Shown here one piece after another: positions 1-64,000 of a stretch of 64,000 nucleotides of DNA. A program made the position numbers and the translations under genes. The notes under the pieces are model-generated. The model was not told the origin of the DNA, made no database searches, and worked only from the letters and a program-made list of their open reading frames with translations. The stretch lies in assembly GCA_035544015.1 (NCBI GenBank), contig DATKIP010000076.1:128299-192298 (forward strand), read 5' to 3'. The stretch is from Candidatus Saccharimonadia bacterium (lineage in GTDB: Bacteria > Patescibacteriota > Saccharimonadia > UBA4664). Numbering within the stretch: the stretch's first letter is position 1; each line of letters begins with the position of its first letter.

Positions 1-3000
1 ACTATCTCGATACCGCAGGCCACAGCTTCCCGACCCAAGACGACCCTCAAAAACTATTCCTTGCCCGAACCGACACCAGTTTGACCCAAAATTGGGGCAC
101 CGGCTCGCCGGTGCCGAACGGGCCCACCACTGGCTATATGGTCCGGTGGACGGGGTCGTATACGCCAACCCTTACCGGCGCATACAACTTCAAGGCTACT
201 GTCAGCGATGGCGTACGGGTGACCGTTGGCAGTACGGTCGTCCTCGACGCCTGGAGCGACCATGAGCCGGCCGCCACTGTGGGCCCCACAGTCCCCGTTA
301 ATCTAACAGGCGGCACTTCCGTGCCGATTACAATCGACTATTACCAAAATTCGGGAACGAGCCAAATCTCGCTGCTAGTCAACAAGCCCGACAGCACCGG
401 GGCGTATGTGCCCGTGGAAACGACGTCGCTCAGTCCCCAGGCTCAGGTGCTCCCGGAAGGCTGGGCTCTAGGCATTGATGCGGATGGCAATCTTAAATAC
501 GACTACGCCGTTATCGGGCTAAATAGTGTCACGCTGCGCGACTCTACCGGCCAAACCCACGAATATAAATTCATCAACAACGGATTTACGCCGCCGACCG
601 GTGAAATCGGCCATATGGTCCGCAACGGCGACAGCACCGTCACCTTCCAGGATGCTGACGGCCGCACCTACGTCTTTAACCCCAACGGCACGCTCGCATC
701 CACCACCACGCCAACGGATGATCTACATCCGACAGCCCTCAAATACACCTACGCAGGTTCGCCGGCTCGCCTTACCCAAATTACTGATGGCGTAACTTCA
801 AATCGCTGGGCCAAGATATATTATGCGGGCGATACCACGAACTGCCCGAGCCTTACAGCAGGATACACGGCCTATACTGACGCGAGAGTTGTCGGTATGA
901 TCTGCGCTATTGCCACCTCCGATGGTACCCAGTCCACGCCAGTAAACGTGCTTAATGGGAATGTAACGCGCCTCTCCTACCAAATAACCACGCATCCCGA
1001 CAGCACGACCGCTCCGAATCTAGCTCGTATCGAAAAGCCCGGAACCGACTATACCGACTACGGCTATGACTCACTTGGCCGCGTCCTAAGTGTTCGCGAC
1101 AGACTAGCTAGTGATGCCGTTTACGCAACCCCCCAAGTGCGCCTGCCGGACGGCACCGAATTGACAACGATACAGTACGACGCTCTAGGGCGTGTATCGA
1201 ACGCCACATTGCCTGCCGCCACAGCTGGCGCAGTGAGGATCGCTCATACCTACAACTATTACACCGGCCAAACCCAAATGCATCTTACGGGCGCCACGGA
1301 GCCAAACGGCTTTAGCCGTAAAATCCTCTATGACGCGACCCTTCGAACTACCAACGATTACGATGTAGCAAACCTCAACACTCAGAGCGAATGGCACGGC
1401 AGCAAGGATCTTGTGCTCTCAACAACCACGCCCGCCGGGCTTAAATCCACAACGCTCTACGATTACGCCGACCGGCCAATTGACCAATACGGACCAGCAC
1501 CCAGCGCCTGGTTCGGTTCCGACCGTAAACCGCTGCCAGGAAACGAACCCGTTTCGGGACAGCCATACGTGAATCTTATTGCACATAAGCAAACTGGATA
1601 TGACGAGTCGACAGTAGCGGGAAATAGTGCGCTCAAGAGCCTAGCTGCCACATATTACAATGTCGATACATACACTAATGGCACCGGGCAGCCCGCCAAA
1701 GCACTCTTTGGCACTCCCAAGCTGCACACGACAGGTATAGGCGGCGCAAACGGTGACATCAATAAGACGTGGGCAGGTACGCCGCCGTTTACACCCGACG
1801 CCGCACCGGGTGGCGGCACCTACGGCTGGGGTACCCGGCTTAGCGGATATGTACACTTCACGGCGGCCGGCAACTACACCTTCCGAATCCAATCAGACGA
1901 TGGGGTGCGGCTCTGGCTTGATGACACCCTAATCATTGACGACTGGACCGATGGCAGCTCGCGCTCGCATGGAATGGTGGCTGGATACACAGGCTTTAAC
2001 AATACAGCCGACTCCTACCACCGTATCCGGCTCGATTACTACAACAAGGCCGTGGGCGGAGTCCTTAATACCGATGCCGCACTAACGCTCTACATGACCC
2101 CGCCCGCGGGCGGCGAAACGAGCGCTCTCGGCACCCTGCTAAACCCCGGATATGGTCTAGCTACAACGAATACCGTCTATGACTCCAACGCCAACGTTGG
2201 CAATAGAACGACAACAACCGGCTACGGCCCGAACCCCGAGCTTGGTTTGGCCCAAACCTCCATTGTTGACCCCACGGGACTAGCCCTCACTACAAACTAC
2301 ACCTACGAAGCCCAAGGGGCGGCTGGCAGCTTCTTGCGGCAGCTTACCAAAACGTTGCCAGGAGGCAATACAACCAACTACGCCCACTACGCAGCCACTG
2401 ATCCGCCGCGCGATAACCCATGTACGGTACCGGTTGAGTCCTACAACCAGGCGGGACTGCAAAAATTAATCACGCAGCCTGACCCTGACGGTGCCGGCCC
2501 ACAAACGCCAGTTACCACAGAGACGATTTACGACAATACCGGACATGTAGTAGCTTCCCGCTACAATACCGAGGCATGGAAATGCACCACCTACGACGCG
2601 CGCGGACGCGTCACCCAAGTTGCCACTCCCAGCCAGCCGAACACTCCGCACGTCACTCGTTCCGCGCGCACCGTCACCAACAACTGGTCTGTCGGCGGCA
2701 ATCCTTTGGTGACAAGTGTCGCCGACTCCACTGGAACGATTACCACTACCGTTGACCTACTGGGCCGCATAACGAGCTACACTGACGCCAAGAGCAACAC
2801 AACGACATACGGCTATGACATATTCGGCCGCCTGACCTCGAAGACGACCCCTTACGGCACCGAAAATTACGTTTACGATAACAATAACCGCCTCACCGCG
2901 CAGAAACTGGGCACAACCACGCTCGCAACCCCAAGCTACGACGCCTTCGGTCGCTTGACCGGCGTGACCTATCCCACGGTCGTGTCCTCGTTCCCGGTCA

Positions 3001-4526
3001 GCACCATGACCATGGCCGTTTCTCGCGACAATCTTGGAAGGGTCAATAATTACGATTACACTGTCGTGGACCCCGCCACATTCACAGTTAAGCACGTTAT
3101 CGACAACATCGCATTCAGCCAGTCGAGCCAAGCCGTCTCGGGCACCGAAGCGGGGGCCGCAAAGACCTATACCTACGACAAAGCCGACCGGCTCACCACC
3201 GCCACGCTTGGCACCCACAGCTTTAGCTACAGCTTCGGGGCTCCGACAGCCTGCACGGGAACCTATAACGCCAACGCCGGCAAGAACGCCAATCGCACGA
3301 GCCAGGTACAAGATGGCGTCACCACCACCTATTGTTACGACAATGCCGACCGCTTAATTTCCAACACAGCAAATGGTGGCGCCAGTGTATCCGCCCACAC
3401 CTATGACGCACACGGGAACTTCGCGACACATGGGATCGATGGCTCTAGCGGCGGCGGCAATACAAAGATTGAATACGACTCGTCGGACCGCGCCGTCTAC
3501 ACATCCGATCCGGGCACAAACACTACCAATATCCGGGATGCACAGGATCGCCTGCTTACGATGGATGATTTCTGGCACAGTGATTACGGCTACTCTGATC
3601 CGGGCGATACACCTGATTTTACCCGCGGAACAGCCGGCTACGTACAAGAGGCATACATCCGGCTTATCGGCGGCGTGCTCTTAACTAATCGCTTGGGCGG
3701 AAGCGGGCAGCTCGACGGCCAAAATGTTTCGATGCCTAATCTGCATGGTGATGTTTTCGCTATAGCCAACGGCACCGGATTGCTCAGACAGGGGAAGTAC
3801 CCCAACTATGGCATTTTCCAATACACACCATTCGGAAGGGACCTCACGGGCGTTGATGGCTCCGAAGCCCCCGACAATGCTATGGGAACAAATAAATTCA
3901 CCACGGTGGGTGGGTTTGGTAAGTTAACCGAGACGGGCAACACATCACAGTTTGTCTTCATGGGCGCCCGCCTCTACGACGCTTCCCTCGGTCGCTTTGC
4001 TCAGGTCGATCCGATAGACGGCGGAACCGAAAACAATTACGTCTATCCGCCGGACCCAGTCAACAACTTCGACCTGAGCGGTACAAACGCATGGGATACA
4101 GCAGGCACAGTTGTAGGAGTTGGCGCGCTCGCGGTCTGCGTCGTAGCAAGCGCAGGAGCCTGCGGAGTCGCGCTGGGCGCCGCTACGGTAGCGGGTGCAG
4201 CGATCGCAGGCATGGCTACCTGGCAAGACACCCATAATTTCTGGCTTTCTGCAGGCATAGGGGTAGCATCCGGCGTTGCTGACCGGCTAAGTGGAGGCCT
4301 CTGGAAAACAAGCTCAGTCTTTAGGGCCGGCGTATTAAGGCTCGGGGCGAAATATCAAAGCAAGGTAGTAACAAACATGAGAGCCGCTAAACTCGGTGCG
4401 AGCTACATTGGCGGGTTGATCGTAAACAAAGCTGCAACCTCGACAATAAGAGGCGTCTATGACGACTGGTGGCTATGGAGCAGGAGTAGGCGGCCCGATT
4501 ACGTTGGGCTTACAATGATAGCATGA
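1..4526 (+). CDS. Rhs/YD-repeat polymorphic toxin, 5'-truncated at window edge; two PA14 domains, YD repeats, RHS core ending RxYDxxxGRFxxxDP...PVNNFDLSG, then ~147-aa Gly/Ala-rich hydrophobic C-terminal tip
   Basis: Frame is open back to nt 3, so the gene starts upstream of the window. PA14 signatures: GYMVRWTG...DDGVRV and GYVHFTAAGNYTFRIQSDDGVRLWLDD. YD-repeat motifs: YTYDKADRL, YCYDNADRL, YTYDAHGN. RHS core motif: RLYDASLGRFAQVDPIDGG. TGA stop at 4524-4526. Confidence 0.85.
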   Translation, partial: YLDTAGHSFPTQDDPQKLFLARTDTSLTQNWGTGSPVPNGPTTGYMVRWTGSYTPTLTGAYNFKATVSDGVRVTVGSTVVLDAWSDHEPAATVGPTVPVNLTGGTSVPITIDYYQNSGTSQISLLVNKPDSTGAYVPVETTSLSPQAQVLPEGWALGIDADGNLKYDYAVIGLNSVTLRDSTGQTHEYKFINNGFTPPTGEIGHMVRNGDSTVTFQDADGRTYVFNPNGTLASTTTPTDDLHPTALKYTYAGSPARLTQITDGVTSNRWAKIYYAGDTTNCPSLTAGYTAYTDARVVGMICAIATSDGTQSTPVNVLNGNVTRLSYQITTHPDSTTAPNLARIEKPGTDYTDYGYDSLGRVLSVRDRLASDAVYATPQVRLPDGTELTTIQYDALGRVSNATLPAATAGAVRIAHTYNYYTGQTQMHLTGATEPNGFSRKILYDATLRTTNDYDVANLNTQSEWHGSKDLVLSTTTPAGLKSTTLYDYADRPIDQYGPAPSAWFGSDRKPLPGNEPVSGQPYVNLIAHKQTGYDESTVAGNSALKSLAATYYNVDTYTNGTGQPAKALFGTPKLHTTGIGGANGDINKTWAGTPPFTPDAAPGGGTYGWGTRLSGYVHFTAAGNYTFRIQSDDGVRLWLDDTLIIDDWTDGSSRSHGMVAGYTGFNNTADSYHRIRLDYYNKAVGGVLNTDAALTLYMTPPAGGETSALGTLLNPGYGLATTNTVYDSNANVGNRTTTTGYGPNPELGLAQTSIVDPTGLALTTNYTYEAQGAAGSFLRQLTKTLPGGNTTNYAHYAATDPPRDNPCTVPVESYNQAGLQKLITQPDPDGAGPQTPVTTETIYDNTGHVVASRYNTEAWKCTTYDARGRVTQVATPSQPNTPHVTRSARTVTNNWSVGGNPLVTSVADSTGTITTTVDLLGRITSYTDAKSNTTTYGYDIFGRLTSKTTPYGTENYVYDNNNRLTAQKLGTTTLATPSYDAFGRLTGVTYPTVVSSFPVSTMTMAVSRDNLGRVNNYDYTVVDPATFTVKHVIDNIAFSQSSQAVSGTEAGAAKTYTYDKADRLTTATLGTHSFSYSFGAPTACTGTYNANAGKNANRTSQVQDGVTTTYCYDNADRLISNTANGGASVSAHTYDAHGNFATHGIDGSSGGGNTKIEYDSSDRAVYTSDPGTNTTNIRDAQDRLLTMDDFWHSDYGYSDPGDTPDFTRGTAGYVQEAYIRLIGGVLLTNRLGGSGQLDGQNVSMPNLHGDVFAIANGTGLLRQGKYPNYGIFQYTPFGRDLTGVDGSEAPDNAMGTNKFTTVGGFGKLTETGNTSQFVFMGARLYDASLGRFAQVDPIDGGTENNYVYPPDPVNNFDLSGTNAWDTAGTVVGVGALAVCVVASAGACGVALGAATVAGAAIAGMATWQDTHNFWLSAGIGVASGVADRLSGGLWKTSSVFRAGVLRLGAKYQSKVVTNMRAAKLGASYIGGLIVNKAATSTIRGVYDDWWLWSRSRRPDYVGLTMIA

Positions 4527-4792
4527 GCAAAAGAACGACATGCTACTGCGGAAAACCATACGCCCCTCTGGACGGCAGATTCTTCAAACTAGGAGGTCTT
4601 GTGATAATCGCTGCAATCGCACAATGGATAATCACCGGTCCGGACATAGCCCATTACAGGGCCTTCGGTGGATTCCTTGCGGTCCTCGTAATAATGCTGG
4701 GATTTCTCGTCGTGGCAACTGTGGTAAGGCTGCGTCAGGGGCATACCATTTTCTGTGCGATATGGGATGGAATTCGGTCAACGGTTCTGTAG
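4523..4792 (+). CDS. small 2-TM membrane protein, putative immunity protein for the Rhs C-terminal toxin
   Basis: ATGA overlap with the Rhs stop suggests translational coupling. Hydrophobic segments GGLVIIAAIAQWII and FLAVLVIMLGFLVVATVV. Immediately 3' of the toxin tip. Confidence 0.5.
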   Translation: MSKRTTCYCGKPYAPLDGRFFKLGGLVIIAAIAQWIITGPDIAHYRAFGGFLAVLVIMLGFLVVATVVRLRQGHTIFCAIWDGIRSTVL

Positions 4793-4820
4793 GGATTAAG
4801 AGTATTTAAGGAGAGTCTGA

Positions 4821-5090
4821 ATGCAAAACCCATTGGCGCATGTCCCCGAAGAGAAGGCACAGAAGGAGCTGGTTCGGTTCCTGATCATAGGCTGGATAGC
4901 TGCGGTCGTAGCATTTGCTGTGTTCGGCTGGGCGTTCATTGTCGCGCTCGGTTGCGCCAGCCGATGCTTAATATTGAGTTGGCATACCGGTAATAAGGAA
5001 CGCTCAAAAGCTTGGCTTTATAAGCTGGCCAGCATATTGCTGCTAATCGTATCCATCTACGAGCTCTACCTGGTGGTCCACCAGCCCTAG
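4821..5090 (+). CDS. small 3-TM membrane protein (second immunity candidate)
   Basis: Strong SD (taaggagag) 8 nt upstream of the ATG. Hydrophobic helices. AT-richer than the flanking sequence. Confidence 0.5.
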   Translation: MQNPLAHVPEEKAQKELVRFLIIGWIAAVVAFAVFGWAFIVALGCASRCLILSWHTGNKERSKAWLYKLASILLLIVSIYELYLVVHQP

Positions 5091-5091
5091 C

Positions 5092-5691
5092 ATGATAAAA
5101 GCTCCCGAATTCTACCAAATCTTCAAGCAGCACGACGAGCCACTAAAGCAGGCCGGCTTTGCCCGGCAAGGCCGTCACAAATATAGCCGCAACGGCAATA
5201 CGCTCCAAATAATCCTCGGCAAATGGAGTTGGACCGAAGACGAGGGCTGGGATTTCTTCATCCGCATCACAGACCTAGCCTACCCGGCCGAAGGACACCC
5301 TCATCAACCATCCACAGACGTGACTCCCGCAACGCTCGTCTCGCAAAAGCTAATCGACCCAAGAGCGATTGATGCCGCATACAAGGCATATGCCGCCGAA
5401 CACAAAAATCTGTACGGGAATATCCCAAACAGAGCGTTCGTCTTCTACGACGCCGAGCATCTCGGTAAAATTCTGGACCTGTTCCTATCCGCTATCGTTC
5501 AGGCAGCCCACAACTGGGATACCTTCCGCAACGAGGAACGAAAGAAGCCCCGCGCCCCCTTCCGTAAGCACACGGCCGAGGAGCTCCAAGCTATTGAAGA
5601 CCGGATCGAGCGCGACCTGCGGTCGGCTGGCCTCCAAATGGAGTTGGTCACTCCGCCTAAAAAGACCAAGTCGGCCAACCCACCGGGTTGA
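5092..5691 (+). CDS. hypothetical protein in toxin-immunity operon (possible immunity/orphan module)
   Basis: ATG is 1 nt after the preceding stop. 199-aa ORF with protein-like composition. No motif recognised with confidence. Confidence 0.45.
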   Translation: MIKAPEFYQIFKQHDEPLKQAGFARQGRHKYSRNGNTLQIILGKWSWTEDEGWDFFIRITDLAYPAEGHPHQPSTDVTPATLVSQKLIDPRAIDAAYKAYAAEHKNLYGNIPNRAFVFYDAEHLGKILDLFLSAIVQAAHNWDTFRNEERKKPRAPFRKHTAEELQAIEDRIERDLRSAGLQMELVTPPKKTKSANPPG

Positions 5692-5787
5692 TTCCAGATG
5701 CCGCTAATGGTAAAACCAAACCAGATAGTTGTGAGCGTGGAGACCTTTTTGAGTACTTGCAGGTACGAAGCGAGGTGCAAACACTAT

Positions 5788-5822
5788 CAATAGAAAACGG
5801 GCTGAAGCCCGTTTTCTATTGT
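5788..5822. terminator. perfect 15-bp stem hairpin (caatagaaaacgggc-tgaa-gcccgttttctattg) between convergent genes
   Basis: Perfect inverted repeat seen directly in sequence. No strong U-tract on either side, so function as a terminator is inferred. Confidence 0.4.
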
Positions 5823-5841
5823 GACGGCATCAGAGCCCTAT

Positions 5842-6279
5842 CTAGATCAAATGGTTGTGCCGAAAGCTGTAGCACCCTTTCGCCGTCACAATAATATGAT
5901 CCCGCACGGGCATGCCAAGCAAGAGACCCGCCGCTACGAGCTGCTGGGTGGCCGATATGTCTGGCTGGCTCGGGCTGCACTCGCCAGAAGGGTGATTATG
6001 GGCCACGATTATAGATGCCGCCCGGTCAATAATTGGACCGGCAAATACTTCACGGGGGTGCGTGAGGGCCACATCAAGTAGCCCTATCGTAACAACGCGC
6101 CGGGCAATAAGGCGCATCGCACTGTCCAACGAAAGGCATACGAAGTACTCCTGCTTCTTGTCTCGAAAATAATCCAAGTACGGAAGTACATCCTGGGCAG
6201 CGTGCATCGGCCTGGCACTTTGCTCATGAGGTATAGTTTGACAGAACGGACAGGGAATCCCATCGGCGGTTTTCAGCAT
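5842..6279 (-). CDS. radC: RadC-like JAB/MPN domain protein
   Basis: JAMM motif HNHPSG followed by PSxxD and DHIIV. HPREVF motif. Typical RadC C-terminal domain. Confidence 0.8.
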   Translation of the reverse strand: MLKTADGIPCPFCQTIPHEQSARPMHAAQDVLPYLDYFRDKKQEYFVCLSLDSAMRLIARRVVTIGLLDVALTHPREVFAGPIIDRAASIIVAHNHPSGECSPSQPDISATQQLVAAGLLLGMPVRDHIIVTAKGCYSFRHNHLI

Positions 6280-6286
6280 AGCATTT

Positions 6287-6376
6287 TATAAACAAACTGT
6301 TTATACGGCATTGTTTTGAATGTATATGCAATCCCAAATATAAACAAGTCGTTTATATAACGATCTGTTTATATTT
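6287..6376. promoter_or_regulatory. operator-like palindromes TATAAACA-N3-TGTTTATA and TATAAACA-N4-GTTTATA plus a third half-site TGTTTATA, in the divergent radC/xre promoter region
   Basis: Read directly: tataaacaaactgtttata at 6287-6305, tataaacaagtcgtttata at 6340-6358, and tgtttata at 6366-6373. Confidence 0.45.
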
Positions 6377-6390
6377 CCTACGCTACAGGC

Positions 6391-6618
6391 ATGAGTAACA
6401 CACAAGAATCCAAGCAACTTATGGCCTTTGGCCGCAGACTAGCTGATGTACGGAAAAGCCGCGGGCTAACCCAGCAGCAGTTAGCAGAAAAGCTAAGTAT
6501 AAGCCTCGTATCCATCGGCTACATCGAAACAGGCAAACGCTGGCCGCGACTGGTAACCCTGCACCGGATTAGCGCTGCATTAGGCGTACGCCTCGAAGAA
6601 CTCTTTAAGGGGCTGTAG
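6391..6618 (+). CDS. XRE-family helix-turn-helix transcriptional regulator
   Basis: HTH signature RKSRGLTQQQLAEKLSISLVSIGYIETGKRWP. 75 aa. Confidence 0.8.
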   Translation: MSNTQESKQLMAFGRRLADVRKSRGLTQQQLAEKLSISLVSIGYIETGKRWPRLVTLHRISAALGVRLEELFKGL

Positions 6619-6818
6619 CCGACAAGCAACGTGCCAAGCGGCCATTTGGGAACACTTCCCTGCCGGCGCTCCATAGGGGATAATAGCAACAATACATTAG
6701 GAATCGTCATGAGTATCATGCCCTCTCACATCCAGTGACTGCCCGGCCGTAATGGCTAATCCTTCAGCATATTTCTGCTGTAAATAATTAGCAGCCATGA
6801 GCTGCTGAAGGATATAAC

Positions 6819-7724
6819 ATGTCAACACGATATTTCAATCACCGAGTCCAAAAAGCCCGACAATTCCTTGCTCAACGCATGTCCGGCGACACGCCAGAAC
6901 ATCCCGGGCTAACAACCTCATTTTGGAATTTACTCGAAAAAATTAAGCAGGATAGGGAAGCAGCGCTTGCCTTAGCCTACTCGCTCCTGGATACTTCGGC
7001 ACCATCCGAGCGCTTCTTTGCCGTTGTTTTGCTGGGTAAAATCTTCAACCCCACCGAGCGGCATCAGCGCGCCGAAGCCCGCCATATGATCGCAGTCTTG
7101 GCGGCCAGGGCCGCCCGCGAACGACACCCAGCTATCCTCACGCAAATCGGTTACGCCCTCGGCAAGCCGTATCTTCGTGAAGCCGTCCGGCCGCTCGTCA
7201 AACTGTCCCGCCATCCACACGAAGACGTTCGGTATGCCGCCACAGGTTCAATCGTGTCGGGTATTCATGAGCGGGCGCCAAAATATGCCCTAGATCGGCT
7301 ATTTGAGCTCATGCGCGATCCCGACCCAGACGTGCGCAATTGGGCCACTTTTGCCGTCGGGACACAGTTGGACATCGAAGCTAACAATAGTGACGCCATC
7401 CGCCAAGCGTTGCTCGACCGAACTCGCGACCGTCATTTTGAAACCCGCGCCGAAGCCTTTCGCGGCTTGGCTAGGCGAGGCGATCGCCGCGGAGTGCTAC
7501 CCTTAAAGCACTGGCTGGAACGCCAAGACCAGCAGGGCAAAACGATTTGGACTTGGGAGATCGAAGCCGCCGGCATATATGGCGATCCGATCTTTTATCC
7601 CGCGCTAACGAGCGTTGCCGAGTGGTGGAGGACAGACCAGCCAGTCATGAGCTGGGCACTGGCTCGCTGCCATCCCGATATGGAGATTCGGGACAGAACA
7701 TTGCTCGAAGACCAACTGTACTAA
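6819..7724 (+). CDS. HEAT/PBS-lyase-like repeat protein
   Basis: Repeated DP(D/N)xxVRxxAxxALG-type units (DPDPDVRNWATFAVG, HEDVRYAATGSI). SD aagga 7 nt upstream. Confidence 0.65.
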   Translation: MSTRYFNHRVQKARQFLAQRMSGDTPEHPGLTTSFWNLLEKIKQDREAALALAYSLLDTSAPSERFFAVVLLGKIFNPTERHQRAEARHMIAVLAARAARERHPAILTQIGYALGKPYLREAVRPLVKLSRHPHEDVRYAATGSIVSGIHERAPKYALDRLFELMRDPDPDVRNWATFAVGTQLDIEANNSDAIRQALLDRTRDRHFETRAEAFRGLARRGDRRGVLPLKHWLERQDQQGKTIWTWEIEAAGIYGDPIFYPALTSVAEWWRTDQPVMSWALARCHPDMEIRDRTLLEDQLY

Positions 7725-7840
7725 GCTTGCATTAATGTACTACTAATACTACAATAAATACCAAGAACATGAGTACGTTAACAGTTCGGCTAAGCACAAA
7801 ACACAAGCCCAAATTGCAGTACTCATAGTACAATAAAGTC

Positions 7841-8050
7841 ATGACACCAGTGCGACCAAGATTCCAAATCAACGCGGCTCCTGAAATACTCAACGAGGCC
7901 AAGGCCATTGCCTATAGTCGCGGGCTAAGTCTGACGGAATTTGTACTGCAAGCGCTCGCTAAAGACGGGAATGACAAGCTTAAAAAGCTCGTCGAAAAGG
8001 ACCTGGCTAACCGCACCCGGCCGGGCAATCCCTCTAAACCCAAATTCTGA
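7841..8050 (+). CDS. ribbon-helix-helix DNA-binding protein, DinJ/RelB-antitoxin-like (no cognate toxin seen)
   Basis: RFQINAAPEILNEAKAIAYSRGLSLTEFVLQAL matches the beta-strand plus two-helix RHH pattern of DinJ/RelB. Confidence 0.45.
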   Translation: MTPVRPRFQINAAPEILNEAKAIAYSRGLSLTEFVLQALAKDGNDKLKKLVEKDLANRTRPGNPSKPKF

Positions 8051-8138
8051 AAAAGCCATAACTTAGCCGAATTGCTACATTTCGCGAATGTTCGCTGAAA
8101 CTTGTTTTGATGGCAAATTACGGTAAGCGAGGGTAGAA

Positions 8139-8312
8139 ATGGGCAGAGTTAAAGGCGCAAAGAACAAAGAGAAGTCCCCTGAAATCTTCAGCATGACGAC
8201 AGACGATCGCATCACTCTCCTAGCCAACATTATCGTCGACGCCATCGCTGATAAGGAAACTCGAGAAGCCATTGACGCGGCCATGGCTAAAGAAGCCCAA
8301 GAGAAGCAATAG
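8139..8312 (+). CDS. 57-aa hypothetical protein immediately upstream of the recombinase (possible RDF/accessory)
   Basis: ATG preceded by gcgagggtagaa. Ends 11 nt before the recombinase start. Below the 60-aa cutoff of the ORF track. Confidence 0.3.
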   Translation: MGRVKGAKNKEKSPEIFSMTTDDRITLLANIIVDAIADKETREAIDAAMAKEAQEKQ

Positions 8313-8323
8313 GGGAGGGGAAT

Positions 8324-10033
8324 ATGCCGTCATTAGCCAACAAGAATGCCGTAGCCGCAATCCGAGTATCCACCGAGAAACAAGGCCGAGACGGCGATTC
8401 GCCCGAAGCTCAAAAAGAACAAATCGAACGCTATGCCGCCACCCAAGGCATCACAATCAAACAATACTTCGTATTTCTGGAATCTGCTTCCAAAGACCAG
8501 CAGCCAGTCCAGCCGGCCATCGACTACTGTAAGAATCCCAGGAACGACATCCAGCTCTTTATCATCAAATCCATCGATCGCTTCACGCGCGGTGGCTCAC
8601 ATGCCTATGGCGAGCTAACCGCCCAGCTCGACCATTGCCGGGTCAAACTCGTGGACATCTACGGTGTCATTAGCGGCCAAGAAATTAACACCCTCGATCA
8701 CCTCGGCTTCGAATACAAATGGAGCAAATACTCACCCAGCAAAAAATCGGAAATCCTCGAAGCCGAACGCGCCAAAGATGAACTCCGCGACATCATGAGC
8801 CGCATCATCGGCGCCGAAATCCGCTACACCCAAATGGGCTACTGGATGCGCCGTGCACCGTACGGCCTCATCAGCGAAAAAGCCGAAACCAAGCATGGCA
8901 AACGATGTGTGCTCAAGGCTCATCCCACCGAATCCAAGTACATCCTCCAGATGTTTGAGCTAAGCGCTAAGGGCACCCTCCATGACGAAGAAATCGTAGA
9001 CAAGCTCAACGAACTTGGCTTCAGAACCAGAGTGAAGTATATTCGCGACCAAAATGATAGGACTAAGGTCATTGCCAAAAGCGGGGGCAACCCGCTAACG
9101 GTGAAGGCAATGCACAAGTTACTTCGCAACCCCATCTACGCCGGCATCAACGCCGAGAAGTGGACAGGGGACAAGCCCATTAAGTGCGCCTTCCAAGGCC
9201 TCATCTCCGTCGATCTCTTCAATCGCGCCAACAAAGGCAAGAAGGTAATCGTTGAGAGCGCCAATGGCGAAATAGCCATTAGTACCAAACGACCACCCGA
9301 GCATCTGATTAACAAGGGTAAGCGTTATCCTGACTTTGCTTTCCGTTATCTACTTTGCCCCGATTGCCGTAAGCCACTCGTCGGCAGTGCTTCCCGTGGC
9401 AAATCCGGGAAGTACTATCCCGCCTACCATTGCGCACATCGTGGGCACTACTACCGTATACCTAAGCAGGAGCTGGAGGATCGAGTCGCCGAGTTTATCG
9501 GCAACCTTACCGTCTCTAGCGATCACCTCGATGCCGTCATGAATGCCGTCTCTGCTGAGTGGCATCTGCGCAACCAAAGCCAGCTCCAAGAGCTGGAGGG
9601 CATCGAGGAGCGCATTGCAGAGCTAAGAAAAGATGCTGTCGCCACCATGGACAAGATTCGCGTATTGAACTCACCAACCGCCCTTAAATTTATGGAGGAA
9701 GACCTCGTGAGAATAGAACAGCAAATCGAAGCCCTTACCGACGAGAAGGCCAAGAAAGAAGCCGAGAAACCGCACGAAATTAGCAAAGTCTTGGGAAGGG
9801 TCCGATATTTCGTGGAACACCTCGATAAATTGATCCTCCAACAGATAGACCCGATCAAAAAAGCCCAGCTTTTCGGCGTCATTTTCGACCAAATCCCAAC
9901 TGTCGATGAAATAAAATGTGGAACACCAAAAACACCCCTGTTTCCAGGAGTGAATGGCATCTTTGCGCTCGCAAATATGAATAAAGACTCTATGGTAGTC
10001 CCACGGGGAATCGAACCCCGGTTGCCAGGATGA
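8324..10033 (+). CDS. large serine recombinase (resolvase-type catalytic domain + recombinase domain + zinc ribbon + coiled coil)
   Basis: Catalytic motif AAIRVSTEKQ. Zinc ribbon CPDCRKP...YHCAHRGH. Long C-terminal coiled coil. SD gggagggga upstream. The last ~13 codons are the reverse complement of tRNA-Glu. Confidence 0.85.
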   Translation: MPSLANKNAVAAIRVSTEKQGRDGDSPEAQKEQIERYAATQGITIKQYFVFLESASKDQQPVQPAIDYCKNPRNDIQLFIIKSIDRFTRGGSHAYGELTAQLDHCRVKLVDIYGVISGQEINTLDHLGFEYKWSKYSPSKKSEILEAERAKDELRDIMSRIIGAEIRYTQMGYWMRRAPYGLISEKAETKHGKRCVLKAHPTESKYILQMFELSAKGTLHDEEIVDKLNELGFRTRVKYIRDQNDRTKVIAKSGGNPLTVKAMHKLLRNPIYAGINAEKWTGDKPIKCAFQGLISVDLFNRANKGKKVIVESANGEIAISTKRPPEHLINKGKRYPDFAFRYLLCPDCRKPLVGSASRGKSGKYYPAYHCAHRGHYYRIPKQELEDRVAEFIGNLTVSSDHLDAVMNAVSAEWHLRNQSQLQELEGIEERIAELRKDAVATMDKIRVLNSPTALKFMEEDLVRIEQQIEALTDEKAKKEAEKPHEISKVLGRVRYFVEHLDKLILQQIDPIKKAQLFGVIFDQIPTVDEIKCGTPKTPLFPGVNGIFALANMNKDSMVVPRGIEPRLPG

Positions 10034-10068
10034 AAACCTGGTGTCCTAACCGTTAGACGATGGGACCA
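9994..10068 (-). tRNA. tRNA-Glu (anticodon UUC)
   Basis: Reverse complement folds as a cloverleaf. Acceptor stem GGTCCCA/TGGGACT. D-arm GTCT-AACGGTTA-GGAC. Anticodon stem CCAGG/CCTGG with loop TTTTCAT (UUC). T-arm CGGGG-TTCGATT-CCCCG. Encoded CCA at the 3' end. Confidence 0.8.
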
Positions 10069-10122
10069 TATCATTTTTTGAACTGGTAAATACTACCATA
10101 TTGTGTACCCTCTAGTATAGAC

Positions 10123-11400
10123 ATGACGACGCTTTCTCCCATCCTTGCTCGTGCTCGCGGCAGTCAGTTCCTGCGGCACAATGCCATCTTCTTCTCCGGG
10201 TCGCTCGTGGTGAGCGTGCTCAATTACCTGTATTACCCCATCCTGGGTCGCCTGCTGCCGGCCACGAGCTTTGGCGAAATTCAGGCTGTGGTGTCGTTGT
10301 TTTTGCAGGCCACCATTTTCCTCGGGGTGGTCGGCAACGTAGCCGTCAACGTGGTGGCCAACGAGCCAGACGCCGCCCGCCGCAGCCGCACCGTCGGCGA
10401 GCTGGAGCGGTTGGCCGGCCTGGTAGTTCTGATCGGCCTCGTCGCCGGGCTGCTCGCCCTGCCGGCCATCCAGCGGTACCTACATTTCAATGATCCGCTG
10501 CCATTCATTATTCTTGGCATCTCGCTCTTCATAAGTGTGCCGCTGTCACTGCGCCAGGCCTACTTGCGCGGTGTCAATGCCTTCGGCCGACTCTCCATGA
10601 GCAACATTCTCTCCGCCGCCGCCAAATTGCTCGCCTCGGTCGCCTTTGTCCTCGGGGGCTTCGGTACCGCCGGTGCTATCGGCGGCCTGGTGGCGGCCCA
10701 GCTCATCGCGCTCATCTACACCGCCCGCTACGCCCGTCGCCTCGGCCTGCACCCCTTAGCCGGCCGCTGGCGCTGGCCCGATCTCGCAGTCATCCGGCCG
10801 CAGCTGGCGTATGCCGGCCTCGTGCTCATCATATCGCTCGTGACGACGGTTCAATTTAGCTTCGACATCCTCGTGGTCAAGCACTACTTCTCGGCCGAAA
10901 TCGCCGGCGCCTACGCCGGTATCGCCACCATCGCTCGCATCATTTACTTTCTCACGGGCTCAGTAGCGGGCGTATTGCTTTCGACGGTCAAACTCGGCGA
11001 GCCAGCGGCCGCCACGCGCGGACTGTTGTGGCGCTCGGTGGTCTTGCAGACAGTCCTCGGTGGCGCCGCGCTCACGGCCTTCGCGCTGTTCCCCAGCTTC
11101 TTCACCCGCCTGCTGCTGGGGCCGCGGTATCTGGAGCTGTCCTCGCTGCTCCCAGAACTTAGCCTCGCACTTTTCGTGATTGCGTTCATCAACCTGCTGC
11201 TCACCTACGACCTGGCGCTGCGCCGGTACTCCAGTGCCGTCATCGCCGTGGCCGGCGCCGCCCTCACCTTTGGAGCCGTCGCGCTCCACCACGGCACCCC
11301 TGCCGCGGTCGTGCGTGCGCTGCTGATCGGCTCGGTCCTCATGCTCGGCCTGCGCCTGCTCGACACCGTCCGCCGCCGCCTCTGGCCGCATCGAGGATAG
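10123..11400 (+). CDS. polysaccharide biosynthesis flippase-like membrane protein (Wzx/MOP superfamily)
   Basis: 425 aa with about 12 predicted TM helices. N-terminal LxxSxxNxLYYPILGRLLP motif is typical of this family. Confidence 0.65.
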   Translation: MTTLSPILARARGSQFLRHNAIFFSGSLVVSVLNYLYYPILGRLLPATSFGEIQAVVSLFLQATIFLGVVGNVAVNVVANEPDAARRSRTVGELERLAGLVVLIGLVAGLLALPAIQRYLHFNDPLPFIILGISLFISVPLSLRQAYLRGVNAFGRLSMSNILSAAAKLLASVAFVLGGFGTAGAIGGLVAAQLIALIYTARYARRLGLHPLAGRWRWPDLAVIRPQLAYAGLVLIISLVTTVQFSFDILVVKHYFSAEIAGAYAGIATIARIIYFLTGSVAGVLLSTVKLGEPAAATRGLLWRSVVLQTVLGGAALTAFALFPSFFTRLLLGPRYLELSSLLPELSLALFVIAFINLLLTYDLALRRYSSAVIAVAGAALTFGAVALHHGTPAAVVRALLIGSVLMLGLRLLDTVRRRLWPHRG

Positions 11401-11534
11401 TCGAATTCTCCCGAAACGCGTCATTCCTTAGAAAGTTTAAGGATTTTTTAATATTTTAGGGGAATCAAATTGGGGGATAGCACAAACATATAGGAGCCCT
11501 CTATCGGTAAAATATGCCACGGGAAACCTAAAAA

Positions 11535-11557
11535 CATCATACCGAACAAATTCCGAA
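11535..11557 (+). promoter_or_regulatory. conserved motif CATCATACCGAACAAATTCCGAA (copy 1 of 3)
   Basis: Near-identical 23-mer also found at 13998-14020 and, reverse-complemented, at 50021-50040. Lies 22 nt upstream of the GT2 start. Confidence 0.35.
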
Positions 11558-11578
11558 TATGCAATAATACTCAGGCAC

Positions 11579-12550
11579 ATGACCAAATCTACCCTCATCT
11601 CCATCATTATCCCGTGCCACAACGAAGTCGCCAACCTAGGGGCGCTGCACACTGCGCTCGATACCGCTACCAAACCGCTGGCTGACCAGTTTGAGTTTAT
11701 CTTCGTCGACGACGGCTCCACCGACACCACCCTCCCCGTGCTCCGCCAGCTCTGCCTGGGCGACCCGCGCGTCCGCACCATCGAGCTGGTACGCAACTTC
11801 GGCAAAGAAATCGCCGTGAGTGCCGGCCTGCACGCCGCCCGCGGTCAGGCCGGCATCACCATCGACGCCGATCTCCAGCATCCGCCGGCGCTCATCCCCG
11901 AGCTCATCGCCGCCTGGCGCGCCGGTGCCGAGGTCGCCATCGGCGTTCGGCGCCGGGGTCACGACCACGCGCCCGTGCTCAAGCGCGCCGGCAGCAGCCT
12001 GTTTTATCGCCTCATCAACGCCATCTCCGGCGTCGAAATCCGGGCCGGCGCCTCCGATTACCGCTTGCTCGACCGTATCGTCATCGACGAGTTCAACCGC
12101 TTCACCGAGCGGGGTCGCCTCACTCGTGGCCTCGTCGATTGGCTCGGGTTTCGACGTGCCTACGTAGAGTTCGTTCCCGCTAAGCGCCATGCCGGCATCG
12201 CCGCCTATTCGTACCAAAAGCTCTTCGGGCTCGCCGTCACCAGTGTCGTCTCCATGAGCTTTTTCCCTTTGCGCCTTGCCGGCTACCTCGGTCTCCTCAT
12301 CACCCTCATCTCCGGCCCACTTGGCATCTTCATTTTCGTCGAGAAGTACCTCCTGCGCGATCCGTGGGGGCTGAGCTTCTCTGGCCCCGCCATTCTGGCC
12401 GTGATCCTGCTGTTTCTGGTGGGCATCATCCTGATTTGCCTCGGCCTCATCGCTATGTATATTGCCAATATTCACACTGAAGTCATGAACCGTCCGCTCT
12501 ACGTAGCCCGGCCCGAAAACCACCTTCACGCCGGGAAAGCTGCCGAGTGA
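11579..12550 (+). CDS. GT2 family polyprenyl-phosphate glycosyltransferase (ArnC/GtrB/DPM1-like) with C-terminal TM anchor
   Basis: ISIIIPCHNE start and DDGSTD motif. Catalytic DxD-like motifs IDADLQHPP. Two C-terminal TM helices. Confidence 0.8.
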   Translation: MTKSTLISIIIPCHNEVANLGALHTALDTATKPLADQFEFIFVDDGSTDTTLPVLRQLCLGDPRVRTIELVRNFGKEIAVSAGLHAARGQAGITIDADLQHPPALIPELIAAWRAGAEVAIGVRRRGHDHAPVLKRAGSSLFYRLINAISGVEIRAGASDYRLLDRIVIDEFNRFTERGRLTRGLVDWLGFRRAYVEFVPAKRHAGIAAYSYQKLFGLAVTSVVSMSFFPLRLAGYLGLLITLISGPLGIFIFVEKYLLRDPWGLSFSGPAILAVILLFLVGIILICLGLIAMYIANIHTEVMNRPLYVARPENHLHAGKAAE

Positions 12551-13653
12551 ATATCGTCTGGTTCAACTGGAAAGACCTCGACAACCCCCAGGCTGGGGGA
12601 GCCGAGGTAGTAAACGAGGAGCTGGCCGCTCGCCTCGCCGCCGCCGGTCATACCGTCACCTTCATCACCGCCGGCTATCCCGGAGCGTCCGCCACCGCCG
12701 TGCGCCGCGGCTTTAGCGTCGTGCGCGTCGGCAGCCGCTTCACCGTTTACCTCGCCGCCGCGCGTTATTTCCGTGCCCACCGCGCGCAGCTGCGCCCCGA
12801 TCTCGTCATCGATGAGTGCAACACCATGCCGTTTTTTGCCGGCCGCTACACCGGCGTCCGCACCGTTTTGTTCTTTCACATGCTCTGTCGCGAAATTTGG
12901 TTCTACGAATTCCCGCAGCCGCTCAGCACACTTGGCTACCTGCTCGAACCACTCTATTTACGCCTCCTCAAGCCAAAATCAGCCGTCATCGCCGTTTCCG
13001 CCTCCACCAAGCTCGACCTTGTGCGGCACGGCTTCACCGCGCGGTCCATCCGCGTCATCGCCGAGGCCACGCAGCTCACTCCCGTGCCAGAGCTGCGGGC
13101 CATCGCCAAATACCCCGACCCCACGCTGCTGTCGCTCGGCGCCATGCGCTCCATGAAGCGCACGCTCCACCAAATCGCCGCTTTCGAGCTCGCCAAGGCC
13201 CAGCTGCCCCGCCTCAAATTCATCGTAGCCGGCGACCTCAGCGGCCCCTACGGCGCGCGCGTCCAGGCGGCCATCGCCGCCAGCCCCCACCACCACGACA
13301 TCACCGTCCTCGGCCGTGTCACCCCCGCGCGCAAAGCCCAGCTCATGCAAAAATCCCATCTGCTCCTCGTCACGAGCGTCAAAGAAGGCTGGGGCCTCGT
13401 GGTCACCGAAGCTGCCACCCAGGGCACCCCGGCCGTCGTCTACGACGTCGACGGCCTGCGCGACAGCGTGCGCCACGGCCGCACTGGCCTCGTCACCGCC
13501 CCGAGCCCTCAGGCCCTCGCCACCGCCACCGCCAGCCTGCTCCAAGACCCCGCCCGCTACGAGCAACTCCGCACCGCCGCCTACACCTGGGCCAGCACCC
13601 TCACCTTCGATCGCGCCTACGCCGACTTCGCCGCCGCGCTGAAGCTCAGTTAA
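12547..13653 (+). CDS. glycosyltransferase family 4 (GT-B, GT1-type)
   Basis: EGWGLVVTEAATQGTPAVVYDVDGLRDSV motif. ATGA overlap with the upstream gene. Confidence 0.8.
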   Translation: MNIVWFNWKDLDNPQAGGAEVVNEELAARLAAAGHTVTFITAGYPGASATAVRRGFSVVRVGSRFTVYLAAARYFRAHRAQLRPDLVIDECNTMPFFAGRYTGVRTVLFFHMLCREIWFYEFPQPLSTLGYLLEPLYLRLLKPKSAVIAVSASTKLDLVRHGFTARSIRVIAEATQLTPVPELRAIAKYPDPTLLSLGAMRSMKRTLHQIAAFELAKAQLPRLKFIVAGDLSGPYGARVQAAIAASPHHHDITVLGRVTPARKAQLMQKSHLLLVTSVKEGWGLVVTEAATQGTPAVVYDVDGLRDSVRHGRTGLVTAPSPQALATATASLLQDPARYEQLRTAAYTWASTLTFDRAYADFAAALKLS

Positions 13654-13958
13654 GCCCCCGTCCGCTCAAGGTTCTCCACCCGCCGCTCCAGCTCGGTGTA
13701 CATCGAGCCGATAATGGTATGCCCATCACGAATCACGGTAGAAAGCTGGCTCACCGTGCGGGCTAACAGCGCGTCCAACTGTGCTTCCGCTGCGTCAAAC
13801 CGCCGGTCTACCTGCTCAAATTTGCGCTCCACTTCATCAAATCGTCGGTCCACCAAATCAAGCCGCCGATCGATATCATCGAACCGCGGATGATGCGCAA
13901 TCGCCTCGTCCATCACTACTCGCATCAAGCGAAAATCTTCAGTCGTCAGTGCCATCAA
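13650..13958 (-). CDS. hypothetical coiled-coil protein with heptad repeats DRRFDEV/ERKFEQV
   Basis: 7-aa periodic repeat encoded by a 21-nt DNA tandem repeat. Convergent 4-nt overlap with the GT4 stop. Confidence 0.5.
   Translation of the reverse strand: MMALTTEDFRLMRVVMDEAIAHHPRFDDIDRRLDLVDRRFDEVERKFEQVDRRFDAAEAQLDALLARTVSQLSTVIRDGHTIIGSMYTELERRVENLERTGA
13795..13899. repeat. ~5 tandem copies of a 21-nt unit (TCAAAyCGNCGGTC...)
   Basis: Direct reading of 13795-13899. The repeat is in frame with the heptad repeats of the minus-strand ORF. Confidence 0.5.
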
Positions 13959-13997
13959 TCTCGTCCATTATTCAGTCATTTTATCCTCACACGCCGG

Positions 13998-14020
13998 CAT
14001 CATACCGAACATATTCCGAA
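13998..14020 (+). promoter_or_regulatory. conserved motif CATCATACCGAACATATTCCGAA (copy 2 of 3)
   Basis: Matches 22 of 23 positions of copy 1. Lies in the divergent intergenic region between 13958 (minus) and the GT2 gene. Confidence 0.35.
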
Positions 14021-14166
14021 GATTCAAGCCCAGCGGTAAACTACCGGATTCCTATCATACCGCCCACACTGCATCCCGCATCAAGTCTTGAAATTCTCCC
14101 TCCCAACCCATCTCCCTACATTCCCGACCACCCCGCCCTGTAATTTTGCACAAAAGACCTCGCAGT

Positions 14167-15033
14167 ATGACTCTGGTAACATACGTACCCATGAGCACCC
14201 CCCTTGTATCTGTTGTTATCCCAACAAAAAACAGCATCCGTTTCCTCAAGGCCTGTCTGGCGTCCGTGAAAGAGCAGTCCTATAAAAACGTCGAGACGAT
14301 CGTCGTTGATGGTCAATCCACAGACGGAACCATTGAGCTCTGCAATAAAATGGGCGCTAAAGTTTTACAATATGATCCCAAAGTCAAAAAAGGATTTTTT
14401 GACGCCCCCTTCCGCAGAAACTATGGAGTCGAAAACGCTGGCGGCGAGTTAGTCTATTATGTAGACGCGGATATGGAATTAACAAAGAATGTTATCCGTG
14501 ACGCCGTAGAGCTTTGCACTGAATCCGGCAGTGATGCTGTAATAATTCCAGAAGACTCATTCGGCATTGGGGTATGGGCCCAAGCCAAAAACCTAGAAAG
14601 AAGATGCTACTGGGGCGACGACTCGGTCGAGGCGCCTCGTTTTCTAAAGCGCAGCGTATGGGTGCAACTGGGAGGCCTCGATACGAGCCTGGGAGGGGGA
14701 GGAGACGACTGGGATTTATACCAGAAGTTGAGAGATCACGGCTACACTGTCTCCAGAATCAAATCGCTAGTCATGCACAATGAGGGGCACTTGAGCCTCC
14801 GAAAACTTATGCGAAAGAGATTTATGTACGGGCGGGATTCAGCTCGGTACATTTCCAAACGGCCGGCCGCCGGTGTAAAAAGCTACTTTCCCATACGAAT
14901 GGCATATTTGAGAAATTGGAAGCTGTTCGCCCGTCGTCCCGTCGACGCCGCAGCCTTTATGGTTATGAGACTGGCCGAATATTCAGCAGGGTTTGTCGGG
15001 ATACTTTACTCGGTACTAAAGGGGAATGCATGA
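14167..15033 (+). CDS. GT2 family glycosyltransferase (start uncertain: TTG 14146, ATG 14167 or ATG 14191)
   Basis: VSVVIPTKN start and DGQSTDGT motif. YVDADMEL DxD motif. Confidence 0.75.
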   Translation: MTLVTYVPMSTPLVSVVIPTKNSIRFLKACLASVKEQSYKNVETIVVDGQSTDGTIELCNKMGAKVLQYDPKVKKGFFDAPFRRNYGVENAGGELVYYVDADMELTKNVIRDAVELCTESGSDAVIIPEDSFGIGVWAQAKNLERRCYWGDDSVEAPRFLKRSVWVQLGGLDTSLGGGGDDWDLYQKLRDHGYTVSRIKSLVMHNEGHLSLRKLMRKRFMYGRDSARYISKRPAAGVKSYFPIRMAYLRNWKLFARRPVDAAAFMVMRLAEYSAGFVGILYSVLKGNA

Positions 15034-15995
15034 AAGCTACGCAATTTTGGAAGAATAAAACTGTTTTAGTTGCCGGCGGCTTAGGATTCGTGGGTGCCCA
15101 TGTCATAGAGGAGCTCCTGCGGCAAGACGCAAAAGTAATCTGTCTCTACCGCGGGGGGGATACGAAATTTTTCCACAAACGCGGGCTAGACGTATCGAAT
15201 CTTACTTTCCAAAAGATAGATTTGCTTGATTCGCACGGGGTTAATTTAGTCACCCAAAATGCTGACGTTTTAATTAATTGTGCCGCCCTCGATGGAAACG
15301 CAGAATTTAAGCGAAAAAATGCCGCCAAGATACTCGATTCCAATTTAAGAATCGTCTCCAATCTTTTAAACGCCGCGGTCGAAAACTCCATCAGTGACGT
15401 GGTCCTCTTAAGTTCGGCGGAGGTGTACCCGGGACAAGTTAGTAATCCTATTCGCGAAAGTGATGACTATAGAAAAAATTGGGACTATACCGATAATGGC
15501 TATGTCTTATCCAAGAGGTTTTCAGAGATCATGGGAGAGGCCTTCCGATCTCAATACGGCATAAAAATCTATCATCCCCGTCCCGCAAATATTTATGGCC
15601 CCCGAGATCATTTTGGCTCTGCGATGAATCGCGTGATCCCCAGCATGATTAAAAAAATAGCCGACGATCAAGACGTCGAAATTTGGGGTGACGGCAGTCA
15701 AGTCAGGAGCTTCGTATACGTCACTGATGCCGCAAAAGGCATCTTGGGAATGGTCGAAAATGAATTTGACGATTATTTAAATATCGGGTCCCCCGAAGCG
15801 ATTTCGGTACTTGAGTTGGCAAACCGGATAGGTGATCTTCAGGGAAAAAAAGTCAAAGCAAACCTGGACACGAGCAAGCCTGGCGGGTCGGCGCGGCGAG
15901 TCCTAGACGTAGCAAATCATCTGAGGATGACCGGCGGAGAATATACGGATCTCAATAGCGGCATCGATCAAACCATTCAATGGTATCTTGCCTAG
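15030..15995 (+). CDS. NAD-dependent epimerase/dehydratase (extended SDR)
   Basis: Rossmann motif TVLVAGGLGFVGAHV. Catalytic YVLSK motif. SD aagggg upstream. ATGA overlap with the GT2 stop. Confidence 0.8.
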   Translation: MKATQFWKNKTVLVAGGLGFVGAHVIEELLRQDAKVICLYRGGDTKFFHKRGLDVSNLTFQKIDLLDSHGVNLVTQNADVLINCAALDGNAEFKRKNAAKILDSNLRIVSNLLNAAVENSISDVVLLSSAEVYPGQVSNPIRESDDYRKNWDYTDNGYVLSKRFSEIMGEAFRSQYGIKIYHPRPANIYGPRDHFGSAMNRVIPSMIKKIADDQDVEIWGDGSQVRSFVYVTDAAKGILGMVENEFDDYLNIGSPEAISVLELANRIGDLQGKKVKANLDTSKPGGSARRVLDVANHLRMTGGEYTDLNSGIDQTIQWYLA

Positions 15996-15996
15996 T

Positions 15997-17178
15997 ATGC
16001 GGGTAATTTTTTTCTCGTTTGGAATTTTAGAATACGGCGGAGGGTTAGAGAATTACCTCATTGCCACCGCGCCGGATTTAATACGTGGTCGGTATGTTGA
16101 CGAAGCCTCGATCATTACGGCTACACCTCGGCTAAATGAGGCCCTTCAACATCTGCTAACGTTGTATTACTTTAGGAAGCATTCAACCTCGACGATATAT
16201 CGAGAGAGCGCTAAAGACATCAAAATAAGGTTAGGAGCAGTCAAATATTTGCAGGCAGATTCCCTTCGGGATTTGCGGGAAAGACTGCAAAAGTACGACG
16301 TCGTATATACAAAAAATGAGATCATCGAACTGGCTATATTAAAACTCATTGGCTACAAGAACCTACCCCCGGTGGTGGTCGGGGCACACACCCCCGTCTA
16401 CTTTACGAACGCCCCCTCTGTGTCCGCAAAGCTTCATAATTTGATCTACGGCGGGTTTATTTATCGGTACCTGCTAAAAGGATCTGCCTACATCAAATGT
16501 AATAATCAAGAAGATATGGCCTTTGTTCAAAAAAAATTAAAATACAAAAACGCGGTGGTGATACATCATGGATTCGATATTACGGAGGGCTCGGTGCGAC
16601 GCAATCAAACTGATTCTCTCAATATTCTATTCGCCGGACGTCTTAGCGAGGCCAAAGGGGTCGATACGCTCGAAACTATAATTCAAACGCTCAGCAAGCA
16701 TGAACGATTCGAAGCATACAGATTCCGGATAGCAGGGAGCGGCGACGAAAATCTAGAATCCATAGCCGAATCGCTCGCAAGAAACTATCCCAACGTAGAA
16801 TATCTCGGACATGTCCCCGTCGCAGATATGCGGACATTATACGAATGGGCCGATATCTCCCTCATCCCGTCTCGATATGAGACGCTAAACAAGATAGCAG
16901 TTGAAACGGGCTTGGCATCCAAGATAGCTATAGCCTCGGATATATCGGGCCCTAGGGAAGTGATCGAAAATGAGAAAACGGGTTTTCTCGTCAGTCCAGA
17001 ACCAAAAGAATTCGCCGAGAAGATAATTGCATTGGACACTTTACGAAAGACGAATCGTGCAAAATTCAACTCGATTGGTCAAGCGGCAAGAGAAAAAATA
17101 AGCCGAGAATTTAACAAAAATCGCTCGTATATAGAATTGTCTGAGTTGCTTGAGAAGGCACGAGCTAATAGGCGATGA
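15997..17178 (+). CDS. glycosyltransferase family 4
   Basis: C-terminal GT-B motifs EAKGVDTL, RIAGSGDE, ETLNKIAVETGL...GFLV. Starts 2 nt after the epimerase stop. Confidence 0.75.
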   Translation: MRVIFFSFGILEYGGGLENYLIATAPDLIRGRYVDEASIITATPRLNEALQHLLTLYYFRKHSTSTIYRESAKDIKIRLGAVKYLQADSLRDLRERLQKYDVVYTKNEIIELAILKLIGYKNLPPVVVGAHTPVYFTNAPSVSAKLHNLIYGGFIYRYLLKGSAYIKCNNQEDMAFVQKKLKYKNAVVIHHGFDITEGSVRRNQTDSLNILFAGRLSEAKGVDTLETIIQTLSKHERFEAYRFRIAGSGDENLESIAESLARNYPNVEYLGHVPVADMRTLYEWADISLIPSRYETLNKIAVETGLASKIAIASDISGPREVIENEKTGFLVSPEPKEFAEKIIALDTLRKTNRAKFNSIGQAAREKISREFNKNRSYIELSELLEKARANRR

Positions 17179-20100
17179 ATAAGAAGAATTTATACCTGGT
17201 CGGCTTCATCATACTTCTGAACATCCTGGTTTATCGAGTGTGGTTTCTTGGGTTCGGGATAATGACTCATGGGGATTGGAGCTATGTCTCTCGCGTAAGC
17301 GCCGATACGCTGAGAATCCATTATTTTTCACTTTGGCTGTCAGACTATTCGTTTGGGCGCATTCTCGTCGACGTTGGGCAGGCCCCCACCTATGCATTTT
17401 ATGGGTTCTTGTCAGCTGCCCTGCAGATCGATTTTGCCCTGGCCGAAAGGCTCGTGCACCTCTGGCCAGCAGTGCTCCTCACTCCGCTCGGGGCCTTTTT
17501 TCTGGTATGGAAGATTTTTAAAAACCGAATCGCAGCCATACTGGGCGCCATCATATATTCCTGTAATACCTATTTTTTAATCCTACTGACCGGGCATCTA
17601 ACGCTCGCGGGCGCATATGCGCTTGCCCCGTGGGTGCTGCTCGCATATTTAGAGTTCTTAGAGAAGGAGAGCCTTCGTTATGGCATCTGGGCTGGCCTCC
17701 TGCTCTCGGCGTCGTCGGCCTATGAACCCCGAGCCGCATACATAATTGCCTGGATCCTCGTCTTCGCCGCCGCCGGCCAGGGCGTCGCAAAAATCATTGA
17801 TCATAAAAAAATTAACGAGATCATAAGCTATACGCTGCGCTCAATTATTCCGTTTGCCATATTCGGGCTGCTCAATTTCTTTTGGATTTTTGCTTTCACC
17901 AAAATCAACGGTGCAATTGGCGCGGATATTCTGTCGCGAGGGTTATTCGGAAATGCGTTTTACGACATTAATGAAGCCCTAACCCTGTTTCACCCCTTCT
18001 GGAACGGTGGACGACCAATACCATTTATTATTAACCACATCCCATTGTATTTCTGGCTGCTTCCCGTCGCCGCAACTCTCGGGATATTCTTGAATAAATC
18101 CAGAAGAACGATAATTTTCTTTGCCACACTTGGCATTCTGGGAATATTTCTAACAAAACAGGTAGACACTCCCTTTCCGCAGGCGTATCAATGGCTCTAC
18201 GCGCACTTTCCCGGCTTCGGTGCGTATAGAGAGGCGAGCAAATTCTACCTACTAATCGCGTTATCGTATACGGTTCTCATCCCCGGCGCATATATTGCGT
18301 TGAAGAAAATCGGCCATAAGTACCTCTCCCTAGGCTTTGCGGCAGCTCTCGCGAGCATTATGGTAGTAAACTTAGCTCCCATCATAAGCGGTACGATCCA
18401 GACCACGTTCGCAAGTCGTACAATCCCAGAGTCTTATACGGCTCTCAACAAATTGTTGGACGAATCGTCTTTTTCCAGGACGCTGTGGGCCCCCAAGGAC
18501 TCGCGATGGGCGCTAGACTCCGACATGCACCCGAAAGTAGGGGCAATCGATATAGCGCAATCCTCGTGGGTCGATTTCATCAAACGCACCGTGGATGGTA
18601 GCTACCTGACCACCGAGGAGCAGGCCATGGAGGTTTTCCAGAATCCGTTTGCACCCGAGCTTCTAGCGGACGGAGTCATTAAATATGTCGTAGTCCCGTT
18701 AAGGGATACTAAAAATGACGATGATTTCTTCATTAATTACGGCGATATCCGAAGCAACTACACCGATTTGCTCGATAAAATGCCGTTCTTAAAACGGGTT
18801 AATACTGGCATCAACGACATCGCACTCTACCAAAACACGAATGTTAAGCCCTATGTCTCAACCTTCAGCAATCTATATTCAATCCCGGGCATGCCAGCAC
18901 TCCAGGGATCGCTCAACTTTGCGAAACAGGCCCTAGGAGAGAAAGATTTCAACTTTGTGAGTGGCGAAGAGAAGACTTATGCTCGAAAGATAACGGACTT
19001 ATTTGGCACTTTCGAAGACATGCAACCAACTCGGGACCGCGAGCTTGCTAGCAAGGAGGACCTGAGGGGGTCAACGATTTATCGGCCAGCCAGATTTAGC
19101 GAGTACGAATATCGCGTGGCGGGGAATGAACTACAGATTTTGTCGCGAGATCTCAGAAAAAACCTAGGTGCAACCAGGGGAGTAGCCAACGCGGCTAGTT
19201 TTTCAATTATAAAACGGATAAATGTTGCACGAGAGCCCGACATATATCTGGATATTGACGGAAAAATTACAAAACTTAACGCGAGCGACAACCAGGAGCA
19301 TTATCTTGGGTCTAACGTTGAAAAAATTGGAGTCTACTCTGCCACGACAGGCAATAACGTCATCAACGGATCGTTCGAAAGCGGTTTATGGCAGGACAAA
19401 GTACAAGATTGCAATAATTACGACGGTAGTCCCTCGATATCCGTGAGACAAAGTTCGGTGGCTTCCGATGGAAAATACTCTCTAAATATGACGGCACAGA
19501 AACACATGGCCTGTACCGCCTCAGCGCCCTTACCAATTCGAGCAGATTTTTATCTCACAGCCATGGATTACAAAATACACAATGGTACCTACGCTGCGTA
19601 CCAGATCAGCAACTCGGAAACAAAGGAAGTCTTGGGAAAATATAACCTGCGAGCGCCCGATGATGCGTGGCGCACGTATGCCACGATTCAGGCTCGTCCC
19701 TCTGGGGCTACCAATCTCGGCGTTACTCTCATGGCAAGACCATCTGAGCAGCAGAGTAAGCTCGCGGAAACAAATTACGACAATGTAAAAATCGTTGGCC
19801 TAAAAAAGCTCGATTCTCTGGATTTTGGACAGAACCAATTCGAGCCCTTCCAGAGTGGCCCGACGGCGTATCGAGATCAGGCCTATACGTACGAGAACAT
19901 CGTTCCGAATGGTTCGTTCGAAAATGGGCTTTGGGAAAAAAATGTTGGCGATTGCGGCGCGTATGACGACAAGCCCAAGATAGGGATGAATATAAGTACA
20001 AAAGCGAGCGATGGTAGGCGATCCCTCGAGCTCCATGCTTCGCGGCACATTGCCTGCACCAGCGCCAATAATATCCCCATTGAGCCAAATGGGACTTACC

Positions 20101-20837
20101 AAATTACTTTTGACTACACCACGAACGGCACGCAGAGTGCCGGATATTCCGTAATTTTAGACGATCCTCAGAAGACGAAAATCACAGAGCGTATATCCAT
20201 CGCCTCAACGATATGGAAGAAATACCAGTCGACGTTTGTAATTCCTCCCGGCGCGAAAATTGCGAACATTACCTTATACGCATATTCAGAAGATGATGGC
20301 GCAGAGTCAGTCGTACGTTATGACGACCTTCGAGTGATAAAGACCCCTGATATCACCGGCAAATATTTCGCCCTGACAAACGCGAACATTACAGTGAAGC
20401 CACCAAAAGACATTAGCTTTAAGGCTCCAAGTCAAACAGCGAGAACGATCTCAATACGGGCTGCCACCACCCCGTTCTACCTCGCAATGGCCGAGGCTTA
20501 CCATCCGGATTGGCGTCTCGAAATCAACAACGGCAAGGTGAAGGGGCTGGGATCGTGGCTGCCGTGGGCCAAGCCCGATGCAGTCGCTGCGGGGGATCAC
20601 TTCAAGCTCAATGATTTCGAAAACGGCTGGTACGTGGATGTCGATAAACTCTGCGGACAGCAGAAGCTCTGCACTCAAAATGCCGATGGTTCATACGATC
20701 TCGAGATGGTAGCCGAATTTACGCCGCAGCGATGGTTCTACATCGGGCTCATCGTGAGCGGCGGCACCCTCGTGGCGTGCATCGGATTCCTGGCTTGGGA
20801 CTGGCGCCGACGACGACATGGGCAGGATAGAGGCTAG
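17175..20837 (+). CDS. large polytopic membrane protein (GT-C/YfhO-like N-terminal domain) with two tandem CBM-like/galactose-binding-like modules and a C-terminal TM anchor
   Basis: About 14 TM helices in the first 420 aa. Duplicated module NGSFE(S/N)GLW..DC..YD..P.I.....AS DG(K/R)(Y/R)SL......H(M/I)ACT(A/S). Final TM helix FYIGLIVSGGTLVACIGFLAW. ATGA overlap with the upstream gene. Confidence 0.7.
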   Translation: MNKKNLYLVGFIILLNILVYRVWFLGFGIMTHGDWSYVSRVSADTLRIHYFSLWLSDYSFGRILVDVGQAPTYAFYGFLSAALQIDFALAERLVHLWPAVLLTPLGAFFLVWKIFKNRIAAILGAIIYSCNTYFLILLTGHLTLAGAYALAPWVLLAYLEFLEKESLRYGIWAGLLLSASSAYEPRAAYIIAWILVFAAAGQGVAKIIDHKKINEIISYTLRSIIPFAIFGLLNFFWIFAFTKINGAIGADILSRGLFGNAFYDINEALTLFHPFWNGGRPIPFIINHIPLYFWLLPVAATLGIFLNKSRRTIIFFATLGILGIFLTKQVDTPFPQAYQWLYAHFPGFGAYREASKFYLLIALSYTVLIPGAYIALKKIGHKYLSLGFAAALASIMVVNLAPIISGTIQTTFASRTIPESYTALNKLLDESSFSRTLWAPKDSRWALDSDMHPKVGAIDIAQSSWVDFIKRTVDGSYLTTEEQAMEVFQNPFAPELLADGVIKYVVVPLRDTKNDDDFFINYGDIRSNYTDLLDKMPFLKRVNTGINDIALYQNTNVKPYVSTFSNLYSIPGMPALQGSLNFAKQALGEKDFNFVSGEEKTYARKITDLFGTFEDMQPTRDRELASKEDLRGSTIYRPARFSEYEYRVAGNELQILSRDLRKNLGATRGVANAASFSIIKRINVAREPDIYLDIDGKITKLNASDNQEHYLGSNVEKIGVYSATTGNNVINGSFESGLWQDKVQDCNNYDGSPSISVRQSSVASDGKYSLNMTAQKHMACTASAPLPIRADFYLTAMDYKIHNGTYAAYQISNSETKEVLGKYNLRAPDDAWRTYATIQARPSGATNLGVTLMARPSEQQSKLAETNYDNVKIVGLKKLDSLDFGQNQFEPFQSGPTAYRDQAYTYENIVPNGSFENGLWEKNVGDCGAYDDKPKIGMNISTKASDGRRSLELHASRHIACTSANNIPIEPNGTYQITFDYTTNGTQSAGYSVILDDPQKTKITERISIASTIWKKYQSTFVIPPGAKIANITLYAYSEDDGAESVVRYDDLRVIKTPDITGKYFALTNANITVKPPKDISFKAPSQTARTISIRAATTPFYLAMAEAYHPDWRLEINNGKVKGLGSWLPWAKPDAVAAGDHFKLNDFENGWYVDVDKLCGQQKLCTQNADGSYDLEMVAEFTPQRWFYIGLIVSGGTLVACIGFLAWDWRRRRHGQDRG

Positions 20838-20843
20838 CTACCC

Positions 20844-20900
20844 TAATGTCTTCGGCCGCATTGCACACGGATGGCGAGCAAGATCGGCCGACATTAGCAT
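20844..20900 (+). terminator. hairpin (ctaatgtc..ggccg / cggccgacattag) followed by CATTTTTAC
   Basis: Inverted repeat with a T-run 7 nt after the membrane-protein stop. The loop is long at 26 nt, so the call is tentative. Confidence 0.35.
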
Positions 20901-20936
20901 TTTTACAGATGGCGCCGCGCCCCCGTACGGTGTAAA

Positions 20937-22244
20937 ATGCACTTCGTGAAATCTTCTGTTAATGTTGCTGTGATTGGAACCGGATATGTTGGCCTCACCA
21001 CGGGGGCGTGCTTGGCGAGCCTGGGGCACGATGTGGTGTGCGTGGATGTGGACGAGCGCAAAATTGAACAATTGCGGGCTGGGCACATGCCTATCATGGA
21101 GGCCGGCCTCGAGGAATTAGTGCAGGCCGGCGTGGCGGCTGGCCGGCTGCGGTTTGTGGTGGGCGCGGCCGGAGTGGTAGGGGACCGGCGCGTGGTGATG
21201 ATGTGTGTACCCACCCCGCAGGCCGCCGACGGCTCGGCCAACCTCAGCTACCTCATGGCGGCTACGGCCGAAATCAAGGATCACCTCGCCCCCGGCGCCG
21301 TGGTGGTCAACAAATCCACCGTGCCGGTGGGCACCGCCGAGCGGGTGGCGCAGGCACTGGGCCGCGCCGACGTGGCCGTGGCGTCCAATCCCGAATTTTT
21401 GCGCGAAGGCACTGCCGTGGCCGACTTTTTGGGCCCCGACCGCATCGTGATCGGCTCGGCCGACCCGGCAGCGGCTCGGGTGGTGGCTGGGCTGTATGGC
21501 GGCGTCGAGGCCCCCGTGATGCTCGTAGACGCGCGCACTGCCGAACTCATTAAGTATGCCTCAAATGCCTTTCTAGCGACCAAAATATCGTTTGCCAACT
21601 CCATCAGCGCCATCAGCGAGGAGCTCGGCGCCAACGCCCACGATGTGCTGGCCGGGGTGGGCGCCGATAGCCGCATTGGGCCGCAGTTTTTGCAGCCCGG
21701 ACCCGGCTGGGGCGGATCGTGTTTTCCCAAGGACACGCAGGCACTCATGGGGCTGGCGGCCTCGGTGGGGTACGAATTTGAACTGATGCAGGCCGTGGTG
21801 CGCGCCAACGCCGCCCAAACCGAGCGCATGGTAGAGCTGGTGCGGCGGCTCGCCGGCGGCCGGCTGGCCGGTGCCCGCGTGGCGGTGTGGGGCCTGAGCT
21901 TCAAGGCCGGCACCGACGACACCCGCGAGTCGCCGGCGCTGCGCGTCATCGCCGCGCTGCTGGCAGCCGGCGCCACCGTGGCCGCCTACGACCCCGCCGC
22001 CTCGGCGCCCGCCGGCGTGATCGCGGCTGCTAGCGCCCTCGAGGCGGCCGACGGCGCCGACGTGCTGGCGGTGCTCACCGAGTGGCCCGAGTTTGCCGCC
22101 GTGAGCCCCGCCGAGGTGGCGCAGCGCCTGGCGCACCGGCGCGTGCTCGACACCCGCCGGCTCCTCGACGCCGAGGCCTACACCGGTTTTGGCTTTACCA
22201 TGCACATTGTGGGCGTCGGCCACCTTGACCATAAGCGGTCTTAA
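20937..22244 (+). CDS. ugd: UDP-glucose 6-dehydrogenase (nucleotide-sugar dehydrogenase)
   Basis: N-terminal VAVIGTGYVGLTTGACLA Rossmann motif. Catalytic GGSCFPKDT motif. An alternative GTG start at 20946 is possible. Confidence 0.85.
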   Translation: MHFVKSSVNVAVIGTGYVGLTTGACLASLGHDVVCVDVDERKIEQLRAGHMPIMEAGLEELVQAGVAAGRLRFVVGAAGVVGDRRVVMMCVPTPQAADGSANLSYLMAATAEIKDHLAPGAVVVNKSTVPVGTAERVAQALGRADVAVASNPEFLREGTAVADFLGPDRIVIGSADPAAARVVAGLYGGVEAPVMLVDARTAELIKYASNAFLATKISFANSISAISEELGANAHDVLAGVGADSRIGPQFLQPGPGWGGSCFPKDTQALMGLAASVGYEFELMQAVVRANAAQTERMVELVRRLAGGRLAGARVAVWGLSFKAGTDDTRESPALRVIAALLAAGATVAAYDPAASAPAGVIAAASALEAADGADVLAVLTEWPEFAAVSPAEVAQRLAHRRVLDTRRLLDAEAYTGFGFTMHIVGVGHLDHKRS

Positions 22245-22247
22245 TGT
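22219..22247 (+). promoter_or_regulatory. sigma70-like promoter TTGACC-N17-CATAAT
   Basis: Read directly. Overlaps the ugd stop. About 55 nt upstream of the ATG at 22305. Confidence 0.35.
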
Positions 22248-22304
22248 CATAATGAAATAACGCAGCGTCCCGCTGCTTGTACATTCGTCAGATTGGAGAC
22301 GGCC

Positions 22305-22715
22305 ATGCCGTATAGTCTCGTACCCGAGTTGGTGCCCTCAGAGGCGCCGGTGCACGGCGCCTACGTCGGCGTGCTCAGGCCCAGTTCGGTGTGGGGCCAG
22401 CCCACGATCGAGGCATTGGAGTGGTTCCTGGGCCACGACTGCCACGCTGTGGTCGTCGACTTCGACGTCAACCCCAACAGCCTCAGGTACACCCTCCGGG
22501 GCGCGCAGGGGGAGCGATTGGCCCCCAGGGTTGTGCAGCTCCTGGCTAGCGGCGGCATCCGGTCGTCCACCATGGGCCGCTTTGAGGCCCTCCACCTGGC
22601 GGCCGTCGTGAATCTGGGGGTCCGGACTCTGCTCTGCGACCGCAAGCGCGAGGCCCCCGACGGCTTCCCGGTGCTGGTGAGCCCCATCGAGCCGATTACC
22701 GCCCGCCCCCGCTGA
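22305..22715 (+). CDS. hypothetical protein (first of four small genes each followed by a related hairpin)
   Basis: GGAG 7 nt upstream of the ATG at 22305. The ORF track shows a TTG start at 22293. Confidence 0.45.
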   Translation: MPYSLVPELVPSEAPVHGAYVGVLRPSSVWGQPTIEALEWFLGHDCHAVVVDFDVNPNSLRYTLRGAQGERLAPRVVQLLASGGIRSSTMGRFEALHLAAVVNLGVRTLLCDRKREAPDGFPVLVSPIEPITARPR

Positions 22716-22730
22716 CCCCTCCAACCAGAT

Positions 22731-22770
22731 CTGGCGAATGCCCCCGGCGCACATGTTGCGCCGGGGGCTA
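22731..22770 (+). terminator. GC hairpin cccccggcgca-catgt-tgcgccggggg followed by CTACGCTGTTTTG (REP-like family copy 1)
   Basis: Perfect 11-bp stem followed by a T-run. Confidence 0.5.
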
Positions 22771-22867
22771 CGCTGTTTTGCGGCTTGACAAAAGCCAAAA
22801 ATAGTACAATGCTGAGTCAGCAGCGGCCGTCTGGCCGCTCATTCCGCTAGATACCCGCTTGGAGGGG

Positions 22868-23368
22868 ATGCACATGTTTGCCAGCCCCAACGGCGAGCCC
22901 CGGTTCGCCTGCACGCTGGGAGAGACCGTTGCTCCATTTCTCCCCCGCACGCACCTCGACCAACCCCTACCCTCGTGCGGGCCAGATGACGACCCCGTGG
23001 TCATCACCGCCGCCTACGAGGTGATCGGCGAGCCCCTCACGCCGGCGCTCGCCAGCCGCGTCGCCGCCGTGCTCGAGGCCCACCCCGCCGCCTGCCTCGT
23101 CGCGGTGTCGGCCGAAGCATTCAGCTTCCAGTTGCCGGGCCCCGTGGGCGAGCCCCTGCCGGCGCCGGTCCCCGAGCTGTTGGGCTGGCCGGCCGGCACT
23201 GTGTTGGATTGGTCTCGCGCCGATTCGATGCTGGAATCGGTGAAAGCTGCCGTGGCGGCTGCGCTGCTCAACGACGACTTGCCCGACCACATCGTCAACC
23301 TCACCCTCCGCACGTACGCGGCACCCGGTAGCGACGCCGTCGCCGGCGTACAGAGGACGCGACGGTAG
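22868..23368 (+). CDS. hypothetical protein
   Basis: SD ggagggg upstream of the ATG at 22868. Pro/Ala-rich. ORF track start is 22859. Confidence 0.4.
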   Translation: MHMFASPNGEPRFACTLGETVAPFLPRTHLDQPLPSCGPDDDPVVITAAYEVIGEPLTPALASRVAAVLEAHPAACLVAVSAEAFSFQLPGPVGEPLPAPVPELLGWPAGTVLDWSRADSMLESVKAAVAAALLNDDLPDHIVNLTLRTYAAPGSDAVAGVQRTRR

Positions 23369-23430
23369 TTTGAGCTTCGCCACATCGCTCGGCCCTAACC
23401 CTGCCGACCCCTTGTCCCTCAATCTAGCGA

Positions 23431-23461
23431 TGATCCCCGGCGCGCATCGTGCGCCGGGGAT
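23431..23461 (+). repeat. GC hairpin gatccccggcgcgca-tcg-tgcgccggggatc (REP-like family copy 2)
   Basis: Near-perfect inverted repeat. Sequence is related to copies 1 and 3. Confidence 0.45.
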
Positions 23462-23575
23462 CCGTCATGTTGGGGGCAGCGCTCTGGACCCATTGACCGC
23501 CGGCATATTAAATGCCATAATGGTCGTCCGCAGCAACCGCTGTGCATCTGTCGGATCACAGAAGTGAGGGGTTCG

Positions 23576-23992
23576 TTGACGCCACTCGTCGGCCTTCACC
23601 AGATGTGGGGCGGAGACACCGGCCCGCACGGTGGCAGGTTCACGTTTTTCCTCGCCGACTCCACCGGGCAACAGCCCGCTCAACCGGTCGAGGCGTACAA
23701 AATTCCTGATCCCACCGCCGCCGCGTTAGGAGGGTATCTCAACGCTCTGGCCGGAGTTACCGCCAATCTCGGCCAGCTCACGGTCGTATATTTCCTGCGT
23801 CCGGAAGAGTGGCCCCCCGACCGCCGCCTGAGGCCCGAAACCGTCCGCAAGAAAATGCGTGACGCCATCACCGGCGTCGCCATTCGGGCATTCAACCACA
23901 ACCGGCTCGTTGAGCCCGCCAGGATCGGCCCAATCTACACGGCCGTCACCCCGCCGCCGTCCCCACCGCTCCCGCCCCCCGACCAAACCTGA
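23576..23992 (+). CDS. hypothetical protein (start uncertain: GTG 23564 or TTG 23576)
   Basis: ORF with GAGGGG upstream. C-terminal Pro-rich tail. Confidence 0.35.
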   Translation: MTPLVGLHQMWGGDTGPHGGRFTFFLADSTGQQPAQPVEAYKIPDPTAAALGGYLNALAGVTANLGQLTVVYFLRPEEWPPDRRLRPETVRKKMRDAITGVAIRAFNHNRLVEPARIGPIYTAVTPPPSPPLPPPDQT

Positions 23993-24001
23993 TCCGACCC
24001 G

Positions 24002-24028
24002 CCCCCGGCGCGCACGTTGCGCCGGGGG
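24002..24028 (+). repeat. GC hairpin cccccggcgcgca-cg-ttgcgccggggg (REP-like family copy 3)
   Basis: Follows the 23992 stop by 10 nt. Shares an ATCnrGCGA..CCCCGGCGC leader with copies 1 and 2. Confidence 0.45.
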
Positions 24029-24048
24029 TTGAGTCTGTTAAGCCAAAG

Positions 24049-24077
24049 TTGATTCCAGGAAGCATTAGTAGTATAAT
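24049..24077 (+). promoter_or_regulatory. sigma70-like promoter TTGATT-N17-TATAAT
   Basis: Read directly. About 60 nt upstream of the ATG at 24137, which has an AAGGAG SD. Confidence 0.45.
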
Positions 24078-24136
24078 AACCAAATGGCGAAACTACCTTC
24101 GCCGTCGTCAGAACGAGTGCAAAGGAGCACAGGCTC

Positions 24137-24484
24137 ATGACTACCCTGGAAAGAGGGACCGAACATGTCGAAACCGAGCCGGTCGAGATCGAGCTAGAGC
24201 CTTCCACCGACGGTGGGACACTCCGCGCTACTGTCGGATTGACGGTAGCCGACATCCACGCCGCAATCCTCGTGCAGCTCCATCGACAGCCTGCGGGCCT
24301 AGCGGCCGTAATGAGGCTCAACGTGGTGAATAACCGGACGTTCGAGTTCACCGTGCTCTACGGTGCTGATGTCGGAGCCGTCACGGGACGGCTCCTCCAG
24401 GCGGTCTCGACCGTCTTCGCGAGTGCCCTGGGCACCCCGGTCAGCCTTGGCCCTCGGGCTTACCGGCTGGCCCCGCGAGCCTGA
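24137..24484 (+). CDS. small protein, possibly Asp23/Gls24 (DUF322) family
   Basis: Promoter and AAGGAG SD upstream. Pattern FEFTVLYGADVGAVTGRLLQAVSTVFASALGTPV resembles the Asp23 core. Family assignment is tentative. Confidence 0.45.
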   Translation: MTTLERGTEHVETEPVEIELEPSTDGGTLRATVGLTVADIHAAILVQLHRQPAGLAAVMRLNVVNNRTFEFTVLYGADVGAVTGRLLQAVSTVFASALGTPVSLGPRAYRLAPRA

Positions 24485-24606
24485 GTCCACGCAACAAACC
24501 CACGCGTCCGCTCAATGTTCACGCCACAAGCACAACACCCTGACGGTAAGCCCCTGGTATCCGCAACCGCGGAGGCCGGGGGCTACGTCTTTGGTACACT
24601 GTCTGC

Positions 24607-26238
24607 ATGCATCATTCCTCTCAAATTATTCGCGCACGGCCGTGGCTAGTGTTTCTGGGACTCGCCCTGATCGTACTCGGTCCGCTGCTGCTGCCGGGGT
24701 ATGTGCTCACGGTTGATCTGAGCTGGGGTCCGCACATGGCTGCTTCCGATATGCTCAGCAACACCGCCCCGCTGTGGTGGCTCATTCGAGCGCTCAGTGT
24801 GGTGCTGCCGGGCTGGGTGGTCGAGAAGCTCGTGCTCGTGGGGTTGCCGGTGCTAACGGGGGTGGGCATGTGGCGATTGGCGGCGCGTCGGTCGCCGGGC
24901 TGGTCGGCCTACGCGGCCGGCCTCATGTACGTGGTCAACCCCTTCACCTACGAACGGCTCATGGCCGGCCAATGGCTCGTGCTGGCCGGCTACGCGTTGT
25001 TGCCCTGGCTGGTGGATGCCCTGCTGCGGCTCCTTGAGCGTCCCGGCGCGCGGCGGGCGCTGGTGCTCGGGGCCTGGGCGGTCGGCCTGGGCATGGCGTC
25101 GCTGCACCTGCTGCCCATGGCCGCGCTACTGCTCGCCGCCGTCATCGCCGCCAGCGCCTGGGGCCGAGGGTGGCGGCCGCACACCGGACGCTGGCTGGCA
25201 CTGGCCACGGCCCTGTGGCTGGCGGCCGCCAGCGCCTGGCTCGTGCCCTGGCTGCTGCACCGTTCGGCGGCAGCCCGCGCCGTGGCCGGCTTCGACGCCG
25301 GGCAGTTCGAGGCCTTCCGCACCACCGCCGGCCCCCTCGGCGCGCCGGCCGCCGTGGCCGCGCTCCAGGGCTTTTGGGGCGAGCGCACCGGCCTGGTGGT
25401 GCCCGGCTCGAGCACGGGCGCATGGTTTTGGCTTGCTGCAGCCACAATACTCATCTTAGCCATCATCGGCCTCGTGCTAGCAGTGCGCCGGCGCGATCGG
25501 CTCGGGCTGGCACTGGCCGTCGCGGCTAGCCTGGCCTGGCTGCTCGCCATTGGTGTCGCTTGGCCGCCCACCGCGGCGCTCACGCACCTTCTCGTCGATC
25601 ACCTGCCGTTTTATCGCGGCTACCGTGAGCCCCAAAAGTGGGCGGCGCTCATCGCGCTGGCCTATGCCTACTTGGCGTCCGGTGCGCTGGCCGCTGCCGG
25701 CACTCGGCTCCAGCCCTTCTGGCGGCGCGGCCTCCTGGCAGCTACGGCCGTGCTGGTGTTTGCCTGGGCGCCGCTGCTGCCGTGGGGAGCGGCCGGCCAG
25801 CTCACCGCCACGGCCTATCCCGCCGGCTGGTCCGATCTCAATGCGCGGCTGAACGCTCTGCCGGCAGCCCCGCCCGGACATCCCGACACACTTATGTTGC
25901 CATGGCATCAATATATCTACCTCGATTTCGCCCATCGTCCCGTTGCCAACCCCTCAGCGCAGTTTTTTGACCGTCCAGGTATTGTCTCGAACGACCCCGA
26001 GCTGCCCGGTGTACCTCCCGATTCAGATTTAGGCATTGTCAATAAAATACAAAATGATGTCATAGATCGCCGATTTTTTGAGCATAATGCCGGTTCTAGA
26101 TTACGGGCCCTCGGGGTACACTACGTTGTGCTCATAAAGGTGTCGGACTGGCAAAACTACGGTTGGCTCCGCGCTCAGAGCGATCTTACCTTAGTCGCGG
26201 AGACCCCCGATTGGCAGCTATACCAGGCCATCCCATGA
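24607..26238 (+). CDS. polytopic membrane protein, GT-C/YfhO-like (paralogous to the N-terminal domain of the 17175 protein)
   Basis: 543 aa with more than 12 TM helices. Shares the motif pattern (D/V)(W/L)SWGPH...L(W/S)... with the 17175..20837 N-terminus. Confidence 0.6.
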   Translation: MHHSSQIIRARPWLVFLGLALIVLGPLLLPGYVLTVDLSWGPHMAASDMLSNTAPLWWLIRALSVVLPGWVVEKLVLVGLPVLTGVGMWRLAARRSPGWSAYAAGLMYVVNPFTYERLMAGQWLVLAGYALLPWLVDALLRLLERPGARRALVLGAWAVGLGMASLHLLPMAALLLAAVIAASAWGRGWRPHTGRWLALATALWLAAASAWLVPWLLHRSAAARAVAGFDAGQFEAFRTTAGPLGAPAAVAALQGFWGERTGLVVPGSSTGAWFWLAAATILILAIIGLVLAVRRRDRLGLALAVAASLAWLLAIGVAWPPTAALTHLLVDHLPFYRGYREPQKWAALIALAYAYLASGALAAAGTRLQPFWRRGLLAATAVLVFAWAPLLPWGAAGQLTATAYPAGWSDLNARLNALPAAPPGHPDTLMLPWHQYIYLDFAHRPVANPSAQFFDRPGIVSNDPELPGVPPDSDLGIVNKIQNDVIDRRFFEHNAGSRLRALGVHYVVLIKVSDWQNYGWLRAQSDLTLVAETPDWQLYQAIP

Positions 26239-26717
26239 CTGCACCGCCCGGCATTTCCGGAGACATTTACCGTCCGGTACGCCCCGCGCCGGTGCGTCGA
26301 GGTCAGCTGCCGGTGCCTGCGGGGATGCCACGGCGTGTTCATCAAGCGTCCCCCGTCCAGCCCCGGCCACGCACCAGACGATCACAGAGATGGTTATGGA
26401 ATCTGGCCCAGTACCCGCTCATCGCCGCGCTGGCCTTCGGCGCCGCCGCCAGCTCCATGTTTGGGCAGGCAGCCATCGCGGTATATGCATTAGCGGTAGT
26501 CGTCAGCCGCCGGATCCCCAGCAGCACAAGTTTCGTTCTTGCTCTGGTTATCCTAGTCTCCATCCCCGTGTTTAGCGCACTCGGGCAGTCCGGCCTCGCA
26601 CACAACGCCGCCATTTACGTCTTTGAGCTGTTGGTGGTTGGCACGATCCAGGCTATAGTAGAATTAAAGCATACAGATATTGAGAGGGGGTCCGCCTCCT
26701 CGCAGGCAAGGAGGTGA
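26235..26717 (+). CDS. membrane protein with Arg/Pro-rich N-terminal tail (start uncertain)
   Basis: ATGA overlap with the upstream gene. Three hydrophobic helices in the C-terminal half. Confidence 0.35.
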   Translation: MTAPPGISGDIYRPVRPAPVRRGQLPVPAGMPRRVHQASPVQPRPRTRRSQRWLWNLAQYPLIAALAFGAAASSMFGQAAIAVYALAVVVSRRIPSSTSFVLALVILVSIPVFSALGQSGLAHNAAIYVFELLVVGTIQAIVELKHTDIERGSASSQARR

Positions 26718-26723
26718 TCCAAT

Positions 26724-27311
26724 ATGGCCAACACTAATCGTCCCAGCATCAACCGACAAATAATCGCCAAGGCGGTGTTCGCCATCAGCTTGGTGGCCGT
26801 CACTGCCACCGTGGGCGTAGTAGGCTTCGCGCAGGCCGACCGGAGCACCACGCCCGTCGCTGCCCGCGACGGCTACGGCGGCATAGCCGAGCAAATCCGG
26901 GCGGCCGTTGATGCCCTCAATCAAGCCCTCGCTGCTGCCAATGACAAATTCCAGACCGACATCCAGAAGTGTGTCGACGATCACCTAGGCGGCCAGTCCA
27001 CCGTCGTGTCCAACTTCCGCTCATCCTCCACGAGCGCTATAGGTGATCTCAGCGCCAAAGCCGCCAGTCCCGCTGCGCTCAGTTCCGACGCCAAACTCGA
27101 TACCACGTTCAAGGCCGCCAATGCCCAGCTCCAATCGCGTCTCGACGGCGATGAAGCGCTCATGGTCGCGCAAGCTACCGCTTCTGGTCGCCTGTCCAAT
27201 CAAAACACCTTCCGCGCCTGCATCCGAACCGCCCGCAACACCTACCGCGATGCCATTAATGACGCGCTCAGGACCTTCCGCAAGGCTATCCACGATATCC
27301 TGCACCCCTAG
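26724..27311 (+). CDS. secreted/membrane-anchored hypothetical protein
   Basis: Perfect SD AAGGAGGTGATC upstream. N-terminal TM/signal segment AVFAISLVAVTATVGVVGFA. Confidence 0.6.
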   Translation: MANTNRPSINRQIIAKAVFAISLVAVTATVGVVGFAQADRSTTPVAARDGYGGIAEQIRAAVDALNQALAAANDKFQTDIQKCVDDHLGGQSTVVSNFRSSSTSAIGDLSAKAASPAALSSDAKLDTTFKAANAQLQSRLDGDEALMVAQATASGRLSNQNTFRACIRTARNTYRDAINDALRTFRKAIHDILHP

Positions 27312-27340
27312 TCGGTCTCAAATGGTGCTACACTAAAGAA

Positions 27341-28753
27341 ATGTTAGCTGCATCATTCAAACGCACCAAAATTATCGCCACCATTGGCCCCGCCTCTAAC
27401 TCCCCGCAAGTACTGGAACAACTCATGCTTGCGGGGGTTAATGCGTTCCGCCTTAACTTTTCGCATGGCACCCAAGAGGAGCACGGCGAAGTCCTCAAGA
27501 TTGCCCGCAAACTCAGTGCCAAGCATGAGCGCCCCGTCGCCGTCATCGCCGACCTTCAGGGCCCCAAGATCCGCGTCGGCACTTTGCCGGCCGACGGCCT
27601 GCCGTTCGTCCGCGATAATTTGGTGCGGTTCCAATATGGAGCCACGTTTGACTCCACTGGCATCATTCCCGTGCAACATGATATTTCGCGCTACCTCAAA
27701 AAAGGCGAGCGCATTTTTCTGCGCGATGGCATGATCCAGATTGAAGTTCACAAAATCGAAAAAGGCCTTATCACCGGCCAAGTTCTCACGCCCGGCCTCC
27801 TCTACTCCAACCAAGGCATGAACCTACCCGACTCTGATCTTGGCGGCGACATCCTCACCTCCAAGGACATATCCGACATTGAATTCGCGGTGAAGGCCAA
27901 GGCCGATTACATCGCCCTCTCCTTTGTTCAGACGGCCCAAGATATCCTGAGTCTCAAGGAGCGGCTAGCCAAATTCGGCTCCGATCTGCGCGTGATTGCC
28001 AAGGTCGAAACCGCCGCCGCCGTCGCCAACCTCGAAGAGATCGTGATCGCTAGCGACGCTCTCATGGTGGCCCGCGGCGACCTGGCCGTCGAAACCATGC
28101 CCGAGGCCGTACCCGCTGTGCAGCGTCGCATGATCGAGCTGGCGAAGCATCATCGCAAGACCGTCATCGTGGCCACTCAAATGCTCGAGAGCATGATTCA
28201 ATCCCCGCAACCCACCCGCGCCGAAGTGTCAGACGTGGCCACCGCTGTCATGGAGGGCACCGACGCCGTGATGCTCTCCGGCGAAACCGCCATGGGCCTC
28301 TTCCCGGTCGAAACCGTGCGCATGATGAAGCGCGTCATCCTTTATGCCGAGCGCGAAGAAAACCACGTCCACATGGGCGATCACGTGGAGTTTGTGGGCG
28401 GAGAACCCGCCAACGCCATCTCCGCCGCCGCCGTGGTACTGGCCCATCAGCTGCCCGCCAAAGTCATCGTGGCCGAAACCAGCTCTGGCCAAACCGCCCG
28501 CAACATTTCCGCCCTGCGTCCCAACGTGCCCATCATCATGGTGACCGATCACGAGCGGGTCTACTACCAAATGGCTATCGTCTGGGGCGGCAAATCCTAT
28601 CTCGCCGAATCCATGGAAGACGCCACCGACCACGTCCTGCGCCTGCTCAAATCCGCCGGCAACATTCACAAAGGCGACAACGCCGTCGTAGCTTCTGGCA
28701 ATCAGCCAGGACTCATCGGCGGCACCGACAAGGTTGTCATCAAGGTCGCCTAG
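27341..28753 (+). CDS. pyk: pyruvate kinase
   Basis: TKIIATIGPAS start. NFSHG motif. DLQGPKIR motif. Full-length 470 aa. Confidence 0.9.
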   Translation: MLAASFKRTKIIATIGPASNSPQVLEQLMLAGVNAFRLNFSHGTQEEHGEVLKIARKLSAKHERPVAVIADLQGPKIRVGTLPADGLPFVRDNLVRFQYGATFDSTGIIPVQHDISRYLKKGERIFLRDGMIQIEVHKIEKGLITGQVLTPGLLYSNQGMNLPDSDLGGDILTSKDISDIEFAVKAKADYIALSFVQTAQDILSLKERLAKFGSDLRVIAKVETAAAVANLEEIVIASDALMVARGDLAVETMPEAVPAVQRRMIELAKHHRKTVIVATQMLESMIQSPQPTRAEVSDVATAVMEGTDAVMLSGETAMGLFPVETVRMMKRVILYAEREENHVHMGDHVEFVGGEPANAISAAAVVLAHQLPAKVIVAETSSGQTARNISALRPNVPIIMVTDHERVYYQMAIVWGGKSYLAESMEDATDHVLRLLKSAGNIHKGDNAVVASGNQPGLIGGTDKVVIKVA

Positions 28754-29037
28754 CGCCAACCCAGCCGAGCCCGGCTCAATTCCACAGCTCGCCCCAACGT
28801 GCGCGCTTCCAGCTCCAACCGCCGCCGGCCTTTGTCGGTGAGCCGGTAAGTTGTGTCCGTTCGCTCGAGCAGCCCTGTTCGGACCAAGCTAGCCAAACTT
28901 TCATACAACGTCCCGTCTGCCAAATACATTCCAACCGTGTCCTCCAAAATTTGTCGGCGCACACTCGCACCCCGCAAGGGTCCCTCTGCCAAGGCCAATA
29001 ATAGATAAAACTTTGTCGACTCCAGTGGACCTGTCAT
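28750..29037 (-). CDS. PadR-family transcriptional regulator
   Basis: YLLLALAEGPLRGASV...GTLYESLASLVRTGLLER winged-helix pattern. Confidence 0.8.
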   Translation of the reverse strand: MTGPLESTKFYLLLALAEGPLRGASVRRQILEDTVGMYLADGTLYESLASLVRTGLLERTDTTYRLTDKGRRRLELEARTLGRAVELSRARLGWR

Positions 29038-29066
29038 GACGCTCCTTCCGACTCACGCATCGTGCC

Positions 29067-29148
29067 ATTGTAACGGAATCCGAGGGTTTCTCAATTACTT
29101 ACGCTCACACTCGCCAGAAATCCTCGGATTCCGTTACACCCTATCCAT
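29067..29148. promoter_or_regulatory. 16-bp perfect inverted repeat GTAACGGAATCCGAGG / CCTCGGATTCCGTTAC in the padR-pgk divergent region (candidate PadR operator or hairpin)
   Basis: Read directly. The arms are at 29071-29086 and 29131-29146. Confidence 0.45.
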
Positions 29149-29198
29149 GAGCGTGCTTCGAAACAGACAGTAGTCAAAAAATCCACTACACTAACCAT

Positions 29199-30404
29199 AT
29201 GAACAAGCAAACCATCCGCGACATTGATGTCCAAAATAAAACCATTTTCGCTCGCCTCGATTGGAACGTCCCGGTCGAAAACGGCGCCGTCACCGACGCC
29301 TTTCGCATCGAAGCCACCCGCTCCACCCTGGAGTACCTCTGGAGTAAAAACTGCAAAATAGTCATCGCGAGCCACCTCGGCCGCCCCGATGGTAAGCCTG
29401 ATCCCAAATTTAGCCTCGAACCAGTAGCCCAAAAAGCTGCCGAAGTATTGGGCCGGCCAGTGAAATTCGTGTCCGATTGCGTCGGCCCCGAAGCCGAAGC
29501 AGCCGTGGCCGCCCTCCAGCTCGGCGGCATGCTGTGCCTCGAAAACGTGCGCTTCCATCGCGAAGAAGAAGCCAACGACCCCGCCTTCGCCAAGCAGCTG
29601 GCCGCTTTCGGCGACATCTTCGTCTACGACGCCTTTGCTTCCTATCGCCCGCACGCCTCCACCGAAGGCATTTCGCACTACCTGCCCGCCGTGGCCGGCC
29701 TGCTGGTGGAGCGCGAAGTCGACACCATTACCGGGGCCGTCGAGCATCCCAACCGCCCGCTCGTGGCCGTGATCGGCGGCGCCAAAGTCTCCACCAAGCT
29801 CGAGATTCTCACCAACCTCATTCCCAAAGTCGACGCCATGCTGCTCACCGGCCCCATCGCCAACACGTTTGCGCTCGTGCAGGGTACCAATATCGGCCTC
29901 AGCGTAGCCGAGCGCGACGCCGAAGCCGACGTCAAAAAGCTCCTGGCCATAGCCGAGAGCGAAAACACCCACCTCGTGCTCCCGGCCGACGTCATGGTCT
30001 CAGAAAGCCTTACCGAAGCCAAAAACCTGCACCAAACGCCCCTAGCCGGCGTAGGCGCCAAAGAGTATATCGTGGATGCCGCCCCAAACTACGGCGCCCG
30101 CCTCAAGTCCGAAATCTACGATTTCCTCGATTTTGACGGCAAATCCACCGTCATCTGGAACGGACCGCTCGGCATCACCGAGGTCAAAGAATTTCGCGCC
30201 GGCTCCCGCGCCATGGCCGACGCCATCATCGCGTCCAAGGCCGTCTCGATCATCGGCGGCGGCGACACCGCCGATTTCATCGACGGCGAAGGCCTGCACG
30301 ACCAATTCACCTGGGTCTCCACCGGCGGCGGCGCCAGCCTCGAGCTCATGAGCGGCAAAGGCCTGGCCTGCGTCGACGCCCTGCTCGACAAACAATTGGC
30401 ATAA
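29199..30404 (+). CDS. pgk: phosphoglycerate kinase
   Basis: Full-length 401 aa with conserved PGK N- and C-terminal motifs (RxDxNVP, GGGA...G). Confidence 0.9.
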   Translation: MNKQTIRDIDVQNKTIFARLDWNVPVENGAVTDAFRIEATRSTLEYLWSKNCKIVIASHLGRPDGKPDPKFSLEPVAQKAAEVLGRPVKFVSDCVGPEAEAAVAALQLGGMLCLENVRFHREEEANDPAFAKQLAAFGDIFVYDAFASYRPHASTEGISHYLPAVAGLLVEREVDTITGAVEHPNRPLVAVIGGAKVSTKLEILTNLIPKVDAMLLTGPIANTFALVQGTNIGLSVAERDAEADVKKLLAIAESENTHLVLPADVMVSESLTEAKNLHQTPLAGVGAKEYIVDAAPNYGARLKSEIYDFLDFDGKSTVIWNGPLGITEVKEFRAGSRAMADAIIASKAVSIIGGGDTADFIDGEGLHDQFTWVSTGGGASLELMSGKGLACVDALLDKQLA

Positions 30405-30424
30405 GCGTTACTATAGCGAAGAAG

Positions 30425-31192
30425 ATGAAGCGCCTCATAGTTGCCAACTGGAAGATGAACCTGGGCCCGGGCGAGGCCAGCTTGCTCATGCGCCGGCTCG
30501 ATGAGCACATTGAAGCCAAATCCAGCACCGAAATCGTCATTTGCCCGCCGGCTATCGATCTCTACCCGCTGGCCAAAGACCTCGACCGCAAGAAATTTAA
30601 GCTCGGCGCTCAAAACGTCCATTACCTCGATTCCGGCCCCTACACCGGCGAAATCTCTCCCGCCATGCTCGCCGGCCTAGCCGATTACGTCATTGTCGGA
30701 CACTCCGAGCGCCGGGCGATGGGGGAGGATGACTCGCTCATCGCCGCCAAGCTGTCCGCTGCGGTGCGCAACAACCTCACGCCCGTGCTGTGCATCGGCG
30801 AAAATCTCCACGACCACCAGCACAACCTCGCCGAGCGTGTCGTGGTCGATCAACTCACGGCCGCGCTCGCCAACCTCACGGCCGACGATATTGCCGGCCT
30901 GGTCATCGCCTACGAGCCGGTGTGGGCCATCAATCACCACGACGGCCATCCGCCGCGCCCCGCCACCCCCGACGATATCCGTTTTGCTTACCGCGCCATC
31001 CGCACCACCCTCGAGGAACTCTACGGCGAAGGCGGCCTCGCGGGCGTCCGGCTGCTCTACGGCGGCAGTGTCGACCCCGACCACTGCCGGGCCTACCTAG
31101 AAATGGATCACGTCGACGGCCTCTTGCCCGGCACCTCCAGCCTCAACTACGAATCGTTCGCCAAAATCGTCAAAACCGTCCAAAGCCTGTAA
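30425..31192 (+). CDS. tpiA: triosephosphate isomerase (atypical loop 6)
   Basis: Motifs ANWKMN, VGHSERR, AYEPVWAI and LYGGSV are present. The canonical lid GTGK is replaced by NHHDGHPPRP. Confidence 0.85.
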   Translation: MKRLIVANWKMNLGPGEASLLMRRLDEHIEAKSSTEIVICPPAIDLYPLAKDLDRKKFKLGAQNVHYLDSGPYTGEISPAMLAGLADYVIVGHSERRAMGEDDSLIAAKLSAAVRNNLTPVLCIGENLHDHQHNLAERVVVDQLTAALANLTADDIAGLVIAYEPVWAINHHDGHPPRPATPDDIRFAYRAIRTTLEELYGEGGLAGVRLLYGGSVDPDHCRAYLEMDHVDGLLPGTSSLNYESFAKIVKTVQSL

Positions 31193-31204
31193 AATAGTTC
31201 CATT

Positions 31205-31639
31205 GTGGTAAAACCCGAGCTAACAGTTAAAGATTTTCGCAAGCTCATCGAGCTCGCCTACCTGGGCGAATGGATGATTAATGCCCAGCACGACCCCGAC
31301 TTTCAAGACGAAGCCGCCTCGAGCGTTGTGGAAAAACTGCTAGCCGCGCACAAGTTTCCCGACATCGGGCTTGATGCCGAAACCGGCGAACACTTCATCG
31401 AAGCCGAATGGACCCAGCGCCTCTACGACCAATATATTCTCGATTACGACGATCATGTTTTCTGGGATGAACTCACTGAGCGGCTGGCGCAGCGAGATCT
31501 AGCCCGCGAACGCGGCGTGGAAGTCGAACAGCTCAATCGCGACGACGATCTGGGTGAGCTGCGCCCGCTCGAGGAACATTACCGCACCGAGCTCGAAGAA
31601 CACGGCCTCGACCGCCTCGAAATTAGCCCTCGTTTTTAA
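31205..31639 (+). CDS. acidic hypothetical protein (GTG start; alternative ATG at 31274)
   Basis: ORF with protein-like composition. No SD. Confidence 0.4.
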   Translation: MVKPELTVKDFRKLIELAYLGEWMINAQHDPDFQDEAASSVVEKLLAAHKFPDIGLDAETGEHFIEAEWTQRLYDQYILDYDDHVFWDELTERLAQRDLARERGVEVEQLNRDDDLGELRPLEEHYRTELEEHGLDRLEISPRF

Positions 31640-31688
31640 AAATTAGCCCATTCGTACCTAGCATAAGTGGTATGGTATGCTGGTTAGT

Positions 31689-32996
31689 ATGAAATGCTCA
31701 AATTGCGGCAACGACATGGTGCAATCCAAGGCCGGCTGGCTCTGCCCCGAATGCGGGCATATGGAAACGCTGACCGACGCCGATAAAGCCCAGACCGAAG
31801 CCAAACTGCCCGAGGTTTTGGGGCGCCCGGCCCCCGCAGCCGCACCGGCCGCCAGCCCCCGGGCCAAATCTGACGATATCGAGGAGACCAAAACCATGCC
31901 GGATGCCACCACAGACGCCGCCAAGCCAAAGCCCGAAGACGCCCCACAAATCGAAAACCACGACAAGCCCACCGACGACCCCACGCCCGAGGCGGAGGAC
32001 CCTAAGCTCGCGGTGGCCGAAGTTTCGGGAGGCGAGGCAGTCGAGGAGGTCCTGCAGAAATCCATTGCCGAAATCGAAAATAATCCCAAACCAGAGCCGC
32101 AAACGGCTTTATCATCGAGCCCCGCAGTGGCCACCGCGCTGAGCGGCGCCACGCCGGAGCCCCAGCCGGCAGATGAACCAGCCGCCGACGAGGGCGACCA
32201 GACCGCCGACACCGAGCCCGCACCCGAGCCCGACCCAGCGCCCGAGCCCGAACCAGCCCCGGAACCCGAGCCAGCCCCCGAACCACCCGCCCAACCCATG
32301 CCCCCGCCGGCGCCCGCGCCCGTACCCACGCCGCCGCCCGCCGCCGTTGCCGAGCCGGTCCCGGTGGTCGCCGACACCGCGCCGACCCCTGCGCCTCCGC
32401 CTCCCGCGGCGCCCGCACCGGCCGGCGGCGCGCCAGTCCAGCCCGCTACGCACCCCCAGCCTCTCTCGAAAGGCCGCACAGTCGCCCTCATTATCACGTT
32501 TGTCGTGCTGCTCGTGATCGGCGGTGCCGCGGCGTACGCCGTCATCGCCAAGCCCACCCTGCCTTCGTGGGTGCCGGGTACCAAAGCCAGCCCCACACCG
32601 ACCCCCGCGCCCAAAACCAGCTCGGCCGATTCGTCGGTGCTCGACGCCACTGCTACCCCCGCGCCGACCGCTCTGCCCACGCCCGATCCTGCCGCCGCCA
32701 ACGCTCAGCGCCAATCCGACCTCGCCGCCTACGCCGCCGCTTACAAAGCCACTGCCGCCGGCGGCTTCTACGCCGTAACCCCGCCGGCCGTTTCCGTCAG
32801 CGCCGCCGACCCCACCACCGGCCAGCCTTACGTCATTACCAAAGATGCCGCCATCACCGTGGGTCAAATCCGCTACTGGCCCGGTGGCGCTTGCTCCGGC
32901 CCTGGCGTTACCCCCGGCGCCACCGGTACTCGCAAACTCGCGCTGCAAACCCTGCTCGAAGGCACCTCGGTTCCCACTTGCCTCGACGTTAAATAA
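31689..32996 (+). CDS. zinc-ribbon (CxxC..CxxC) membrane protein with PEPEPA low-complexity linker and extracellular C-terminal domain
   Basis: Zinc-ribbon motif MKCSNCGNDM...CPECGH. TM helice ALIITFVVLLVIGGAAAYAVIA. Alternative start at 31677. Confidence 0.6.
   Translation: MKCSNCGNDMVQSKAGWLCPECGHMETLTDADKAQTEAKLPEVLGRPAPAAAPAASPRAKSDDIEETKTMPDATTDAAKPKPEDAPQIENHDKPTDDPTPEAEDPKLAVAEVSGGEAVEEVLQKSIAEIENNPKPEPQTALSSSPAVATALSGATPEPQPADEPAADEGDQTADTEPAPEPDPAPEPEPAPEPEPAPEPPAQPMPPPAPAPVPTPPPAAVAEPVPVVADTAPTPAPPPPAAPAPAGGAPVQPATHPQPLSKGRTVALIITFVVLLVIGGAAAYAVIAKPTLPSWVPGTKASPTPTPAPKTSSADSSVLDATATPAPTALPTPDPAAANAQRQSDLAAYAAAYKATAAGGFYAVTPPAVSVSAADPTTGQPYVITKDAAITVGQIRYWPGGACSGPGVTPGATGTRKLALQTLLEGTSVPTCLDVK
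32211..32286. repeat. tandem 12-nt repeats (CCCGAGCCCGAN) encoding PEPEPAPEPEPAPEPEPAPEP
   Basis: Read directly. Confidence 0.5.
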
Positions 32997-33093
32997 TAAT
33001 CCCGCCCATGACGAAGGCTCCGGACCTCCGTCTACGACAACGAGTCATAAACGAAGGCCGGAGCCTGTGACGCTCTCGCGGTAGCGAGAACGT

Positions 33094-33459
33094 CTACTGG
33101 GTGATAATGAGCACCAACCCGATTGCCATGCAGACCAGCCCGGCGGCGATCCACCGTAGTGACGGCCGCCGCGGTGGATTCGCTGGCTGCCACCCGGGCA
33201 GGATCGGCTCGAAGATGCCCGAGCCAAGCAGTAGGACCAAGCCGCCGAAGACGAGGGCACAGCCCCAGGCGGCCCAGTCGGAATTCCCCGCCACGAGGCG
33301 CATGATGCCAGCCGCGATAGCCGTGAGGATGCCGACCAGGATCAGCCAGGCACCGCCGCGGGCATTCCGGCCCGGTGTGAGGGCGAACGTTGCGCCTCCA
33401 CCGATTAGCAGCGGAAGCGCCGCGTAGGCAAGAATCTCGGGCAGACTGATGGGAACCAC
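33094..33459 (-). CDS. 4-TM membrane protein
   Basis: Hydrophobic helices throughout a 121-aa ORF. Confidence 0.5.
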   Translation of the reverse strand: MVPISLPEILAYAALPLLIGGGATFALTPGRNARGGAWLILVGILTAIAAGIMRLVAGNSDWAAWGCALVFGGLVLLLGSGIFEPILPGWQPANPPRRPSLRWIAAGLVCMAIGLVLIITQ

Positions 33460-33548
33460 CTCCAGGAACGATCGGCCGCAGCCGAATATCGAACTATCAG
33501 ACTAAAATATAATACAACAAAACCAAAATAAGTCAATGTGGCAGAGCC

Positions 33549-33590
33549 CCACGAGGGGGATGCCATGCAACCGCCTCGTGGGGCTTATCG
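33549..33590 (-). terminator. hairpin agccccacgagg...cctcgtggggct followed on the minus strand by a T-rich tract
   Basis: 12-bp stem. The reverse complement gives the hairpin followed by ctgccacattgacttattttggttttg. Confidence 0.4.
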
Positions 33591-33836
33591 GTTCGGCGCC
33601 GAGCTCGCCACCAATAGGACCAACCAGAAAAGGCCAGCGAAGACACAAAACAACAGCAGCCTCCATATGGTGCGCACCCCTCGTTGACTATGGGGGGCGC
33701 CCCGACCTCTTCTTCCTCGCCAACTCATGATCTTGTAGAGTATGACTACCGCGGCAGCCAAAACCCAGATTCCGCCAGGCACGTACGGTCCCCTTCTGGT
33801 CGACTGGATCCGAACATTCTCTGATGCACTAGACAA
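33585..33836 (-). CDS. small 2-TM membrane protein
   Basis: ORF ends at the minus-strand terminator. Hydrophobic segments. Confidence 0.4.
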   Translation of the reverse strand: MSSASENVRIQSTRRGPYVPGGIWVLAAAVVILYKIMSWRGRRGRGAPHSQRGVRTIWRLLLFCVFAGLFWLVLLVASSAPNR

Positions 33837-33977
33837 TTACGCTTATGGTCCAGCGGCACCGTTGGACATCATGCTTCTCCCAAGCTCAAAAGTCAACGCC
33901 CACCCGCCCAAAAAATTAACCCCGACAACGCACGAAACCCGCGAAGGGTTCCGGCAAGCAGCCTCCTTCACGGGTGG

Positions 33978-34232
33978 TTATTCTTCGGCGAGGAAGCGGT
34001 CAAACATCTCGCCGACGTATCTGAGCTGGACCTTGACGTCTGTTCCATCGACGGTGCCGGTGTACGCCACCGTCGTCATGGGTTCATCGGCCTGGTCCTC
34101 GCCGCCGGGGACATCCGCCACCGGAATGACGTCGGTGACCATGAGGTTCACGAACCACATTCCATTGCACTCGTACGAGTGTGGCGGCAGAGCGTCGGCC
34201 TCGAGCTCGAACATGGCTGCCGCGTGCCTCAC
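33978..34232 (-). CDS. small acidic hypothetical protein
   Basis: Protein-like composition. Lies downstream of the 34309..34734 gene on the same strand. Confidence 0.35.
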   Translation of the reverse strand: MRHAAAMFELEADALPPHSYECNGMWFVNLMVTDVIPVADVPGGEDQADEPMTTVAYTGTVDGTDVKVQLRYVGEMFDRFLAEE

Positions 34233-34308
34233 ACCATGTCTTTATCGACTGCGCCACGCGACATGATGCCGGCGACCGGGATTTCTCTCCATCCCATCCG
34301 GGACTCCT

Positions 34309-34734
34309 CTAGGAGAAAGTCAGTCTCGCCATAATGAAACTGCCGTCGTCCCGCTGGCGGTACTCCAACCTTACCTCCACCGCGCCAACCCGGTCTGAGT
34401 GGAGCGAGCAGATGATCACGTGCGACCCCGCCTCGACGTCTTCACCGTACGACCGTGGGTGCAGCCGGTACTGACGGGTGTAATTGTGCCCGCCTCCGTA
34501 CACAGTGTGCTCCGCGACCGGCGCACCCATCGAGTTTGAGCCGTGGCCCTGGTACGCCAATCGGTAAAACAGCGCCCAGAACCCCGATGTGTCTCCCGGC
34601 CCATCGGGCCAGACGAATCGCAACAACTCCCTCCCGTTCGCCGCCGCCTCTCGCGTCTCGTGGATGAACTGCTCGGCAGTGGCCGGTGAGTCGGCGGACG
34701 GTATGGTGAAGTGAGAAACCGGCTTAGACAGCAT
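34309..34734 (-). CDS. hypothetical protein (start trimmed to MLSKPVS)
   Basis: AGGAGG SD 6 nt upstream of the ATG at 34734. The ORF track extends it to 34854. Confidence 0.5.
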   Translation of the reverse strand: MLSKPVSHFTIPSADSPATAEQFIHETREAAANGRELLRFVWPDGPGDTSGFWALFYRLAYQGHGSNSMGAPVAEHTVYGGGHNYTRQYRLHPRSYGEDVEAGSHVIICSLHSDRVGAVEVRLEYRQRDDGSFIMARLTFS

Positions 34735-35178
34735 GGGACTCCTCCTGAAACAGTTGACGATTTTTGCCGGAGCTACCGGCCGGGGCTCCGAGACGACGAA
34801 GCCAGCCACCAGATGAGGCAGATAACGAGAACCACGACGATCGCCCTCGTCCATCCGGACAGGCGCCCACCCGGACGGGTTGTCTCCTCGGCCGAGACTC
34901 CCCTACTACTGCCTACATTTGCCAGTATCAAAAGCGCGGTCAGGGCCACGATGATCCCGGACAAAGGCGAGAACGGGCGGCCGGTATGCTGAAGGTTGTA
35001 TTTATATCGAGATACATCGCCACAGCGCCGGCCAAAATGGTGACTACCATCCTTGTGCCTCCTCCGTCTCGTCGGCCGCTACCGGCCCGGTACGATTCGA
35101 TGTCGAATCTCGCTCATAATGCTAATATCCGATGCAAAAGTCAACCTAGTTCGGTCGCGTTCGGTACGCTAAAATCAG

Positions 35179-37512
35179 ATGGTGCATCCATTACTCACCG
35201 AACTCAACGACCAGCAGCGCGTCGCCGCCCAGACCACCGAGGGGCCGGTGCTCATCCTGGCCGGCGCCGGCTCAGGCAAAACCAAAGCCCTCACCCACCG
35301 CGTCGCCTACCTCGTGGCCGAAAAGCACGAGTCGCCGCAAAGCATTCTGGCCGTCACCTTCACCAACAAAGCCGCCGGCGAAATGCGCGGCCGCGTGCTC
35401 ACCCTGCTCGGCCAAAACCCCCAAAACCGCGGCTATTTCCCCTTCATCGGCACCTTCCACTCCATCTGCCTGCGCCTGCTGCGCCGCGAAGCTGTCGAAA
35501 TCGGCCTGGCCTCCAACTTCCTGGTATTCGACTCCGCCGATTCGCAATCCGCCATCAAGCGGGCCATGCGCAACCTCGGCATCGACGACAAGCAGCTCAC
35601 CCCCGGCCTCATCCACGGCCTCATTTCGTCGGCCAAAAACGAACTCATCAGCCCGGCGCAATACACCAAACTCGCCAGCGGCCGGGCCCAAGCCGCCGCC
35701 GCGCAGGTTTACCCCGCCTACCAGGCACTCCTCAAAGAAGCCGGCGCCCTCGACTTCGACGATCTCATTTACCGCACGGTCAGCATGTTCAAAGACTACC
35801 CCCCCATCCTCGCCAAATATCAGCAGCAGTTCAAATACATCCTGGTCGACGAATACCAAGACACCAACCACGCGCAGTATCAAATCACCAAACTCCTGGC
35901 CAGCGCCCACCATAATATCTGCGTTATCGGCGACGACGACCAGGCAATTTACTCCTGGCGCGGCGCCAACTTCCAAAATATTCTTGATTTCGAAAAAGAT
36001 TACCCCACCGCCACCGTCATTAAGCTCGAGCAAAATTATCGCTCCACCAAGCGCATTCTCGACGCCGCCCACGCCGTAATCGCCAAAAACCGCGTCCGCT
36101 CAGACAAAAAACTCTGGACCGATCGCGGCGACGGCGTCGGCATCGGCATCGTCAACGTCTACAACGAAATCCAAGAAGCCGAAACCATCGTGGCGCGCGT
36201 CCAAGACCTGCGCGCCTCCGAGAAGCGCGAGCTCTCCGATTTTGCTGTGCTCTACCGCACCAACGCCCAGTCGCGCTCGCTCGAAGAAGGCTTTTTGCGC
36301 GCCGGCCTACCCTACAAAATCGTCGGCGGCACGCGCTTTTACGAGCGCAAAGAAATCAAAGACGCTATCGCCTACCTGCGCTACATTTACCAGCCCGACG
36401 ACTCCGTGAGCTTCGGCCGCATCATCAACCTGCCGGCGCGAGGATTGGGCGACGTGTCGTTGCAACGTCTGGAAGCGTGGAGAAGGAGACAATTTGTAAG
36501 GCAGGCGGGTAGTGCGGAGGGAGAATCACCCGAGCACGGAGGCGCCGGTCCTGATATCGGTCCCGCCGAAGAGACGGACCGCGTTCGCCGACGCGAGGGT
36601 GATTCTCCCGCAGCAACAACCCTGAGCCTCCTCGAAGCCTGCCGCCGCGCCGACCAAGTCCCCGGCCTCCAAGCCAAAGCCGTGAATTCGCTCCAGGCCT
36701 TTGCGCTCCTCATCGACGGTCTGCGCGACGAAGCCCAAAAGCTGGCCGTAGGACCGCTACTAAACTTGGTACTAAAGCGATCAGGCTACCTCACCTTCCT
36801 CGACGACAACTCCATCCAGGCCGCCGACCGCATCGAAAACGTCAAAGAATTACTCAGTGTAGCCGAAACCTGGGGCGAACTCTCGCTCGAAGGCTTTCTC
36901 GAAGAAATCGCCCTCATCGCCGACATCGACAATTATTCCCAGGACACCAACGCCGTCACCCTCATGACGCTCCATGCCGCCAAAGGTCTCGAATTTCCCG
37001 TAGTATTCATTCCCGGCGCCGAAGAGGGGATATTCCCGCACTCGAGGGCTTTATTCGACGCCGATCAAATGGAGGAAGAGCGCCGCTTATGCTACGTCGG
37101 CATGACGCGCGCCCGCGAGCGCTTGTATCTGCTCTATGCCAACTCGCGTCTGCTCTACGGAGCCACCAACCACAATCCGCCGTCGCGCTTTTTGCTCGAA
37201 ATCCCGGCCGAGCTCCAAGACAGCGGCTCCGAGTGGGCCGGCGCCGCGCTCACCGCGGCCGCGGCCGGGCATGCCACGGGCGCCGGCAGCTGGAGCGCGC
37301 AGCCCATGTACGCCACCACCGAGGCCCAGGCCGCGACGCATCGCGAGGCCATGCTCGGCCTCGACCTCGCCCCCGGCGACCGCATCCGCCACGCCAAATT
37401 TGGCGACGGCATCGTAGCGGCCGTTTCCGGCGACGAAGTCACCGCCGCCTTCGAAGGCATCGGCACCAAGCGGCTATCGCTGAGCTTCGCCCCCATCGAG
37501 AAAATCAGCTAG
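35179..37512 (+). CDS. pcrA: ATP-dependent DNA helicase PcrA/UvrD
   Basis: Walker A GAGSGKT. UvrD motifs throughout. 777 aa. Confidence 0.9.
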   Translation: MVHPLLTELNDQQRVAAQTTEGPVLILAGAGSGKTKALTHRVAYLVAEKHESPQSILAVTFTNKAAGEMRGRVLTLLGQNPQNRGYFPFIGTFHSICLRLLRREAVEIGLASNFLVFDSADSQSAIKRAMRNLGIDDKQLTPGLIHGLISSAKNELISPAQYTKLASGRAQAAAAQVYPAYQALLKEAGALDFDDLIYRTVSMFKDYPPILAKYQQQFKYILVDEYQDTNHAQYQITKLLASAHHNICVIGDDDQAIYSWRGANFQNILDFEKDYPTATVIKLEQNYRSTKRILDAAHAVIAKNRVRSDKKLWTDRGDGVGIGIVNVYNEIQEAETIVARVQDLRASEKRELSDFAVLYRTNAQSRSLEEGFLRAGLPYKIVGGTRFYERKEIKDAIAYLRYIYQPDDSVSFGRIINLPARGLGDVSLQRLEAWRRRQFVRQAGSAEGESPEHGGAGPDIGPAEETDRVRRREGDSPAATTLSLLEACRRADQVPGLQAKAVNSLQAFALLIDGLRDEAQKLAVGPLLNLVLKRSGYLTFLDDNSIQAADRIENVKELLSVAETWGELSLEGFLEEIALIADIDNYSQDTNAVTLMTLHAAKGLEFPVVFIPGAEEGIFPHSRALFDADQMEEERRLCYVGMTRARERLYLLYANSRLLYGATNHNPPSRFLLEIPAELQDSGSEWAGAALTAAAAGHATGAGSWSAQPMYATTEAQAATHREAMLGLDLAPGDRIRHAKFGDGIVAAVSGDEVTAAFEGIGTKRLSLSFAPIEKIS

Positions 37513-37833
37513 TTCCAAAATCCTAACCGCGTGCCGAAGTCGCTTGCCCTCTTCTTGCAGCCGGACCTTTCCGTGCTCGGTGAGAGCATAAAACGCCCGT
37601 TCCTTTCCAGACTTCCCGGCCGGGCCATAAGCCTCTAATTCGATCAAGCCTTCCTCATCGAGACACGCCACCAATGGATAGAGCTGGCCATCCTTCAGAT
37701 CCACGCTTCCCAGTGAGGCTTTATGGGCAGCACTTTTAATCGAATATACATGCCGGGATTGATGAACGAGGCCTAAAAGTACGTAGAATTCGGCGGTCTT
37801 AAGCGGCTTAGGCAAATAAGAAAAAGGATACAT
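37474..37833 (-). CDS. PadR-family transcriptional regulator
   Basis: FYVLLGLV...GQLYPLVACLDEEGLIE pattern. 39-nt convergent overlap with pcrA. Confidence 0.7.
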   Translation of the reverse strand: MYPFSYLPKPLKTAEFYVLLGLVHQSRHVYSIKSAAHKASLGSVDLKDGQLYPLVACLDEEGLIELEAYGPAGKSGKERAFYALTEHGKVRLQEEGKRLRHAVRILELADFLDGGEAQR

Positions 37834-37949
37834 ATCATCCGATTTTACATAAATTTTTTATGCATACAAATTTTAAGTAAAAAGCACCTGACCACCAGCC
37901 CCATCTCGCTCGCGGGCAAAATCCCGGCTTTCGGCCTATAATAAGCACC

Positions 37950-38354
37950 ATGTCACCCGAACCCTATCAGAACCTTCTCGCCGCGGCCCAGGCCGAGCAC
38001 GATCACGGCCACTATAAAGAAGCGGTGATCCTCGCGCAAACCGCGGTCGAGATTTTTACCGAAAAGGCTCTGCGCCAGCTGTACCAAGCGCGCCGCCTCG
38101 AATATCTCAAAGCCACCTTCGAACACCTGCTCATCAATTACAACATCGGCAACACCAAGGTCTCCCAGCTCTACATCGCGCTCTCAAACGACGACATCAA
38201 GCAGGCACCGTTTTGGTCGCGGTTCATCGCCCACACCGAGCTGCGCAACGAGCTCGTGCATGAGGGCAAGGACGCTACCGAGGCTCAGTCACGCGCCTCG
38301 CTCGAAGCCGTCAAGGCCTTGATCGACCACGTCGCCGAGGCTATCGCACGATGA
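37950..38354 (+). CDS. hypothetical protein
   Basis: TATAAT 10 nt upstream of the ATG, suggesting a short or leaderless transcript. 134 aa. Confidence 0.5.
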   Translation: MSPEPYQNLLAAAQAEHDHGHYKEAVILAQTAVEIFTEKALRQLYQARRLEYLKATFEHLLINYNIGNTKVSQLYIALSNDDIKQAPFWSRFIAHTELRNELVHEGKDATEAQSRASLEAVKALIDHVAEAIAR

Positions 38355-39268
38355 AGCTGCTCGTCACCGGCGGCGCCGGCTTCATCGGCGCGCGGATCGT
38401 GACGCTGCTGCTCGAGGCCGGGCATGTGGTTGCCGTTTTCGATAACCTCTCCACCGGCAGGCGGACTGCGGTGCCCGCCGGCGCGCAGCTCGTGGAGGGC
38501 GACCTGCGCGACGTCGCCGCCATTCGCGCCGCCGTGGGGGGCCGCGACGCCGTCATTCACCTTGCTGCCCAAGCCCTCGTGCCCGAGTCCGTGGCCGAAC
38601 CCCAAAAAGCCTTCGACATCAATCTCGCCGGCGGCCAGAACCTGCTCGAGGCCATGCGTGCCGCCGGCGTCACTCGCCTGGTGTATTCCTCCACGGCCGC
38701 CGTCTACGGCACCCCCGCCAAAGTCCCGATCGCCGAAGACGACCCCAAGCTACCGATCAATCCCTATGGCGCTACCAAATACGCCTTTGAACAATTGCTC
38801 CACGCCTACCATGCCGCCTACGGGTTTAATGTCGTCATGTTTCGCTATTTCAACCCTTACGGTCCCACCGAAGCTCACGATCCCGAAACCCACGCCGTGC
38901 CCAATTTCATTCGCGCCACGCTCACCGGCCAGCCCATTCCCTTGTACTGGAACGGCGACCAAATCCGTGACTTTTTCTATGTCGACGACATCGCCCGTGC
39001 GCACGTGATGGGCCTGGGTCGCGACGGCTTCGAGATCTACAACCTCGGCTCCGGTTCCGGCGCCAAGGTGCGCGATGTCGTACAAAAAATCTTCGACCTC
39101 ACCGGCCGCACTACTACCATCAATGACCTCGGCGAACGCCCCGGCGACCCGCCGCAGCTCCTCGCCGACATTACCAAAGCTCGCCGCCAACTCGGCTGGC
39201 AGCCCCAAATCTCGCTCGACGACGGCCTCGCCCGCACCATCGCCGCCTTTCGAGAACGCACACATTAA
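38351..39268 (+). CDS. galE: UDP-glucose 4-epimerase / NAD-dependent epimerase
   Basis: Rossmann motif LLVTGGAGFIGAR. Catalytic YGATK motif. ATGA overlap with the upstream gene. Confidence 0.85.
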   Translation: MKLLVTGGAGFIGARIVTLLLEAGHVVAVFDNLSTGRRTAVPAGAQLVEGDLRDVAAIRAAVGGRDAVIHLAAQALVPESVAEPQKAFDINLAGGQNLLEAMRAAGVTRLVYSSTAAVYGTPAKVPIAEDDPKLPINPYGATKYAFEQLLHAYHAAYGFNVVMFRYFNPYGPTEAHDPETHAVPNFIRATLTGQPIPLYWNGDQIRDFFYVDDIARAHVMGLGRDGFEIYNLGSGSGAKVRDVVQKIFDLTGRTTTINDLGERPGDPPQLLADITKARRQLGWQPQISLDDGLARTIAAFRERTH

Positions 39269-39283
39269 GGTATCATTATCCCG

Positions 39284-40006
39284 ATGAAACCCACCCAACC
39301 CTACCAGCGCGTTCTCCTCAAACTCTCCGGCGAGCAATTTGCCGGCGACCGCGAGTATGGCGTCGACCCCGTATTTGTGAACCGCCTCGCCAAAGAGCTC
39401 GCCGAAACCATCGAAGCCACGCACGTGCAGCTCGCCATCATCGTCGGCGGCGGCAACATTATGCGCGGCGCCAGCGTCGCCAAATCCGGCATTGAGCGCG
39501 CCACCGGCGACTACATGGGCATGCTCGCTACGCTCATCAACGGCATGGCGCTCGTCGACATCCTCGAGGCCAACGGCGTACCGGCCCGCCTCACCACCCG
39601 CCTCCGCGCCGACCAAGTCGCCGAGCCCTTCGTGCGCCGCCGCGCCCTTCGCCATCTGGAAAAGGGGAGAGTGGTAGTTGTGGCCGGCGGCACGGGCAAC
39701 CCGTACGTCACCACCGACACCGCCGCCGTCACTACCGCTCTGGAGCTCGAGGGCGACCTTGTGCTCAAAGCCACCAAAGTCGATGGCGTCTACGACAAAG
39801 ACCCCAGCAAGCACGCCGACGCCCAGAAGCACACCGAGCTCAGCTTCGGCAAAGTCCTCACCGACCCGCACATCAACGTTATGGACAACGCCGCCATCTC
39901 GCTCGCCATGGACAACTCGCTGCCTATCGTCGTCTTCGACCTCCTCACGCACGGCAACATCCGCCGCGTCATCGAAGGCCAAAATATCGGCACCAAGGTT
40001 AGCTAA
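39284..40006 (+). CDS. pyrH: UMP kinase
   Basis: LLKLSGE and VGGGNIMRG motifs. 240 aa. Confidence 0.9.
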   Translation: MKPTQPYQRVLLKLSGEQFAGDREYGVDPVFVNRLAKELAETIEATHVQLAIIVGGGNIMRGASVAKSGIERATGDYMGMLATLINGMALVDILEANGVPARLTTRLRADQVAEPFVRRRALRHLEKGRVVVVAGGTGNPYVTTDTAAVTTALELEGDLVLKATKVDGVYDKDPSKHADAQKHTELSFGKVLTDPHINVMDNAAISLAMDNSLPIVVFDLLTHGNIRRVIEGQNIGTKVS

Positions 40007-40016
40007 TAAGCTCCGA

Positions 40017-40107
40017 AACGGGCCAATTTACGTCACCACGAACTCGTTCTCATTGCTAATTATGGGTCCGTGGTCTTGTCTGGCGTGGTGACGTAAATTG
40101 GCCCGTT
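40017..40107. repeat. palindromic element L: perfect 24-bp inverted repeat (aacgggccaatttacgtcaccacg / cgtggtgacgtaaattggcccgtt) around a 43-nt loop
   Basis: Read directly. The loop sequence is homologous, in opposite orientation, to that of element R at 40568-40659. Confidence 0.6.
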
Positions 40108-40132
40108 CCTGCGCCCTTCGTGCCTAGCATCC

Positions 40133-40190
40133 CCTAAAAACACAGCGAGCCTGCCCGAGGTGCAGCGCATGGCCGCACCTCGGGCAGGCG
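40133..40190 (-). terminator. rho-independent terminator for the minus-strand small gene (hairpin cctgcccgaggtgc...gcacctcgggcagg + TGTGTTTTTAG)
   Basis: 14-bp perfect stem. A U-tract follows on the minus strand. Confidence 0.5.
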
Positions 40191-40213
40191 TGACCCCGTC
40201 TCCCGCCGCGCCG

Positions 40214-40426
40214 CTAGCGGTGGGCGGACGGAGTGGGGGTCGGACGCGCCGGCGCGTGCGTAACCGCCGGGCGCACCGCCGGTGAGCTGGTGTCCCCGCC
40301 GTGCTGTAGCGCGAGGGCGATCCCAATGACAAGCAGGGCGAGGAAGGCAATGAGCCTGAGCCATCCTCTCCCCGAACCGTCATTCGTGCGCCTGTTGCCA
40401 CCCCCGGGAAAGAAGCTGTAATTCAC
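40214..40426 (-). CDS. 70-aa single-TM small protein
   Basis: GTG start preceded by GAGAGGAG with 6-nt spacing. A terminator lies downstream. TM helix LRLIAFLALLVIGIALAL. Confidence 0.45.
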   Translation of the reverse strand: MNYSFFPGGGNRRTNDGSGRGWLRLIAFLALLVIGIALALQHGGDTSSPAVRPAVTHAPARPTPTPSAHR

Positions 40427-40567
40427 GAACTACTCCTCTCATTCCGCTTCTGCAGCCTGCGAGTACGCTAGCCGGACCATCCGGCCGAGCAAGCGCCACT
40501 ATACACCTCCCCAGAGCCTTTTGACAACGCTCACCTAGCGCCCAGATAGTGCGCCGGCTAGAGCGGA

Positions 40568-40659
40568 GAAGAACAAACAATTACTTCACCACGCCAGACA
40601 ACACTACGCACTGCCAAGCAAAGAGGAGGAGTTCGTGCTGAAGTAATTGTTTGTTCTTC
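40568..40659. repeat. palindromic element R: perfect 21-bp inverted repeat (gaagaacaaacaattacttca / tgaagtaattgtttgttcttc) around a 50-nt loop
   Basis: Read directly. The reverse complement of its loop shares cacgaactc..ctc and ttgtctggcgtggtga with the loop of element L. Confidence 0.6.
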
Positions 40660-40767
40660 GCAGCCCCATTTGACTCCCACCAGATATCGCGGTACCATAA
40701 GCATGTTCTTAAAACCAAAAAACGAGAAATAAAAGTCCCTTCGTAGTAACGAAAGAGACGTTTTATT

Positions 40768-41979
40768 TTGCGTCACGGTATTAGCCACATTATCGCCACC
40801 TACCAGAAGCTCCGGGCCCAACCGCGTAACCTCCTGGCGATCGGCCTCCTCCTCGCGATTGTTAGCCTCGGACCTTCATCGGGCCGGCTGCCGGTAACTC
40901 CGGCAGCTGCGGCCGATTCGCAGGCCCTCATCTCGCTGTATGCCGACGGCCAGCAGCGCCTGTTTAGCGCCGACGACAAAACCGTCGGCGACGTATTGCG
41001 CCGTGCCAACCTGAAGCTTGGACCCCACGACCTCGTGGAGCCGTCCGCCGCCTCGCCGGTGCCGCATGGCCAATTCAACATCAATGTCTATCGCGCTCGC
41101 CCCGTCCTCGTCGAAGACGGCCTCCAGACCTACCGGCTCAAAAGCGCCTACCAAAGCCCCCGCCTCCTAGCTCTGGCCGCCGGGCTGGTGGTGTACCCCG
41201 AAGATCGCTTCCACACCGAAATAATCACCGATTTTGTCGATGATGGCTCGGTCGGCGAAAAAGTCACCGTCACCCGGGCCAAGCCGGTGAACGTTAAAGT
41301 CGACGGCCAGCAGCGGATTATTCGCACCCAAGCCGGCACTGCCGTCGATGCGCTCAAAGGCGCCGGCGTGGCACTGGGGGTCAACGACACCGTCTCGGTC
41401 AATCTGGCCGCCCCGGTGACCTCCGGCATGACGGTGAGTATCACGCGGGTCACTGAGGCCGTCGTCAACCTCACCCAAACCCTACCCAAGCCCGTCAAAG
41501 TCATCACCGATCCCACCGTACTCAAGGGCCAAACCAGCATCAAAGATCCCGGCGCCGACGGCCAAAAAACCGTCACCTACCGCATTCATTACCACGATGG
41601 CGTCGAAACCGTTCGCGAGGCCATCCAAACCGTTAGCCAGACCGCTCCCGTCGCCAAAGTGGTCGTGCAGGGCAGCAAGGTCTTCTTCGCCGGCTCGGTC
41701 GAATATTGGCGCTCTCAAGCTGAAGCCGCCGCCACCGCCAACGGCATCGATCCCAATATGCTGCTCCGGATCATGAACTGCGAATCGCGCGGCAACGCTA
41801 CATCGGTGAGCGCCTTCACTATCGGTGGTGAGCACCCCACCGGCCTCTTCCAATTTTTGCCCTCCACCTGGAGAGCAGCCGGCGGCACCAACGACAACAT
41901 CTTCGACGGCTCGCTTCAAATTCAGATCGCCGCCAAAAAAATGGCTCGCGAAGGCACCAAAGCCTGGCAGTGTAAGTAA
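40768..41979 (+). CDS. DUF348 (x3)-G5-transglycosylase-like secreted protein (Rpf/YabE-type cell-wall hydrolase); TTG start
   Basis: N-terminal TM helix. Repeated ubiquitin-like DUF348 units (V.V.DG....). G5-like region. C-terminal NCESRGN...GLFQFLPSTW resembles the Rpf transglycosylase-like domain. Confidence 0.7.
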   Translation: MRHGISHIIATYQKLRAQPRNLLAIGLLLAIVSLGPSSGRLPVTPAAAADSQALISLYADGQQRLFSADDKTVGDVLRRANLKLGPHDLVEPSAASPVPHGQFNINVYRARPVLVEDGLQTYRLKSAYQSPRLLALAAGLVVYPEDRFHTEIITDFVDDGSVGEKVTVTRAKPVNVKVDGQQRIIRTQAGTAVDALKGAGVALGVNDTVSVNLAAPVTSGMTVSITRVTEAVVNLTQTLPKPVKVITDPTVLKGQTSIKDPGADGQKTVTYRIHYHDGVETVREAIQTVSQTAPVAKVVVQGSKVFFAGSVEYWRSQAEAAATANGIDPNMLLRIMNCESRGNATSVSAFTIGGEHPTGLFQFLPSTWRAAGGTNDNIFDGSLQIQIAAKKMAREGTKAWQCK

Positions 41980-42013
41980 ATCCTCAACGGCGGGTCGATA
42001 GTATAGTAAAACG

Positions 42014-43183
42014 GTGAATCTGCTCGACTTCTTCATTATCTTCGTGGCTCTGGCCGCGGCCGCCCGCGGGGTAGCCTCGGGCTTCCTGCGTCAAGTCGGT
42101 TCGCTGGGAGGATTTGTGCTAGGCCTGCTGCTAGGTGCGTGGCTGACGCCGATAATGACGCAGGCGCTCCCGGCCAGCGCTGCACGGCCGGTCTTGGCGC
42201 TCATCTTTTTCTTTGCGGTGGCCTTTACGCTCAGCGGCGTGGGCGAGATCATCGGCGTGCACCTCGCCGGCCTCATGAAGCGCGTCGGCCTCGATGCCGT
42301 CGACGGCGTCCTTGGCGCCGTTCTTGGCTTTGGAGGAGCATTACTGGCCCTATGGCTGTTGGCCAGCACCTTTGCCGGTTCAGTCGGCCCAGTGCTAGCG
42401 GCCGACATCGGCAACTCCAGCATCCTGCGATTGCTCGATCGCCACCTGCCGCCCGCCCCCGAGGTCACCGCCCGCCTCGAGCACGCCATCGGTGCCTCGC
42501 GCTTCCCGCGGGTGTTTGCCGGCCTCGAGCCCACGCCGGCCCCGCCGGTCACCGGGCCAAACGCCGCCGTCGTGAACGCCGCCGCCGCCGCCGCGCACGC
42601 CGCCACTGTCAAGATCGAGGGCTCTGGCTGCGGCGGCGTACTCGAGGGCTCCGGCTTCGTGGCCGCGCCGGGCCTCGTGGCCACCAACGCGCACGTCGTC
42701 GCTGGCATTGCTCGCCCCGTGGTCACCGACGCGGCCGGACCACACGTGGCGACCGTGGTGCTGTTTGACCCCGATCTCGATTTCGCCGTGCTGCGCACCT
42801 CCGGCCTGGTCGCCGCCCCGCTGGCCATCGAGCCTACCAGCCAGCCCCGCGGCACCGTCGCTGCTGCTCTCGGCTATCCCGGCGGCGGAGGCTTTACCGC
42901 CGGCGCCGCCGCCATTCTGGGCCAGCAACCCGCCGTTGGCCGCAATATCTACGACGCCGGCCTCATCCGCCGCGACATTTACACGCTTCAGGCCATAGTG
43001 CGCCCTGGCAACTCCGGCGGTCCGCTCGTTGCCGAAGACGGCACCGTCATTGGCGTAATCTTCGCTACCTCCACCACCAATTCAAACGTCGGCTATGCCC
43101 TCACCTCCCCCGAAATCCTGCCCGATCTCGCCCGCGCCGCCCACTCCGGCGCCGTTTCCACCGGCGCTTGCGTAGCCGATTAG
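42014..43183 (+). CDS. CvpA-family membrane domain fused to trypsin-like serine protease (MarP/Rv3671c-like)
   Basis: Four N-terminal TM helices. S1 protease motifs TNAHVV, D..DFAVL and GNSGGPL. Confidence 0.75.
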   Translation: MNLLDFFIIFVALAAAARGVASGFLRQVGSLGGFVLGLLLGAWLTPIMTQALPASAARPVLALIFFFAVAFTLSGVGEIIGVHLAGLMKRVGLDAVDGVLGAVLGFGGALLALWLLASTFAGSVGPVLAADIGNSSILRLLDRHLPPAPEVTARLEHAIGASRFPRVFAGLEPTPAPPVTGPNAAVVNAAAAAAHAATVKIEGSGCGGVLEGSGFVAAPGLVATNAHVVAGIARPVVTDAAGPHVATVVLFDPDLDFAVLRTSGLVAAPLAIEPTSQPRGTVAAALGYPGGGGFTAGAAAILGQQPAVGRNIYDAGLIRRDIYTLQAIVRPGNSGGPLVAEDGTVIGVIFATSTTNSNVGYALTSPEILPDLARAAHSGAVSTGACVAD

Positions 43184-43248
43184 GGCATAGGGTATACTGG
43201 GCGGCGGGAGCAACTCGGCTTCCCGCAGCAGCTCCAGGAGGGTGTCCG

Positions 43249-43842
43249 ATGAGTCGGGCAGTTACCGCAACGCTGGCCTCAGCCGTGGTGGCTGGCCTAG
43301 CAATCAGTGCAGCCGTCGTTTGGCGGATGGGCGAAGACCACCTGCCTGATTCCGTTCTCCATCCCGACGTCCCCACCTCGTCCGCTTCCCCCAACCAGCC
43401 GCCGGTGACTCGCCCCACGCCGCATCCCGCGGCCACCGGACCCACGGAAGGACCGGCTTCCCCTGATCTTTCCCCCTCGTGGGCCCTGGTGGGGGTTACG
43501 GTCGAGCCGCACGCCGGATTCGACCGGATCGCCTTCGCCTTCACCGACGGCACTCCGGCCTATGAGGTGAAGTATGTGAGTTCCGAGGGCCTTGACTCCA
43601 GTACCTTCCTGCTCGTCACCTTCAACCCCGACGTCACGCAGGAACGCCCCGATCGACGCGATGCCGCAGGGGCGCCCGTAGGCCGTACCGACGTGGGCCT
43701 TCCCTTCCTGAAGGCCTACTTCACCGGCGCCGACGGCGTCGGCCGGGTCATATATGTACTCGGTCTGAACGGCCCGGTACCCGTGCCTTTTCGGATGGTG
43801 GCGGGCAAGAACCTACTCTACCTCAATATAGGGGGCGCATAA
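43249..43842 (+). CDS. membrane-anchored/secreted hypothetical protein
   Basis: AGGAGGG SD 8 nt upstream of the ATG at 43249. TM helix ATLASAVVAGLAISAAVVW. The ORF track extends it to 43168. Confidence 0.5.
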   Translation: MSRAVTATLASAVVAGLAISAAVVWRMGEDHLPDSVLHPDVPTSSASPNQPPVTRPTPHPAATGPTEGPASPDLSPSWALVGVTVEPHAGFDRIAFAFTDGTPAYEVKYVSSEGLDSSTFLLVTFNPDVTQERPDRRDAAGAPVGRTDVGLPFLKAYFTGADGVGRVIYVLGLNGPVPVPFRMVAGKNLLYLNIGGA

Positions 43843-43844
43843 CC

Positions 43845-44585
43845 ATGAGGATGCAGCGGATAACACTCGCCTTCGAGGTGCCCGCCGCCGCCGGCCCCGT
43901 ACTCGTCGCCCGCGCCCGTCTCCTGGCCAACCGCCTGGAAGGCAGCATTCCCGAAGCGGCAAATGCGGTCACGTTCTCCCGCGAGCTCCGGGAACTCGGG
44001 CTCGAACTCGAGCTCAATGTCCTGCTCGTCGCGGCTGGTATCGAAACCATCGATCAGCTCTGCGGCCACACCGAAGAGAGCCTCCGGGCCACCGACCTGC
44101 GGCATGCCGAGCTCCGAGAAGTCATGCGCAAACTCGCAGCCCAGGACAAAGTCCTGGCTGGCTGCCAGGTTGCACCCGACGATCTCATCGAGCTCCTCGA
44201 TCTGAGCGAGCTCTTCTACTGCGGGCTCAAGAAGAGTGGGTACCACGCGCTCAGCCAGCTGACGGTTTTCGAACCGGTCGCGATGATAGCCACCATCGGG
44301 TCGATGGCGGTCTATGTGATCGCCGCGCTCAAGCAGCTCAATCGGCCGTCCACACCGCTCAACCTCGACCGCCCGCTCACCGACCTGCGGCCACCGAGCC
44401 CCACTACGTGGGACGTGCTGACCGCCGCCGGGATCGACATCGCCGGTCGCATCGGCAACCTCACCGCCACCGGTCTCCTGGCCGCGCTGCAAACGCATCC
44501 GGACCTGGACGACACCGCCGCCAGGGAGGGGGTCGACGCCCTCCGCCAGACCCTCGACCTCTACGGCTACCACCTCCCCAACTAA
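43845..44585 (+). CDS. protein of three RpoA alpha-CTD-like helix-hairpin-helix repeats (copy 1, intact)
   Basis: LIELLDLSELFYCGLKKSGYHALSQL resembles the alpha-CTD ELLxLSVRSxNCLKRAGIxTVGxL pattern, and two further similar units are present. GGGGG SD upstream. Confidence 0.55.
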   Translation: MRMQRITLAFEVPAAAGPVLVARARLLANRLEGSIPEAANAVTFSRELRELGLELELNVLLVAAGIETIDQLCGHTEESLRATDLRHAELREVMRKLAAQDKVLAGCQVAPDDLIELLDLSELFYCGLKKSGYHALSQLTVFEPVAMIATIGSMAVYVIAALKQLNRPSTPLNLDRPLTDLRPPSPTTWDVLTAAGIDIAGRIGNLTATGLLAALQTHPDLDDTAAREGVDALRQTLDLYGYHLPN

Positions 44586-44601
44586 CGAAAGGGGAATACC
44601 C

Positions 44602-44647
44602 GGGCGGGGCGGCCACAATGGCTGCCCCGCCCCAGAGCGTTTTTATT
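44602..44647 (+). terminator. rho-independent terminator (gggcggggcggcc-acaat-ggctgccccgcccc + GCGTTTTTATTG)
   Basis: GC stem followed by a T-run, 17 nt after the copy-1 stop. Confidence 0.5.
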
Positions 44648-44719
44648 GCAAATTACAAGAATTTATTTTATAATATAGCAGGCGTATTACCCGTCCCCGA
44701 CCGAGAGAAGGGCGTACCC

Positions 44720-45457
44720 ATGAAGATGACCCGCTTCACGTCCACCATCGAGGTACCGACCGCCAACAGGCCGGCCTTCGCGGCGGCCTTGAGCGATCTG
44801 CTGAGCCGCTTCGACGGCAAAACCACAAGGAGTGCCCAGTTCGATTTCTCCCCGGAGTTCGTCGAACTCGAGCTCGGCACCCAGACCAACATCGCCCTGG
44901 TCGCCAACAACATCGAAACCGTCGACTAGCTCCGTGCCTACACCGAGGCCAAACTGGTCGCGCTGTCCGGCATCGGTTACCCCATGCTCAAAGAAATCGT
45001 CGTCGCGCTGGCCAAGTGCAGCCACACCCTGGCGGGCTGCACGATCGCCATCGACGACCAGATCGAGCTGCTCGAGCTGCAAGATGTCGCCTACCGAATT
45101 CTCAAGAAGAAAGGTTTCAACGCCATCTCGCAGCTGGTGGCTCTCGATGCGGTCGATCTCGAACTCGCTCTGGGTCGGCTGGTCACCGGGGTCACACGGG
45201 CGCTCGTCCAGATCAACCGCCCTCCGGCTCCGCTCAACCCCGACCGGCCGCTCGGCGCGGTCGTCGAGGGCGAGCATCTGGCGAGGCTACTCACCGAGGC
45301 AGGAGTCGACATCACGGCTGCCGTGGGGACCTTCACGGCGAGCGGCCTCCAGGCCGCACTGAGCGAGCACCCCCGCGTGTCCGACCCCTCCGCCCACGAA
45401 TGGGTGAGCCACATCCGGCTGCTCCTCGACCGGTGCGGCTACCAACTCCCGGACTAA
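44720..45457 (+). pseudogene. tandem paralog (copy 2) of the alpha-CTD-like HhH protein, interrupted by an in-frame TAG at 44927-44929 where copy 1 has CAG
   Basis: Collinear protein similarity to copy 1 across both halves, in the same reading frame. A single C-to-T change gives Q to stop. Downstream re-initiation is possible at ATG 44984. Confidence 0.55.
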
Positions 45458-45471
45458 CCAGGTAATACCCG

Positions 45472-45519
45472 CGGGGCGGGGCGGCCACAATGGCTGCCCC
45501 GCCCCGAAGCGTTTCTGCT
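45472..45519 (+). terminator. duplicated copy of the terminator hairpin after paralog copy 2 (weaker T-tract)
   Basis: cgcggggcggggcggccacaatggctgccccgcccc followed by gaagcgtttctgct. Confidence 0.35.
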
Positions 45520-45533
45520 AAAATATACCCACC

Positions 45534-46364
45534 ATGGATTTATCACGCGTCGAAGACGTCCGTACCGCCCTGCGCCTCGCGGGCATCAGACCCAACAAAG
45601 GTCTCGGCCAACATTTCCTGGTCGACCGCAGCAGCCTCGAGGCCATCGTGGACGCGGCGGCCGTCACGCGGTCCGACACCGTGCTCGAGATCGGGCCGGG
45701 GCTGGGCGTGATGACCCGCCCCCTCGCCGCCCAAGCCGGCCGCCTCATCGCCGTCGAGACCGACCATGTGCTGGCTGGCCTGCTGCGCCGCGACGCCCCC
45801 GAAAACCTCGAGGTGGTCGAGCAAGATTTTCTCACCTACAACCTCCGCACCCTGTCGCCACGCTACAAAGTGATTGCCAACATTCCCTACTACCTCACGT
45901 CCAAAATCTTCCGGCTGCTCATCGAAAGCCCCAACCCCCCGGCGCTCATGTCGGTCCTCATTCAAAAAGAAGTCGCCGAGCGCATCACGGCCCGCCCCGG
46001 TCAGCTCTCCATCCTGGCGTTATCAGTCCAGTATTACGGCCACGCCGAAATCGTGCGGATCGTTGAGCGGCACAAATTTTGGCCCGCGCCGGCCGTCGAC
46101 TCGGCCGTGTTGCGTGTCACCCTCACCGGCCCCGCCTTCCCCGCCGACCCCGCCAAATTATTTCGCCTCATCAAGGCCGGCTTTGGTGAAAAGCGCAAAT
46201 TGCTCAAAAACGCCCTCTCCGGCGGCCTCAACCTTTCATCCGACCTCGCTGTCGAACTCATCGCCCACGCCAAATTACCCCCTACCGCGCGCGCCCAGGA
46301 GCTCGACCTGCCGGCCTGGCGGCGCCTCTACAACGTAACCGAAACAAGGAGTCTGCTCGGATGA
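45534..46364 (+). CDS. rsmA: 16S rRNA (adenine1518/1519-N6)-dimethyltransferase
   Basis: LGQHFL, VLEIGPG.G and NIPY motifs. Confidence 0.85.
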   Translation: MDLSRVEDVRTALRLAGIRPNKGLGQHFLVDRSSLEAIVDAAAVTRSDTVLEIGPGLGVMTRPLAAQAGRLIAVETDHVLAGLLRRDAPENLEVVEQDFLTYNLRTLSPRYKVIANIPYYLTSKIFRLLIESPNPPALMSVLIQKEVAERITARPGQLSILALSVQYYGHAEIVRIVERHKFWPAPAVDSAVLRVTLTGPAFPADPAKLFRLIKAGFGEKRKLLKNALSGGLNLSSDLAVELIAHAKLPPTARAQELDLPAWRRLYNVTETRSLLG

Positions 46365-47101
46365 TGAAGTTTCTCGGCCATGTCCTCGCGTTATTGCTCG
46401 CTACCACGATTGTCGTGGCGGTTTGGGGTTTTGTGCTCGGCCGCACGCTGGGGAGCGCTAGCTATCTCGAGCATCAGGCCAGCCAGGCCCAGCTCTACGA
46501 GCGGCTCGGCACCGCAGTCCCCGAAGCTGCGATTGATCCCGCCGATCTCGCCAACCGTGTCAACGCCGTTTTGCCAGGATTCATCGACCACCTCACCAAA
46601 GGCACACCGGCCCCCACCTTCGCGCTGCCCGGCGGCGACTCCCAGACCCTCACCCTCGGCGGCGCCGACGAACAAGTCACCGACGCCTTTGCCGTCCTGC
46701 GCCCGGCCGCCATGAGCGCGCCCTTCGTCGCCCTGGCGCTCGTATTGCTAATCATCGGCGTGATGCGCGCCCGGCGCTTGCTAGTGCTCAGCCGGGCCGG
46801 CCTCCAGGCCGCCATCAGTCTCGCCGCCTCCGCCGCGCTGCTGTGGTTTGCGCCGAGCCTCATTCTATCGCTCCTCGACAAACCCGACACCGCCGCCATC
46901 CGGCCCGTCATCGCGCCGTTCCTCGAATCGGTGCTGCACGGCATAGCCACCCAGCTGGCCGCTGCCGCCCTCGCCCTGCTCATTATCACCATCGCCCTGC
47001 GGCTCGTCCACAGCGCCGGACTCCTCAAAAACCGCTTCATCAAGCCAAAACCGCCCGCCAAGCCTCAAATCCCACCCGCCCCCGGATCGGTCCGAAACTA
47101 A
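46361..47101 (+). CDS. membrane protein, hypothetical
   Basis: ATGA overlap with rsmA. Several TM helices. Confidence 0.55.
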   Translation: MMKFLGHVLALLLATTIVVAVWGFVLGRTLGSASYLEHQASQAQLYERLGTAVPEAAIDPADLANRVNAVLPGFIDHLTKGTPAPTFALPGGDSQTLTLGGADEQVTDAFAVLRPAAMSAPFVALALVLLIIGVMRARRLLVLSRAGLQAAISLAASAALLWFAPSLILSLLDKPDTAAIRPVIAPFLESVLHGIATQLAAAALALLIITIALRLVHSAGLLKNRFIKPKPPAKPQIPPAPGSVRN

Positions 47102-47661
47102 TGGATGCTCAACACGAGCAACATCTCGACCATATGGGGCCTAAGTTCGACGAAGCCAAGCGTACAGCCCGCGAGCTCGAGTTGGGAAGATTCGCCCAGG
47201 AACAAGGCCTCAGCTCCGAAGATCCGCAGTCGCTGCTCGACCTCCTCGTGGAGTCTGGTCGCACCGCCAGAGCAGACTACATTGCCATTTTCGATAAAGC
47301 TCACGAAGCCGGCCTGCTCAGCGACGGAGTCTCGAGCCACCTCGCTACGTCACTGCGCTATCTTCTCGAAATTGCCGACCGGTCAACGCCGATTTTTGAG
47401 GTTGCCAGGAGTAGCCCAGACGACGTCTGCGAGCAAGAAGTTCTCGACCAGTGGAACGATTTAGAAATGCTCTATGGTATCGACAAGACCACCTCAAAAG
47501 GCACCTTGGCGGCCGATGAGGCTGAGCCCGACATCGCAAAACGAAGCATCCGGTACGCTGATAGAATTAAGTCCGGCATGGTTATATTTGAAGCCAACGA
47601 CGGCGCCACGATAACCTGGGGAGCGGGCGCCACCTGGCCCCGACCAAGTCTGAACGCATAG
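47101..47661 (+). CDS. hypothetical protein
   Basis: TAATG overlap with the upstream gene. 186 aa. Confidence 0.5.
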   Translation: MDAQHEQHLDHMGPKFDEAKRTARELELGRFAQEQGLSSEDPQSLLDLLVESGRTARADYIAIFDKAHEAGLLSDGVSSHLATSLRYLLEIADRSTPIFEVARSSPDDVCEQEVLDQWNDLEMLYGIDKTTSKGTLAADEAEPDIAKRSIRYADRIKSGMVIFEANDGATITWGAGATWPRPSLNA

Positions 47662-47805
47662 CGTTTTTTATATCACATATGGTATCCCCTGAACCCATAT
47701 ATGATATAAAATCGCCCATGCATGCTACAAACCCCGTCCCGAAAAAGCGCCACCCAGCCGCCACCCCTTATAAGCGACCCCGCCATATGATACGATAACC
47801 GCCAT

Positions 47806-49242
47806 ATGGCCAAATTTTACGTCACCACCGCCTCCGCCTACACCAACGGCCCGCCGCACATCGGCTACGCCATGGAGCTCATCCAGGGCGACGTCCTGGC
47901 GCGCTACCACCGCCAAAAAGGCGACGAAGTCTGGTACGTCACCGGCACCGACGAGCACGGCACCAAGATCAAGCGCGCTGCCGACGAGGCCGGGAAAACT
48001 CCCCAAGCTTACACCGACGAGATCAGCCAACTCTTCCGCGATCTCGCCCCGGCCCTGGGCGTCGCCACCGACCAATTTGTGCGCTCCACCGACCCGGCTC
48101 ACGAGAAAGTCGCGCAGGCACTGTGGAAAGCCTGCGAAAAAGATATTTACAAAGCCAAATACCAGGGCTGGTACTGTGTCGGCTGCGAAACGTTTTACAC
48201 CGAAATCGACGTCCCCGACCATATCTGCCCCATCCACAAAAAGCCCATCGAGCACATTGCTGAGGAAAATTATTTCTTCAAGCTCAGCGCCTACACTGAT
48301 CGCATTAAAGAACTCATCACTTCCGACCAGCTGCTCATCCGCCCTGCCTCACGCAAGAACGAAATTATGGCCCTACTCGAGCGCGGCCTCGAAGACATCA
48401 GTATTAGCCGCGACAAAAAACAGCTTACCTGGGGCGTACCGGTGCCGGGCGACCCCGAGCAGGTAATGTACGTATGGTTCGATGCGCTCGGTTTCTACAT
48501 CTCTGCCCTCGGCTACCCCGACGCCGACAAGTTCAAGCAATTTTGGCCCGCCGACGTCCAAATCGTCGGCAAAGACATCCTCCGCCACCATGCCGCCATT
48601 TGGCCCGCCATGCTGCTGTCCGCCGGCCTGCCGCCCGAGCGCAGCCTCTACGCCCACGGCTTTATCTCGAGCGAAGGCCACAAAATGAGCAAATCCCTCG
48701 GCAACGTCGTTAGCCCCGGCGACGTCATCGCCAAATACGGCGTCGACGCCCTGCGCTACTACCTGTTGCGCGAAATCCCCTCCGACGGCGACGGCGATTT
48801 CTCGTGGGCGCGCATGGAATCCGTCTACAACGCCGACCTCGCCAATGACCTCGGCAACCTCGTACAGCGCGTGCAGGTCATGATCGGCAAGTACCAAAAA
48901 GGCGTCATCGGCGAACTGCCGCCGCACTCCCACGACATCCAGCCGTTCGAAGAAGCCATGAGCGACCTGCGCTTCGACCGCGCGCTGGCCGAGGTATGGC
49001 TGCTCATCCGCGGCCTCAACCAACTCATCGAAGAAGAAAAGCCCTGGGAGCTGGCCGACGGCGGCAAGCGGGCCGATCCCAGTCACCTCGCCGAAGTCCT
49101 GCACCACGCCGTCACCGACCTCATCCAGATAGCCACGCTGCTGATGCCGTTTATGCCCGCTACAGCGCAAAAAATCGCCGCTACCTTCGCCGGCGGCGCC
49201 GTCCATCCCGAGATCGGCGTGCTGTTCCCCAAGGACAAATAA
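47806..49242 (+). CDS. metG: methionyl-tRNA synthetase (short form, no C-terminal appended domain)
   Basis: HIGYAM (HIGH) motif. KMSKS motif. CxxC knuckle CVGCE..CPIH. Confidence 0.9.
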   Translation: MAKFYVTTASAYTNGPPHIGYAMELIQGDVLARYHRQKGDEVWYVTGTDEHGTKIKRAADEAGKTPQAYTDEISQLFRDLAPALGVATDQFVRSTDPAHEKVAQALWKACEKDIYKAKYQGWYCVGCETFYTEIDVPDHICPIHKKPIEHIAEENYFFKLSAYTDRIKELITSDQLLIRPASRKNEIMALLERGLEDISISRDKKQLTWGVPVPGDPEQVMYVWFDALGFYISALGYPDADKFKQFWPADVQIVGKDILRHHAAIWPAMLLSAGLPPERSLYAHGFISSEGHKMSKSLGNVVSPGDVIAKYGVDALRYYLLREIPSDGDGDFSWARMESVYNADLANDLGNLVQRVQVMIGKYQKGVIGELPPHSHDIQPFEEAMSDLRFDRALAEVWLLIRGLNQLIEEEKPWELADGGKRADPSHLAEVLHHAVTDLIQIATLLMPFMPATAQKIAATFAGGAVHPEIGVLFPKDK

Positions 49243-49244
49243 TT

Positions 49245-50006
49245 GTGCTCATCGACACCCACTCCCACGTCCACTTCCAAGAATTCCGCCCCGAGCTCGA
49301 CACGATCCTCGACCACGCCCACGCTGCCGGGGTCGAAAAAATCCTCACTGTCGGCTGCAACGACACCGATTCGGCCGAAGCCGTAGCCGTCGCGCGCGCC
49401 CACCAAAACCTCTGGGCCACCGTCGGCCTCCATCCCCACGACGCCGACCGCGGCTACGAGGCGCTCGAAGAAATCGCTCGTCTGGCCGAATTCGACAAAG
49501 TCGTGGCGATAGGGGAGTGCGGCCTCGACAACTTCCGCTCCCAAACCACCCCCGAAGACCAGGAGCGCGCCTTGCGGTTTCAGATCGAGCTCGGCCTCGA
49601 GCGCGATTTGCCCATGATCTTCCACGTTCGCGACGCCTTTCCGCAATTTTTCGCCATCCTCGACGAATACCGCGGCGACGGCGTGCGCGGCCTCGTGCAT
49701 TGCTTCACCGCCGGCATGCCTGAGCTCGAGGGCTCATTAGAGCGCGGTCTCTCCATCGCGCTTAACGGCATCATGACCTTCACCAAAGACCCGGCCCAGC
49801 TCGACGCCGCGAAGGCCGTCCCGCTGGATCGGCTCGTGCTCGAAACCGACTGCCCCTTCCTGGCGCCCGTGCCCCTGCGCGGCAAACGCAACGAGCCGGC
49901 CAACATCGTCCACACCGCCAAATTCCTGGCCCAGCTTCGCGGCGAAGCGCTCGAAGACCTCGAAACCGCCACCACTCAAAATGCCGAAAAACTGTTCCAA
50001 ATTTAG
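49245..50006 (+). CDS. tatD: TatD-family metal-dependent DNase/hydrolase (GTG start)
   Basis: LIDTHSHVHF start. GLHPH, GECGLD and HCF motifs. Confidence 0.85.
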   Translation: MLIDTHSHVHFQEFRPELDTILDHAHAAGVEKILTVGCNDTDSAEAVAVARAHQNLWATVGLHPHDADRGYEALEEIARLAEFDKVVAIGECGLDNFRSQTTPEDQERALRFQIELGLERDLPMIFHVRDAFPQFFAILDEYRGDGVRGLVHCFTAGMPELEGSLERGLSIALNGIMTFTKDPAQLDAAKAVPLDRLVLETDCPFLAPVPLRGKRNEPANIVHTAKFLAQLRGEALEDLETATTQNAEKLFQI

Positions 50007-50020
50007 CCTTGCATGTTCGC

Positions 50021-50040
50021 CATATGTTCGGTATGATGAA
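50021..50040 (-). promoter_or_regulatory. conserved motif (copy 3, reverse orientation): TCATCATACCGAACATATGG
   Basis: The reverse complement of 50021-50040 matches copies at 11535 and 13998 over CATCATACCGAACATAT. Confidence 0.35.
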
Positions 50041-50275
50041 TACATCATATCTTATTAATGAGGCATACTTATGGTTGAAGCCCAATCGATGGTGCATTAT
50101 CATAGCACTATGAAACGCGCTACGTTTGCCAACATCGCAAAGCAATCCTGGAATAATCTCCTCGATTCCCTGGATATGCGTCAACGCAGGGAAGTACGTC
50201 CACTGCGTGCCGGAGAAACCGTCGAGCGCGCCTGGCTCAATACCGGAAGACACCTCCGCAGAGCAATGGACAATT

Positions 50276-50665
50276 ATGACAAAACCACGCCGCAATCCCG
50301 CTCCGCCCGCCCATCTCGCTAATTCTTCACTCATTGGTATTAAGCTCCATGAGGGACCCTTGCCTACGCCGGCCGATTTTGCAGCCTACGAACAGGCGCA
50401 GCCCGGGGCCGCCGATCGGTTGCTGAAGATGGCAGAACTCGATCAGAAAGCCGGGGTAGCGGATATGCGCGTACAAAGACTCACAAACTTTGTTCTCGAT
50501 CTCCTATCCCAAGCTTTTTTATACTGTCTCGTGCTAGCTGCAGTATACTTAGCTCTCCACGACAAACCGCTCGAGGCCTTTTTTGCCGGCCTCGCCCCCA
50601 TTGTAATCGCCATCTATGCCAATACCCGGAAAAAGACTACCCAATCCACCGATGAAGACCAATAA
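50276..50665 (+). CDS. DUF2335-like predicted membrane protein (start uncertain)
   Basis: HEGPLPTPADFAAYEQAQPGAADRLLKMAELDQ followed by a TM helix. The ORF track starts at 50126. Confidence 0.45.
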   Translation: MTKPRRNPAPPAHLANSSLIGIKLHEGPLPTPADFAAYEQAQPGAADRLLKMAELDQKAGVADMRVQRLTNFVLDLLSQAFLYCLVLAAVYLALHDKPLEAFFAGLAPIVIAIYANTRKKTTQSTDEDQ

Positions 50666-51836
50666 ATCCATCTACCTCGATCACGCCGCCGCCACACCGC
50701 TCAACCCCGCGGTGCTTACGGCTATGCAGCCGTACCTGGGCGCGGAGTTCGCCAACCCATCGAGCCTCTACGCCGCCGCCCGTGAGACGCGGCTGGCCGT
50801 CGAAGCCTCACGGGCCGATATTGCCAATGTGCTCGGCGCCAAGCCTACCGAAATCATCTTCACGAGCGGCGGCACCGAGGGCAACAATCTGGCCATCCAG
50901 GGAGTTTTGCGAGCCCATCCCGGCGCGCACTGGATCACCAGCGCTATCGAGCATGACGCAGTTCTTGGCTGTGTGGAGGCACTAAAGCGCGAGGGTCATG
51001 CCGCCACCATAGTGCCCGTACAGCCATCCGGAACCGTCGCGCTCCAAGCCATTGGCACCGCCATCACCGATACCACCGTGCTTGTGAGTGTCATGCTGGC
51101 CAACAACGAAATCGGCACCATCCAGCCCGTGGCCGACGTCGCCAAATTGCTTGCCGTCGTGCGCGCCGACCGCGCCAAGCGCGGCGTCACGCTTCCGCTC
51201 TACCTCCAGACCGACGCCGTGCAGGCCGCCAACTACCTCGATCTGCACGTCGCTCGCCTCGGCGTCGACCTCCTCACACTAAACGGCTCCAAAATCTATG
51301 GCCCCAAAGGCACCGGCGCGCTCTACGTGCGCCATGGCACCGTGCTCGAGCCGCTGATGTACGGCGGCGGCCAAGAGCGCGGCCGGCGCAGTGGCACCGA
51401 AAACGTGGCCGGCATCGTGGGCCTCGCCGCCGCCCTCAAGCTCGCGGCCACTACCCGCGACGCCGAGTCACACCGTCTGACACTGCTGCGCGACCAGCTG
51501 GCGGCCGAGCTCACCGCCACCATTCCTGGTGTCATCCTCAACGGTCATCCTCGCCATCGCCTACCCAATAATCTCAACCTCACCATCCCTGGCGCCGAAG
51601 GCGAGGCCCTGGTGCTGTATCTGGACAACGCTGGCATACAGGCCTCCACTGGCTCGGCGTGTTCCACTGGCAATCTCGACCCGTCGCACGTGCTGCTCGC
51701 GCTCGGCCGCACCCCTGCCGAGGCCAACGCCAGCCTGCGCCTCACGCTCGGCCGCTCCACCGACGCCAATGCCGTCGCCGTGGTGGCCGAAAAACTTCCC
51801 CCAATTGTCGCACGCCTGCGCGAACTTCAACTCTAA
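50652..51836 (+). CDS. cysteine desulfurase (IscS/NifS family)
   Basis: IYLDHAATTP-like start. FTSGGTEGNN motif. PLP-lysine region SGSKIYGPKG. Catalytic-cysteine loop STGSACS. Confidence 0.85.
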   Translation: MKTNKSIYLDHAAATPLNPAVLTAMQPYLGAEFANPSSLYAAARETRLAVEASRADIANVLGAKPTEIIFTSGGTEGNNLAIQGVLRAHPGAHWITSAIEHDAVLGCVEALKREGHAATIVPVQPSGTVALQAIGTAITDTTVLVSVMLANNEIGTIQPVADVAKLLAVVRADRAKRGVTLPLYLQTDAVQAANYLDLHVARLGVDLLTLNGSKIYGPKGTGALYVRHGTVLEPLMYGGGQERGRRSGTENVAGIVGLAAALKLAATTRDAESHRLTLLRDQLAAELTATIPGVILNGHPRHRLPNNLNLTIPGAEGEALVLYLDNAGIQASTGSACSTGNLDPSHVLLALGRTPAEANASLRLTLGRSTDANAVAVVAEKLPPIVARLRELQL

Positions 51837-51920
51837 AGTCGGCCTATAATTCCTAGGTTTTACGTTGCCCTAGGCATATGATGATCCTGCATGTATACAA
51901 GCCACCAGGAGGTGATCTAC

Positions 51921-52586
51921 ATGCGCAGAACCACCCTTGCGGCCGCCATATGCGCGGTCGCAGCGCTCCCTCTCGCCGGTTGTCAAGCCGGTAGTGGCGG
52001 TCCCACCGTCACTACCGCTAATCCCACCGTCCCGGCTCCCGCGACCACCGGCACCGTCCAGCCGCCGGTTGCCACCACGTCCCCGCGCAGCACGCCCGTG
52101 CCGCCCCGACCCTCCGCCGTCAAGCGCGTTTGCGGCGACACTAGCCGGTGGAATACCGCACCGCAAGGTGAGGACGTCCTGCCGGTCCGGGAAGCGCTAC
52201 TCGGCCCCACTCCCGGCAGCCACGACACCTGCGATCGCGTGCGGTTCGACGTCAAAACCGCCGCCAAGGTGGGGTGGGATGTCCGGTACGTGCCCGAGCT
52301 CACGGCCGATGGCAGCGGCAAGCACCTTGATGTGGCCGGCGGCGCCGTGCTCCAGGTGACCATCCAGGCGCCCCTGCTCAGCCAGGTCACCACCCACGAG
52401 CCCGGCGACGTCCTGGCTGATCGCGCTGAGTGGCCAGCCATGGTGCAGATCGTGTTCGCGGGCTCTCACGAGAGCGTGTCCAGCTTCGGCCTCGGGGTCC
52501 GCAAAGGCCAGCGCCCCTTCCGCGTCTGGACCAAAGTAGCGGACGGAGTGCGCAGCATCATCGTGGACATCGCCTACTCCGGGTAG
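51921..52586 (+). CDS. lipoprotein, hypothetical
   Basis: Perfect SD AGGAGGTGATC upstream. Lipobox LPLAGC. Architecture resembles the 43249 protein. Confidence 0.6.
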   Translation: MRRTTLAAAICAVAALPLAGCQAGSGGPTVTTANPTVPAPATTGTVQPPVATTSPRSTPVPPRPSAVKRVCGDTSRWNTAPQGEDVLPVREALLGPTPGSHDTCDRVRFDVKTAAKVGWDVRYVPELTADGSGKHLDVAGGAVLQVTIQAPLLSQVTTHEPGDVLADRAEWPAMVQIVFAGSHESVSSFGLGVRKGQRPFRVWTKVADGVRSIIVDIAYSG

Positions 52587-52695
52587 CCCGCCGCACCTCG
52601 CGGCATCATCCGCCCACCGATGGCGATGGAGAGTAGCCGGCTCTCCATCGCCATCCCGGCATCATTGCCGGGCCGTCGCCTGCTACAATAACACC

Positions 52696-53289
52696 ATGAA
52701 ACGGTTCTTTGTGGCGTTGGTGATTTTGGCAGGCGCAGTCGGCGCGCTGGCCGTCACTTTTTTCTTTGGCATCGGCTATTATCTTTCCCCACAAGACCCT
52801 CTCGCCAAGGCTGACGCCGTGGTCGCCATCTCCGGGGGCGAAACCAAAACCCGCACCGCCGAAGCTATCAAACTCTATCAGGACGGCTATGCCGCCCACC
52901 TCATCTTTTCTGGTGCCGCTCTCGATCCCAATAGCCCGTCCAACGCCAAAACCATGGGCGCGACGGCACGCGACGCCGGCGTGCCCAGCGCCGCCATTGC
53001 ACTCGATGAGCTCGCCAACAACACGCGCGAAAACGCCAATGGAGTCGCGGCCATTATTCGCGACAAACATCTGCACTCGATTATTCTCGTCACCTCGCCC
53101 TACCACCAGCGCCGGGCCTATCTGGAGTTTCGGCGGGCGCTCGGCCAAGATTTCGTCATTATCAACCACTCCTCGTATGACGGCGAGTGGCGCCGGTCGC
53201 ACTGGTGGGCCACGCCTACCAGCCGTTCGCTCACCTTCGCCGAGCTGCAAAAGGTGTTGTACGAGCTCGCCAGCGGGAACCCGCAATGA
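52696..53289 (+). CDS. DUF218 (YdcF/ElyC-like) domain protein
   Basis: N-terminal TM helix. AVVAISGGE..R and ILVTS.YHQRRA motifs. Confidence 0.7.
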   Translation: MKRFFVALVILAGAVGALAVTFFFGIGYYLSPQDPLAKADAVVAISGGETKTRTAEAIKLYQDGYAAHLIFSGAALDPNSPSNAKTMGATARDAGVPSAAIALDELANNTRENANGVAAIIRDKHLHSIILVTSPYHQRRAYLEFRRALGQDFVIINHSSYDGEWRRSHWWATPTSRSLTFAELQKVLYELASGNPQ

Positions 53290-54257
53290 TCAGCCTCCTC
53301 GTAGCGCTCGGTATCCTGGCGGCAGTTGGCTACGGCGCGTATCAGGGCACCCGTCGTGGGCTCATCATCATCGCGTTTGAGTTTGTGAGTTTTGCCCTGG
53401 CCACCCTCACGGCGATCGTGATCTACCACCCGCTGGGGACGGTCGTCAAAACCATTGCCGGCGTTAATATCGCGCTGGGCAACGTCGCCGCTTTTGTGAC
53501 CGTCTGGACCGTTTCGGAGGTGCTCTGCGCGCTGTTTGTGCACTTTGTGGTGCTCCGGCGCCTCCCTCCGCAAGTCCACTTTTCGAACCTCAACCGGGCC
53601 GGCGGAGGCCTCTTTGGCGCCTTCAAGACCGCCGCTATCATCACCCTCGCGCTCATCGTGTTTGACGGCCTGCCCATCGCCGCCTCCATCAAAAAACCCG
53701 TCATCACTGCGCCGGTGGCTGCCCAATTTATCGCGGCCAGCGGCGATTTGCAGCCCCGGCTTGCCGCGGGGCTCGGCCGCGACATCAACGACAGCTTCGA
53801 TTTTTTCACCATTACCGCCAGCCCCGAGAGCGAGGTCCATATCGATCTCGGCTTCACTACCACCAATTTTACCGTTGACTCCCATCTCGAGGCCGATATG
53901 CTGGGCCTCATTAACCACGAGCGCACCTTGCAAGGTCTGCCGTCGCTCACTCTCAACCTCAAGGCTCGCGCCGTCGCGCGCGCCTACTCCGCCGAAATGT
54001 TTACCCACGGCTATTTCTCGCACATCGACGCCGCCGGCAAATCACCGTTCGACCGCATGAAGACCGGCGGCGTTAGCTTTACCAGCGCCGGCGAAAACCT
54101 AGCCCTCGCCCCCACGCTCAGCCTCGCCCACGATGGCCTCATGAAATCGCCCGAGCACCGCGCCAACATCCTCTCGTCGGCGTATCGCACGGTGGGCATC
54201 GGTGTGGTTGACGGCGGGCCCTATGGGCTCATGATCACGCAGGACTTCACGGATTAG
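53286..54257 (+). CDS. CvpA-like membrane domain fused to CAP/SCP (YkwD-like) extracellular domain
   Basis: Four TM helices, then INHERTLQGLPSL...HGYFSH...GENLA...HRANIL, which is typical of the CAP domain. ATGA overlap with the upstream gene. Confidence 0.7.
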   Translation: MISLLVALGILAAVGYGAYQGTRRGLIIIAFEFVSFALATLTAIVIYHPLGTVVKTIAGVNIALGNVAAFVTVWTVSEVLCALFVHFVVLRRLPPQVHFSNLNRAGGGLFGAFKTAAIITLALIVFDGLPIAASIKKPVITAPVAAQFIAASGDLQPRLAAGLGRDINDSFDFFTITASPESEVHIDLGFTTTNFTVDSHLEADMLGLINHERTLQGLPSLTLNLKARAVARAYSAEMFTHGYFSHIDAAGKSPFDRMKTGGVSFTSAGENLALAPTLSLAHDGLMKSPEHRANILSSAYRTVGIGVVDGGPYGLMITQDFTD

Positions 54258-54712
54258 CTCGTTTCGGTGAGCCTTCAAACTTGCCGTATTTGAAATAGAT
54301 GTTAAAGTCGTATCACGTCTACTCCCTACCGGAAGGAACAGTCGTGAGCGTTTCTCCGTTATCCGACGGCCGGAGGCCCGGCGAAGTGCTGGAGGCCTGC
54401 GAAGACCCGAAGATGGACCTCATCTTCAACAGCCCGGCCTACCAGGATGGCATCGTCGACGGCCTGCATGAGGCAATCGCAACGGCCATCACTAGAGGAG
54501 GCGATCCCCTAGAGGACCCCCAGTGGGGCGGTCCCTCACCGTCTCGCCACAGTAGCGGAGTCTCCTACACCTACTAGGCCGCCGCACGGCACTATCCGGC
54601 GCCCGGGCATCAAGCTCGGGCGCCGGTCTCCTTTTAGGCGCCACACACCGCCATCCCCAGCCCAACCAAACTGATTGTCCAAATCTCCATATTTCGTTAA
54701 AATTGTCCAATT

Positions 54713-55753
54713 ATGAAAACCGTCTTTGTTGGCCTCAGCGGGGGAGTCGATTCCTCGGTATCTGCTGCCCTGCTTCAGCAGCAAGGGTATAACGTCGTGG
54801 GCGTCTACATGAAGAATTGGACCGCCGACGTTGCCGGCGTGGCCTGCCCCTGGAGGCAAGACCTGGCCGACGCCCGCGCGGCCGCGGCCAAGCTCGACAT
54901 CCCGTTCCAGGTGTTCGACTTCCAGGCCGAGTACCGGCAGCACGTTGTAGATGTAATGGTGGCCGAGTACCAAGCCGGCCGCACGCCCAACCCTGATATT
55001 CTCTGCAACCAGGAAATTAAGTTCAAACTCTTCCTCCAATCAGCCTTAGCCGCCGGCGCCGACCTCATCGCCACCGGCCACTACGCGCGCACCGAGGACG
55101 GCCGCCTGCTCACCGCCGCCGACACCGCCAAGGACCAAACCTACTTCCTCTACCGCGTCACTCCCGAGGCCCTCGAGCGCACTCTCTTTCCGCTGGCCGG
55201 CCTCGCCAAGCCCGAAGTACGTCGCCTGGCTACCAAATTTGGCCTACCTACAGCCAAAAAACCCGACTCCCAAGGCATCTGCTTCATCGGCGAGGTCGGC
55301 CTGCGCGAATTCCTCAGCCAATACATCACCGCTACCGCCGGCCCCATCGTTGACGCCGCCGGCCACGAACTCGGCCAGCACCAAGGCGCCGTGTTCTACA
55401 CTATCGGCCAGCGCCATGGCCTCGGCCTAGGCGGCGGCGAGCCGTACTACGTGACGGGCAAAGATATGGCCACCAACACCGTTTACGTTACCACCGACCC
55501 CGTCGACGCCGCCCTCGAAACCGACCACTGCACCATCACCGACGTCCATTGGATCGGCCCCGCCCCCCAAGCCGGTCGCACCTACCAACTCCGCAGCCGC
55601 CACCGCGCCGCGTTCATCGATTGCACGCTCGAGGCCGGCCACCGCGGCACCTACGCCATCAAGCTGGCCCACCCCGAGCGCGCCCTCACCCCCGGCCAAT
55701 CCGCCGTGATCTACGACGGCCAGCGAGTCCTCGGCGGCGGCATTGTCGCCTAA
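54713..55753 (+). CDS. mnmA: tRNA-specific 2-thiouridylase
   Basis: PP-loop VGLSGGVDSSVSA. Second motif CN.EIKF. 346 aa. Confidence 0.85.
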   Translation: MKTVFVGLSGGVDSSVSAALLQQQGYNVVGVYMKNWTADVAGVACPWRQDLADARAAAAKLDIPFQVFDFQAEYRQHVVDVMVAEYQAGRTPNPDILCNQEIKFKLFLQSALAAGADLIATGHYARTEDGRLLTAADTAKDQTYFLYRVTPEALERTLFPLAGLAKPEVRRLATKFGLPTAKKPDSQGICFIGEVGLREFLSQYITATAGPIVDAAGHELGQHQGAVFYTIGQRHGLGLGGGEPYYVTGKDMATNTVYVTTDPVDAALETDHCTITDVHWIGPAPQAGRTYQLRSRHRAAFIDCTLEAGHRGTYAIKLAHPERALTPGQSAVIYDGQRVLGGGIVA

Positions 55754-55820
55754 GCTGCCCATATATATCTGATCCGATCCCGCGTACAATGATCCCGTCC
55801 CAACTGCGAAGGGAGGTGAA

Positions 55821-55874
55821 ATGAACGTAGCCACCGCAGCGTGGTTGGGATTGGCGGGTGTTATAACCTCCTGA
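55821..55874 (+). CDS. 17-aa micro-ORF MNVATAAWLGLAGVITS with perfect SD, upstream of alaS (leader peptide or micro-protein; speculative)
   Basis: AAGGGAGGTGAAATG seen directly. TGA stop at 55872-55874. Confidence 0.25.
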   Translation: MNVATAAWLGLAGVITS

Positions 55875-55971
55875 GCCCCGGCTGACTGACAGTTTCGGGC
55901 CTGGTATCAAATAACGAGGGGCGCCCGCCTCTTCCTTGGGAATTATCGTAAATTAGGCTAAAATACCCCCC

Positions 55972-57855
55972 ATGAATACCAGCGAAATCCGCGCCGCCTA
56001 TCTCAAATTCTTCGCCGACCGTGGTCATGCGGTGATTCCGCGCGCCAACCTCGTGCCCAAAGAAGACGCCACCACCCTTTTCACCGGCTCCGGCATGCAG
56101 CCCATGATTCCGTATCTGCTGGGCGAAAAGCACCCCGATGGCGTTCGCCTGGCCGACTCCCAAGTCTGCTTCCGCGCCGAGGACATCGACGAAGTCGGGG
56201 ACAACCGCCACACCACGGCCTTCGAAATGCTCGGCAACTGGAGCCTGGGCGACTACTTCAAGGCCGAGCAAATCCCCTGGATGTGGGAGTTCCTGACCGA
56301 AGTCGTCGGCCTCAACCCCGCCAAGCTCTACGTCACCTGTTTCATCGGCGCCCCCGAGTACGGCATCCCCAAAGATACCGAAGCCGCCGAGATGTGGCAG
56401 AAATTATTCAAATCCAAAGCCCTTGAGGCCAAAGCCGCCGACATCGGCTCTGAAGCCGACGGCTACCAGCGCGGTATCAAACCCGGTGAGCGCATCTTCT
56501 ACTACGACGGCTCCAAAAACTGGTGGAGCCGCAACGGCGGCCCCGAAACGACGCCCGTCGGCGACCCCTGCGGACCCGATTCTGAGATGTTCTACGACTT
56601 TGGCACGCCCCACGATCCCAACTTCGGCGAGCACTGCCACCCCAACTGCGACTGTGGCCGTTTCATGGAGATCGGCAACAACGTCTTCATGGCCTACAAA
56701 AAGGTGGAGGATAGTAAGTTCGAACCCCTGACCCTCCCCAACATCGACCACGGCTCCGGCCTCGAGCGCATCGCCGCCGCGGCCATCGACGACCCCGACT
56801 TCTTCAAAATCAGCGTGCACTACCCGGTAATCCAAAAACTCGAGCAAATCTCCGGCTTCAGATACGATCAAAACCCGCAGGCCATGCGCATCATCACCGA
56901 CCACCTCAAGGGCGCCGTCTTCCTGGCTGCCGATGGGGTCGTGCCGTCCAACACCGCCCAGGGCTACGTGATGCGCCGCTTCCTGCGCCGCGCCATCCGC
57001 CAAGCCCTCGCCCTCGACCTGCGCCAAGACTTTCTCGAGCTCGTCGTCCCCGTCATCACCGAAGCTTATCGCGACGACTTCCCCGAAGTGGCGGCGCAGG
57101 AAGAGTCCATCATTCACCTGCTCGTGCAAGAAGAGCGCCAATTCCGCACCACACTCCTCAAGGGCGAACACGAATTCCGCAAACTCGCCGGCGATGAGCT
57201 CAGTGGCGCAACTATTTTTGTTCTATTCGACACCTACGGCTTTCCCGCCGAACTCTCGCTCGAATCAGCCCATGAACAAAAAATTCCCGTAAATTCGCAC
57301 TGGAAAGCCGAATTCGACGCCCTACTCCGCGAACAAAAAGACCGCTCCCGCACCGCCACCGTCGGCCAATTCAAGGGCGGCCTGGCCGACCACTCCGACA
57401 CGAGCGTCAAATACCACACTGCCACGCACCTCATGTACAAGGCGCTGCGGCTCGTGCTGGGCGACCATGTCATTCAGCGCGGGAGCAACATCACCCCCGA
57501 GCGCCTGCGCTTCGACTTTAGCCACCCCGACAAAATGACCCCGGAGCAAATCGCCGAAGTCGAGAAAATCGTCAACGACAACATCGCCAAAGACTGGCCC
57601 ATGGCATTCCGCGAAATCTCCACCGAGCAAGCCTTCAAAGAGGGCGCGCTCGGCGCCTTTGGCGACAAATACGGCGACACCGTCAAGGTCTACACCGCCG
57701 GCGACCCGATGGGGGAGTGGTACTCCAAAGAAATTTGCGGCGGTCCCCACGTAGAGCACACCGGCGCACTGGCCGACGGCGGCAAAAAGTTTAAGATCAA
57801 AAAAGAAGAATCCAGCTCCGCCGGCATCCGCCGCATCAAGGCCGTACTGGAATAA
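55972..57855 (+). CDS. alaS: alanyl-tRNA synthetase, short form lacking the C-terminal C-Ala/DHHA1 region
   Basis: Class II catalytic core. Editing-domain HxxxH (HTATHLM) and CGGPHV motifs. Ends at 627 aa. Confidence 0.85.
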   Translation: MNTSEIRAAYLKFFADRGHAVIPRANLVPKEDATTLFTGSGMQPMIPYLLGEKHPDGVRLADSQVCFRAEDIDEVGDNRHTTAFEMLGNWSLGDYFKAEQIPWMWEFLTEVVGLNPAKLYVTCFIGAPEYGIPKDTEAAEMWQKLFKSKALEAKAADIGSEADGYQRGIKPGERIFYYDGSKNWWSRNGGPETTPVGDPCGPDSEMFYDFGTPHDPNFGEHCHPNCDCGRFMEIGNNVFMAYKKVEDSKFEPLTLPNIDHGSGLERIAAAAIDDPDFFKISVHYPVIQKLEQISGFRYDQNPQAMRIITDHLKGAVFLAADGVVPSNTAQGYVMRRFLRRAIRQALALDLRQDFLELVVPVITEAYRDDFPEVAAQEESIIHLLVQEERQFRTTLLKGEHEFRKLAGDELSGATIFVLFDTYGFPAELSLESAHEQKIPVNSHWKAEFDALLREQKDRSRTATVGQFKGGLADHSDTSVKYHTATHLMYKALRLVLGDHVIQRGSNITPERLRFDFSHPDKMTPEQIAEVEKIVNDNIAKDWPMAFREISTEQAFKEGALGAFGDKYGDTVKVYTAGDPMGEWYSKEICGGPHVEHTGALADGGKKFKIKKEESSSAGIRRIKAVLE

Positions 57856-57860
57856 TGGAG

Positions 57861-57906
57861 TCTCAAAAAGCGGTTTCGGCCGGTTCCCCTGAGGAGAACC
57901 GGCCGT
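57861..57906 (-). terminator. rho-independent terminator on the minus strand (cggccggttc...gaaccggccg followed by GCTTTTTGAG)
   Basis: Hairpin followed by a U-tract, 12 nt after the stop of the 57919..58158 minus-strand gene. Confidence 0.45.
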
Positions 57907-57918
57907 TCCGAGACGCAT

Positions 57919-58158
57919 TCAGTTGCCGCTGCGGCGTTTGCCGAATCCCAGCACCACGACGAAAACACCGACTCCGGTCAGTATCGATATGTCCAGGATA
58001 TGTCCATGCGCCTGGGCCGAAAGCGCCTGACATGTCTCAACGAGCTCCTGGGTTGCCGGATGGGCGCAGTGGGGTAGGGTCGTATATTTGGAGATGATAA
58101 GCTGGTAGCTTCCTTCCGCGGAGACGACGCCTAGGACCAGCGCTATTATCACGAGCAT
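57919..58158 (-). CDS. small 2-TM membrane protein
   Basis: GGAGGT SD 8 nt upstream of the ATG. A terminator lies downstream. Confidence 0.45.
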   Translation of the reverse strand: MLVIIALVLGVVSAEGSYQLIISKYTTLPHCAHPATQELVETCQALSAQAHGHILDISILTGVGVFVVVLGFGKRRSGN

Positions 58159-58551
58159 CTCTTGAACCTCCGTAGTGCGTCAAGCCGTGGTGGCGCTGAG
58201 GCTAGGCGGACGAGCGTGCATCTCGAGCGGGATGGTGGCAGACCTACGATCCGCGGGTATGGGAAGCGATCCTGACATCCAGTCCGCCGCACCGTACTGA
58301 TGCGCCACTGATGGCTAGGGCAACCAATACTGCCGGCGTGAGCGACCTTGGGATGTGACCGACTCAGCGAACTCCCTGGGCAAAATGCAACCTGAACGCA
58401 AGAATTATAAAATATATACTAATAAAGTCAAGCAGCTTAATCATAAAACCCGCTTAGACAGCGAGAGCCGGCTCCCCCGCAGGGGAACCGGCTTCGTCCG
58501 TTGTACGTATCGGGCCGCCCGGTGGGAGCGGCGTGGGGTGAGATGTGGCGG

Positions 58552-58869
58552 TCAGGCGGTCGGCCGGCGATGGAACAGCCAGCAGTAAAGTCGGTAGGTC
58601 GCCCTCTCCACGGGTTGGGAGGTCCAGATCAGGAATACCCCGCCCTCCACACCGATTACAACCAGCGCGACGAGGATCACCCCCACCCTGTGCCAGAATG
58701 TGTAGTCGTCCTGGATGCAGCCCGCGAGGCCAAAACTGGCATCGGCCGGCGAGCATCCCGTCAGGGTGTCGAGGATGTGCGGGACGATCAGCAGGCCGGC
58801 CGCGATGCCTATGCCTATGACTACCACCCACCCGGCCACCCATCGGGCGTTCGAATTGCGGATTCTCAT
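58552..58869 (-). CDS. small membrane protein
   Basis: GGAG about 8 nt upstream. Hydrophobic helices. Confidence 0.4.
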   Translation of the reverse strand: MRIRNSNARWVAGWVVVIGIGIAAGLLIVPHILDTLTGCSPADASFGLAGCIQDDYTFWHRVGVILVALVVIGVEGGVFLIWTSQPVERATYRLYCWLFHRRPTA

Positions 58870-58908
58870 CCTTTGCTCCGTTTCTAGCGGTGGTTGGGTT
58901 GAGGTAAC

Positions 58909-59283
58909 TCAGGCGCTCACGGGCACCACGTGCCTGGACACGCCGGTTGTCGATTCGACGTGGGTGGCAGCGGGCCGGCGGGCAAACTCAAGGGCCAGCC
59001 AGCCGTAGCGCAGTCCCCCCGCCATCAGCACGGCGGCCGTTACGGGGAGCGTCCAGCCCCCGCCATACACGAACCCGATGGGCCATGCGAAAGCGGTGGG
59101 GCGGGCGAGGGTGGTCCGCGACAGCAGTTCGGTCGCCAGGGCGACCAGTAGAACGGTGGTGGCGACGGCGAAGTGGAAAACGGCGCGACGGGTCACGGGA
59201 CCGGCCTTTCTCGAAGTCTCGATGTAATGAGCGTACACGAACCTGCACATATTAACATAAATATCATAAAAAGTCAACGACAA
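58909..59283 (-). CDS. membrane protein, hypothetical (weak)
   Basis: ORF with hydrophobic segments. No clear SD. Confidence 0.3.
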   Translation of the reverse strand: MSLTFYDIYVNMCRFVYAHYIETSRKAGPVTRRAVFHFAVATTVLLVALATELLSRTTLARPTAFAWPIGFVYGGGWTLPVTAAVLMAGGLRYGWLALEFARRPAATHVESTTGVSRHVVPVSA

Positions 59284-59368
59284 GCCCCCGACGGGAACGC
59301 GGCCAGTGGCTGTCGTCCCGTCGGGGGCGGGGCTCGCGCGATCGTCGCGGAGCCGATGGATGTGGACA

Positions 59369-59968
59369 CTAGTGGTGGAAGCGGATGATCGCGAGCACGA
59401 TATCCGTGCCGATCACCACGCCCGCTGCAGTACCGGTCAGATACAGGCTGTATCGAGCCAGCATGGTCACCCTCGCGTTCCGAAGACGGCCCGTCTGGCG
59501 ACGCTCGTCAAAGAACGCGACGCGCTGGGCCAGCTGCTGGATATCCGCCTTCGTGAGGATCACCTTTGAGGCCTCGGCCAATGTGTCCTGCAGGGTCAAA
59601 AGCTCCCGCTTGAGCACCCGCCGGTGGTGGGCCAGGGCCCGGAAGCACAGCTCCATCGCCAGCCCGGCCATCAAAATGGCCAGCCCGAGCAGAATCTGCG
59701 CCGCCCACAGCGAGCCGACTGGTAGTGCAGGGCTCAGCCGCGAGAGCGCCTCGCTGTAGAAGAGCACCAGGGCTCCCATGGTGGGGAGTAGGATGCTGAA
59801 CCTCAGGTACAGGTTCTGCAGGTTACCCGCGATGTCCTTCAGCTTGGCCGACAGGTTGTCGACCTCCGCTTGCTGCTGCTTCGAGCGCTTGATCAGCGGC
59901 CAGATCAGCCGCTGCCAGAGGGCACGCAGAACGCTCCGCGTAACGGTGGTCCCGAAGTGCGTCGCCAC
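59369..59968 (-). CDS. membrane protein with coiled-coil segment (GTG start)
   Basis: AAGAGG 6 nt upstream of the GTG. 199 aa. Confidence 0.5.
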   Translation of the reverse strand: MATHFGTTVTRSVLRALWQRLIWPLIKRSKQQQAEVDNLSAKLKDIAGNLQNLYLRFSILLPTMGALVLFYSEALSRLSPALPVGSLWAAQILLGLAILMAGLAMELCFRALAHHRRVLKRELLTLQDTLAEASKVILTKADIQQLAQRVAFFDERRQTGRLRNARVTMLARYSLYLTGTAAGVVIGTDIVLAIIRFHH

Positions 59969-60600
59969 TATCTACCTCTTCTCGTGTCGGGGAGCTGACG
60001 AATGTCCGGGCAACATAATACCATGAAAGTCAAAATAAATCAAGAAAAAAGGAAAAGGGACCGCTCAACAAAGAGCGATCCCTGTCCGTGGCCGTGGAGG
60101 CAGTCGCTGGAGGCGACCACCGCTTGTGGACGATGGGGTGGGTTGTTGTTGCGACCGGAAATCGGCCTGGCGTAAGGGGCGGGCGGCGGAGGTTCGGTGA
60201 AGAACCACCAACAGGCGCAGATCGACGGTGCTTTAAACAAAGAGTTTTTAAAGTGGTTATCGCCGTGAACGCGCATGAGGGCTGCCGCCAGAAAAACTGG
60301 CCGGGGCCGCTGGTCACGCGCATCACGTGAGGAGACGGAAAGAGAATGGGGGAGTGGCTGGTTGGTGGGGTTGACGCAGGTATTACCCCGCGAAAACCGC
60401 CATCAGGCCGCTCTCATTCTCTCGGTCTCGCTCAGCGAGGCACAACACTTTTAACATTTTTGTCCACCCAAGGACATGCGTTCGCACCCACGGTGCACGA
60501 ACGGCTAAATTAAACCATATTTGTATACAATAAGCAACTCAAAAAAGCGCAAGCGTAAGTTTGATATACTTACCCCGAGGGCCTAAGGGGGAGCGCGATT

Positions 60601-61221
60601 ATGAGCCAACGGGGAGCGATAAATCTAGTCACCGTCATCGCGGTGGTACTGGGTTTGGGGTTGCTCGCGTCCATGTATCTCAATTACTCCCAGCATCAGA
60701 GTGCCCAGCAAGACCGCAAGCAGCTCCAGGGCGAAATCACCGACCTGCGCTACCAGGTCAAGCAAGATCAACAGGCAGCCGCCGGCCCCAGCCCCACGCC
60801 CTCGCCTCTAGCCACGCCCGAGCCCAGCCCCACCGCCACCCCGGCGGTGGCCGGCACAAGCTCCATCGCCATCAGCCAATATGGCGTAAAATTAACCGTG
60901 GCCGATCCCATCGCCGACCTCACCTACAACATGGTCAAAAACGGCCAATACACCGTGGCCGGGCTGTCGACTCGAGCGCTGCTAGCCAAATACCCCGCCT
61001 GCGCGCCCGCCGCCGCCAACAACGCGCTCGGCCAAATCGTGCAAAAACGCGCCGCCACCGGGGTCACCAGCACCGGCAAGCTCGTCAAGCAGATTGGCGT
61101 CTTCAATTACTATTACATCGAGCCCACCGGCTTTTGCACCGCCGACCCCGATGGCCGCAACGCGTTGGCCGCCGCCCGCGCCGCCTTCAAAAATGCCTCC
61201 CTGCCCACGTTATCGAATTAA
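60601..61221 (+). CDS. membrane-anchored protein (TM + coiled coil + Pro/Thr-rich linker + C-terminal domain)
   Basis: SD AAGGGGGAG upstream. TM helix LVTVIAVVLGLGLLASMYL. Confidence 0.55.
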   Translation: MSQRGAINLVTVIAVVLGLGLLASMYLNYSQHQSAQQDRKQLQGEITDLRYQVKQDQQAAAGPSPTPSPLATPEPSPTATPAVAGTSSIAISQYGVKLTVADPIADLTYNMVKNGQYTVAGLSTRALLAKYPACAPAAANNALGQIVQKRAATGVTSTGKLVKQIGVFNYYYIEPTGFCTADPDGRNALAAARAAFKNASLPTLSN

Positions 61222-61242
61222 CCCACCCGAAAGGATTCCCCC

Positions 61243-61542
61243 ATGCGAGATTCCAGTCACAAACTAATCTACCTGCTGTGGACGGTGATTGCCGTGCTCA
61301 TCATCGGCGCGGGCATCGGCGCATTCTTGCTGCTGCGCCACGCGAGCGACCTCGACAACACCAACGCCGAGCTTTCGGGCAGCAACGACAGCCTCCGTCG
61401 CCAGCTCGAGCAAGCCAAAGCCAGCCCCACGCCCACCGCCACACCCGAGGCTACCGCCACCCCGTCGCCAAGCCCCAGCCCCACCGCCACGCCCGTACCC
61501 ACCGCCACTCCCAAGCCCACCGCCAGCCCCAAAGCCCAGTAG
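61243..61542 (+). CDS. small membrane-anchored protein, TM + coiled coil + PT-rich tail (N-terminal architecture like the 60601 protein)
   Basis: SD aaagga upstream. TM helix LIYLLWTVIAVLIIGAGIGAFLLL. Confidence 0.5.
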   Translation: MRDSSHKLIYLLWTVIAVLIIGAGIGAFLLLRHASDLDNTNAELSGSNDSLRRQLEQAKASPTPTATPEATATPSPSPSPTATPVPTATPKPTASPKAQ

Positions 61543-61756
61543 CGCCGAGCGGCCGGTCCCGCGGGAGCGAGGGCGGATTCCGCAAAGAGCGAAGGCAAAA
61601 ACGTTTGGCCCCGCGCGCGCCAGACCACACCACAGATAGAAATTAGCAATAAGGCCGAGTTCGCAAGCAAGCCAAACGTTTTCGCCGCAGCCTACCGGCA
61701 CGCCCCGTTTGGCGCCACCGACCATAAGCGCTACAATCATGGGGGATACATCAGCC

Positions 61757-63049
61757 ATGACGGCCAAACTTATCGAAAAATTCGTCAAACTCCGCAGCCG
61801 CCAAACCGGGCCGCGCTATCTGGTATCGCTCGATATCGGCACCGAATTCGTGAAAGCGCTGATCGGTGAAGTCGTCGTCGATCCGGCCTCGGGCGCGCCG
61901 TCGCGGGTCGAAATTCTCGGCGTTGGCCGCCAGCGCCAGCGCCTCACCGACATGGCCGGCGGCGCCGTCACCGACATCACCGGCGTGGTCGAAAACTGCG
62001 ACGCCGCGCTCAAAATGGCTGAAAAAATGGCCGGCGTGGTGGCCAAAGACGTCGTCATCGGCATCGCCGGCGAGCTCGTCAAAGGCGCCAGCACTATCGT
62101 GCGCTACAAGCGCGCCACCCCCAGCGACCCCATCGACATGGCCGAGCTGCGCAAAATCCTCGACCGCGTCCAATACCGCGCCTTCGAGCGCGCCCGTGAG
62201 CAGCTCACCTGGGAAACCGGCTACAAAGAGCTCGAGGTCAAACTCGTCAACACCGCCATCGTCGACGTCCAGATCGACGGTTATCGGGTGACCAACCCCA
62301 TCGGCTTCCAGGGCAAAGACGTCAGCATCCAGCTCTTCAATGCCTTCGCCCCCATGGTCCACCTCGGCGCCCTCCAGTCCGTGGCCCAAGATCTCGATCT
62401 CAATCTCGTCAACATCGCCGCCGAGCCCTTCGCCGTGGCCAAATCCGTGGGCGGCCAAGATTCCGGCGAATTTTCCGCTATCTTCATCGACATCGGCGGC
62501 GGCACCACCGACATCGCGCTTGTCAACAATGGCGGCGTCGAAGGCACCAAAATGTTCGCCATCGGCGGCCGCGCCTTCACCAAACGCATCGCCCAGGTCG
62601 CCAACACCAGTTTTGAAAAAGCCGAAGAAATGAAAATCGCCTACTCCGCCGGCAAACTCGGCCCCAAATCGACCAAAGTCGTAGAAGAGGCCGTGAACGC
62701 CGACATTCAAGTGTGGCTCTCTGGTGTCGAACTCAGCCTGGCCGAATTCGACCGCGTCGACCACCTGCCGGCCAAAATCCTGCTGTGCGGCGGCGGCACC
62801 GGCCTCCCCCAGATCATGGACGCGCTCAAAGGCCGCACCTGGTACAAAAACCTCGCCTTCGCCCGCAAACCGGTAGTCAACCACATCAGTCCCAGCGAAG
62901 TCAGCCGCGTAATCGACAAAACCGGCAAACTTACCAGCTTCGCCGACATCACCCCCATGGGCCTCGCCAACCTCGGCCTCGACCAAGTCGGCGGCGAAAC
63001 CGCCACCGACTCCCTGGCCCGCAAACTCGCCCGCGCTATTTCAGCCTAA
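61757..63049 (+). CDS. ftsA: cell division protein FtsA (actin-like ATPase)
   Basis: LVSLDIGTEFVKALIGEV phosphate-1 motif. DIGGGTTD motif. GGGGGA SD upstream. ORF track start is 61709. Confidence 0.85.
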   Translation: MTAKLIEKFVKLRSRQTGPRYLVSLDIGTEFVKALIGEVVVDPASGAPSRVEILGVGRQRQRLTDMAGGAVTDITGVVENCDAALKMAEKMAGVVAKDVVIGIAGELVKGASTIVRYKRATPSDPIDMAELRKILDRVQYRAFERAREQLTWETGYKELEVKLVNTAIVDVQIDGYRVTNPIGFQGKDVSIQLFNAFAPMVHLGALQSVAQDLDLNLVNIAAEPFAVAKSVGGQDSGEFSAIFIDIGGGTTDIALVNNGGVEGTKMFAIGGRAFTKRIAQVANTSFEKAEEMKIAYSAGKLGPKSTKVVEEAVNADIQVWLSGVELSLAEFDRVDHLPAKILLCGGGTGLPQIMDALKGRTWYKNLAFARKPVVNHISPSEVSRVIDKTGKLTSFADITPMGLANLGLDQVGGETATDSLARKLARAISA

Positions 63050-63641
63050 TCCTAGAAAAATAATTGCGTGTACCCCCGCGCGACACGAGCTGTGTCGCTG
63101 CGAGGGGGAATGCCCTGTCGGCCGAGGCCAACAAAACATGAACGACACCCGGTGGGGCGCGCGAGGAGTGAGCAATGGGGAAGTCTCACACCGTTGCGCC
63201 CCACCGGGGCCGGCTCCTGAAGATAGTTGCGCGAACGGGGGGTTGTTCGTGCGTCCGCTTCAGGATAGCCGCAGAGGCGATAGACCGAGGGGGGTAGCTC
63301 GGGTTTTGCGCCTTGCGGCAGCTAATGTCCGGTTGCCCCGGACGGAATCGCGCGCGCCGTCCGCCGGGAGCGCAGCCACGATTCCGCCCGGGGGCCGGTG
63401 GATCCCCTGCGGGGTGGGGACCCATTGCAGCTCCGAATAGCGTTTGACGACGGCTAAATGCATGACCCCAAGCCATCGAAACGCTACTCGAAGCAAGCTT
63501 GTCCACCGAGAGTGCAGTGGACGCGGCTTTCACCAGATGGGTGAGTGAATATGCGTGGGCAAAGCCCAAAATTCCCATCGGGATAGTAGATTATCGCACC
63601 CAACCAGGGAAGTCAATCATCAAAATGGCGATGCCTGATAA

Positions 63642-63929
63642 TTACAGCAGACCGTTGGCGGCGCCCAGGTTAAAGGCCACCAGTGCACCGAGCATGATCA
63701 ACACCAGCGTCGCCAGCAGCCGGAACTGTCGCGACGGGTTGGTATTGAGCGCCCGAAACGACCACACGATGCCAAGCACGATCGCGGCTGCTTCAAAAAA
63801 GGTCGAAGCCATCGTCCCTCGAATGATGTAGCTCGTAGCCGCACACAGCATCCCGACCAAGAGGATGCGGTCGACTACCAGCTCCTTACTGACGTATTTT
63901 GCCTTCTTCGCCATGATATCCGCGCTCAC
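63642..63929 (-). CDS. small 3-TM membrane protein
   Basis: Hydrophobic 95-aa ORF at the window edge. Weak SD. Confidence 0.35.
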   Translation of the reverse strand: MSADIMAKKAKYVSKELVVDRILLVGMLCAATSYIIRGTMASTFFEAAAIVLGIVWSFRALNTNPSRQFRLLATLVLIMLGALVAFNLGAANGLL

Positions 63930-64000
63930 CGTTTAGTTGGCCCTACTATAACGCAACCGTAACAATTATGGTAGTCTTATACCTATGAAAGAAGGCGCCC

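Follow-up and report, generated by a model that had tools for sequence, protein, structure and literature searches.

What does the C-terminus of a large Rhs protein do when it resembles no enzyme, and what are the small genes directly behind it for? The question is raised by a 64,000-nucleotide stretch of DNA (the window) from an uncultured bacterium assigned to the Saccharimonadia. A sequence-only reading had taken the last ~147 residues of the protein for a membrane-inserting toxin, and the genes that follow for candidate immunity genes.

The Rhs protein and its presumed cleavage site

The window opens within the Rhs/YD-repeat gene, whose 3' two-thirds occupy 1..4082 (+); the ORF at 81..4526 (+) is the 3' part of the gene. 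The complete gene (2368..9435 of the longer locus L001) begins 2541 nt before the first nucleotide of the window, is preceded by an AGGAGG Shine-Dalgarno sequence and encodes 2355 aa. Its product runs from an N-terminal Sec-type signal or anchor (approximately residues 44-66, followed by AQA) through three PA14 domains and a series of RHS repeats to the Rhs core. The second PA14 domain lies at approximately 90..482 (+) (PF07691, E-value 1.3e-31, in 2 stretches), a region in which query residues 4-134 also match, among PDB sequences, the PA14 domain of RsgI3 (6qe7_A); the third lies at 1812..2120 (+), ORF residues 578-680. RHS/YD repeats are recognized by PF05593 (E-value 1.1e-17, 7 stretches) and TIGR01643 (E-value 1e-11), the best-scoring of the 7 stretches detected by profile being at 2754..2861 (+). 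Among PDB sequences, the protein also matches Rhs shells, including that of Tse5 (8cp6_B). Profile searches found no PAAR domain in the N-terminal 880 aa, where the matches were to PA14 and, below threshold, DUF7948, and no LXG domain in the protein.

The Rhs-associated core domain, TIGR03696, is found at 3942..4082 (+) (ORF residues 1288-1334, profile positions 27-75 of 76), with a score of 35.6 bits against a cutoff of 32.5. The match stops with the final Gly of PVNNFDLSG (ORF residue 1334), and the in-frame start of the tip is therefore position 4083; the boundary proposed from sequence alone, and with it a tip of ~147 aa, holds, while its coordinate, 4085, was two nucleotides off. The end of the core domain, GARLYDASLGRFAQVDPIDGGTENNYVYPPDPVNNFDLSG, is presumed to be the autoproteolysis site that frees the tip. 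Its motif has Asp-Leu in place of the Asp-Pro of the PxxxxDPxGL type, and P....[DN]..G is what the relatives have in common.

A hydrophobic tip without recognizable relatives

The tip occupies 4083..4526 (+), or 147 aa (4083-4523) plus the stop codon, and has a net charge of +7. It is 18% Ala, 14% Gly and 12% Val. In its richest 40-residue stretch, Gly, Ala and Val together reach 75%, as compared with a mean of 26% (standard deviation 8%) over the 2355-aa protein and a maximum of 45% in the Rhs body, which upholds the description of the tip as Gly/Ala-rich and hydrophobic. Segments with a KD19 value above 1.6 are confined to the N-terminal signal region and tip residues 3-45. The latter include a Gly/Ala/Val/Cys-rich hydrophobic hairpin, tip residues 8-45 (GTVVGVGALAVCVVASAGACGVALGAATVAGAAIAGMA; 4104..4217, +), which holds a CX7C motif on either side of the predicted turn. 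A second small-residue motif, SAGIGVASG (S56-G60-G64), follows at 4248..4274 (+). Near the C-terminus, at 4461..4502 (+), a Trp-rich basic motif, DDWWLWSRSRRPDY (tip residues 127-140), is identical in the window and in a related contig, L035, and is a candidate membrane-interface segment. The C-terminal half of the tip has a GRAVY of 0.00 and is predicted to be helical.

The tip had also been described as a glycine zipper, which is not supported as a statistically distinct feature. Two canonical zipper motifs are present, A24-G28-G32 and S56-G60-G64, a count reached by 44% of composition-preserving shuffles; 21% give a small-xxx-small chain of 6. The robust signal is composition and hydrophobicity, with a periodicity no stronger than composition alone gives. 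A structural model of the tip, of low confidence (pLDDT 48), is all-helical with a break in the hairpin at residues 22-23. Summed Hessa apparent free energies are about +0.8 kcal/mol for the tip and -3.2 and -1.9 kcal/mol for the two small proteins encoded downstream. A marginal value for the tip is as expected of a toxin that needs to stay soluble or encapsulated.

No family was returned for the tip at E-values of 1 or below from Pfam-A, NCBIfam or PADLOC, and PHROGs gave only noise. Glycine-zipper, bacteriocin, colicin-pore and Ntox/Tox families were all without a match among the Pfam and NCBIfam profiles, as were all families of enzymatic toxins, in keeping with the earlier view that the tip is unlike nucleases and deaminases; nor did profile searches find a catalytic family match to its C-terminal half. 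Among PDB sequences, a set that includes the Tse5 shell chain, the tip has no match, and no Tse5 chain appears at an E-value of 10 or below with either the tip or a tip profile. When phmmer was run exhaustively against 1.84 billion representatives, the protein itself was the sole match.

A hydrophobic segment in a PA14-bearing protein might also have nothing to do with toxicity. PA14 domains are typical of adhesins, and the segment could anchor a surface adhesin in the producer membrane, the small transmembrane (TM) genes being unrelated. We consider this very improbable. The segment sits past the Rhs core cleavage motif, the usual place of a toxin; about 100 residues lie beyond it, and it is therefore neither a C-terminal tail anchor nor a sorting signal; and the protein already has a signal or anchor at its N-terminus.

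Two small membrane proteins and a soluble ORFan

The first immunity candidate, o4523 (89 aa; 4523..4792, +), is coupled to the Rhs gene through an ATG that overlaps its stop codon (ATGA). It has 2 predicted TM helices, at about residues 23-40 and 49-68, and conserved residues in CxC (7, 9) and GHxIxC (73-78). The gene was overlooked by public gene callers. The second candidate, o4821 (also 89 aa; 4821..5090, +), has the strong Shine-Dalgarno sequence previously ascribed to it, AAGGAG at 4808..4813 (+), 7 nt before the ATG, and about 2 TM helices, its hydrophobic stretches covering approximately residues 20-47 and 68-86. Both had been called multi-TM proteins. All TM calls are simple hydropathy calculations; they agree with membrane proteins and with a hydrophobic hairpin in the tip, at about two helices per protein rather than many.

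o4821 founds a family of five members, comprising the window protein, P0005 (locus L006), P0006 (L035), P0007 (L036) and a protein from L037. As defined by an alignment of four sequences, to which the L037 member was added at 35% identity, the members have ~89-91 aa, an N-terminal ExAxKEL, two hydrophobic stretches, and invariant F35-G36, R48, H55, K63, S78 and E81. None reaches a Pfam threshold, the sole match, BrkB, being well below its cut-off.

The third gene, o5092 (199 aa; 5092..5691, +), encodes a soluble ORFan in which KD19 peaks at 1.03, no segment being hydrophobic, and for which no fold could be recognized. It appears to share a transcription unit with the preceding genes, of which a 15-bp stem-loop at 5788..5821, between the convergent o5092 and radC, is likely the end. 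It had been put forward as a non-membrane orphan immunity gene; the non-membrane part stands and the immunity role is not supported, as o5092 is an ORFan without a recognized fold and is missing downstream of the conserved genes in L035. We accordingly place it, on comparative grounds, outside the conserved module.

Conservation of the tip-TM-TM module

Relatives of any part of this family occur in four places besides the window in the collections searched. Two of the five places are contigs under 1.1 kb, and L037 (2.8 kb) stops within its o4821 homolog. One of the places is L035, a 990-bp Logan contig that carries the C-terminal end of the tip followed by both TM genes. The tip end is 78% identical to that of the window, with a dN/dS of 0.075. 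The o4523 homolog, at 52% identity, also has 89 aa, aligns without gaps, retains the ATGA overlap and has a dN/dS of 0.23, and that of o4821 is 71-75% identical (pN 0.15, pS 0.78). All three genes are syntenic and under purifying selection. That the tip and both TM genes stay together despite saturated synonymous divergence is a further argument against the adhesin.

The hairpin recurs in an Rhs tip encoded by L006, a Woesebacteria metagenome-assembled genome (MAG), at 49% identity over 35 aa (Smith-Waterman z = 6.6, a score reached by 0 of 2000 shuffles). Downstream are two small TM genes, the first of 95 aa and the second an 89-aa homolog of o4821 (26% identity over 81 aa, ungapped, E-value 2e-11). 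The likeness of the two tips is limited to the hairpin, their C-terminal halves being unrelated (z < 0), and neither is there a relationship between their first TM genes. Because of the L035 and L006 loci, we regard o4523 as a real gene and the tip followed by two TM genes as a conserved module, and the proposed link between tip and small TM genes is borne out. A similar hairpin in L007 is followed by soluble genes, and no o4821 homolog was found there; L037, a Patescibacteria-like contig, has an orphan o4821 homolog.

Tip variation among related Rhs loci

In most of 33 related loci, the tblastn match ends near query residue 400, which is the end of the core, and the tips beyond the P....D..G motif are unrelated. 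Directly downstream are a sub-threshold Imm8-like protein and other small proteins. Variable tips on a conserved core are the hallmark of polymorphic toxins, and such hypervariability, with its sub-threshold Imm8-like, HNH and PT-HINT partners, again speaks against the adhesin. Outside the Patescibacteria, relatives of the core are found mostly in Actinomycetota, for example in Nocardia, Acidimicrobiales and Microbacteriaceae; a small number come from Acidobacteriota MAGs.

Twelve of the related tips have a hydrophobic segment. With a GRAVY threshold that was set after the data were seen, the seven with a non-polar remainder (GRAVY at least -0.21, the window's included) have TM ORFs downstream, L034 tentatively, and the five with a polar remainder have soluble ORFs (5/5). 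The type of immunity protein appears to track the hydrophobicity of the tip.

The same loci bear on whether the hairpin is the toxin at all. It may be an entry or translocation module that goes into the target membrane just to carry or place the C-terminal ~80 aa (residues 66-147), which would be an effector of unrecognized activity against a cytoplasmic or membrane-associated target. In L002, L004, L007, L016 and L033, of the same Rhs clade, a hydrophobic Gly/Ala-rich helix comes directly behind the cleavage motif and leads into a polar domain, with a soluble gene downstream; the L033 tip carries a GGNHR ParB-like motif. Nocardia relatives have such a stretch in front of soluble toxin domains; in one of them, L012, a weaker Gly/Ala-rich segment, below the KD19 cut-off of 1.6, precedes PT-HINT and HNH domains. 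The hairpin is the sole part common to the window and L006 tips, which suggests modularity, and purifying selection on the C-terminal half of the tip is strong (dN/dS 0.075). We nonetheless think an entry module rather unlikely. Cytoplasmic toxins are normally paired with a soluble immunity protein, whereas the conserved partners here are two 89-aa proteins that are nearly all transmembrane, and the lone soluble neighbor, o5092, is an ORFan not conserved in L035. The C-terminal half, moreover, has no catalytic match and is predicted to be helical, with a GRAVY of 0.00 as against -0.38 to -1.21 for the polar domains of tips with soluble immunity genes. Precedents do exist in Tde1, whose translocation depends on a glycine zipper (PMC10240207), and in CdiA-CT toxins, where entry is assigned to a domain of its own (PMC11630599).

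Comparison with known systems

A close parallel in kind is Tse5 (PA2684, RhsP1) of Pseudomonas aeruginosa, whose Rhs cocoon holds a C-terminal fragment of ~150 aa in which TM and amphipathic helices are predicted and enzymatic motifs are absent; freed by the aspartyl protease of the core, the fragment forms ion-selective pores and depolarizes cells, and Tsi5, a small inner-membrane immunity protein with two TM helices, is encoded beside it (PMC9637101, PMC10684867). The 149-aa Tse5-CT fits inside the Rhs cavity (PMC10684867). The window locus likewise has a tip of 147 aa that matches no enzymatic family and has TM and amphipathic helices predicted from hydropathy and low-confidence secondary structure, and adjoining small proteins with two predicted TM helices each, although two TM genes are present rather than one and the tips have no detectable sequence similarity. 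In Tse5, a T6SS effector from a diderm, the N-terminus is PAAR-like and delivery depends on VgrG, whereas the window protein has a Sec-type signal, three PA14 domains and no PAAR, and belongs to a monoderm CPR bacterium.

EsxX of S. aureus and TelE of S. gallolyticus are LXG proteins with membrane-depolarizing C-terminal toxins that contain (G/A/S)xxxGxxxG. EsxX, a glycine-zipper toxin, is countered from the outer side by two membrane proteins, ExiC and ExiD, acting as a pair; such proteins are also found as orphans (PMC12744356). The two adjacent TM genes of the window and the orphan o4821 homolog in L037 recall this arrangement. Delivery differs, however (LXG/T7SS as opposed to Rhs/Sec); ExiC and ExiD (DUF5079/DUF5080) are six-helix TM proteins, as compared with about two helices in o4523 and o4821; no soluble pair like ExiAB is conserved at the window locus; and none of these proteins is homologous to the window tip or TM genes.

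The window locus resembles that of WapA, the Gram-positive Rhs/YD contact-dependent toxin of Bacillus subtilis and Streptococcus suis, which has a Sec signal, modules that bind the wall or carbohydrates, YD/RHS repeats and a polymorphic C-terminal toxin, with an immunity gene directly downstream (see PMC12704120). To our knowledge, the characterized WapA tips are nucleases (tRNases) with soluble immunity proteins, whereas the window tip is hydrophobic and its partners are membrane proteins. The host group and overall architecture are shared, as compared by description, with a 2487-aa RHS/YD and PA14 polymorphic toxin encoded beside an immunity gene in the soil Saccharibacteria member 'T. rhizospherense', whose tip type is not described there (PMC6031116).

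The CdiA-CT/CdiI systems of E. coli EC93 and relatives include polymorphic depolarizing toxins with entry and ionophore domains and highly polymorphic immunity proteins (PMC11630599). The conserved hairpin and variable C-terminal half of the window tip are reminiscent of these, but CdiA-CT toxins have two-partner secretion, a VENN boundary, predicted five-helix bundles and no sequence similarity to the window tip, and, should the hairpin be the pore element, the two domains would stand in the opposite order.

A putative membrane-depolarizing toxin

On balance, we favor the reading in which a Sec-exported, PA14-bearing Rhs protein encapsulates a membrane-inserting toxin that o4523, o4821 or both neutralize in the membrane. 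The 2355-aa protein would leave the cell by the Sec route, directed by its N-terminal signal or anchor, and its three PA14 domains would bind glycans on the surface of the target cell. The 147-aa tip, housed within the Rhs cocoon, would be kept from the producer membrane until delivery, the aspartyl-protease motif of the core cutting it off after ...DPVNNFDLSG. At a neighboring cell, the freed hairpin (residues 8-45) would enter the cytoplasmic membrane from outside, helped perhaps by the helices that follow it and by the basic, Trp-rich C-terminus. Self-association through small-residue packing might then yield an ion channel or pore, with loss of the membrane potential. o4523, o4821 or both would shield the producer and its kin and, since they are almost without a soluble part, recognition of the toxin would take place inside or at the membrane; like ExiC and ExiD, the two may work as partners. 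It is in this sense that we infer ionophore activity of the tip and immunity through o4523 and o4821.

The target could also be an actinobacterial host rather than competitors, the tip making the host membrane leaky so that nutrients are extracted and the TM proteins serving for self-protection. The source is a Saccharimonadia bacterium, from a group whose cultured members live as obligate epibionts on Actinomycetota (PMC13622651); core relatives beyond the Patescibacteria are mostly actinobacterial, and the PA14 domains could bind glycans of the host wall. Dedicated immunity genes and the orphan o4821 homolog in L037 point instead to attack among Patescibacteria, and we hold a host target to be improbable. 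Equally conjectural is an episymbiont weapon in which PA14 docks to the host, the hairpin leaks its membrane, the Rhs scaffold has been exchanged with the host phylum, and o4821, directed against the hairpin, and o4523, directed against the C-terminal half, form a two-part shield.

The locus is best explained as a cassette for a polymorphic toxin, carried by a monoderm bacterium of the Saccharimonadia (candidate phyla radiation). Its tip and TM genes form an undescribed family, as the sequence-only reading had suggested might be the case. The family is new in sequence and most likely a known kind of weapon.

The Rhs protein and its C-terminal tip

Public records for the 320-kb contig, recognized by an exact match to the 199-aa product of window 5092-5691, are ENA ERZ27251635 k141_318506 and NCBI locus tags VMT30_0439x-04400, and the complete Rhs gene is visible on L001, an overlapping public locus that extends the window 4.9 kb leftward. 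One public gene model (P0002, 2250 aa) takes Val106 as its start, which leaves out the signal-like N-terminus. An ATG at L001 position 2368, 105 codons upstream of the P0002 start, has a perfect Shine-Dalgarno sequence (AGGAGG) in front of it and yields a 2355-aa form whose N-terminus, a basic stretch followed by a 20-residue hydrophobic segment and AQA, looks by inspection like a Sec signal or signal anchor. Three PA14 domains follow, then RHS/YD repeats and the Rhs-associated core domain, for which the match to TIGR03696 exceeds the curated threshold and has the G of PVNNFDLSG (ORF residue 1334) as its last residue. Because the match stops there, the tip is taken to be the 147 aa encoded by window 4083-4523.

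Only the signal region and tip residues 3-45 of the 2355-aa protein pass 1.6 on the KD19 hydropathy window score, and Gly, Ala and Val make up 75% of the richest 40-aa window of the tip, whereas in the Rhs body they never exceed 45%. The sequence-only reading was thus right to describe a Gly/Ala-rich hydrophobic tip, but the glycine zipper it saw there does not stand out as a distinct signal: the tip has two canonical zipper motifs, and 44% of same-composition shuffles have as many. Because shuffles match the motif count, we treat a Gly/Ala/Val-rich hydrophobic hairpin (tip residues 8-45) as the observation and use "zipper" as description only. Summed dGapp values, computed with scale values that reportedly come from Hessa et al. 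2005, are +0.8 kcal/mol for the best tip window and -3.2 and -1.9 kcal/mol for the products of two small genes that follow it, o4523 and o4821, respectively. AlphaFold2 run from the single sequence gave a pLDDT of 48 for the tip, and this model and that of o5092, the next gene, were rejected for fold comparison as too poor.

The proposal that the tip family is undescribed has held up in profile searches, with no match at E <= 1 in Pfam-A, NCBIfam or PADLOC and only noise in PHROGs. PDB sequences gave no meaningful match, a word-indexed protein search of 5.8 billion clusters gave zero matches, and phmmer, run exhaustively against 1.84 billion representatives, returned only the Rhs protein itself and one spurious match, to a cadherin-repeat subtilase (P0003), which was rejected as a repeat artefact spanning five repeated stretches. 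No viral contig matched when scanned for the tip or for the o4821 family. A profile of the hairpin-tip alignment (A3) weakly matched the paramyxovirus F0 fusion-peptide region in the PDB (E ~0.0015); homology was rejected here in favor of compositional resemblance, both being Gly/Ala-rich membrane-inserting segments.

A conserved module of the tip and two small membrane genes

Two small membrane ORFs had been noticed downstream of the tip, and hydropathy agrees: o4523 (window 4523-4792, +), which overlaps the Rhs stop through ATGA as first described, and o4821 (from window 4821), which has AAGGAG upstream at a spacing of 7 nt, each encode 89 aa with two hydrophobic stretches. A profile of two o4821 family proteins retrieved two further members on short metagenomic contigs, P0006 on L035 (990 bp, from ERR14790942) and P0007 on L036 (from ERZ1292646), and a JGI metagenome scan supplied a fifth, on contig L037. 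The gene order on L035 is homologous tip end, o4523 homologue, o4821 homologue. Its tip end, the last 74 residues, has 78% amino acid identity to the window (dN/dS 0.075); its o4523 homologue, 89 aa and ungapped with the ATGA overlap kept, has 52% identity (pN 0.32, pS 0.68, dN/dS 0.23); and its o4821 homologue has 71% identity in alignment, or 74.7% by tblastn (pN 0.15, pS 0.78). That frames and synteny are conserved although synonymous sites are nearly saturated is strong evidence that all three regions are coding and linked.

In place of o4523, the ENA/public call is an antisense ORF of 51 aa (window 4589-4744, -). The codon-usage log-likelihood is about 0 bits for o4523 and +8 to +12 bits for the antisense ORF, which was rejected as the gene on comparison with L035, where its frame contains stop codons and o4523 on the + strand is conserved. 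o4523 would therefore be a case of a small transmembrane immunity gene lost to gene callers and replaced by a spurious antisense ORF; small TM genes often go uncalled. The o4523 residues conserved with L035 cluster in the short, predicted cytoplasmic tails and include CxC (residues 7 and 9; window 4541-4549) and GHxIxC (residues 73-78; window 4739-4756), a set that may bind metal or have a redox function in this two-TM protein. A GHSVRC motif occurs in a truncated TM ORF upstream of the L036 o4821 homologue. BLASTP detects no similarity between o4523 and the first TM genes of L036 or of L006, a Woesebacteria locus; with L036, o4523 has only a short GHx[IV]xC motif in common. A paralogous relationship between o4523 and o4821 was considered and rejected.

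On L037, no Rhs tip lies upstream of the o4821 homologue, which is an orphan copy, as known for immunity genes elsewhere; within the window itself, no orphan Rhs fragments or extra module copies were found. The putative immunity genes and this orphan copy argue that Patescibacteria themselves are targets. A host-directed role of the tip, permeabilizing an actinobacterial host, is possible but improbable.

Related Rhs cores and their tips

GTDB species representatives were scanned with a query joining the tip to the 400 core residues before it, yielding 33 related Rhs loci. Core identity to the window is ~37-46% in Patescibacteria and ~28-40% in Actinomycetota (Nocardia, Acidimicrobiales, Microbacteriaceae), and a few of the 33 are Acidobacteriota MAGs. 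In most loci, similarity ends near a P....D..G motif, past which the sequences are mutually unrelated; judged by these alignments, a kept core with unrelated tips is the polymorphic-toxin pattern. The relatives outside Patescibacteria are mostly from Actinomycetota (Nocardia, Acidimicrobiales, Labedella, Subtercola, Homoserinibacter), the phylum to which the hosts of Saccharibacteria belong, and the distribution of the core may reflect host-epibiont exchange. A 562-kb contig labelled Nevskiaceae (Gammaproteobacteria), L004 (DATLCF010000001.1), carries a core 43% identical to that of the window and a tip resembling that of a Saccharimonadia locus, L002, with a PGPIGMA motif common to both; this contig may be mis-binned or mislabelled.

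One locus departs from the pattern of unrelated tips: in the Woesebacteria MAG locus L006, a 142-aa tip shares the hairpin, down to the CX7C that flanks its predicted turn (49% identity over 35 aa; Smith-Waterman z-score 6.6; score reached by 0 of 2000 shuffles), and no similarity was found between the C-terminal halves of the two tips. Directly 3' are a 95-aa TM gene, the one without BLASTP similarity to o4523, and then an 89-aa TM gene that is an o4821 homologue (26% identity over 81 ungapped residues, E 2e-11). Past these, an orphan C-terminal piece of an Rhs gene (...MGARVYLPTQGRFLQTDPVEGG...) and then one more small gene (L006 8181-8543 and 8548-9003) make up a classic spare toxin cassette array. 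Across two to three loci, a conserved hairpin is paired with a conserved o4821, and a C-terminal half that varies is paired with a first TM gene that also varies; this covariation hints at a two-part tip.

The main alternative to a membrane-acting tip makes the hairpin a module for delivery or entry and places the activity in the C-terminal ~80 residues. The hairpin is the sole piece common to the window and L006 tips, and Gly/Ala-rich hydrophobic helices right past the cleavage motif recur in the clade before clearly soluble domains. For instance, a weaker segment of this kind in L012, a Nocardia locus, is followed by PT-HINT+HNH, L033 has a ParB-like GGNHR motif, and L007 has a similar hairpin, yet soluble genes downstream; the glycine zipper of Tde1, moreover, is needed for translocation (PMC10240207). 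We nevertheless regard this alternative as less likely, given that the conserved partners are membrane-only proteins, that no soluble partner is conserved, and that the C-terminal half is non-polar, predicted to be helical, and matches no catalytic family. Entry and membrane toxicity are compatible, and the tip could be two-part, as in CDI ionophores (PMC11630599). A pure adhesin anchor is unlikely because the hydrophobic segment sits past the cleavage motif, about 100 residues lie C-terminal to it, and tips are hypervariable among relatives.

Twelve related tips have a hydrophobic segment. Where the remainder of the tip is non-polar (GRAVY >= -0.21; seven of the 12, window and L006 included), the downstream ORFs are transmembrane, the call for L034 being tentative; where it is polar, they are soluble in all five cases. 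Fisher's exact test for tip-remainder polarity against downstream ORF type gives 1/792, by hand calculation, with a GRAVY threshold picked once the data had been seen and with crude TM calls. Immunity type tracking tip hydrophobicity across the Rhs clade would be a simple rule that could sort uncharacterized tips.

The downstream gene o5092 and the genomic neighborhood

As proposed, o5092 (window 5092-5691, +) encodes a soluble, non-membrane protein; the suggestion that it is an orphan immunity gene has found no backing, since it has no relatives, profile family or recognizable fold (single-sequence AlphaFold2 pLDDT 46.6; nothing below E 0.07 when the model was searched against the PDB with Foldseek), and the L035 gene past the module is unrelated to it. 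The sole strong terminator-like hairpin is at 5788-5821, so o5092 appears to share a transcript with the module, although it is not part of the conserved set. Further along are a RadC-like JAB protein (window 5842-6279, -; E 1.7e-35), an HTH_3 regulator (6391-6618, +) and a 301-aa HEAT-repeat protein (6819-7724, +). A gene directly 3' of the PT-HINT+HNH tip in L012 (8206-8829) has a weak HEAT-repeat match (18 bits, cut-off 27.7), and by analogy with this adjoining gene, the HEAT-repeat protein of the window might be an orphan immunity gene.

G+C content is 51-57% over roughly the first 10 kb of the window (1-10067), versus about 58-67% in most of the rest. Because the low-G+C stretch is bounded by a large serine recombinase (569 aa; window 8324-10033, +; PHROG integrase, E 1e-37) and a tRNA-Glu (9993-10067, -) that overlaps the recombinase 3' end, it may be an integrated mobile element on which the Rhs cassette sits; the 2.3 kb available on the 5' side of the Rhs gene contained no att-type repeat of this tRNA-Glu. 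A block at 14000-20000, within a glycosyltransferase and polysaccharide-synthesis region, has a G+C content of 47-48% and may be a second acquired segment; a 1220-aa ORF in it (17175-20837) has a partial MmpA-like match.

Proposed mode of action

By analogy with known systems, we infer functional roles for the tip, o4523 and o4821. The 147-aa tip would be encapsulated in the Rhs cocoon and later released, the hairpin would carry it into the target cytoplasmic membrane and the membrane potential would be dissipated; o4523 and/or o4821 would block the tip inside the membrane. The membrane is favored as the site of action mainly because the partner proteins are membrane-only: both are 89 aa long with two TM segments and tails of at most 22 residues, which leaves no soluble domain to bind a soluble toxin. 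The clade-wide pattern of tip remainder and downstream ORF agrees.

The layout agrees with that of WapA-like Rhs toxins of Gram-positive bacteria, in which a signal peptide and carbohydrate-binding modules precede the Rhs cocoon, the tip is cleavable and the immunity gene lies next to the toxin gene. Among Rhs cocoons with hydrophobic cargo, one studied by experiment is Tse5 of P. aeruginosa, which has a 149-aa CT that is disordered inside the shell, is released by an aspartyl-protease motif, inserts spontaneously into bilayers to form cation-preferring pores and is neutralized by the two-TM Tsi5 (PMC9637101, PMC10684867). For EsxX, a glycine-zipper depolarizing toxin, protection from outside can need a membrane-protein pair, and orphan copies exist (PMC12744356). 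The likeness to Tse5/Tsi5 and EsxX/ExiCD appears functional, the locus belonging to neither family: the tip sequence does not resemble any Tse5 chain of the PDB library, and the Rhs protein, unlike Tse5, lacks PAAR and a T6SS and, unlike EsxX, lacks an LXG domain.

Polymorphic toxins of the PA14-Rhs type, encoded beside immunity genes, were noted earlier in the genome of a soil member of the Saccharibacteria (PMC6031116). New here are the tip family, the five-member o4821 family and the o4523 gene. Patescibacteria are abundant, mostly uncultured epibionts. To our knowledge, little has been described of how they attack hosts or rivals. The module hints that toxins packaged in Rhs cocoons and active on membranes, countered by small immunity proteins within the membrane, are in use among CPR bacteria, and the tip, o4523 and o4821 offer a compact, testable three-gene set. 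If true, the Tse5-type strategy of a hydrophobic pore former in an Rhs cocoon would reach beyond T6SS-bearing diderms to the monoderm CPR bacteria.

Follow-up and report, generated by a model that had tools for sequence, protein, structure and literature searches.

Large pieces of DNA are mainly inserted with serine integrases, yet little is understood of how these enzymes come by new targets; that they use tRNA genes has been considered rare and unproven (PMC7192596). The stretch analysed here (the window, 64,000 nucleotides of contig DATKIP010000076.1 from a Candidatus Saccharimonadia bacterium) holds a gene for a large serine recombinase (LSR) that runs into a tRNA-Glu gene. Is the segment to the left of this tRNA an integrated element, and how far does it reach? 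An earlier note on this DNA had proposed an element spanning 4523–10068 that might extend to the tip of a neighbouring Rhs gene. We conclude, with a probability of about 80%, that the segment is an integrated, reduced copy of a Saccharibacteria tRNA-targeting integrative element with an LSR as its integrase. Its features are collected in Table 1.

Table 1. Features of the segment at tRNA-Glu (positions are those of the window).
Feature	Position	Strand	Basis or detail
Three small ORFs after Rhs	4523–4792, 4821–5090, 5092–5691	+	ATGA overlap of 4523–4792 with the Rhs stop
Perfect hairpin with 16-bp arms, between orf5092 and RadC	5788–5821		Repeat search; terminator scan gives 15 pairs and a 4-nt loop
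RadC-like JAB protein	5842–6279	-	Pfam RadC, E = 2e-35
18-nt inverted repeat between the divergent RadC and XRE genes	6336–6376		Repeat search, 89% complementary
XRE/Cro-CI type HTH regulator	6391–6618	+	Pfam HTH_3, E = 7e-15
HEAT-repeat protein, 301 aa	6819–7724	+	Pfam HEAT_2, E = 1e-14
Possible ribbon-helix-helix (RHH) protein, 69 aa	7841–8050	+	Sub-threshold ParD match, E = 0.0075
Basic ORF, 57 aa (MGRVKGAKNK...), immediately upstream of the LSR	8139–8312	+	tblastn, sequence
LSR, 569 aa	8324–10033	+	Pfam, PHROG, AF2, Foldseek
Intrinsic-terminator-like hairpin (9952–9933) and U5 tract	9923–9952	-	Terminator scan, fold statistics
Dual-coding overlap, 41 nt	9993–10033		LSR codons 557–569 and stop against tRNA 3′ half; sequence
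tRNA-Glu(UUC), intact, CCA encoded, integration target	9993–10067	-	ARAGORN; Rfam RF00005, 63.1 bits
Host spacer, tRNA 5′ end to flippase gene	10068–10122		Motif GAACyGGTAAATAyTAsCA conserved with three empty-site relatives

Results

The recombinase

The LSR begins with a catalytic domain (with S16), followed by a recombinase domain and a zinc ribbon into which a coiled coil is inserted; its tail, encoded by the tRNA, is disordered. The first two domains score above the Pfam cut-offs (Resolvase PF00239, 35.7 bits against 23.3; PF07508, 27.2 against 21.1), and R14, S16, D85, R86 and R89 are invariant across 62 homologues. The Pfam Zn_ribbon_recom match is sub-threshold (17.5 against a cut-off of 25.3). 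C348, H369, C370 and H375 are invariant in the same 62 homologues and C345 is nearly so, and the AF2 model (pLDDT 78.5) places β strands at 353–380, followed by helices 399–447 and 451–480; residues and model together point to a zinc ribbon with an inserted coiled coil. Foldseek matched the LSR to the N-terminal and recombinase domains of phiC31 (E = 1e-7) and the full-length model to serine integrase complexes (E about 1e-16 to 3e-16), and the PHROG integrase family phrog_95 matches with E = 1e-37. A phmmer search of the PDB with the LSR gave zero matches, and the family profile reached only the catalytic domain of TP901-1 (E = 3e-4). Judged by sequence and model, the gene product is a complete LSR, predicted to recombine attP with attB at a 2-bp core.

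The small basic ORF directly upstream has homologues in the matching position in 14 related loci (tblastn). Scans against protein families, defence systems and PHROG gave no match for it, and we consider it a candidate accessory or directionality factor.

Overlap of the recombinase gene with tRNA-Glu and a terminator

ARAGORN finds a single tRNA in the window. The earlier note had its identity and strand right and its coordinates (9994–10068) off by one. The gene aligns with the tRNA of three relatives that lack the element (see below), and its 5′ part and the spacer upstream are host-like. That the 3′ end of the LSR gene is encoded antisense in the 3′ half of this tRNA is borne out by the sequence, ARAGORN and Rfam: the 3′-terminal 41 nt of the tRNA hold the final 12 full codons and the stop. 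Read on the tRNA strand, the overlap comprises the acceptor 3′ strand, T-arm, variable loop and anticodon stem, and the stop codon TGA (10031–10033) is the complement of tRNA positions 35–37 in the anticodon loop. The junction derived from attP and attB presumably lies inside the overlap. An equivalent arrangement is found at 47 tRNA-Glu loci. Six T-stem variants occur among the relatives, all of them fully paired, and the residues of the LSR tail follow them; the tail varies with compensatory T-stem changes and is constrained at the nucleotide level.

The terminator-like hairpin lies ∼ 40 nt downstream of the tRNA 3′ end, within LSR codons ∼ 535–543 (KTPLFPGV). Its fold z is −2.7 in the window, −3.8 and −5.4 in two relatives and −4.05 on average across the family, with a run of at least four T in 36/44. 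Fourfold-degenerate sites at the terminator have an entropy of 0–0.8 bit; the gene body averages 1.72. For the first hairpin of the tRNA trailer (mean z = −1.0, significant in 32% of sequences versus 7% of control windows) the values are per-sequence fold statistics and not a covariation count, because the register shifts by 1–2 nt between sequences. Protein tail, tRNA half and terminator occupy one shared 110-nt stretch, and the LSR tail clearly illustrates how RNA structure can dictate the sequence of a peptide.

The LSR family and its targets

Members of the LSR family occur in 351 of 185,579 species representatives (> 1500 proteins), some genomes holding two copies, and nearly all of the 80 loci read are from Saccharimonadia. 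In 55 of these 80 the ORF terminates within a tRNA on the opposite strand. At ∼ 10 further loci the LSR abuts the tRNA or reads through one that gives no in-frame stop, and most of the remaining contigs end at the tRNA; 11 LSR contigs end inside it. The targets are tRNA genes for Glu (UUC/CUC), Gln, Leu, Phe, Asn and Lys. In 56 of 58 cases an LSR and its nearest neighbour use tRNAs for the same amino acid, and LSR clades track the target tRNA.

Downstream of the LSR and tRNA the relatives carry conserved chromosomal genes. Upstream lie genes for a VirD4/TraG-like coupling protein, KAP NTPase, R-M, Shedu, Fic and PLD. The coupling protein (TrwB_AAD_bind, TraG-D_C) was found in 21 related loci and a winged-helix (wHTH) gene in 67, and plasmid-type small proteins are present in relatives as well. 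The LSR loci read showed neither a relaxase nor a T4SS. The window has no gene for a coupling protein, relaxase, T4SS or the winged-helix protein, and PHROG and Pfam scans of its cargo gave no virion, packaging or lysis genes.

We hold it to be evenly balanced whether these proteins are a mostly Saccharimonadia LSR clade specialised on tRNA genes, which would carry its own attachment site, a replacement tRNA 3′ half and a terminator in its last ∼ 35 codons and would have switched among at least six tRNA targets. It would be the first LSR family with tRNA genes as its systematic targets. The evolution of LSR target choice could be studied on it as a natural series, with hundreds of natural enzyme/target pairs over six tRNA species and the target legible from the gene end, and it would supply ready-made integrases for conserved CPR sites. 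Saccharibacteria became genetically tractable only recently (Wang et al. 2023, as cited in PMC12857230), and integrases aimed at the conserved tRNA-Glu could serve as vectors for them.

Empty sites and composition

Comparison with relatives that lack the insertion, which the earlier note had called for, yielded three empty sites. L083, L084 and L085 have tRNA-Glu(UUC) upstream of flippase-GT2-GT4, as in the window (62–71% amino acid identity), so the right-hand synteny is kept, and LSR, RadC, XRE, HEAT and Rhs genes are all absent within 9–10 kb. The tRNA-promoter spacer is common to the window and the three relatives. This spacer is host-derived, with a motif shared by the empty sites, which places the right junction on its left. 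pyrC and pyrD are located 2–8 kb left of the tRNA in the three relatives; none of the relatives' left-flank genes (pyrC, pyrD and others) was found in the window. The T-loop reads AATCGAA in the window and in 42/50 occupied sites, and AGTCGAA in all three empty ones.

Windowed GC and codon usage are not uniform. The segment had been described as AT-richer than flanks of ∼ 65% GC, which fits its right side (51.5% for 5842–9992 against 63%) better than its left, where the Rhs flank has 57% and is atypical too. Throughout the genes between Rhs and the LSR, both included, GC3 is 0.53–0.66; it is 0.79–0.84 in the three genes right of the tRNA and steps sharply at the tRNA itself (LSR 0.61, flippase 0.82). 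No composition break was located on the left side within the window, and because the Rhs region has lower GC3 as well, the step does not delimit the LSR element itself.

Cargo and left limit of the recognisable element

The RadC-JAB, Cro/CI-type regulator and HEAT assignments were all upheld by Pfam (Table 1). RadC is recurrent in the element family, with homologues upstream of the LSR in six related loci. The XRE gene belongs to the family backbone (homologues in nine related loci by tblastn; a 20-locus cluster) and usually stands on the LSR-distal side in relatives. The inverted repeat between the two genes is a candidate operator. The proposed RHH protein has homologues upstream of the LSR in L007, L062 and L048, and with its sub-threshold ParD match we retain it as a possible assignment. 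The HEAT protein matches NCBIfam PRK09687 (E = 1e-26, below the cut-off); none of the 80 related loci has a homologue, and this cargo is unique to the window copy. The defence-system scan of the cargo returned generic HTH and weak HEAT matches only.

The hairpin at 5788–5821 resembles a bidirectional terminator, and we tentatively take it as the left boundary of the recognisable element. No gene on its left side has a homologue in the related LSR loci. The small ORFs at 4523–5691 follow the Rhs gene, whose start lies ∼ 2.5 kb outside the window on the left. One of them, orf4821, shows weak similarity to an ORF behind an Rhs array in L093; all three are probably Rhs immunity or orphan genes rather than cargo. 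We therefore move the start of the element from the proposed 4523 and place the recognisable part at about 5842–10033 (∼ 4.2 kb).

Search for the distal junction

The tRNA 3′ end is not repeated at 1–9990, even as a 12-mer with two mismatches or in local alignments compared with shuffles. The search covered the 29-mer with ≤ 3 mismatches, 12- to 21-mers with 2–5 mismatches, local alignment, Rfam at E up to 5 and a general repeat search. The best local match, 9928–9953 (score 25 against a null maximum of 24), was rejected as an att repeat: it lies inside the LSR gene and is the terminator hairpin. The earlier note had taken a missing direct repeat as grounds for refutation. This is too strict, because in the 10-kb upstream regions a displaced tRNA 3′ remnant is seen in just two related loci (L045, 21 nt; L016, 12–17 nt), 10.7 and 11.6 kb to the left, one of them adjoining a native terminator, and such a remnant is free to decay. 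The integration reading stands; since the window has neither a distal tRNA remnant nor another repeat, the extent and mobility of the element are unproven.

In five relatives, remnants of a tRNA 5′ half lie beyond the intact tRNA on its right side, an arrangement not foreseen by the simple model. The datasets searched contained neither an excised form nor attP, and IMG/VR gave a single 35% match to the LSR, without a tRNA. L047 and L066, where no tRNA follows the LSR, were considered as attP forms and set aside as uninformative, since their downstream genes are all unique.

Discussion

Alternative explanations

The lower GC3 that runs from Rhs to the LSR (∼ 0.8 on the right) would also be expected if the LSR module were the active terminus of a composite island, 12.6 kb or longer, to which the Rhs toxin/immunity genes belong and whose distal junction lies left of the window. 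The three empty-site relatives lack Rhs, the small ORFs that accompany it and the element genes alike, and no junction was detected inside the window. Against this, Rhs genes are often compositionally atypical by themselves, none of 38 loci with Rhs homologues has this LSR nearby, none of the 80 LSR loci carries an Rhs gene, and the two delimited relatives measure just 10.7–11.6 kb. Metagenome homologues of the Rhs protein reach ≤ 44% identity only. We consider such an island unlikely. A lower probability still attaches to the idea that the LSR is a domesticated, vertically inherited chromosomal gene beside tRNA-Glu, with a host role such as inversion or dimer resolution. Its high conservation (57–76% identity), uniform length of ∼ 570 residues and constant place next to tRNA-Glu would fit, but the LSR is missing from close relatives with the same locus, is sparse among species representatives (the 351 above) and present twice in some genomes, and its target shifts to five other tRNAs along the LSR clades. 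The variable, mobile-element-like cargo upstream and the 11 contigs that end inside the tRNA likewise speak against it, and we regard domestication as very improbable.

The phrog_95 match, together with XRE repressors and RadC, both of which occur in prophages, might suggest what is left of a temperate phage with a serine integrase. Yet capsid, tail, terminase and lysis genes are absent here and from the 10-kb upstream regions of the relatives, which have a conjugative-type coupling protein instead, and one distant (35%) homologue among 2.9 million IMG/VR contigs makes a phage origin scarcely credible. Hardly any weight is due, finally, to an assembly chimera of two genomes joined at a conserved tRNA sequence. 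Composition does shift exactly at the tRNA, tRNA genes are repeats of conserved sequence and 11 contigs of relatives stop at this point; however, the LSR is found on three contigs and the flippase on four, with the same neighbours in all (sources include ENA and Logan), and the order LSR-tRNA-host genes recurs in dozens of independent MAGs, closed genomes among them.

Proposed model of integration

An element ending in an LSR and integrated at tRNA-Glu, as the earlier note had envisaged, is thus the reading that we prefer, supported by the empty sites, the GC3 break at the tRNA and a family of tRNA-abutting LSRs with mobile-element genes. We propose that the recombination site of the element resides in the last LSR codons, which copy the 3′ part of the target tRNA, with the terminator ∼ 40 nt further in. 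LSR dimers would bind this site on a circular form as well as the chromosomal tRNA gene, cut both at a 2-bp core, rotate and rejoin. The core would most likely sit in or near the T-loop, as suggested by the two remnants and one T-loop nucleotide, from genomes that are phylogenetically non-independent. The chromosome would retain the tRNA 5′ part and promoter and the element would bring a new 3′ part and terminator, so that tRNA-Glu would stay functional. The LSR ORF would then end wherever the antisense tRNA offers a stop, in the window the TGA of the anticodon loop.

The LSR, the small upstream ORF and the RHH-like, XRE and RadC genes are all retained in the window copy, which has HEAT in addition and has lost the coupling protein and winged-helix genes found in most relatives. 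Because of these losses and the lack of a detectable distal junction, it is probably unable to excise precisely. It has probably decayed, or else is part of a larger island reaching the Rhs locus. The region left of tRNA-Glu in this genome is accessory DNA.

Comparison with known systems

The LSR shares its domain order with the large serine integrases phiC31, Bxb1, TP901-1, A118/LI, SprA, CcrAB and TndX, and, as in those of phages and ICEs, the gene lies at the element end beside the junction. In sequence it is very distant from the characterised enzymes, which, to our knowledge, target protein-coding or intergenic sites. Unlike in these, the whole LSR clade is tRNA-associated and the gene overlaps its target. 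One survey counted only 14 islands at t(m)RNA genes among 297 with a serine integrase, and described such use as previously unreported (PMC7192596).

With integrative mobilizable and conjugative elements of monoderms the LSR relatives have in common a coupling protein, plasmid-type small proteins and an integrase-adjacent wHTH gene. They differ in having no relaxase or T4SS in the loci read, and the window copy goes even without the coupling protein and wHTH. Saccharibacteria do have chromosomal T4SS, and some relaxases near t4cp genes (PMC12102498).

Tyrosine-integrase tRNA islands (Islander/TIGER, P4-like, tycheposons) are alike in that the integrase sits at the tRNA 3′ side and the tRNA 3′ part is restored by the element (PMC7192596; 10.1101/2020.12.28.424599). 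Tycheposons are almost all tyrosine-recombinase elements, an LSR being present in 27 of 937 (10.1101/2020.12.28.424599). The likeness between these islands and the LSR family extends to variable, often defensive cargo, empty sites and partial distal tRNAs in some copies; in contrast, the enzyme family and chemistry are different, the ORF runs antisense through the tRNA and most LSR copies have no long flanking direct repeats. The SSV1-type archaeal integrases, tyrosine recombinases that target tRNA genes, have attP inside the int gene, and integration splits this gene into two large parts. The LSR family resembles them in combining an attachment site within the integrase coding sequence with a tRNA target, whereas its exchange would be limited to the last dozen or so codons at most, and the integrated gene is complete.

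A recombinase gene that ends in tRNA-Glu

The large serine recombinase (LSR) gene enters tRNA-Glu(UUC), the only tRNA gene that ARAGORN finds in the window, at its CCA end. The codon of M557 occupies 9992–9994, twelve further codons follow and the TGA stop (10031–10033) is the complement of U35-C36-A37 of the tRNA. The two genes share 41 nt, and the sequence bears out the earlier note in reading the end of the recombinase from the reverse complement of the tRNA 3′ half.

Searching PDB sequences with phmmer gave no match to the LSR, and a family profile matched only the TP901-1 catalytic domain; the PHROG integrase family phrog_95 is matched with E = 1e-37. The AlphaFold model (pLDDT 78.5) comprises a catalytic domain, a recombinase domain, a β-ribbon and a long two-helix coiled coil, with residues 551–569 predicted to be disordered. 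Foldseek aligns the full-length LSR with serine integrase–att complexes (E about 1e-16), and the LSR with phiC31 integrase domains at 1e-7. It keeps every residue that is invariant in the family. The window enzyme is a complete but divergent large serine recombinase.

Features of the window around tRNA-Glu
Feature	Position	Strand	Remarks
PA14/Rhs polymorphic toxin gene	1–4526		2355 aa; gene start ~2.5 kb left of the window; conserved core ends near 4083, then variable Gly/Ala-rich tip
Three ORFs	4523–5691
Perfect 16-bp hairpin	5788–5821		separates the three ORFs from RadC
HEAT protein gene	6819–7724		resembles E. coli YibA-type 'putative lyase' (NCBIfam PRK09687, E = 1e-26, below cut-off)
LSR ORF	8324–10033	+	569 aa; Pfam Resolvase and Recombinase, both over curated cut-offs
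Hairpin followed by U5	9952–9923	− (tRNA strand)	terminator scan; in LSR codons ~535–543, peptide KTPLFPGV
Second trailer hairpin	9965–9976 region		alignment trailer columns 11–36; between tRNA 3′ end and terminator
tRNA-Glu(UUC)	9993–10067	−	ARAGORN; Rfam 63.1 bits
30-nt direct repeat	11535–11564, 13998–14027		CATCATACCGAACAnATTCCGAAnATnCAA; 90% identical; upstream of two glycosyltransferase genes
Low-GC island	14000–20500		about 47% GC versus about 62%; GT2, RmlD-like epimerase, GT1, 1220-aa CBM_4_9 protein

Homologs of the enzyme number more than 1500; the best 120 are all ∼ 570 aa long (57–76% identity), and a scan of one genome per species found relatives in 351 species. The best 80 loci belong nearly all to Saccharimonadia or Patescibacteria MAGs, several genomes having two copies. 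At 55 of these 80 loci the ORF terminates within an antisense tRNA (ARAGORN), which is why 19 of 19 aligned homologs share the C-terminal motif MVxPRGIEPxLPG. The majority target is tRNA-Glu(UUC) or Glu(CUC), with an identical 41-nt overlap and TGA stop; other overlaps involve Leu(UAA) (53 nt), Gln(UUG/CUG) (30 nt) and Phe(GAA) (65 nt). With Asn(GUU) and Lys(UUU), the ORF lies directly against the tRNA or runs through it, and it continues through any antisense tRNA that lacks an in-frame stop. With the tail excluded, the nearest-neighbour LSR has the same tRNA amino acid in 56 of 58 cases; LSR clades track their target tRNA. Fifty adjacent 75-nt tRNA-Glu genes have six different T-stems, fully complementary in 48, and the translated variants give the LSR tails RG..PR, RR..LR, PG..PG, RG..PL and RR..LL. 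It is the tRNA that sets the tail residues.

Probable insertion at tRNA-Glu

Three related genomes (L083, L084 and L085) have flippase homologs of 65–71% identity and, upstream of the same flippase-GT2-GT4 genes and in the same orientation, a tRNA-Glu(UUC); the spacer motif between its 5′ end and the flippase gene is shared. Homologs of LSR, RadC, XRE, HEAT and Rhs are absent within 9–10 kb of these tRNAs; to the left lie small ORFs and then pyrC and pyrD, and none of these left-side genes is present in the window. These relatives provide the comparison without insertion that the earlier note had called for. Across the 80 loci, the right side of the tRNA holds conserved chromosomal clusters (histidine kinase, response regulator, rluB, der, pth) and the left side variable genes.

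The window is from a metagenomic contig of 320 kb. An artificial junction, in which assembly joined two genomes at the tRNA as a chimera, is unlikely given several contigs with identical neighbours: the LSR occurs on three contigs and the flippase on four, with the same neighbouring genes on each. Most loci that lack a tRNA after the LSR are on contigs that stop there; 11 of 80 contigs end ≤ 35 nt past the LSR match and six start ≤ 150 nt before the LSR. That assemblies tend to break at the LSR and tRNA is what one would expect of a repeated or polymorphic element.

Composition breaks sharply at the tRNA only. The AT-richer segment described in the earlier note holds against the right flank (51.5% GC at 5842–9992 versus 63%) but not against a left flank of ∼ 65%, the Rhs region having 57%. 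GC3 is 0.53–0.66 in all genes from Rhs through LSR and 0.79–0.84 in the three that lie on the tRNA's right side.

The distal att repeat that the earlier note sought left no trace in the window, either as a junction or as a repeat of the tRNA 3′ end. Two relatives have displaced tRNA 3′ fragments at the far left: L045 (21 identical nt at 87–107) and L016 (12–17 nt at 998–1014, directly preceded by a terminator hairpin), giving element lengths of 11.6 and 10.7 kb respectively. In both, identity with the intact tRNA ends in the T-arm. A T-loop AATCGAA, found in the window and 42 of 50 occupied sites, contrasts with AGTCGAA in all three empty sites. These sequence comparisons, thin and from genomes that are not independent, suggest that crossover takes place within or close to the T-loop, whose stems would offer a dyad symmetry usable by an LSR dimer. 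On the right of the intact tRNA, 70–450 nt away, five loci (L031, L034, L037, L050 and L081) also have tRNA 5′-half remnants, and GC-rich hairpins are inserted in some of them; the simple integration model does not predict these remnants. Partial tRNAs beside the LSR-linked tRNA were seen at L034:1860-2200, L037:11760-11966, L045:87-260, L081:11806-11844 and L050:4993-5016. Several have GC-rich inserts of 16–120 nt in the T-, anticodon- or D-loop, those of L034 and L045 (same genome) being related.

A putative terminator within the recombinase end

The U5 hairpin follows the tRNA 3′ end at a distance of ∼ 40 nt. The tRNA trailer folds more stably than shuffles, with z = −2.7 in the window and −3.8 and −5.4 in two relatives. 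For the hairpin region of 44 Glu-type loci the mean z is −4.05, versus −0.09 in control windows from the antisense LSR body, and 36 of the 44 have a T run of at least 4. At 102 four-fold sites at conserved residues of the gene body, third-position entropy averages 1.72 bits and never falls below 0.3; the values are 0, 0.81, 0.27 and 0.55 in codons 533–543 and 0.14 and 0 in the tRNA overlap. Together with the fold statistics, the low synonymous entropy indicates that ∼ 110 nt (roughly 9920–10033) are constrained at the nucleotide level. In the empty-site relatives a terminator of their own follows the tRNA directly. We conclude that the element delivers the tRNA 3′ part and a putative replacement terminator, both within its recombinase gene end.

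The second trailer hairpin is sequence-variable and occurs in many relatives with register shifts of 1–2 nt; its excess is modest (z < −1.64 in 32% of sequences versus 7% in controls).

Extent and content of the element

In relatives the recurrent order is RadC and a 146–177 aa gene (minus strand), XRE (plus strand), KAP NTPase, a VirD4/TraG-like coupling protein (∼ 850 aa), variable cargo, a divergent 262-aa winged-helix gene ∼ 300 nt upstream of the LSR (67 loci), a small basic ORF, LSR and tRNA. Cargo in L045 comprises a PLD nuclease, Fic, Shedu and a DpnII-type R-M system. At L081:1-850 and L005:1-528, RadC has a further large serine recombinase gene, unrelated to this LSR, directly beside it on the minus strand, which suggests back-to-back or two-recombinase elements.

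The window copy keeps RadC, XRE, the LSR, an RHH-like gene that L007 and L062 also have, and the small basic ORF, of which 14 loci have homologs; it has neither the coupling protein nor the winged-helix gene, and the gene that separates RadC from XRE elsewhere is missing. Of the cargo named in the earlier note, RadC-JAB, XRE-HTH and HEAT-repeat proteins stand, but RHH has only a sub-threshold ParD match (Pfam). Compared with the LSR loci, the HEAT protein is unique to the window copy. In E. coli, yibA adjoins rhsA, so the HEAT protein could represent an orphan immunity gene and not a chance passenger.

No LSR locus has homologs of the three ORFs behind Rhs. The Rhs stop codon is overlapped by the first of them, and a weak similarity links the second to an ORF behind another Rhs array; on these grounds we assign them to the Rhs locus as immunity candidates, and not to an element starting at 4523. 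Rhs homologs elsewhere are not linked to this LSR. Given this assignment and the intervening 16-bp hairpin, the recognizable element spans about 5842–10033 (4.2 kb). With its distal junction missing, either the left end has eroded or a composite island extends past Rhs.

To the right, the low-GC island within the glycan-synthesis cluster is a second and stronger one, probably a swapped serotype-like cassette. The 30-nt direct repeat may be a common regulatory motif.

Discussion

The integrated element of the earlier note is right in substance: the overlap is real and three relatives have empty sites. Within the window is a reduced copy from a large family of Saccharibacteria islands that target tRNA genes through a serine recombinase. 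In these islands recombinase gene, tRNA 3′ half and putative tRNA terminator occupy the same DNA. The family is apparently undescribed; no description of it was found in the Saccharibacteria and Patescibacteria full-text literature, mostly outside subscription journals. Relaxases near coupling-protein genes, but no recombinases or tRNAs, come up in a study of Patescibacteria T4SS (PMC12102498). Of 297 serine-integrase islands in a survey of 2168 genomes, 14 used t(m)RNA genes; the survey called such use previously unreported and in need of experimental proof (PMC7192596). The tycheposons at Prochlorococcus tRNA genes are tyrosine-recombinase elements nearly throughout, with few LSRs (10.1101/2020.12.28.424599).

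Follow-up and report, generated by a model that had tools for sequence, protein, structure and literature searches.

A locus in an uncultured Saccharimonadia bacterium, in which four small plus-strand ORFs lie between the UDP-glucose dehydrogenase gene (ugd) and a gene for an MmpA-like membrane protein, carries a local family of terminator-like stem-loops at the ends of four lineage-unique genes, an arrangement that is real and fairly ordinary. Its best explanation, which we hold with moderate confidence, is that the locus comprises four autonomous monocistronic orphan-gene units with locally duplicated terminators or 3'-end hairpins. The genomic context is chromosomal, being made up of polysaccharide and central-metabolism genes, and there is no integrase near the locus: within ~76 kb the sole recombinase, of the large serine type, adjoins a tRNA 12 kb off. 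In what follows, the window denotes the whole 64-kb stretch of DNA that was analysed, and all features of the locus are on the + strand.

Four orphan genes and their promoters

The first gene (22305–22715; 136 aa; HVQ44195.1, VMT30_04495) is preceded by a Shine-Dalgarno (SD) site GGAG at 22295 and has GC contents of 0.69, 0.49 and 0.89 at the three codon positions. It is followed by gene 2 (22874–23368; 164 aa, or 166 aa if read from the ATG at 22868; HVQ44196.1; SD GGAGGGG; GC3 = 0.85), gene 3 (23576–23992; 138 aa from a TTG start, or 142 aa from the GTG at 23564; HVQ44197.1; SD GAGGGG; GC3 = 0.76) and gene 4 (24137–24484; 115 aa; HVQ44198.1; SD AAGGAG; GC3 = 0.72). The periodicity of GC content by codon position, with GC3 of 0.72–0.89 and GC2 of ~0.5, is seen in all four ORFs and matches that of the neighbouring genes; taken along with the SD sites, present in four of four, and the count of promoters given below, it makes these ORFs look like real genes. 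The initial annotation, which had called them small hypothetical genes, is borne out, and a search of 5.8 billion proteins finds a homologue for none of the four. Its length for the first product (136 aa) stands, those of 167 and 139 aa for the next two give way to the values above, and the hairpins, which it had placed 10–60 nt past the ORFs, begin 8–64 nt past the stop codons.

The locus has no PHROG hits and shows no similarity to DNA of phages or plasmids. Nor is there any detectable similarity among the four proteins, be it by BLASTP, by Smith-Waterman comparison against shuffled sequences (z <= 1.5) or by hhalign (probability <= 0.9%), and therefore a duplication of whole cassettes cannot be demonstrated; both AF2 models, which are of low confidence, have a core in the order beta-alpha-beta-beta-alpha. 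For gene 4, an Asp23-like fold had been suggested, and this finds no backing: there is no Pfam match at E <= 10 save a chance one to MtrA, and the AF2 model, of low confidence (pLDDT 59), has no PDB neighbour of significance, the best by Foldseek being unrelated alpha/beta proteins (E-value 0.014, TM <= 0.47).

Three of the four genes have a canonical sigma70 promoter, three sites against 0.5 expected, in agreement with the motifs that had been pointed out earlier. Those of gene 1 (22225–22253, overlapping the end of ugd) and gene 3 (23493–23521) are both of the form TTGACC-N17-CATAAT with a TG, which in gene 1 makes an extended -10 element, and that of gene 4 (24049–24077) reads TTGATT-N17-TATAAT. 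For gene 2, a putative, non-canonical promoter with TTGACA, a 14-nt spacer and TACAAT may be read at 22785–22810, which the promoter scan did not report. Downstream of each promoter lies a short inverted repeat that may form a stem-loop in the 5'-UTR: GCAGCG-TCC-CGCTGC just past the -10 element of gene 1 (22262–22276), AGCGGCC-GTCT-GGCCGCT for gene 2 (22822–22839) and TGGCGAA-ACTACC-TTCGCCG for gene 4 (24085–24104). That of gene 3 (GCAGC-AAC-CGCTGTGC; 23530–23545) resembles gene 1's and is weak, having been read from the sequence and not being part of the RNAfold MFE structure. The promoter/UTR modules of the four genes show no significant similarity to one another (best z = 2.7). Each unit would then comprise an AT-rich sigma70 promoter, a short stem-loop at the 5' end of the transcript, an SD site, an ORF of 115–164 aa and, last, a long extended hairpin rich in GC.

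A local family of gene-end hairpins

The hairpins, all in the sense orientation, follow the 3' ends of the four ORFs one by one and lie nowhere else. Three of them are close copies: the first unit (22722–22784) has its upper stem of 12 bp, with a loop of 5, at 22740–22768, 24 nt past the gene 1 stop; the second (23415–23477) has an upper stem of 12–14 bp at 23432–23462, 63 nt past the gene 2 stop; and the third (23985–24045) has one of 10–12 bp at 24001–24029, 8 nt past the gene 3 stop. The similarity of copy 1 runs back across the stop codon of gene 1, and copy 3 overlaps the final codons of gene 3. Folded alone, the upper stems of the three reach -26 to -29 kcal/mol each, the extended fold of copy 2 reaches -43 kcal/mol, and the z-scores of the folds are -4.0 to -5.7. 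The core CCCGGCGC-N7-GCGCCGGG occurs exactly three times in the 64 kb against an expectation of 0.26, a count attained in 0 of 100 shuffles, which is beyond chance. The earlier proposal of one hairpin family at gene 3' ends is supported. The coordinates then given were right for there being three hairpins and about 10 nt off for the first, and the common leader ATCTRGCGA is present in copies 1 and 2, with copy 3 retaining GATCCGAC alone.

Homology extends beyond the core, to ~40 nt upstream and ~15 nt downstream of the stem, and defines a shared unit of ~60–75 nt that folds as an extended hairpin with a few compensatory pairs. The units are 63–70% identical, and their pairwise similarity is significant (z = 9–12; 0 of 500 shuffles). 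In the unit alignment, 92% of cells are paired as against 38–48% in slid controls, and four pairs are changed on both sides, including one lower-stem position that is AU, CG and UA in turn and, in copy 2, compensatory changes of GC/CG to AU/UA at the upper stem's base. The strand asymmetry of folding is mixed, which leaves room for a role at the level of DNA.

Past gene 4 lies a diverged relative (24549–24584; -29.7 kcal/mol; 64 nt past the stop). Its outer stem is as in the family (GCCCCyGG...CCGGGGGC), its apical stem-loop is different, and with copy 1 it has in common a 13-nt 3' arm plus tail (GCCGGGGGCTACG), the 3' tail CTACG being the same in both. Earlier labelled a degenerate fourth copy, it is in fact a complete hairpin, and it falls below significance against the family covariance model (10 bits, E = 2.2). 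The same model, run with filters off on ~76 kb of the 320-kb contig, finds no further copies, only these three (plus the fourth), all at 22.7–24.6 kb within a 2.3-kb locus. Likewise, when 596 Gb of genomes, the JGI metagenomes and IMG/VR were scanned, the full unit was absent outside the locus, and all that came back were scattered single hairpins with the ~30-nt core and unrelated flanks.

Elsewhere in the window, strong hairpins at gene ends are each unique in sequence, save for one pair (44602–44642 and 45474–45514) that is 95% identical. This belongs to a region of tandem paralogues (43845–45514), and the genes preceding the two hairpins code for proteins that are 40–43% identical, with coding DNA 50–70% identical. 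The excess of hairpin identity over protein identity indicates that terminator hairpins here outlast coding similarity after local duplication.

Terminators, mobile palindromes, operators or cassette sites

The hairpins of the locus most probably have their effect as RNA, in the sense transcript, as candidate transcription terminators and/or 3'-end protectors that would insulate each unit from the promoter that follows. Each is a stable GC-rich stem-loop on the coding strand shortly past a stop codon, as is typical of intrinsic terminators. Yet a U-tract directly 3' of the stem was reported by the terminator consensus scan in none of the four, and hence they are not canonical intrinsic terminators. 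The UUUU of copy 1 lies 9 nt past the upper stem and is paired within the lower stem; the initial annotation, which saw in this T-tract the mark of a terminator, is supported as to a terminator-like role and is not followed by the scan as to the tract. Factor-independent, 'I-shaped' terminators without a U-tract have been described for high-GC Actinobacteria. As to origin, we infer from the homology of the copies a local duplication, which might have involved either a gene-plus-terminator cassette in tandem or a terminator segment copied or converted locally; selection would have kept the paired stem, with coding sequences that diverged or were unrelated from the start.

A kindred reading, in which independent terminators were made alike by gene conversion between neighbouring intergenic regions and the cassettes have no common origin, seems rather improbable. 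It is in keeping with the likeness being limited to the terminator unit, the ORFs and promoter modules having no significant similarity, and with the second hairpin pair also being much more alike (95%) than its flanking genes; however, conversion requires prior similarity to start from, and the differences at 30–37% of unit positions look more like divergence than recent homogenisation. In one genome alone, gene conversion and local duplication are inseparable. That the palindromes are DNA operators of a dimeric regulator coordinating the promoters downstream might be entertained from the perfect inverted repeat CCCCGGCGC-N7-GCGCCGGGG upstream of the promoters of genes 2–4, and is very improbable: the spacing from the palindrome to the -35 element is inconstant (16, 30 and 20 nt), the gene 1 promoter has no palindrome upstream, GC arms of 12 bp are atypical for operators, and conservation tracks base-pairing, with G-U pairs and a compensatory lower stem, which suits a single strand folded on itself and not a duplex operator.

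Two further readings involve mobility. The REP-like element of the initial annotation would be a mobile palindrome of the REP/MITE-like sort, young or sparse, that settled behind several adjacent genes with the help of a transposase, a RAYT or some other, whose gene lies elsewhere in the genome, and we regard this as unlikely. Such an origin would account for a GC-rich, imperfect extragenic palindrome whose unit of ~60–75 nt exceeds a minimal terminator and stands behind ORFs unrelated to one another; moreover, the minus strand of copies 1 and 4 begins with GTAG and then the palindrome, as in many REPs, and a sparse dispersed family could lie beyond the ~76 kb of the 320-kb contig that was sampled. 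Against it are the lack of any copy beyond the 2.3-kb locus in those ~76 kb, the uniform orientation, with a single hairpin to each gene end in place of BIME-like clusters, the presence of the GTAG head in just two of four copies, and the absence of the Y1/RAYT transposase family, with no Y1_Tnp in the Pfam tables of called genes across ~76 kb. Further, no genome, metagenome or viral contig has the unit beyond its generic core, and the sole other repeated hairpin of the window belongs to a tandem gene duplication. A consensus unique to the locus and a lack of ORF conservation had been named beforehand as speaking against the REP-like claim, and this is what was found within ~76 kb and the public scans. 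No new class of repetitive element comes to light in this locus. The hairpins might also be attC-like sites, with the ORFs as cassettes captured singly in an integron-like array or CALIN of a CPR bacterium. Unrelated, orphan, same-orientation small ORFs with a homologous imperfect hairpin after each, the overlap of the unit with ORF ends, and the TGTT conserved at its 3' edge, extended in copy 3 to an exact GTTRRRY, have that appearance, and the hairpin spacing of 550–690 bp and single orientation would fit a CALIN. This too has little probability, given that an exact R'' (RYYYAAC) is found upstream of none of the three hairpins and an exact R' (GTTRRRY) downstream of one of three, that the position of AAC varies in the unit alignment, that the 12 bp of the upper stem form a perfect helix with no extrahelical bases and the two-sided spacers are asymmetric, and that no tyrosine recombinase occurs in ~76 kb. 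The genes, moreover, have their own promoters (canonical sigma70 in three of four), as opposed to the mostly promoterless cassettes expressed from Pc. There is an equally slim chance that the hairpins are sites of an undescribed, non-canonical attC-like capture system in CPR, by which genes with their promoters were acquired separately through a recombinase encoded outside the ~76 kb.

Significance and parallels with known systems

With local duplication of terminator-like hairpins as the preferred reading, the locus offers well-delimited modules of promoter, 5' stem-loop, SD site, ORF and terminator-like hairpin from a high-GC member of Saccharimonadia. Their practical value is modest, and they are a possible template for recognising the boundaries of transcription units in CPR bacteria, for which, to our knowledge, no transcript maps exist. 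Since terminator hairpins can remain recognisable well after their duplicated genes have diverged, as calibrated by the pair at 44.6 and 45.5 kb, hairpin homology could be a guide to old tandem duplications and to where orphan genes came from.

A parallel might be struck with several known systems. Like the REP/BIME elements of Enterobacteria and Pseudomonas, the units are short GC-rich imperfect palindromes at gene ends, with partial overlap of the final codons in genes 1 and 3; unlike these, they are undispersed, in 3–4 copies and a single orientation, with no RAYT in ~76 kb. The small, unrelated, same-strand ORFs, each with a homologous hairpin at a spacing of ~0.55–0.7 kb, recall integron attC or CALIN arrays, from which the locus differs in having a promoter per gene and in lacking R''/R' core motifs, extrahelical bases and an integron integrase. 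That each ORF stands between a sigma70 promoter of its own and a stem-loop, in units placed between two longer genes, is reminiscent of the phage 'morons', whereas here the context is chromosomal, without a prophage and without PHROG or phage/plasmid DNA matches. The pair at 43845–45514 likewise consists of neighbouring small hypothetical genes with a locally repeated GC-rich hairpin at their 3' ends and an AT-rich, promoter-like stretch after it; there, paralogy is recognisable and the hairpins are 95% identical, whereas the units of the studied locus are 63–70% identical and its genes unalignable. Finally, set beside the I-shaped terminators, the units, whose activity is putative, have additional lower stems, a leader that is conserved, and three copies that are homologous rather than independently evolved; what they share with these is a strong GC-rich sense stem-loop placed directly after the stop codon and before the promoter that follows, where all genes run in one direction.

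Hairpin-bearing units at the ends of four orphan genes

Four small plus-strand genes at 22305-22715, 22874-23368, 23576-23992 and 24137-24484 (genes 1-4; locus tags VMT30_04495-04510, GenBank HVQ44195.1-HVQ44198.1) are each followed by a GC-rich hairpin. Copies 1-3, those after genes 1-3, are near-identical, with upper stems at 22740-22768, 23432-23462 and 24001-24029; the initial annotation had recognized all three, with the first placed about 10 nt off. The family follows the core pattern CCCCGGCGC-N7-GCGCCGGGG, and the 64 kb contain exactly three occurrences of the core CCCGGCGC-N7-GCGCCGGG, where 0.26 would be expected. The 66-76-nt hairpin segments fold at -31 to -45 kcal/mol (z = -4.0 to -5.7), with the upper stems by themselves reaching -26 to -29 kcal/mol. 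The hairpins are thus a real feature, far more than chance predicts. Copy 4, after gene 4, has the outer stem of copy 1 and shares with it 13 identical nt of 3' arm plus tail (GCCGGGGGCTACG). It is a complete hairpin (24549-24584) with an apical stem-loop unlike that of copy 1, rather than the degenerate copy it had been taken for. It is not significant in the covariance model of the family (10 bits). Rfam returned no match to the hairpins even at E <= 10, and a known RNA family was accordingly rejected.

The repeated segment is larger than the hairpin core. In pairwise local alignment, the three gene-end regions score at z = 9-12, with none of 500 shuffles as good, and the hairpin units are 63-70% identical to one another. 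Their similarity starts ~40 nt ahead of the stem (CCCYGCYGACCCC ... ATCTRGCGA), where in copies 1 and 3 the unit reaches into the final codons of the preceding ORF, and ends ~15 nt downstream of the stem (TGTT..G..GC). The consensus folds into an extended hairpin whose lower, middle and upper stems measure 6, 3 and 12 bp; 92% of cells in the three-sequence alignment pair, as against 38-48% with slid partners. Both-sided changes are seen at four pairs—one position in the lower stem, for example, reads AU/CG/UA, and the upper stem goes from GC/CG to AU/UA at its base—a pairing and covariation signal that, with three sequences, is only suggestive.

The genes themselves share the codon-position pattern of their neighbours (GC1 about 0.7, GC2 about 0.5, GC3 0.72-0.89), and in all four a Shine-Dalgarno (SD) sequence precedes the start codon by 5-10 nt. 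All are orphans. With genes 1-3 queried against 5.8 billion clustered proteins by word-indexed search, and gene 4 against 1.84 billion representatives by a full HMMER scan, each query recovered itself alone; the 90% clusters contain nothing beyond variant start-codon calls of the same MAG, and homologues in these collections were therefore rejected. As had been noted from the sequence, the ORFs have no recognisable function, with no meaningful matches in Pfam, PHROG, PADLOC or NCBIfam. Paralogy was likewise rejected, relatedness among the four proteins being undetectable. The AF2 single-sequence models are poor for both gene 4 (pLDDT 59, in the order strand-strand-helix-strand-strand-helix) and gene 1 (pLDDT 41); a beta-alpha-beta-beta-alpha core is common to these two weak models, and a PDB fold search gave nothing significant, so a structure-based function was discarded. 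The Asp23-like fold once proposed for gene 4 finds no backing in either the Pfam or the fold search.

Recognisable sigma70 promoters, as described earlier, precede three of the genes: TTGACC-17-CATAAT at 22225 (gene 1) and 23493 (gene 3), and TTGATT-17-TATAAT at 24049 (gene 4), i.e., three canonical sites where 0.5 would be expected. Gene 2 has only a non-canonical candidate (TTGACA, 14-nt spacer, TACAAT). A small stem-loop stands at the start of each 5' UTR. The promoter/5'-UTR modules of the four genes show no significant similarity beyond the consensus hexamers, and their homology was rejected on this alignment.

Distribution of the unit and rival accounts

The initial annotation had read these hairpins as a REP-like family. 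With filters off, a covariance model built on the 63-nt unit finds only copies 1-3 over the window and ~12 kb of extra contig (~76 kb in all), the next matches (12-15 bits) being different hairpins. Consensus scans for the core and loop returned 38 loci in 596 Gb of GTDB species-representative genomes and 51 in JGI metagenomes, and a looser core pattern 44 in IMG/VR; these are one site each, in unrelated taxa (Streptomyces, Oscillospiraceae, Chloroflexota and others), with no multi-copy genome in any of the three collections. When the full units were compared by BLAST with all these loci, only the ~30-nt core was shared, which argues that the core is a generic GC-rich hairpin that has arisen repeatedly. 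The 60-75-nt unit is unique to the orphan-gene locus across the ~76 kb of contig and the three collections. The copies lie in a single orientation, one at each gene end, an opposite-strand GTAG head is found at copies 1 and 4 only, and the Y1/RAYT family is absent from the gene tables of the ~76 kb. A dispersed REP-like family is thus rejected for the sampled ~76 kb. Because this is the minor part of the genome, a sparse REP/MITE-like element retains a low probability.

Among the other accounts, gene conversion between neighbouring terminators, which with one genome is indistinguishable from local duplication, is somewhat less probable still. In outline an attC-like cassette array has its appeal, since a homologous hairpin comes after each of several unrelated ORFs, but attC sites were rejected on their core motifs: an exact RYYYAAC lies upstream of none of the three hairpins and an exact GTTRRRY downstream of one. 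No extrahelical bases interrupt the upper stem, the cassettes come with promoters of their own, and the ~76 kb show no tyrosine recombinase, leaving such an array very improbable. There is equally little to commend the hairpins as duplex operators, since their spacing to the promoters varies and their conservation tracks base-pairing.

The window offers an internal precedent for local duplication. A survey of the best hairpin per called gene end yields ~15 strong GC-rich hairpins, each unique in sequence with one exception besides the orphan-gene locus: a second copy of GGGCGGGGCGGCCACAATGGCTGCCCCGCCCC (44602-44642), 95% identical to it, lies at 45474-45514. Ahead of these hairpins (region 43845-45514) lie a hypothetical gene of 246 aa and a tandem copy of that gene, now split into ORFs of 103 and 157 aa; protein identity is 40-43%, and that of the coding DNA only 50-70%. 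A terminator-like hairpin has here demonstrably stayed near-constant while the coding sequence, once duplicated, drifted far. Extrapolating from this pair, coding sequences accompanying units at 63-70% identity would be expected to be no longer alignable. Both cases of repeated hairpins in the window are adjacent, not scattered. An AT-rich promoter-like stretch follows the hairpin at 44602-44642.

Genomic surroundings

The window comes from a metagenomic contig of 320 kb (ENA ERZ27251635 k141_318506) that carries the NCBI label 'Candidatus Saccharimonadia bacterium'. Window position 1 corresponds to about contig position 128,299, and the plus strand carries almost all of the window's genes. 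Those of at least 200 aa are nearly all on this strand; GC skew is negative throughout, with the cumulative skew in steady fall. Minus-strand hypothetical genes form one short run (~57.9-60.0 kb), with strong hairpins at its bounds (57877-57905, about 58450-58480 and 59283-59328). Upstream of the orphan genes lies a cluster for polysaccharide synthesis, made up of glycosyltransferases, an RmlD-like epimerase, a 1220-aa CBM protein and UDP-glucose dehydrogenase (ugd, 20937-22244); downstream come a 543-aa membrane protein (24607-26238), pyruvate kinase, PGK and TIM. The glycosyltransferase/epimerase genes and the CBM_4_9 protein (14100-20840) have a GC of only 45-49% (GC3 0.47-0.56), whereas the adjoining ugd, orphan and membrane-protein genes are at 64-71%, a compositional mosaic that suggests a foreign origin of one or both blocks.

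For the membrane protein, the NCBIfam match is NF053599 (187.5 bits against a cut-off of 210, thus below it; E 3.7e-55), the 'MmpA family trehalose lipid delivery protein' described from Corynebacterineae (PMC8698533). Such a match is unexpected in a Saccharimonadia genome and may mean that the gene came from an actinobacterial host, or that the family is broader than described. Its gene has no SD site; the fourth hairpin ends just 22 nt upstream of the ATG, and within 24592-24609 an extended -10-like motif, TGGTACACT, stops 6 nt short of the ATG, such that the transcript may be leaderless.

No integrase or transposase adjoins the orphan genes, and a phage or plasmid origin was rejected, as the locus shows no DNA similarity to either. 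The closest recombinase, a large serine recombinase (8324-10033), overlaps at its 3' end a tRNA-Glu(ttc) encoded on the other strand (9993-10067). This recombinase belongs to a stretch of lower GC (49-57%) at 1-10067, extending about 2.5 kb further left and likely an integrated island, which also holds small ORFs, an HTH protein, a HEAT-repeat protein and a 2355-aa PA14 and RHS/YD-repeat toxin-like protein ending at 4526. The window's two longest perfect hairpins have 15-bp stems: that at 5788-5821, inside this island (CAATAGAAAACGGGC-TGAA-GCCCGTTTTCTATTG), resembles a bidirectional terminator, and that at 52619-52655 follows an AMIN-like gene.

A terminator-like reading of the hairpins

Each of the four orphan genes can be envisaged as an autonomous transcription unit, in which sigma70-type initiation at an AT-rich promoter island would yield a transcript with a 5'-terminal stem-loop, an SD site and then the ORF. 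We infer that the extended hairpin would end or protect this transcript, insulating the next promoter 16-30 nt downstream, and that its copies probably arose by local duplication. This terminator-like, locally duplicated reading fits best, and it is close to the alternative that the initial annotation had itself raised, namely a locally duplicated intergenic segment. The locus is a fresh instance of an already known kind of feature. In a terminator scan none of the four hairpins had a U-tract adjoining its stem, and the other gene-end hairpins of the window likewise have none. Hairpins of this kind are common at gene ends in high-GC bacteria, and for want of an adjoining U-tract those of the orphan-gene locus resemble them rather than canonical terminators.
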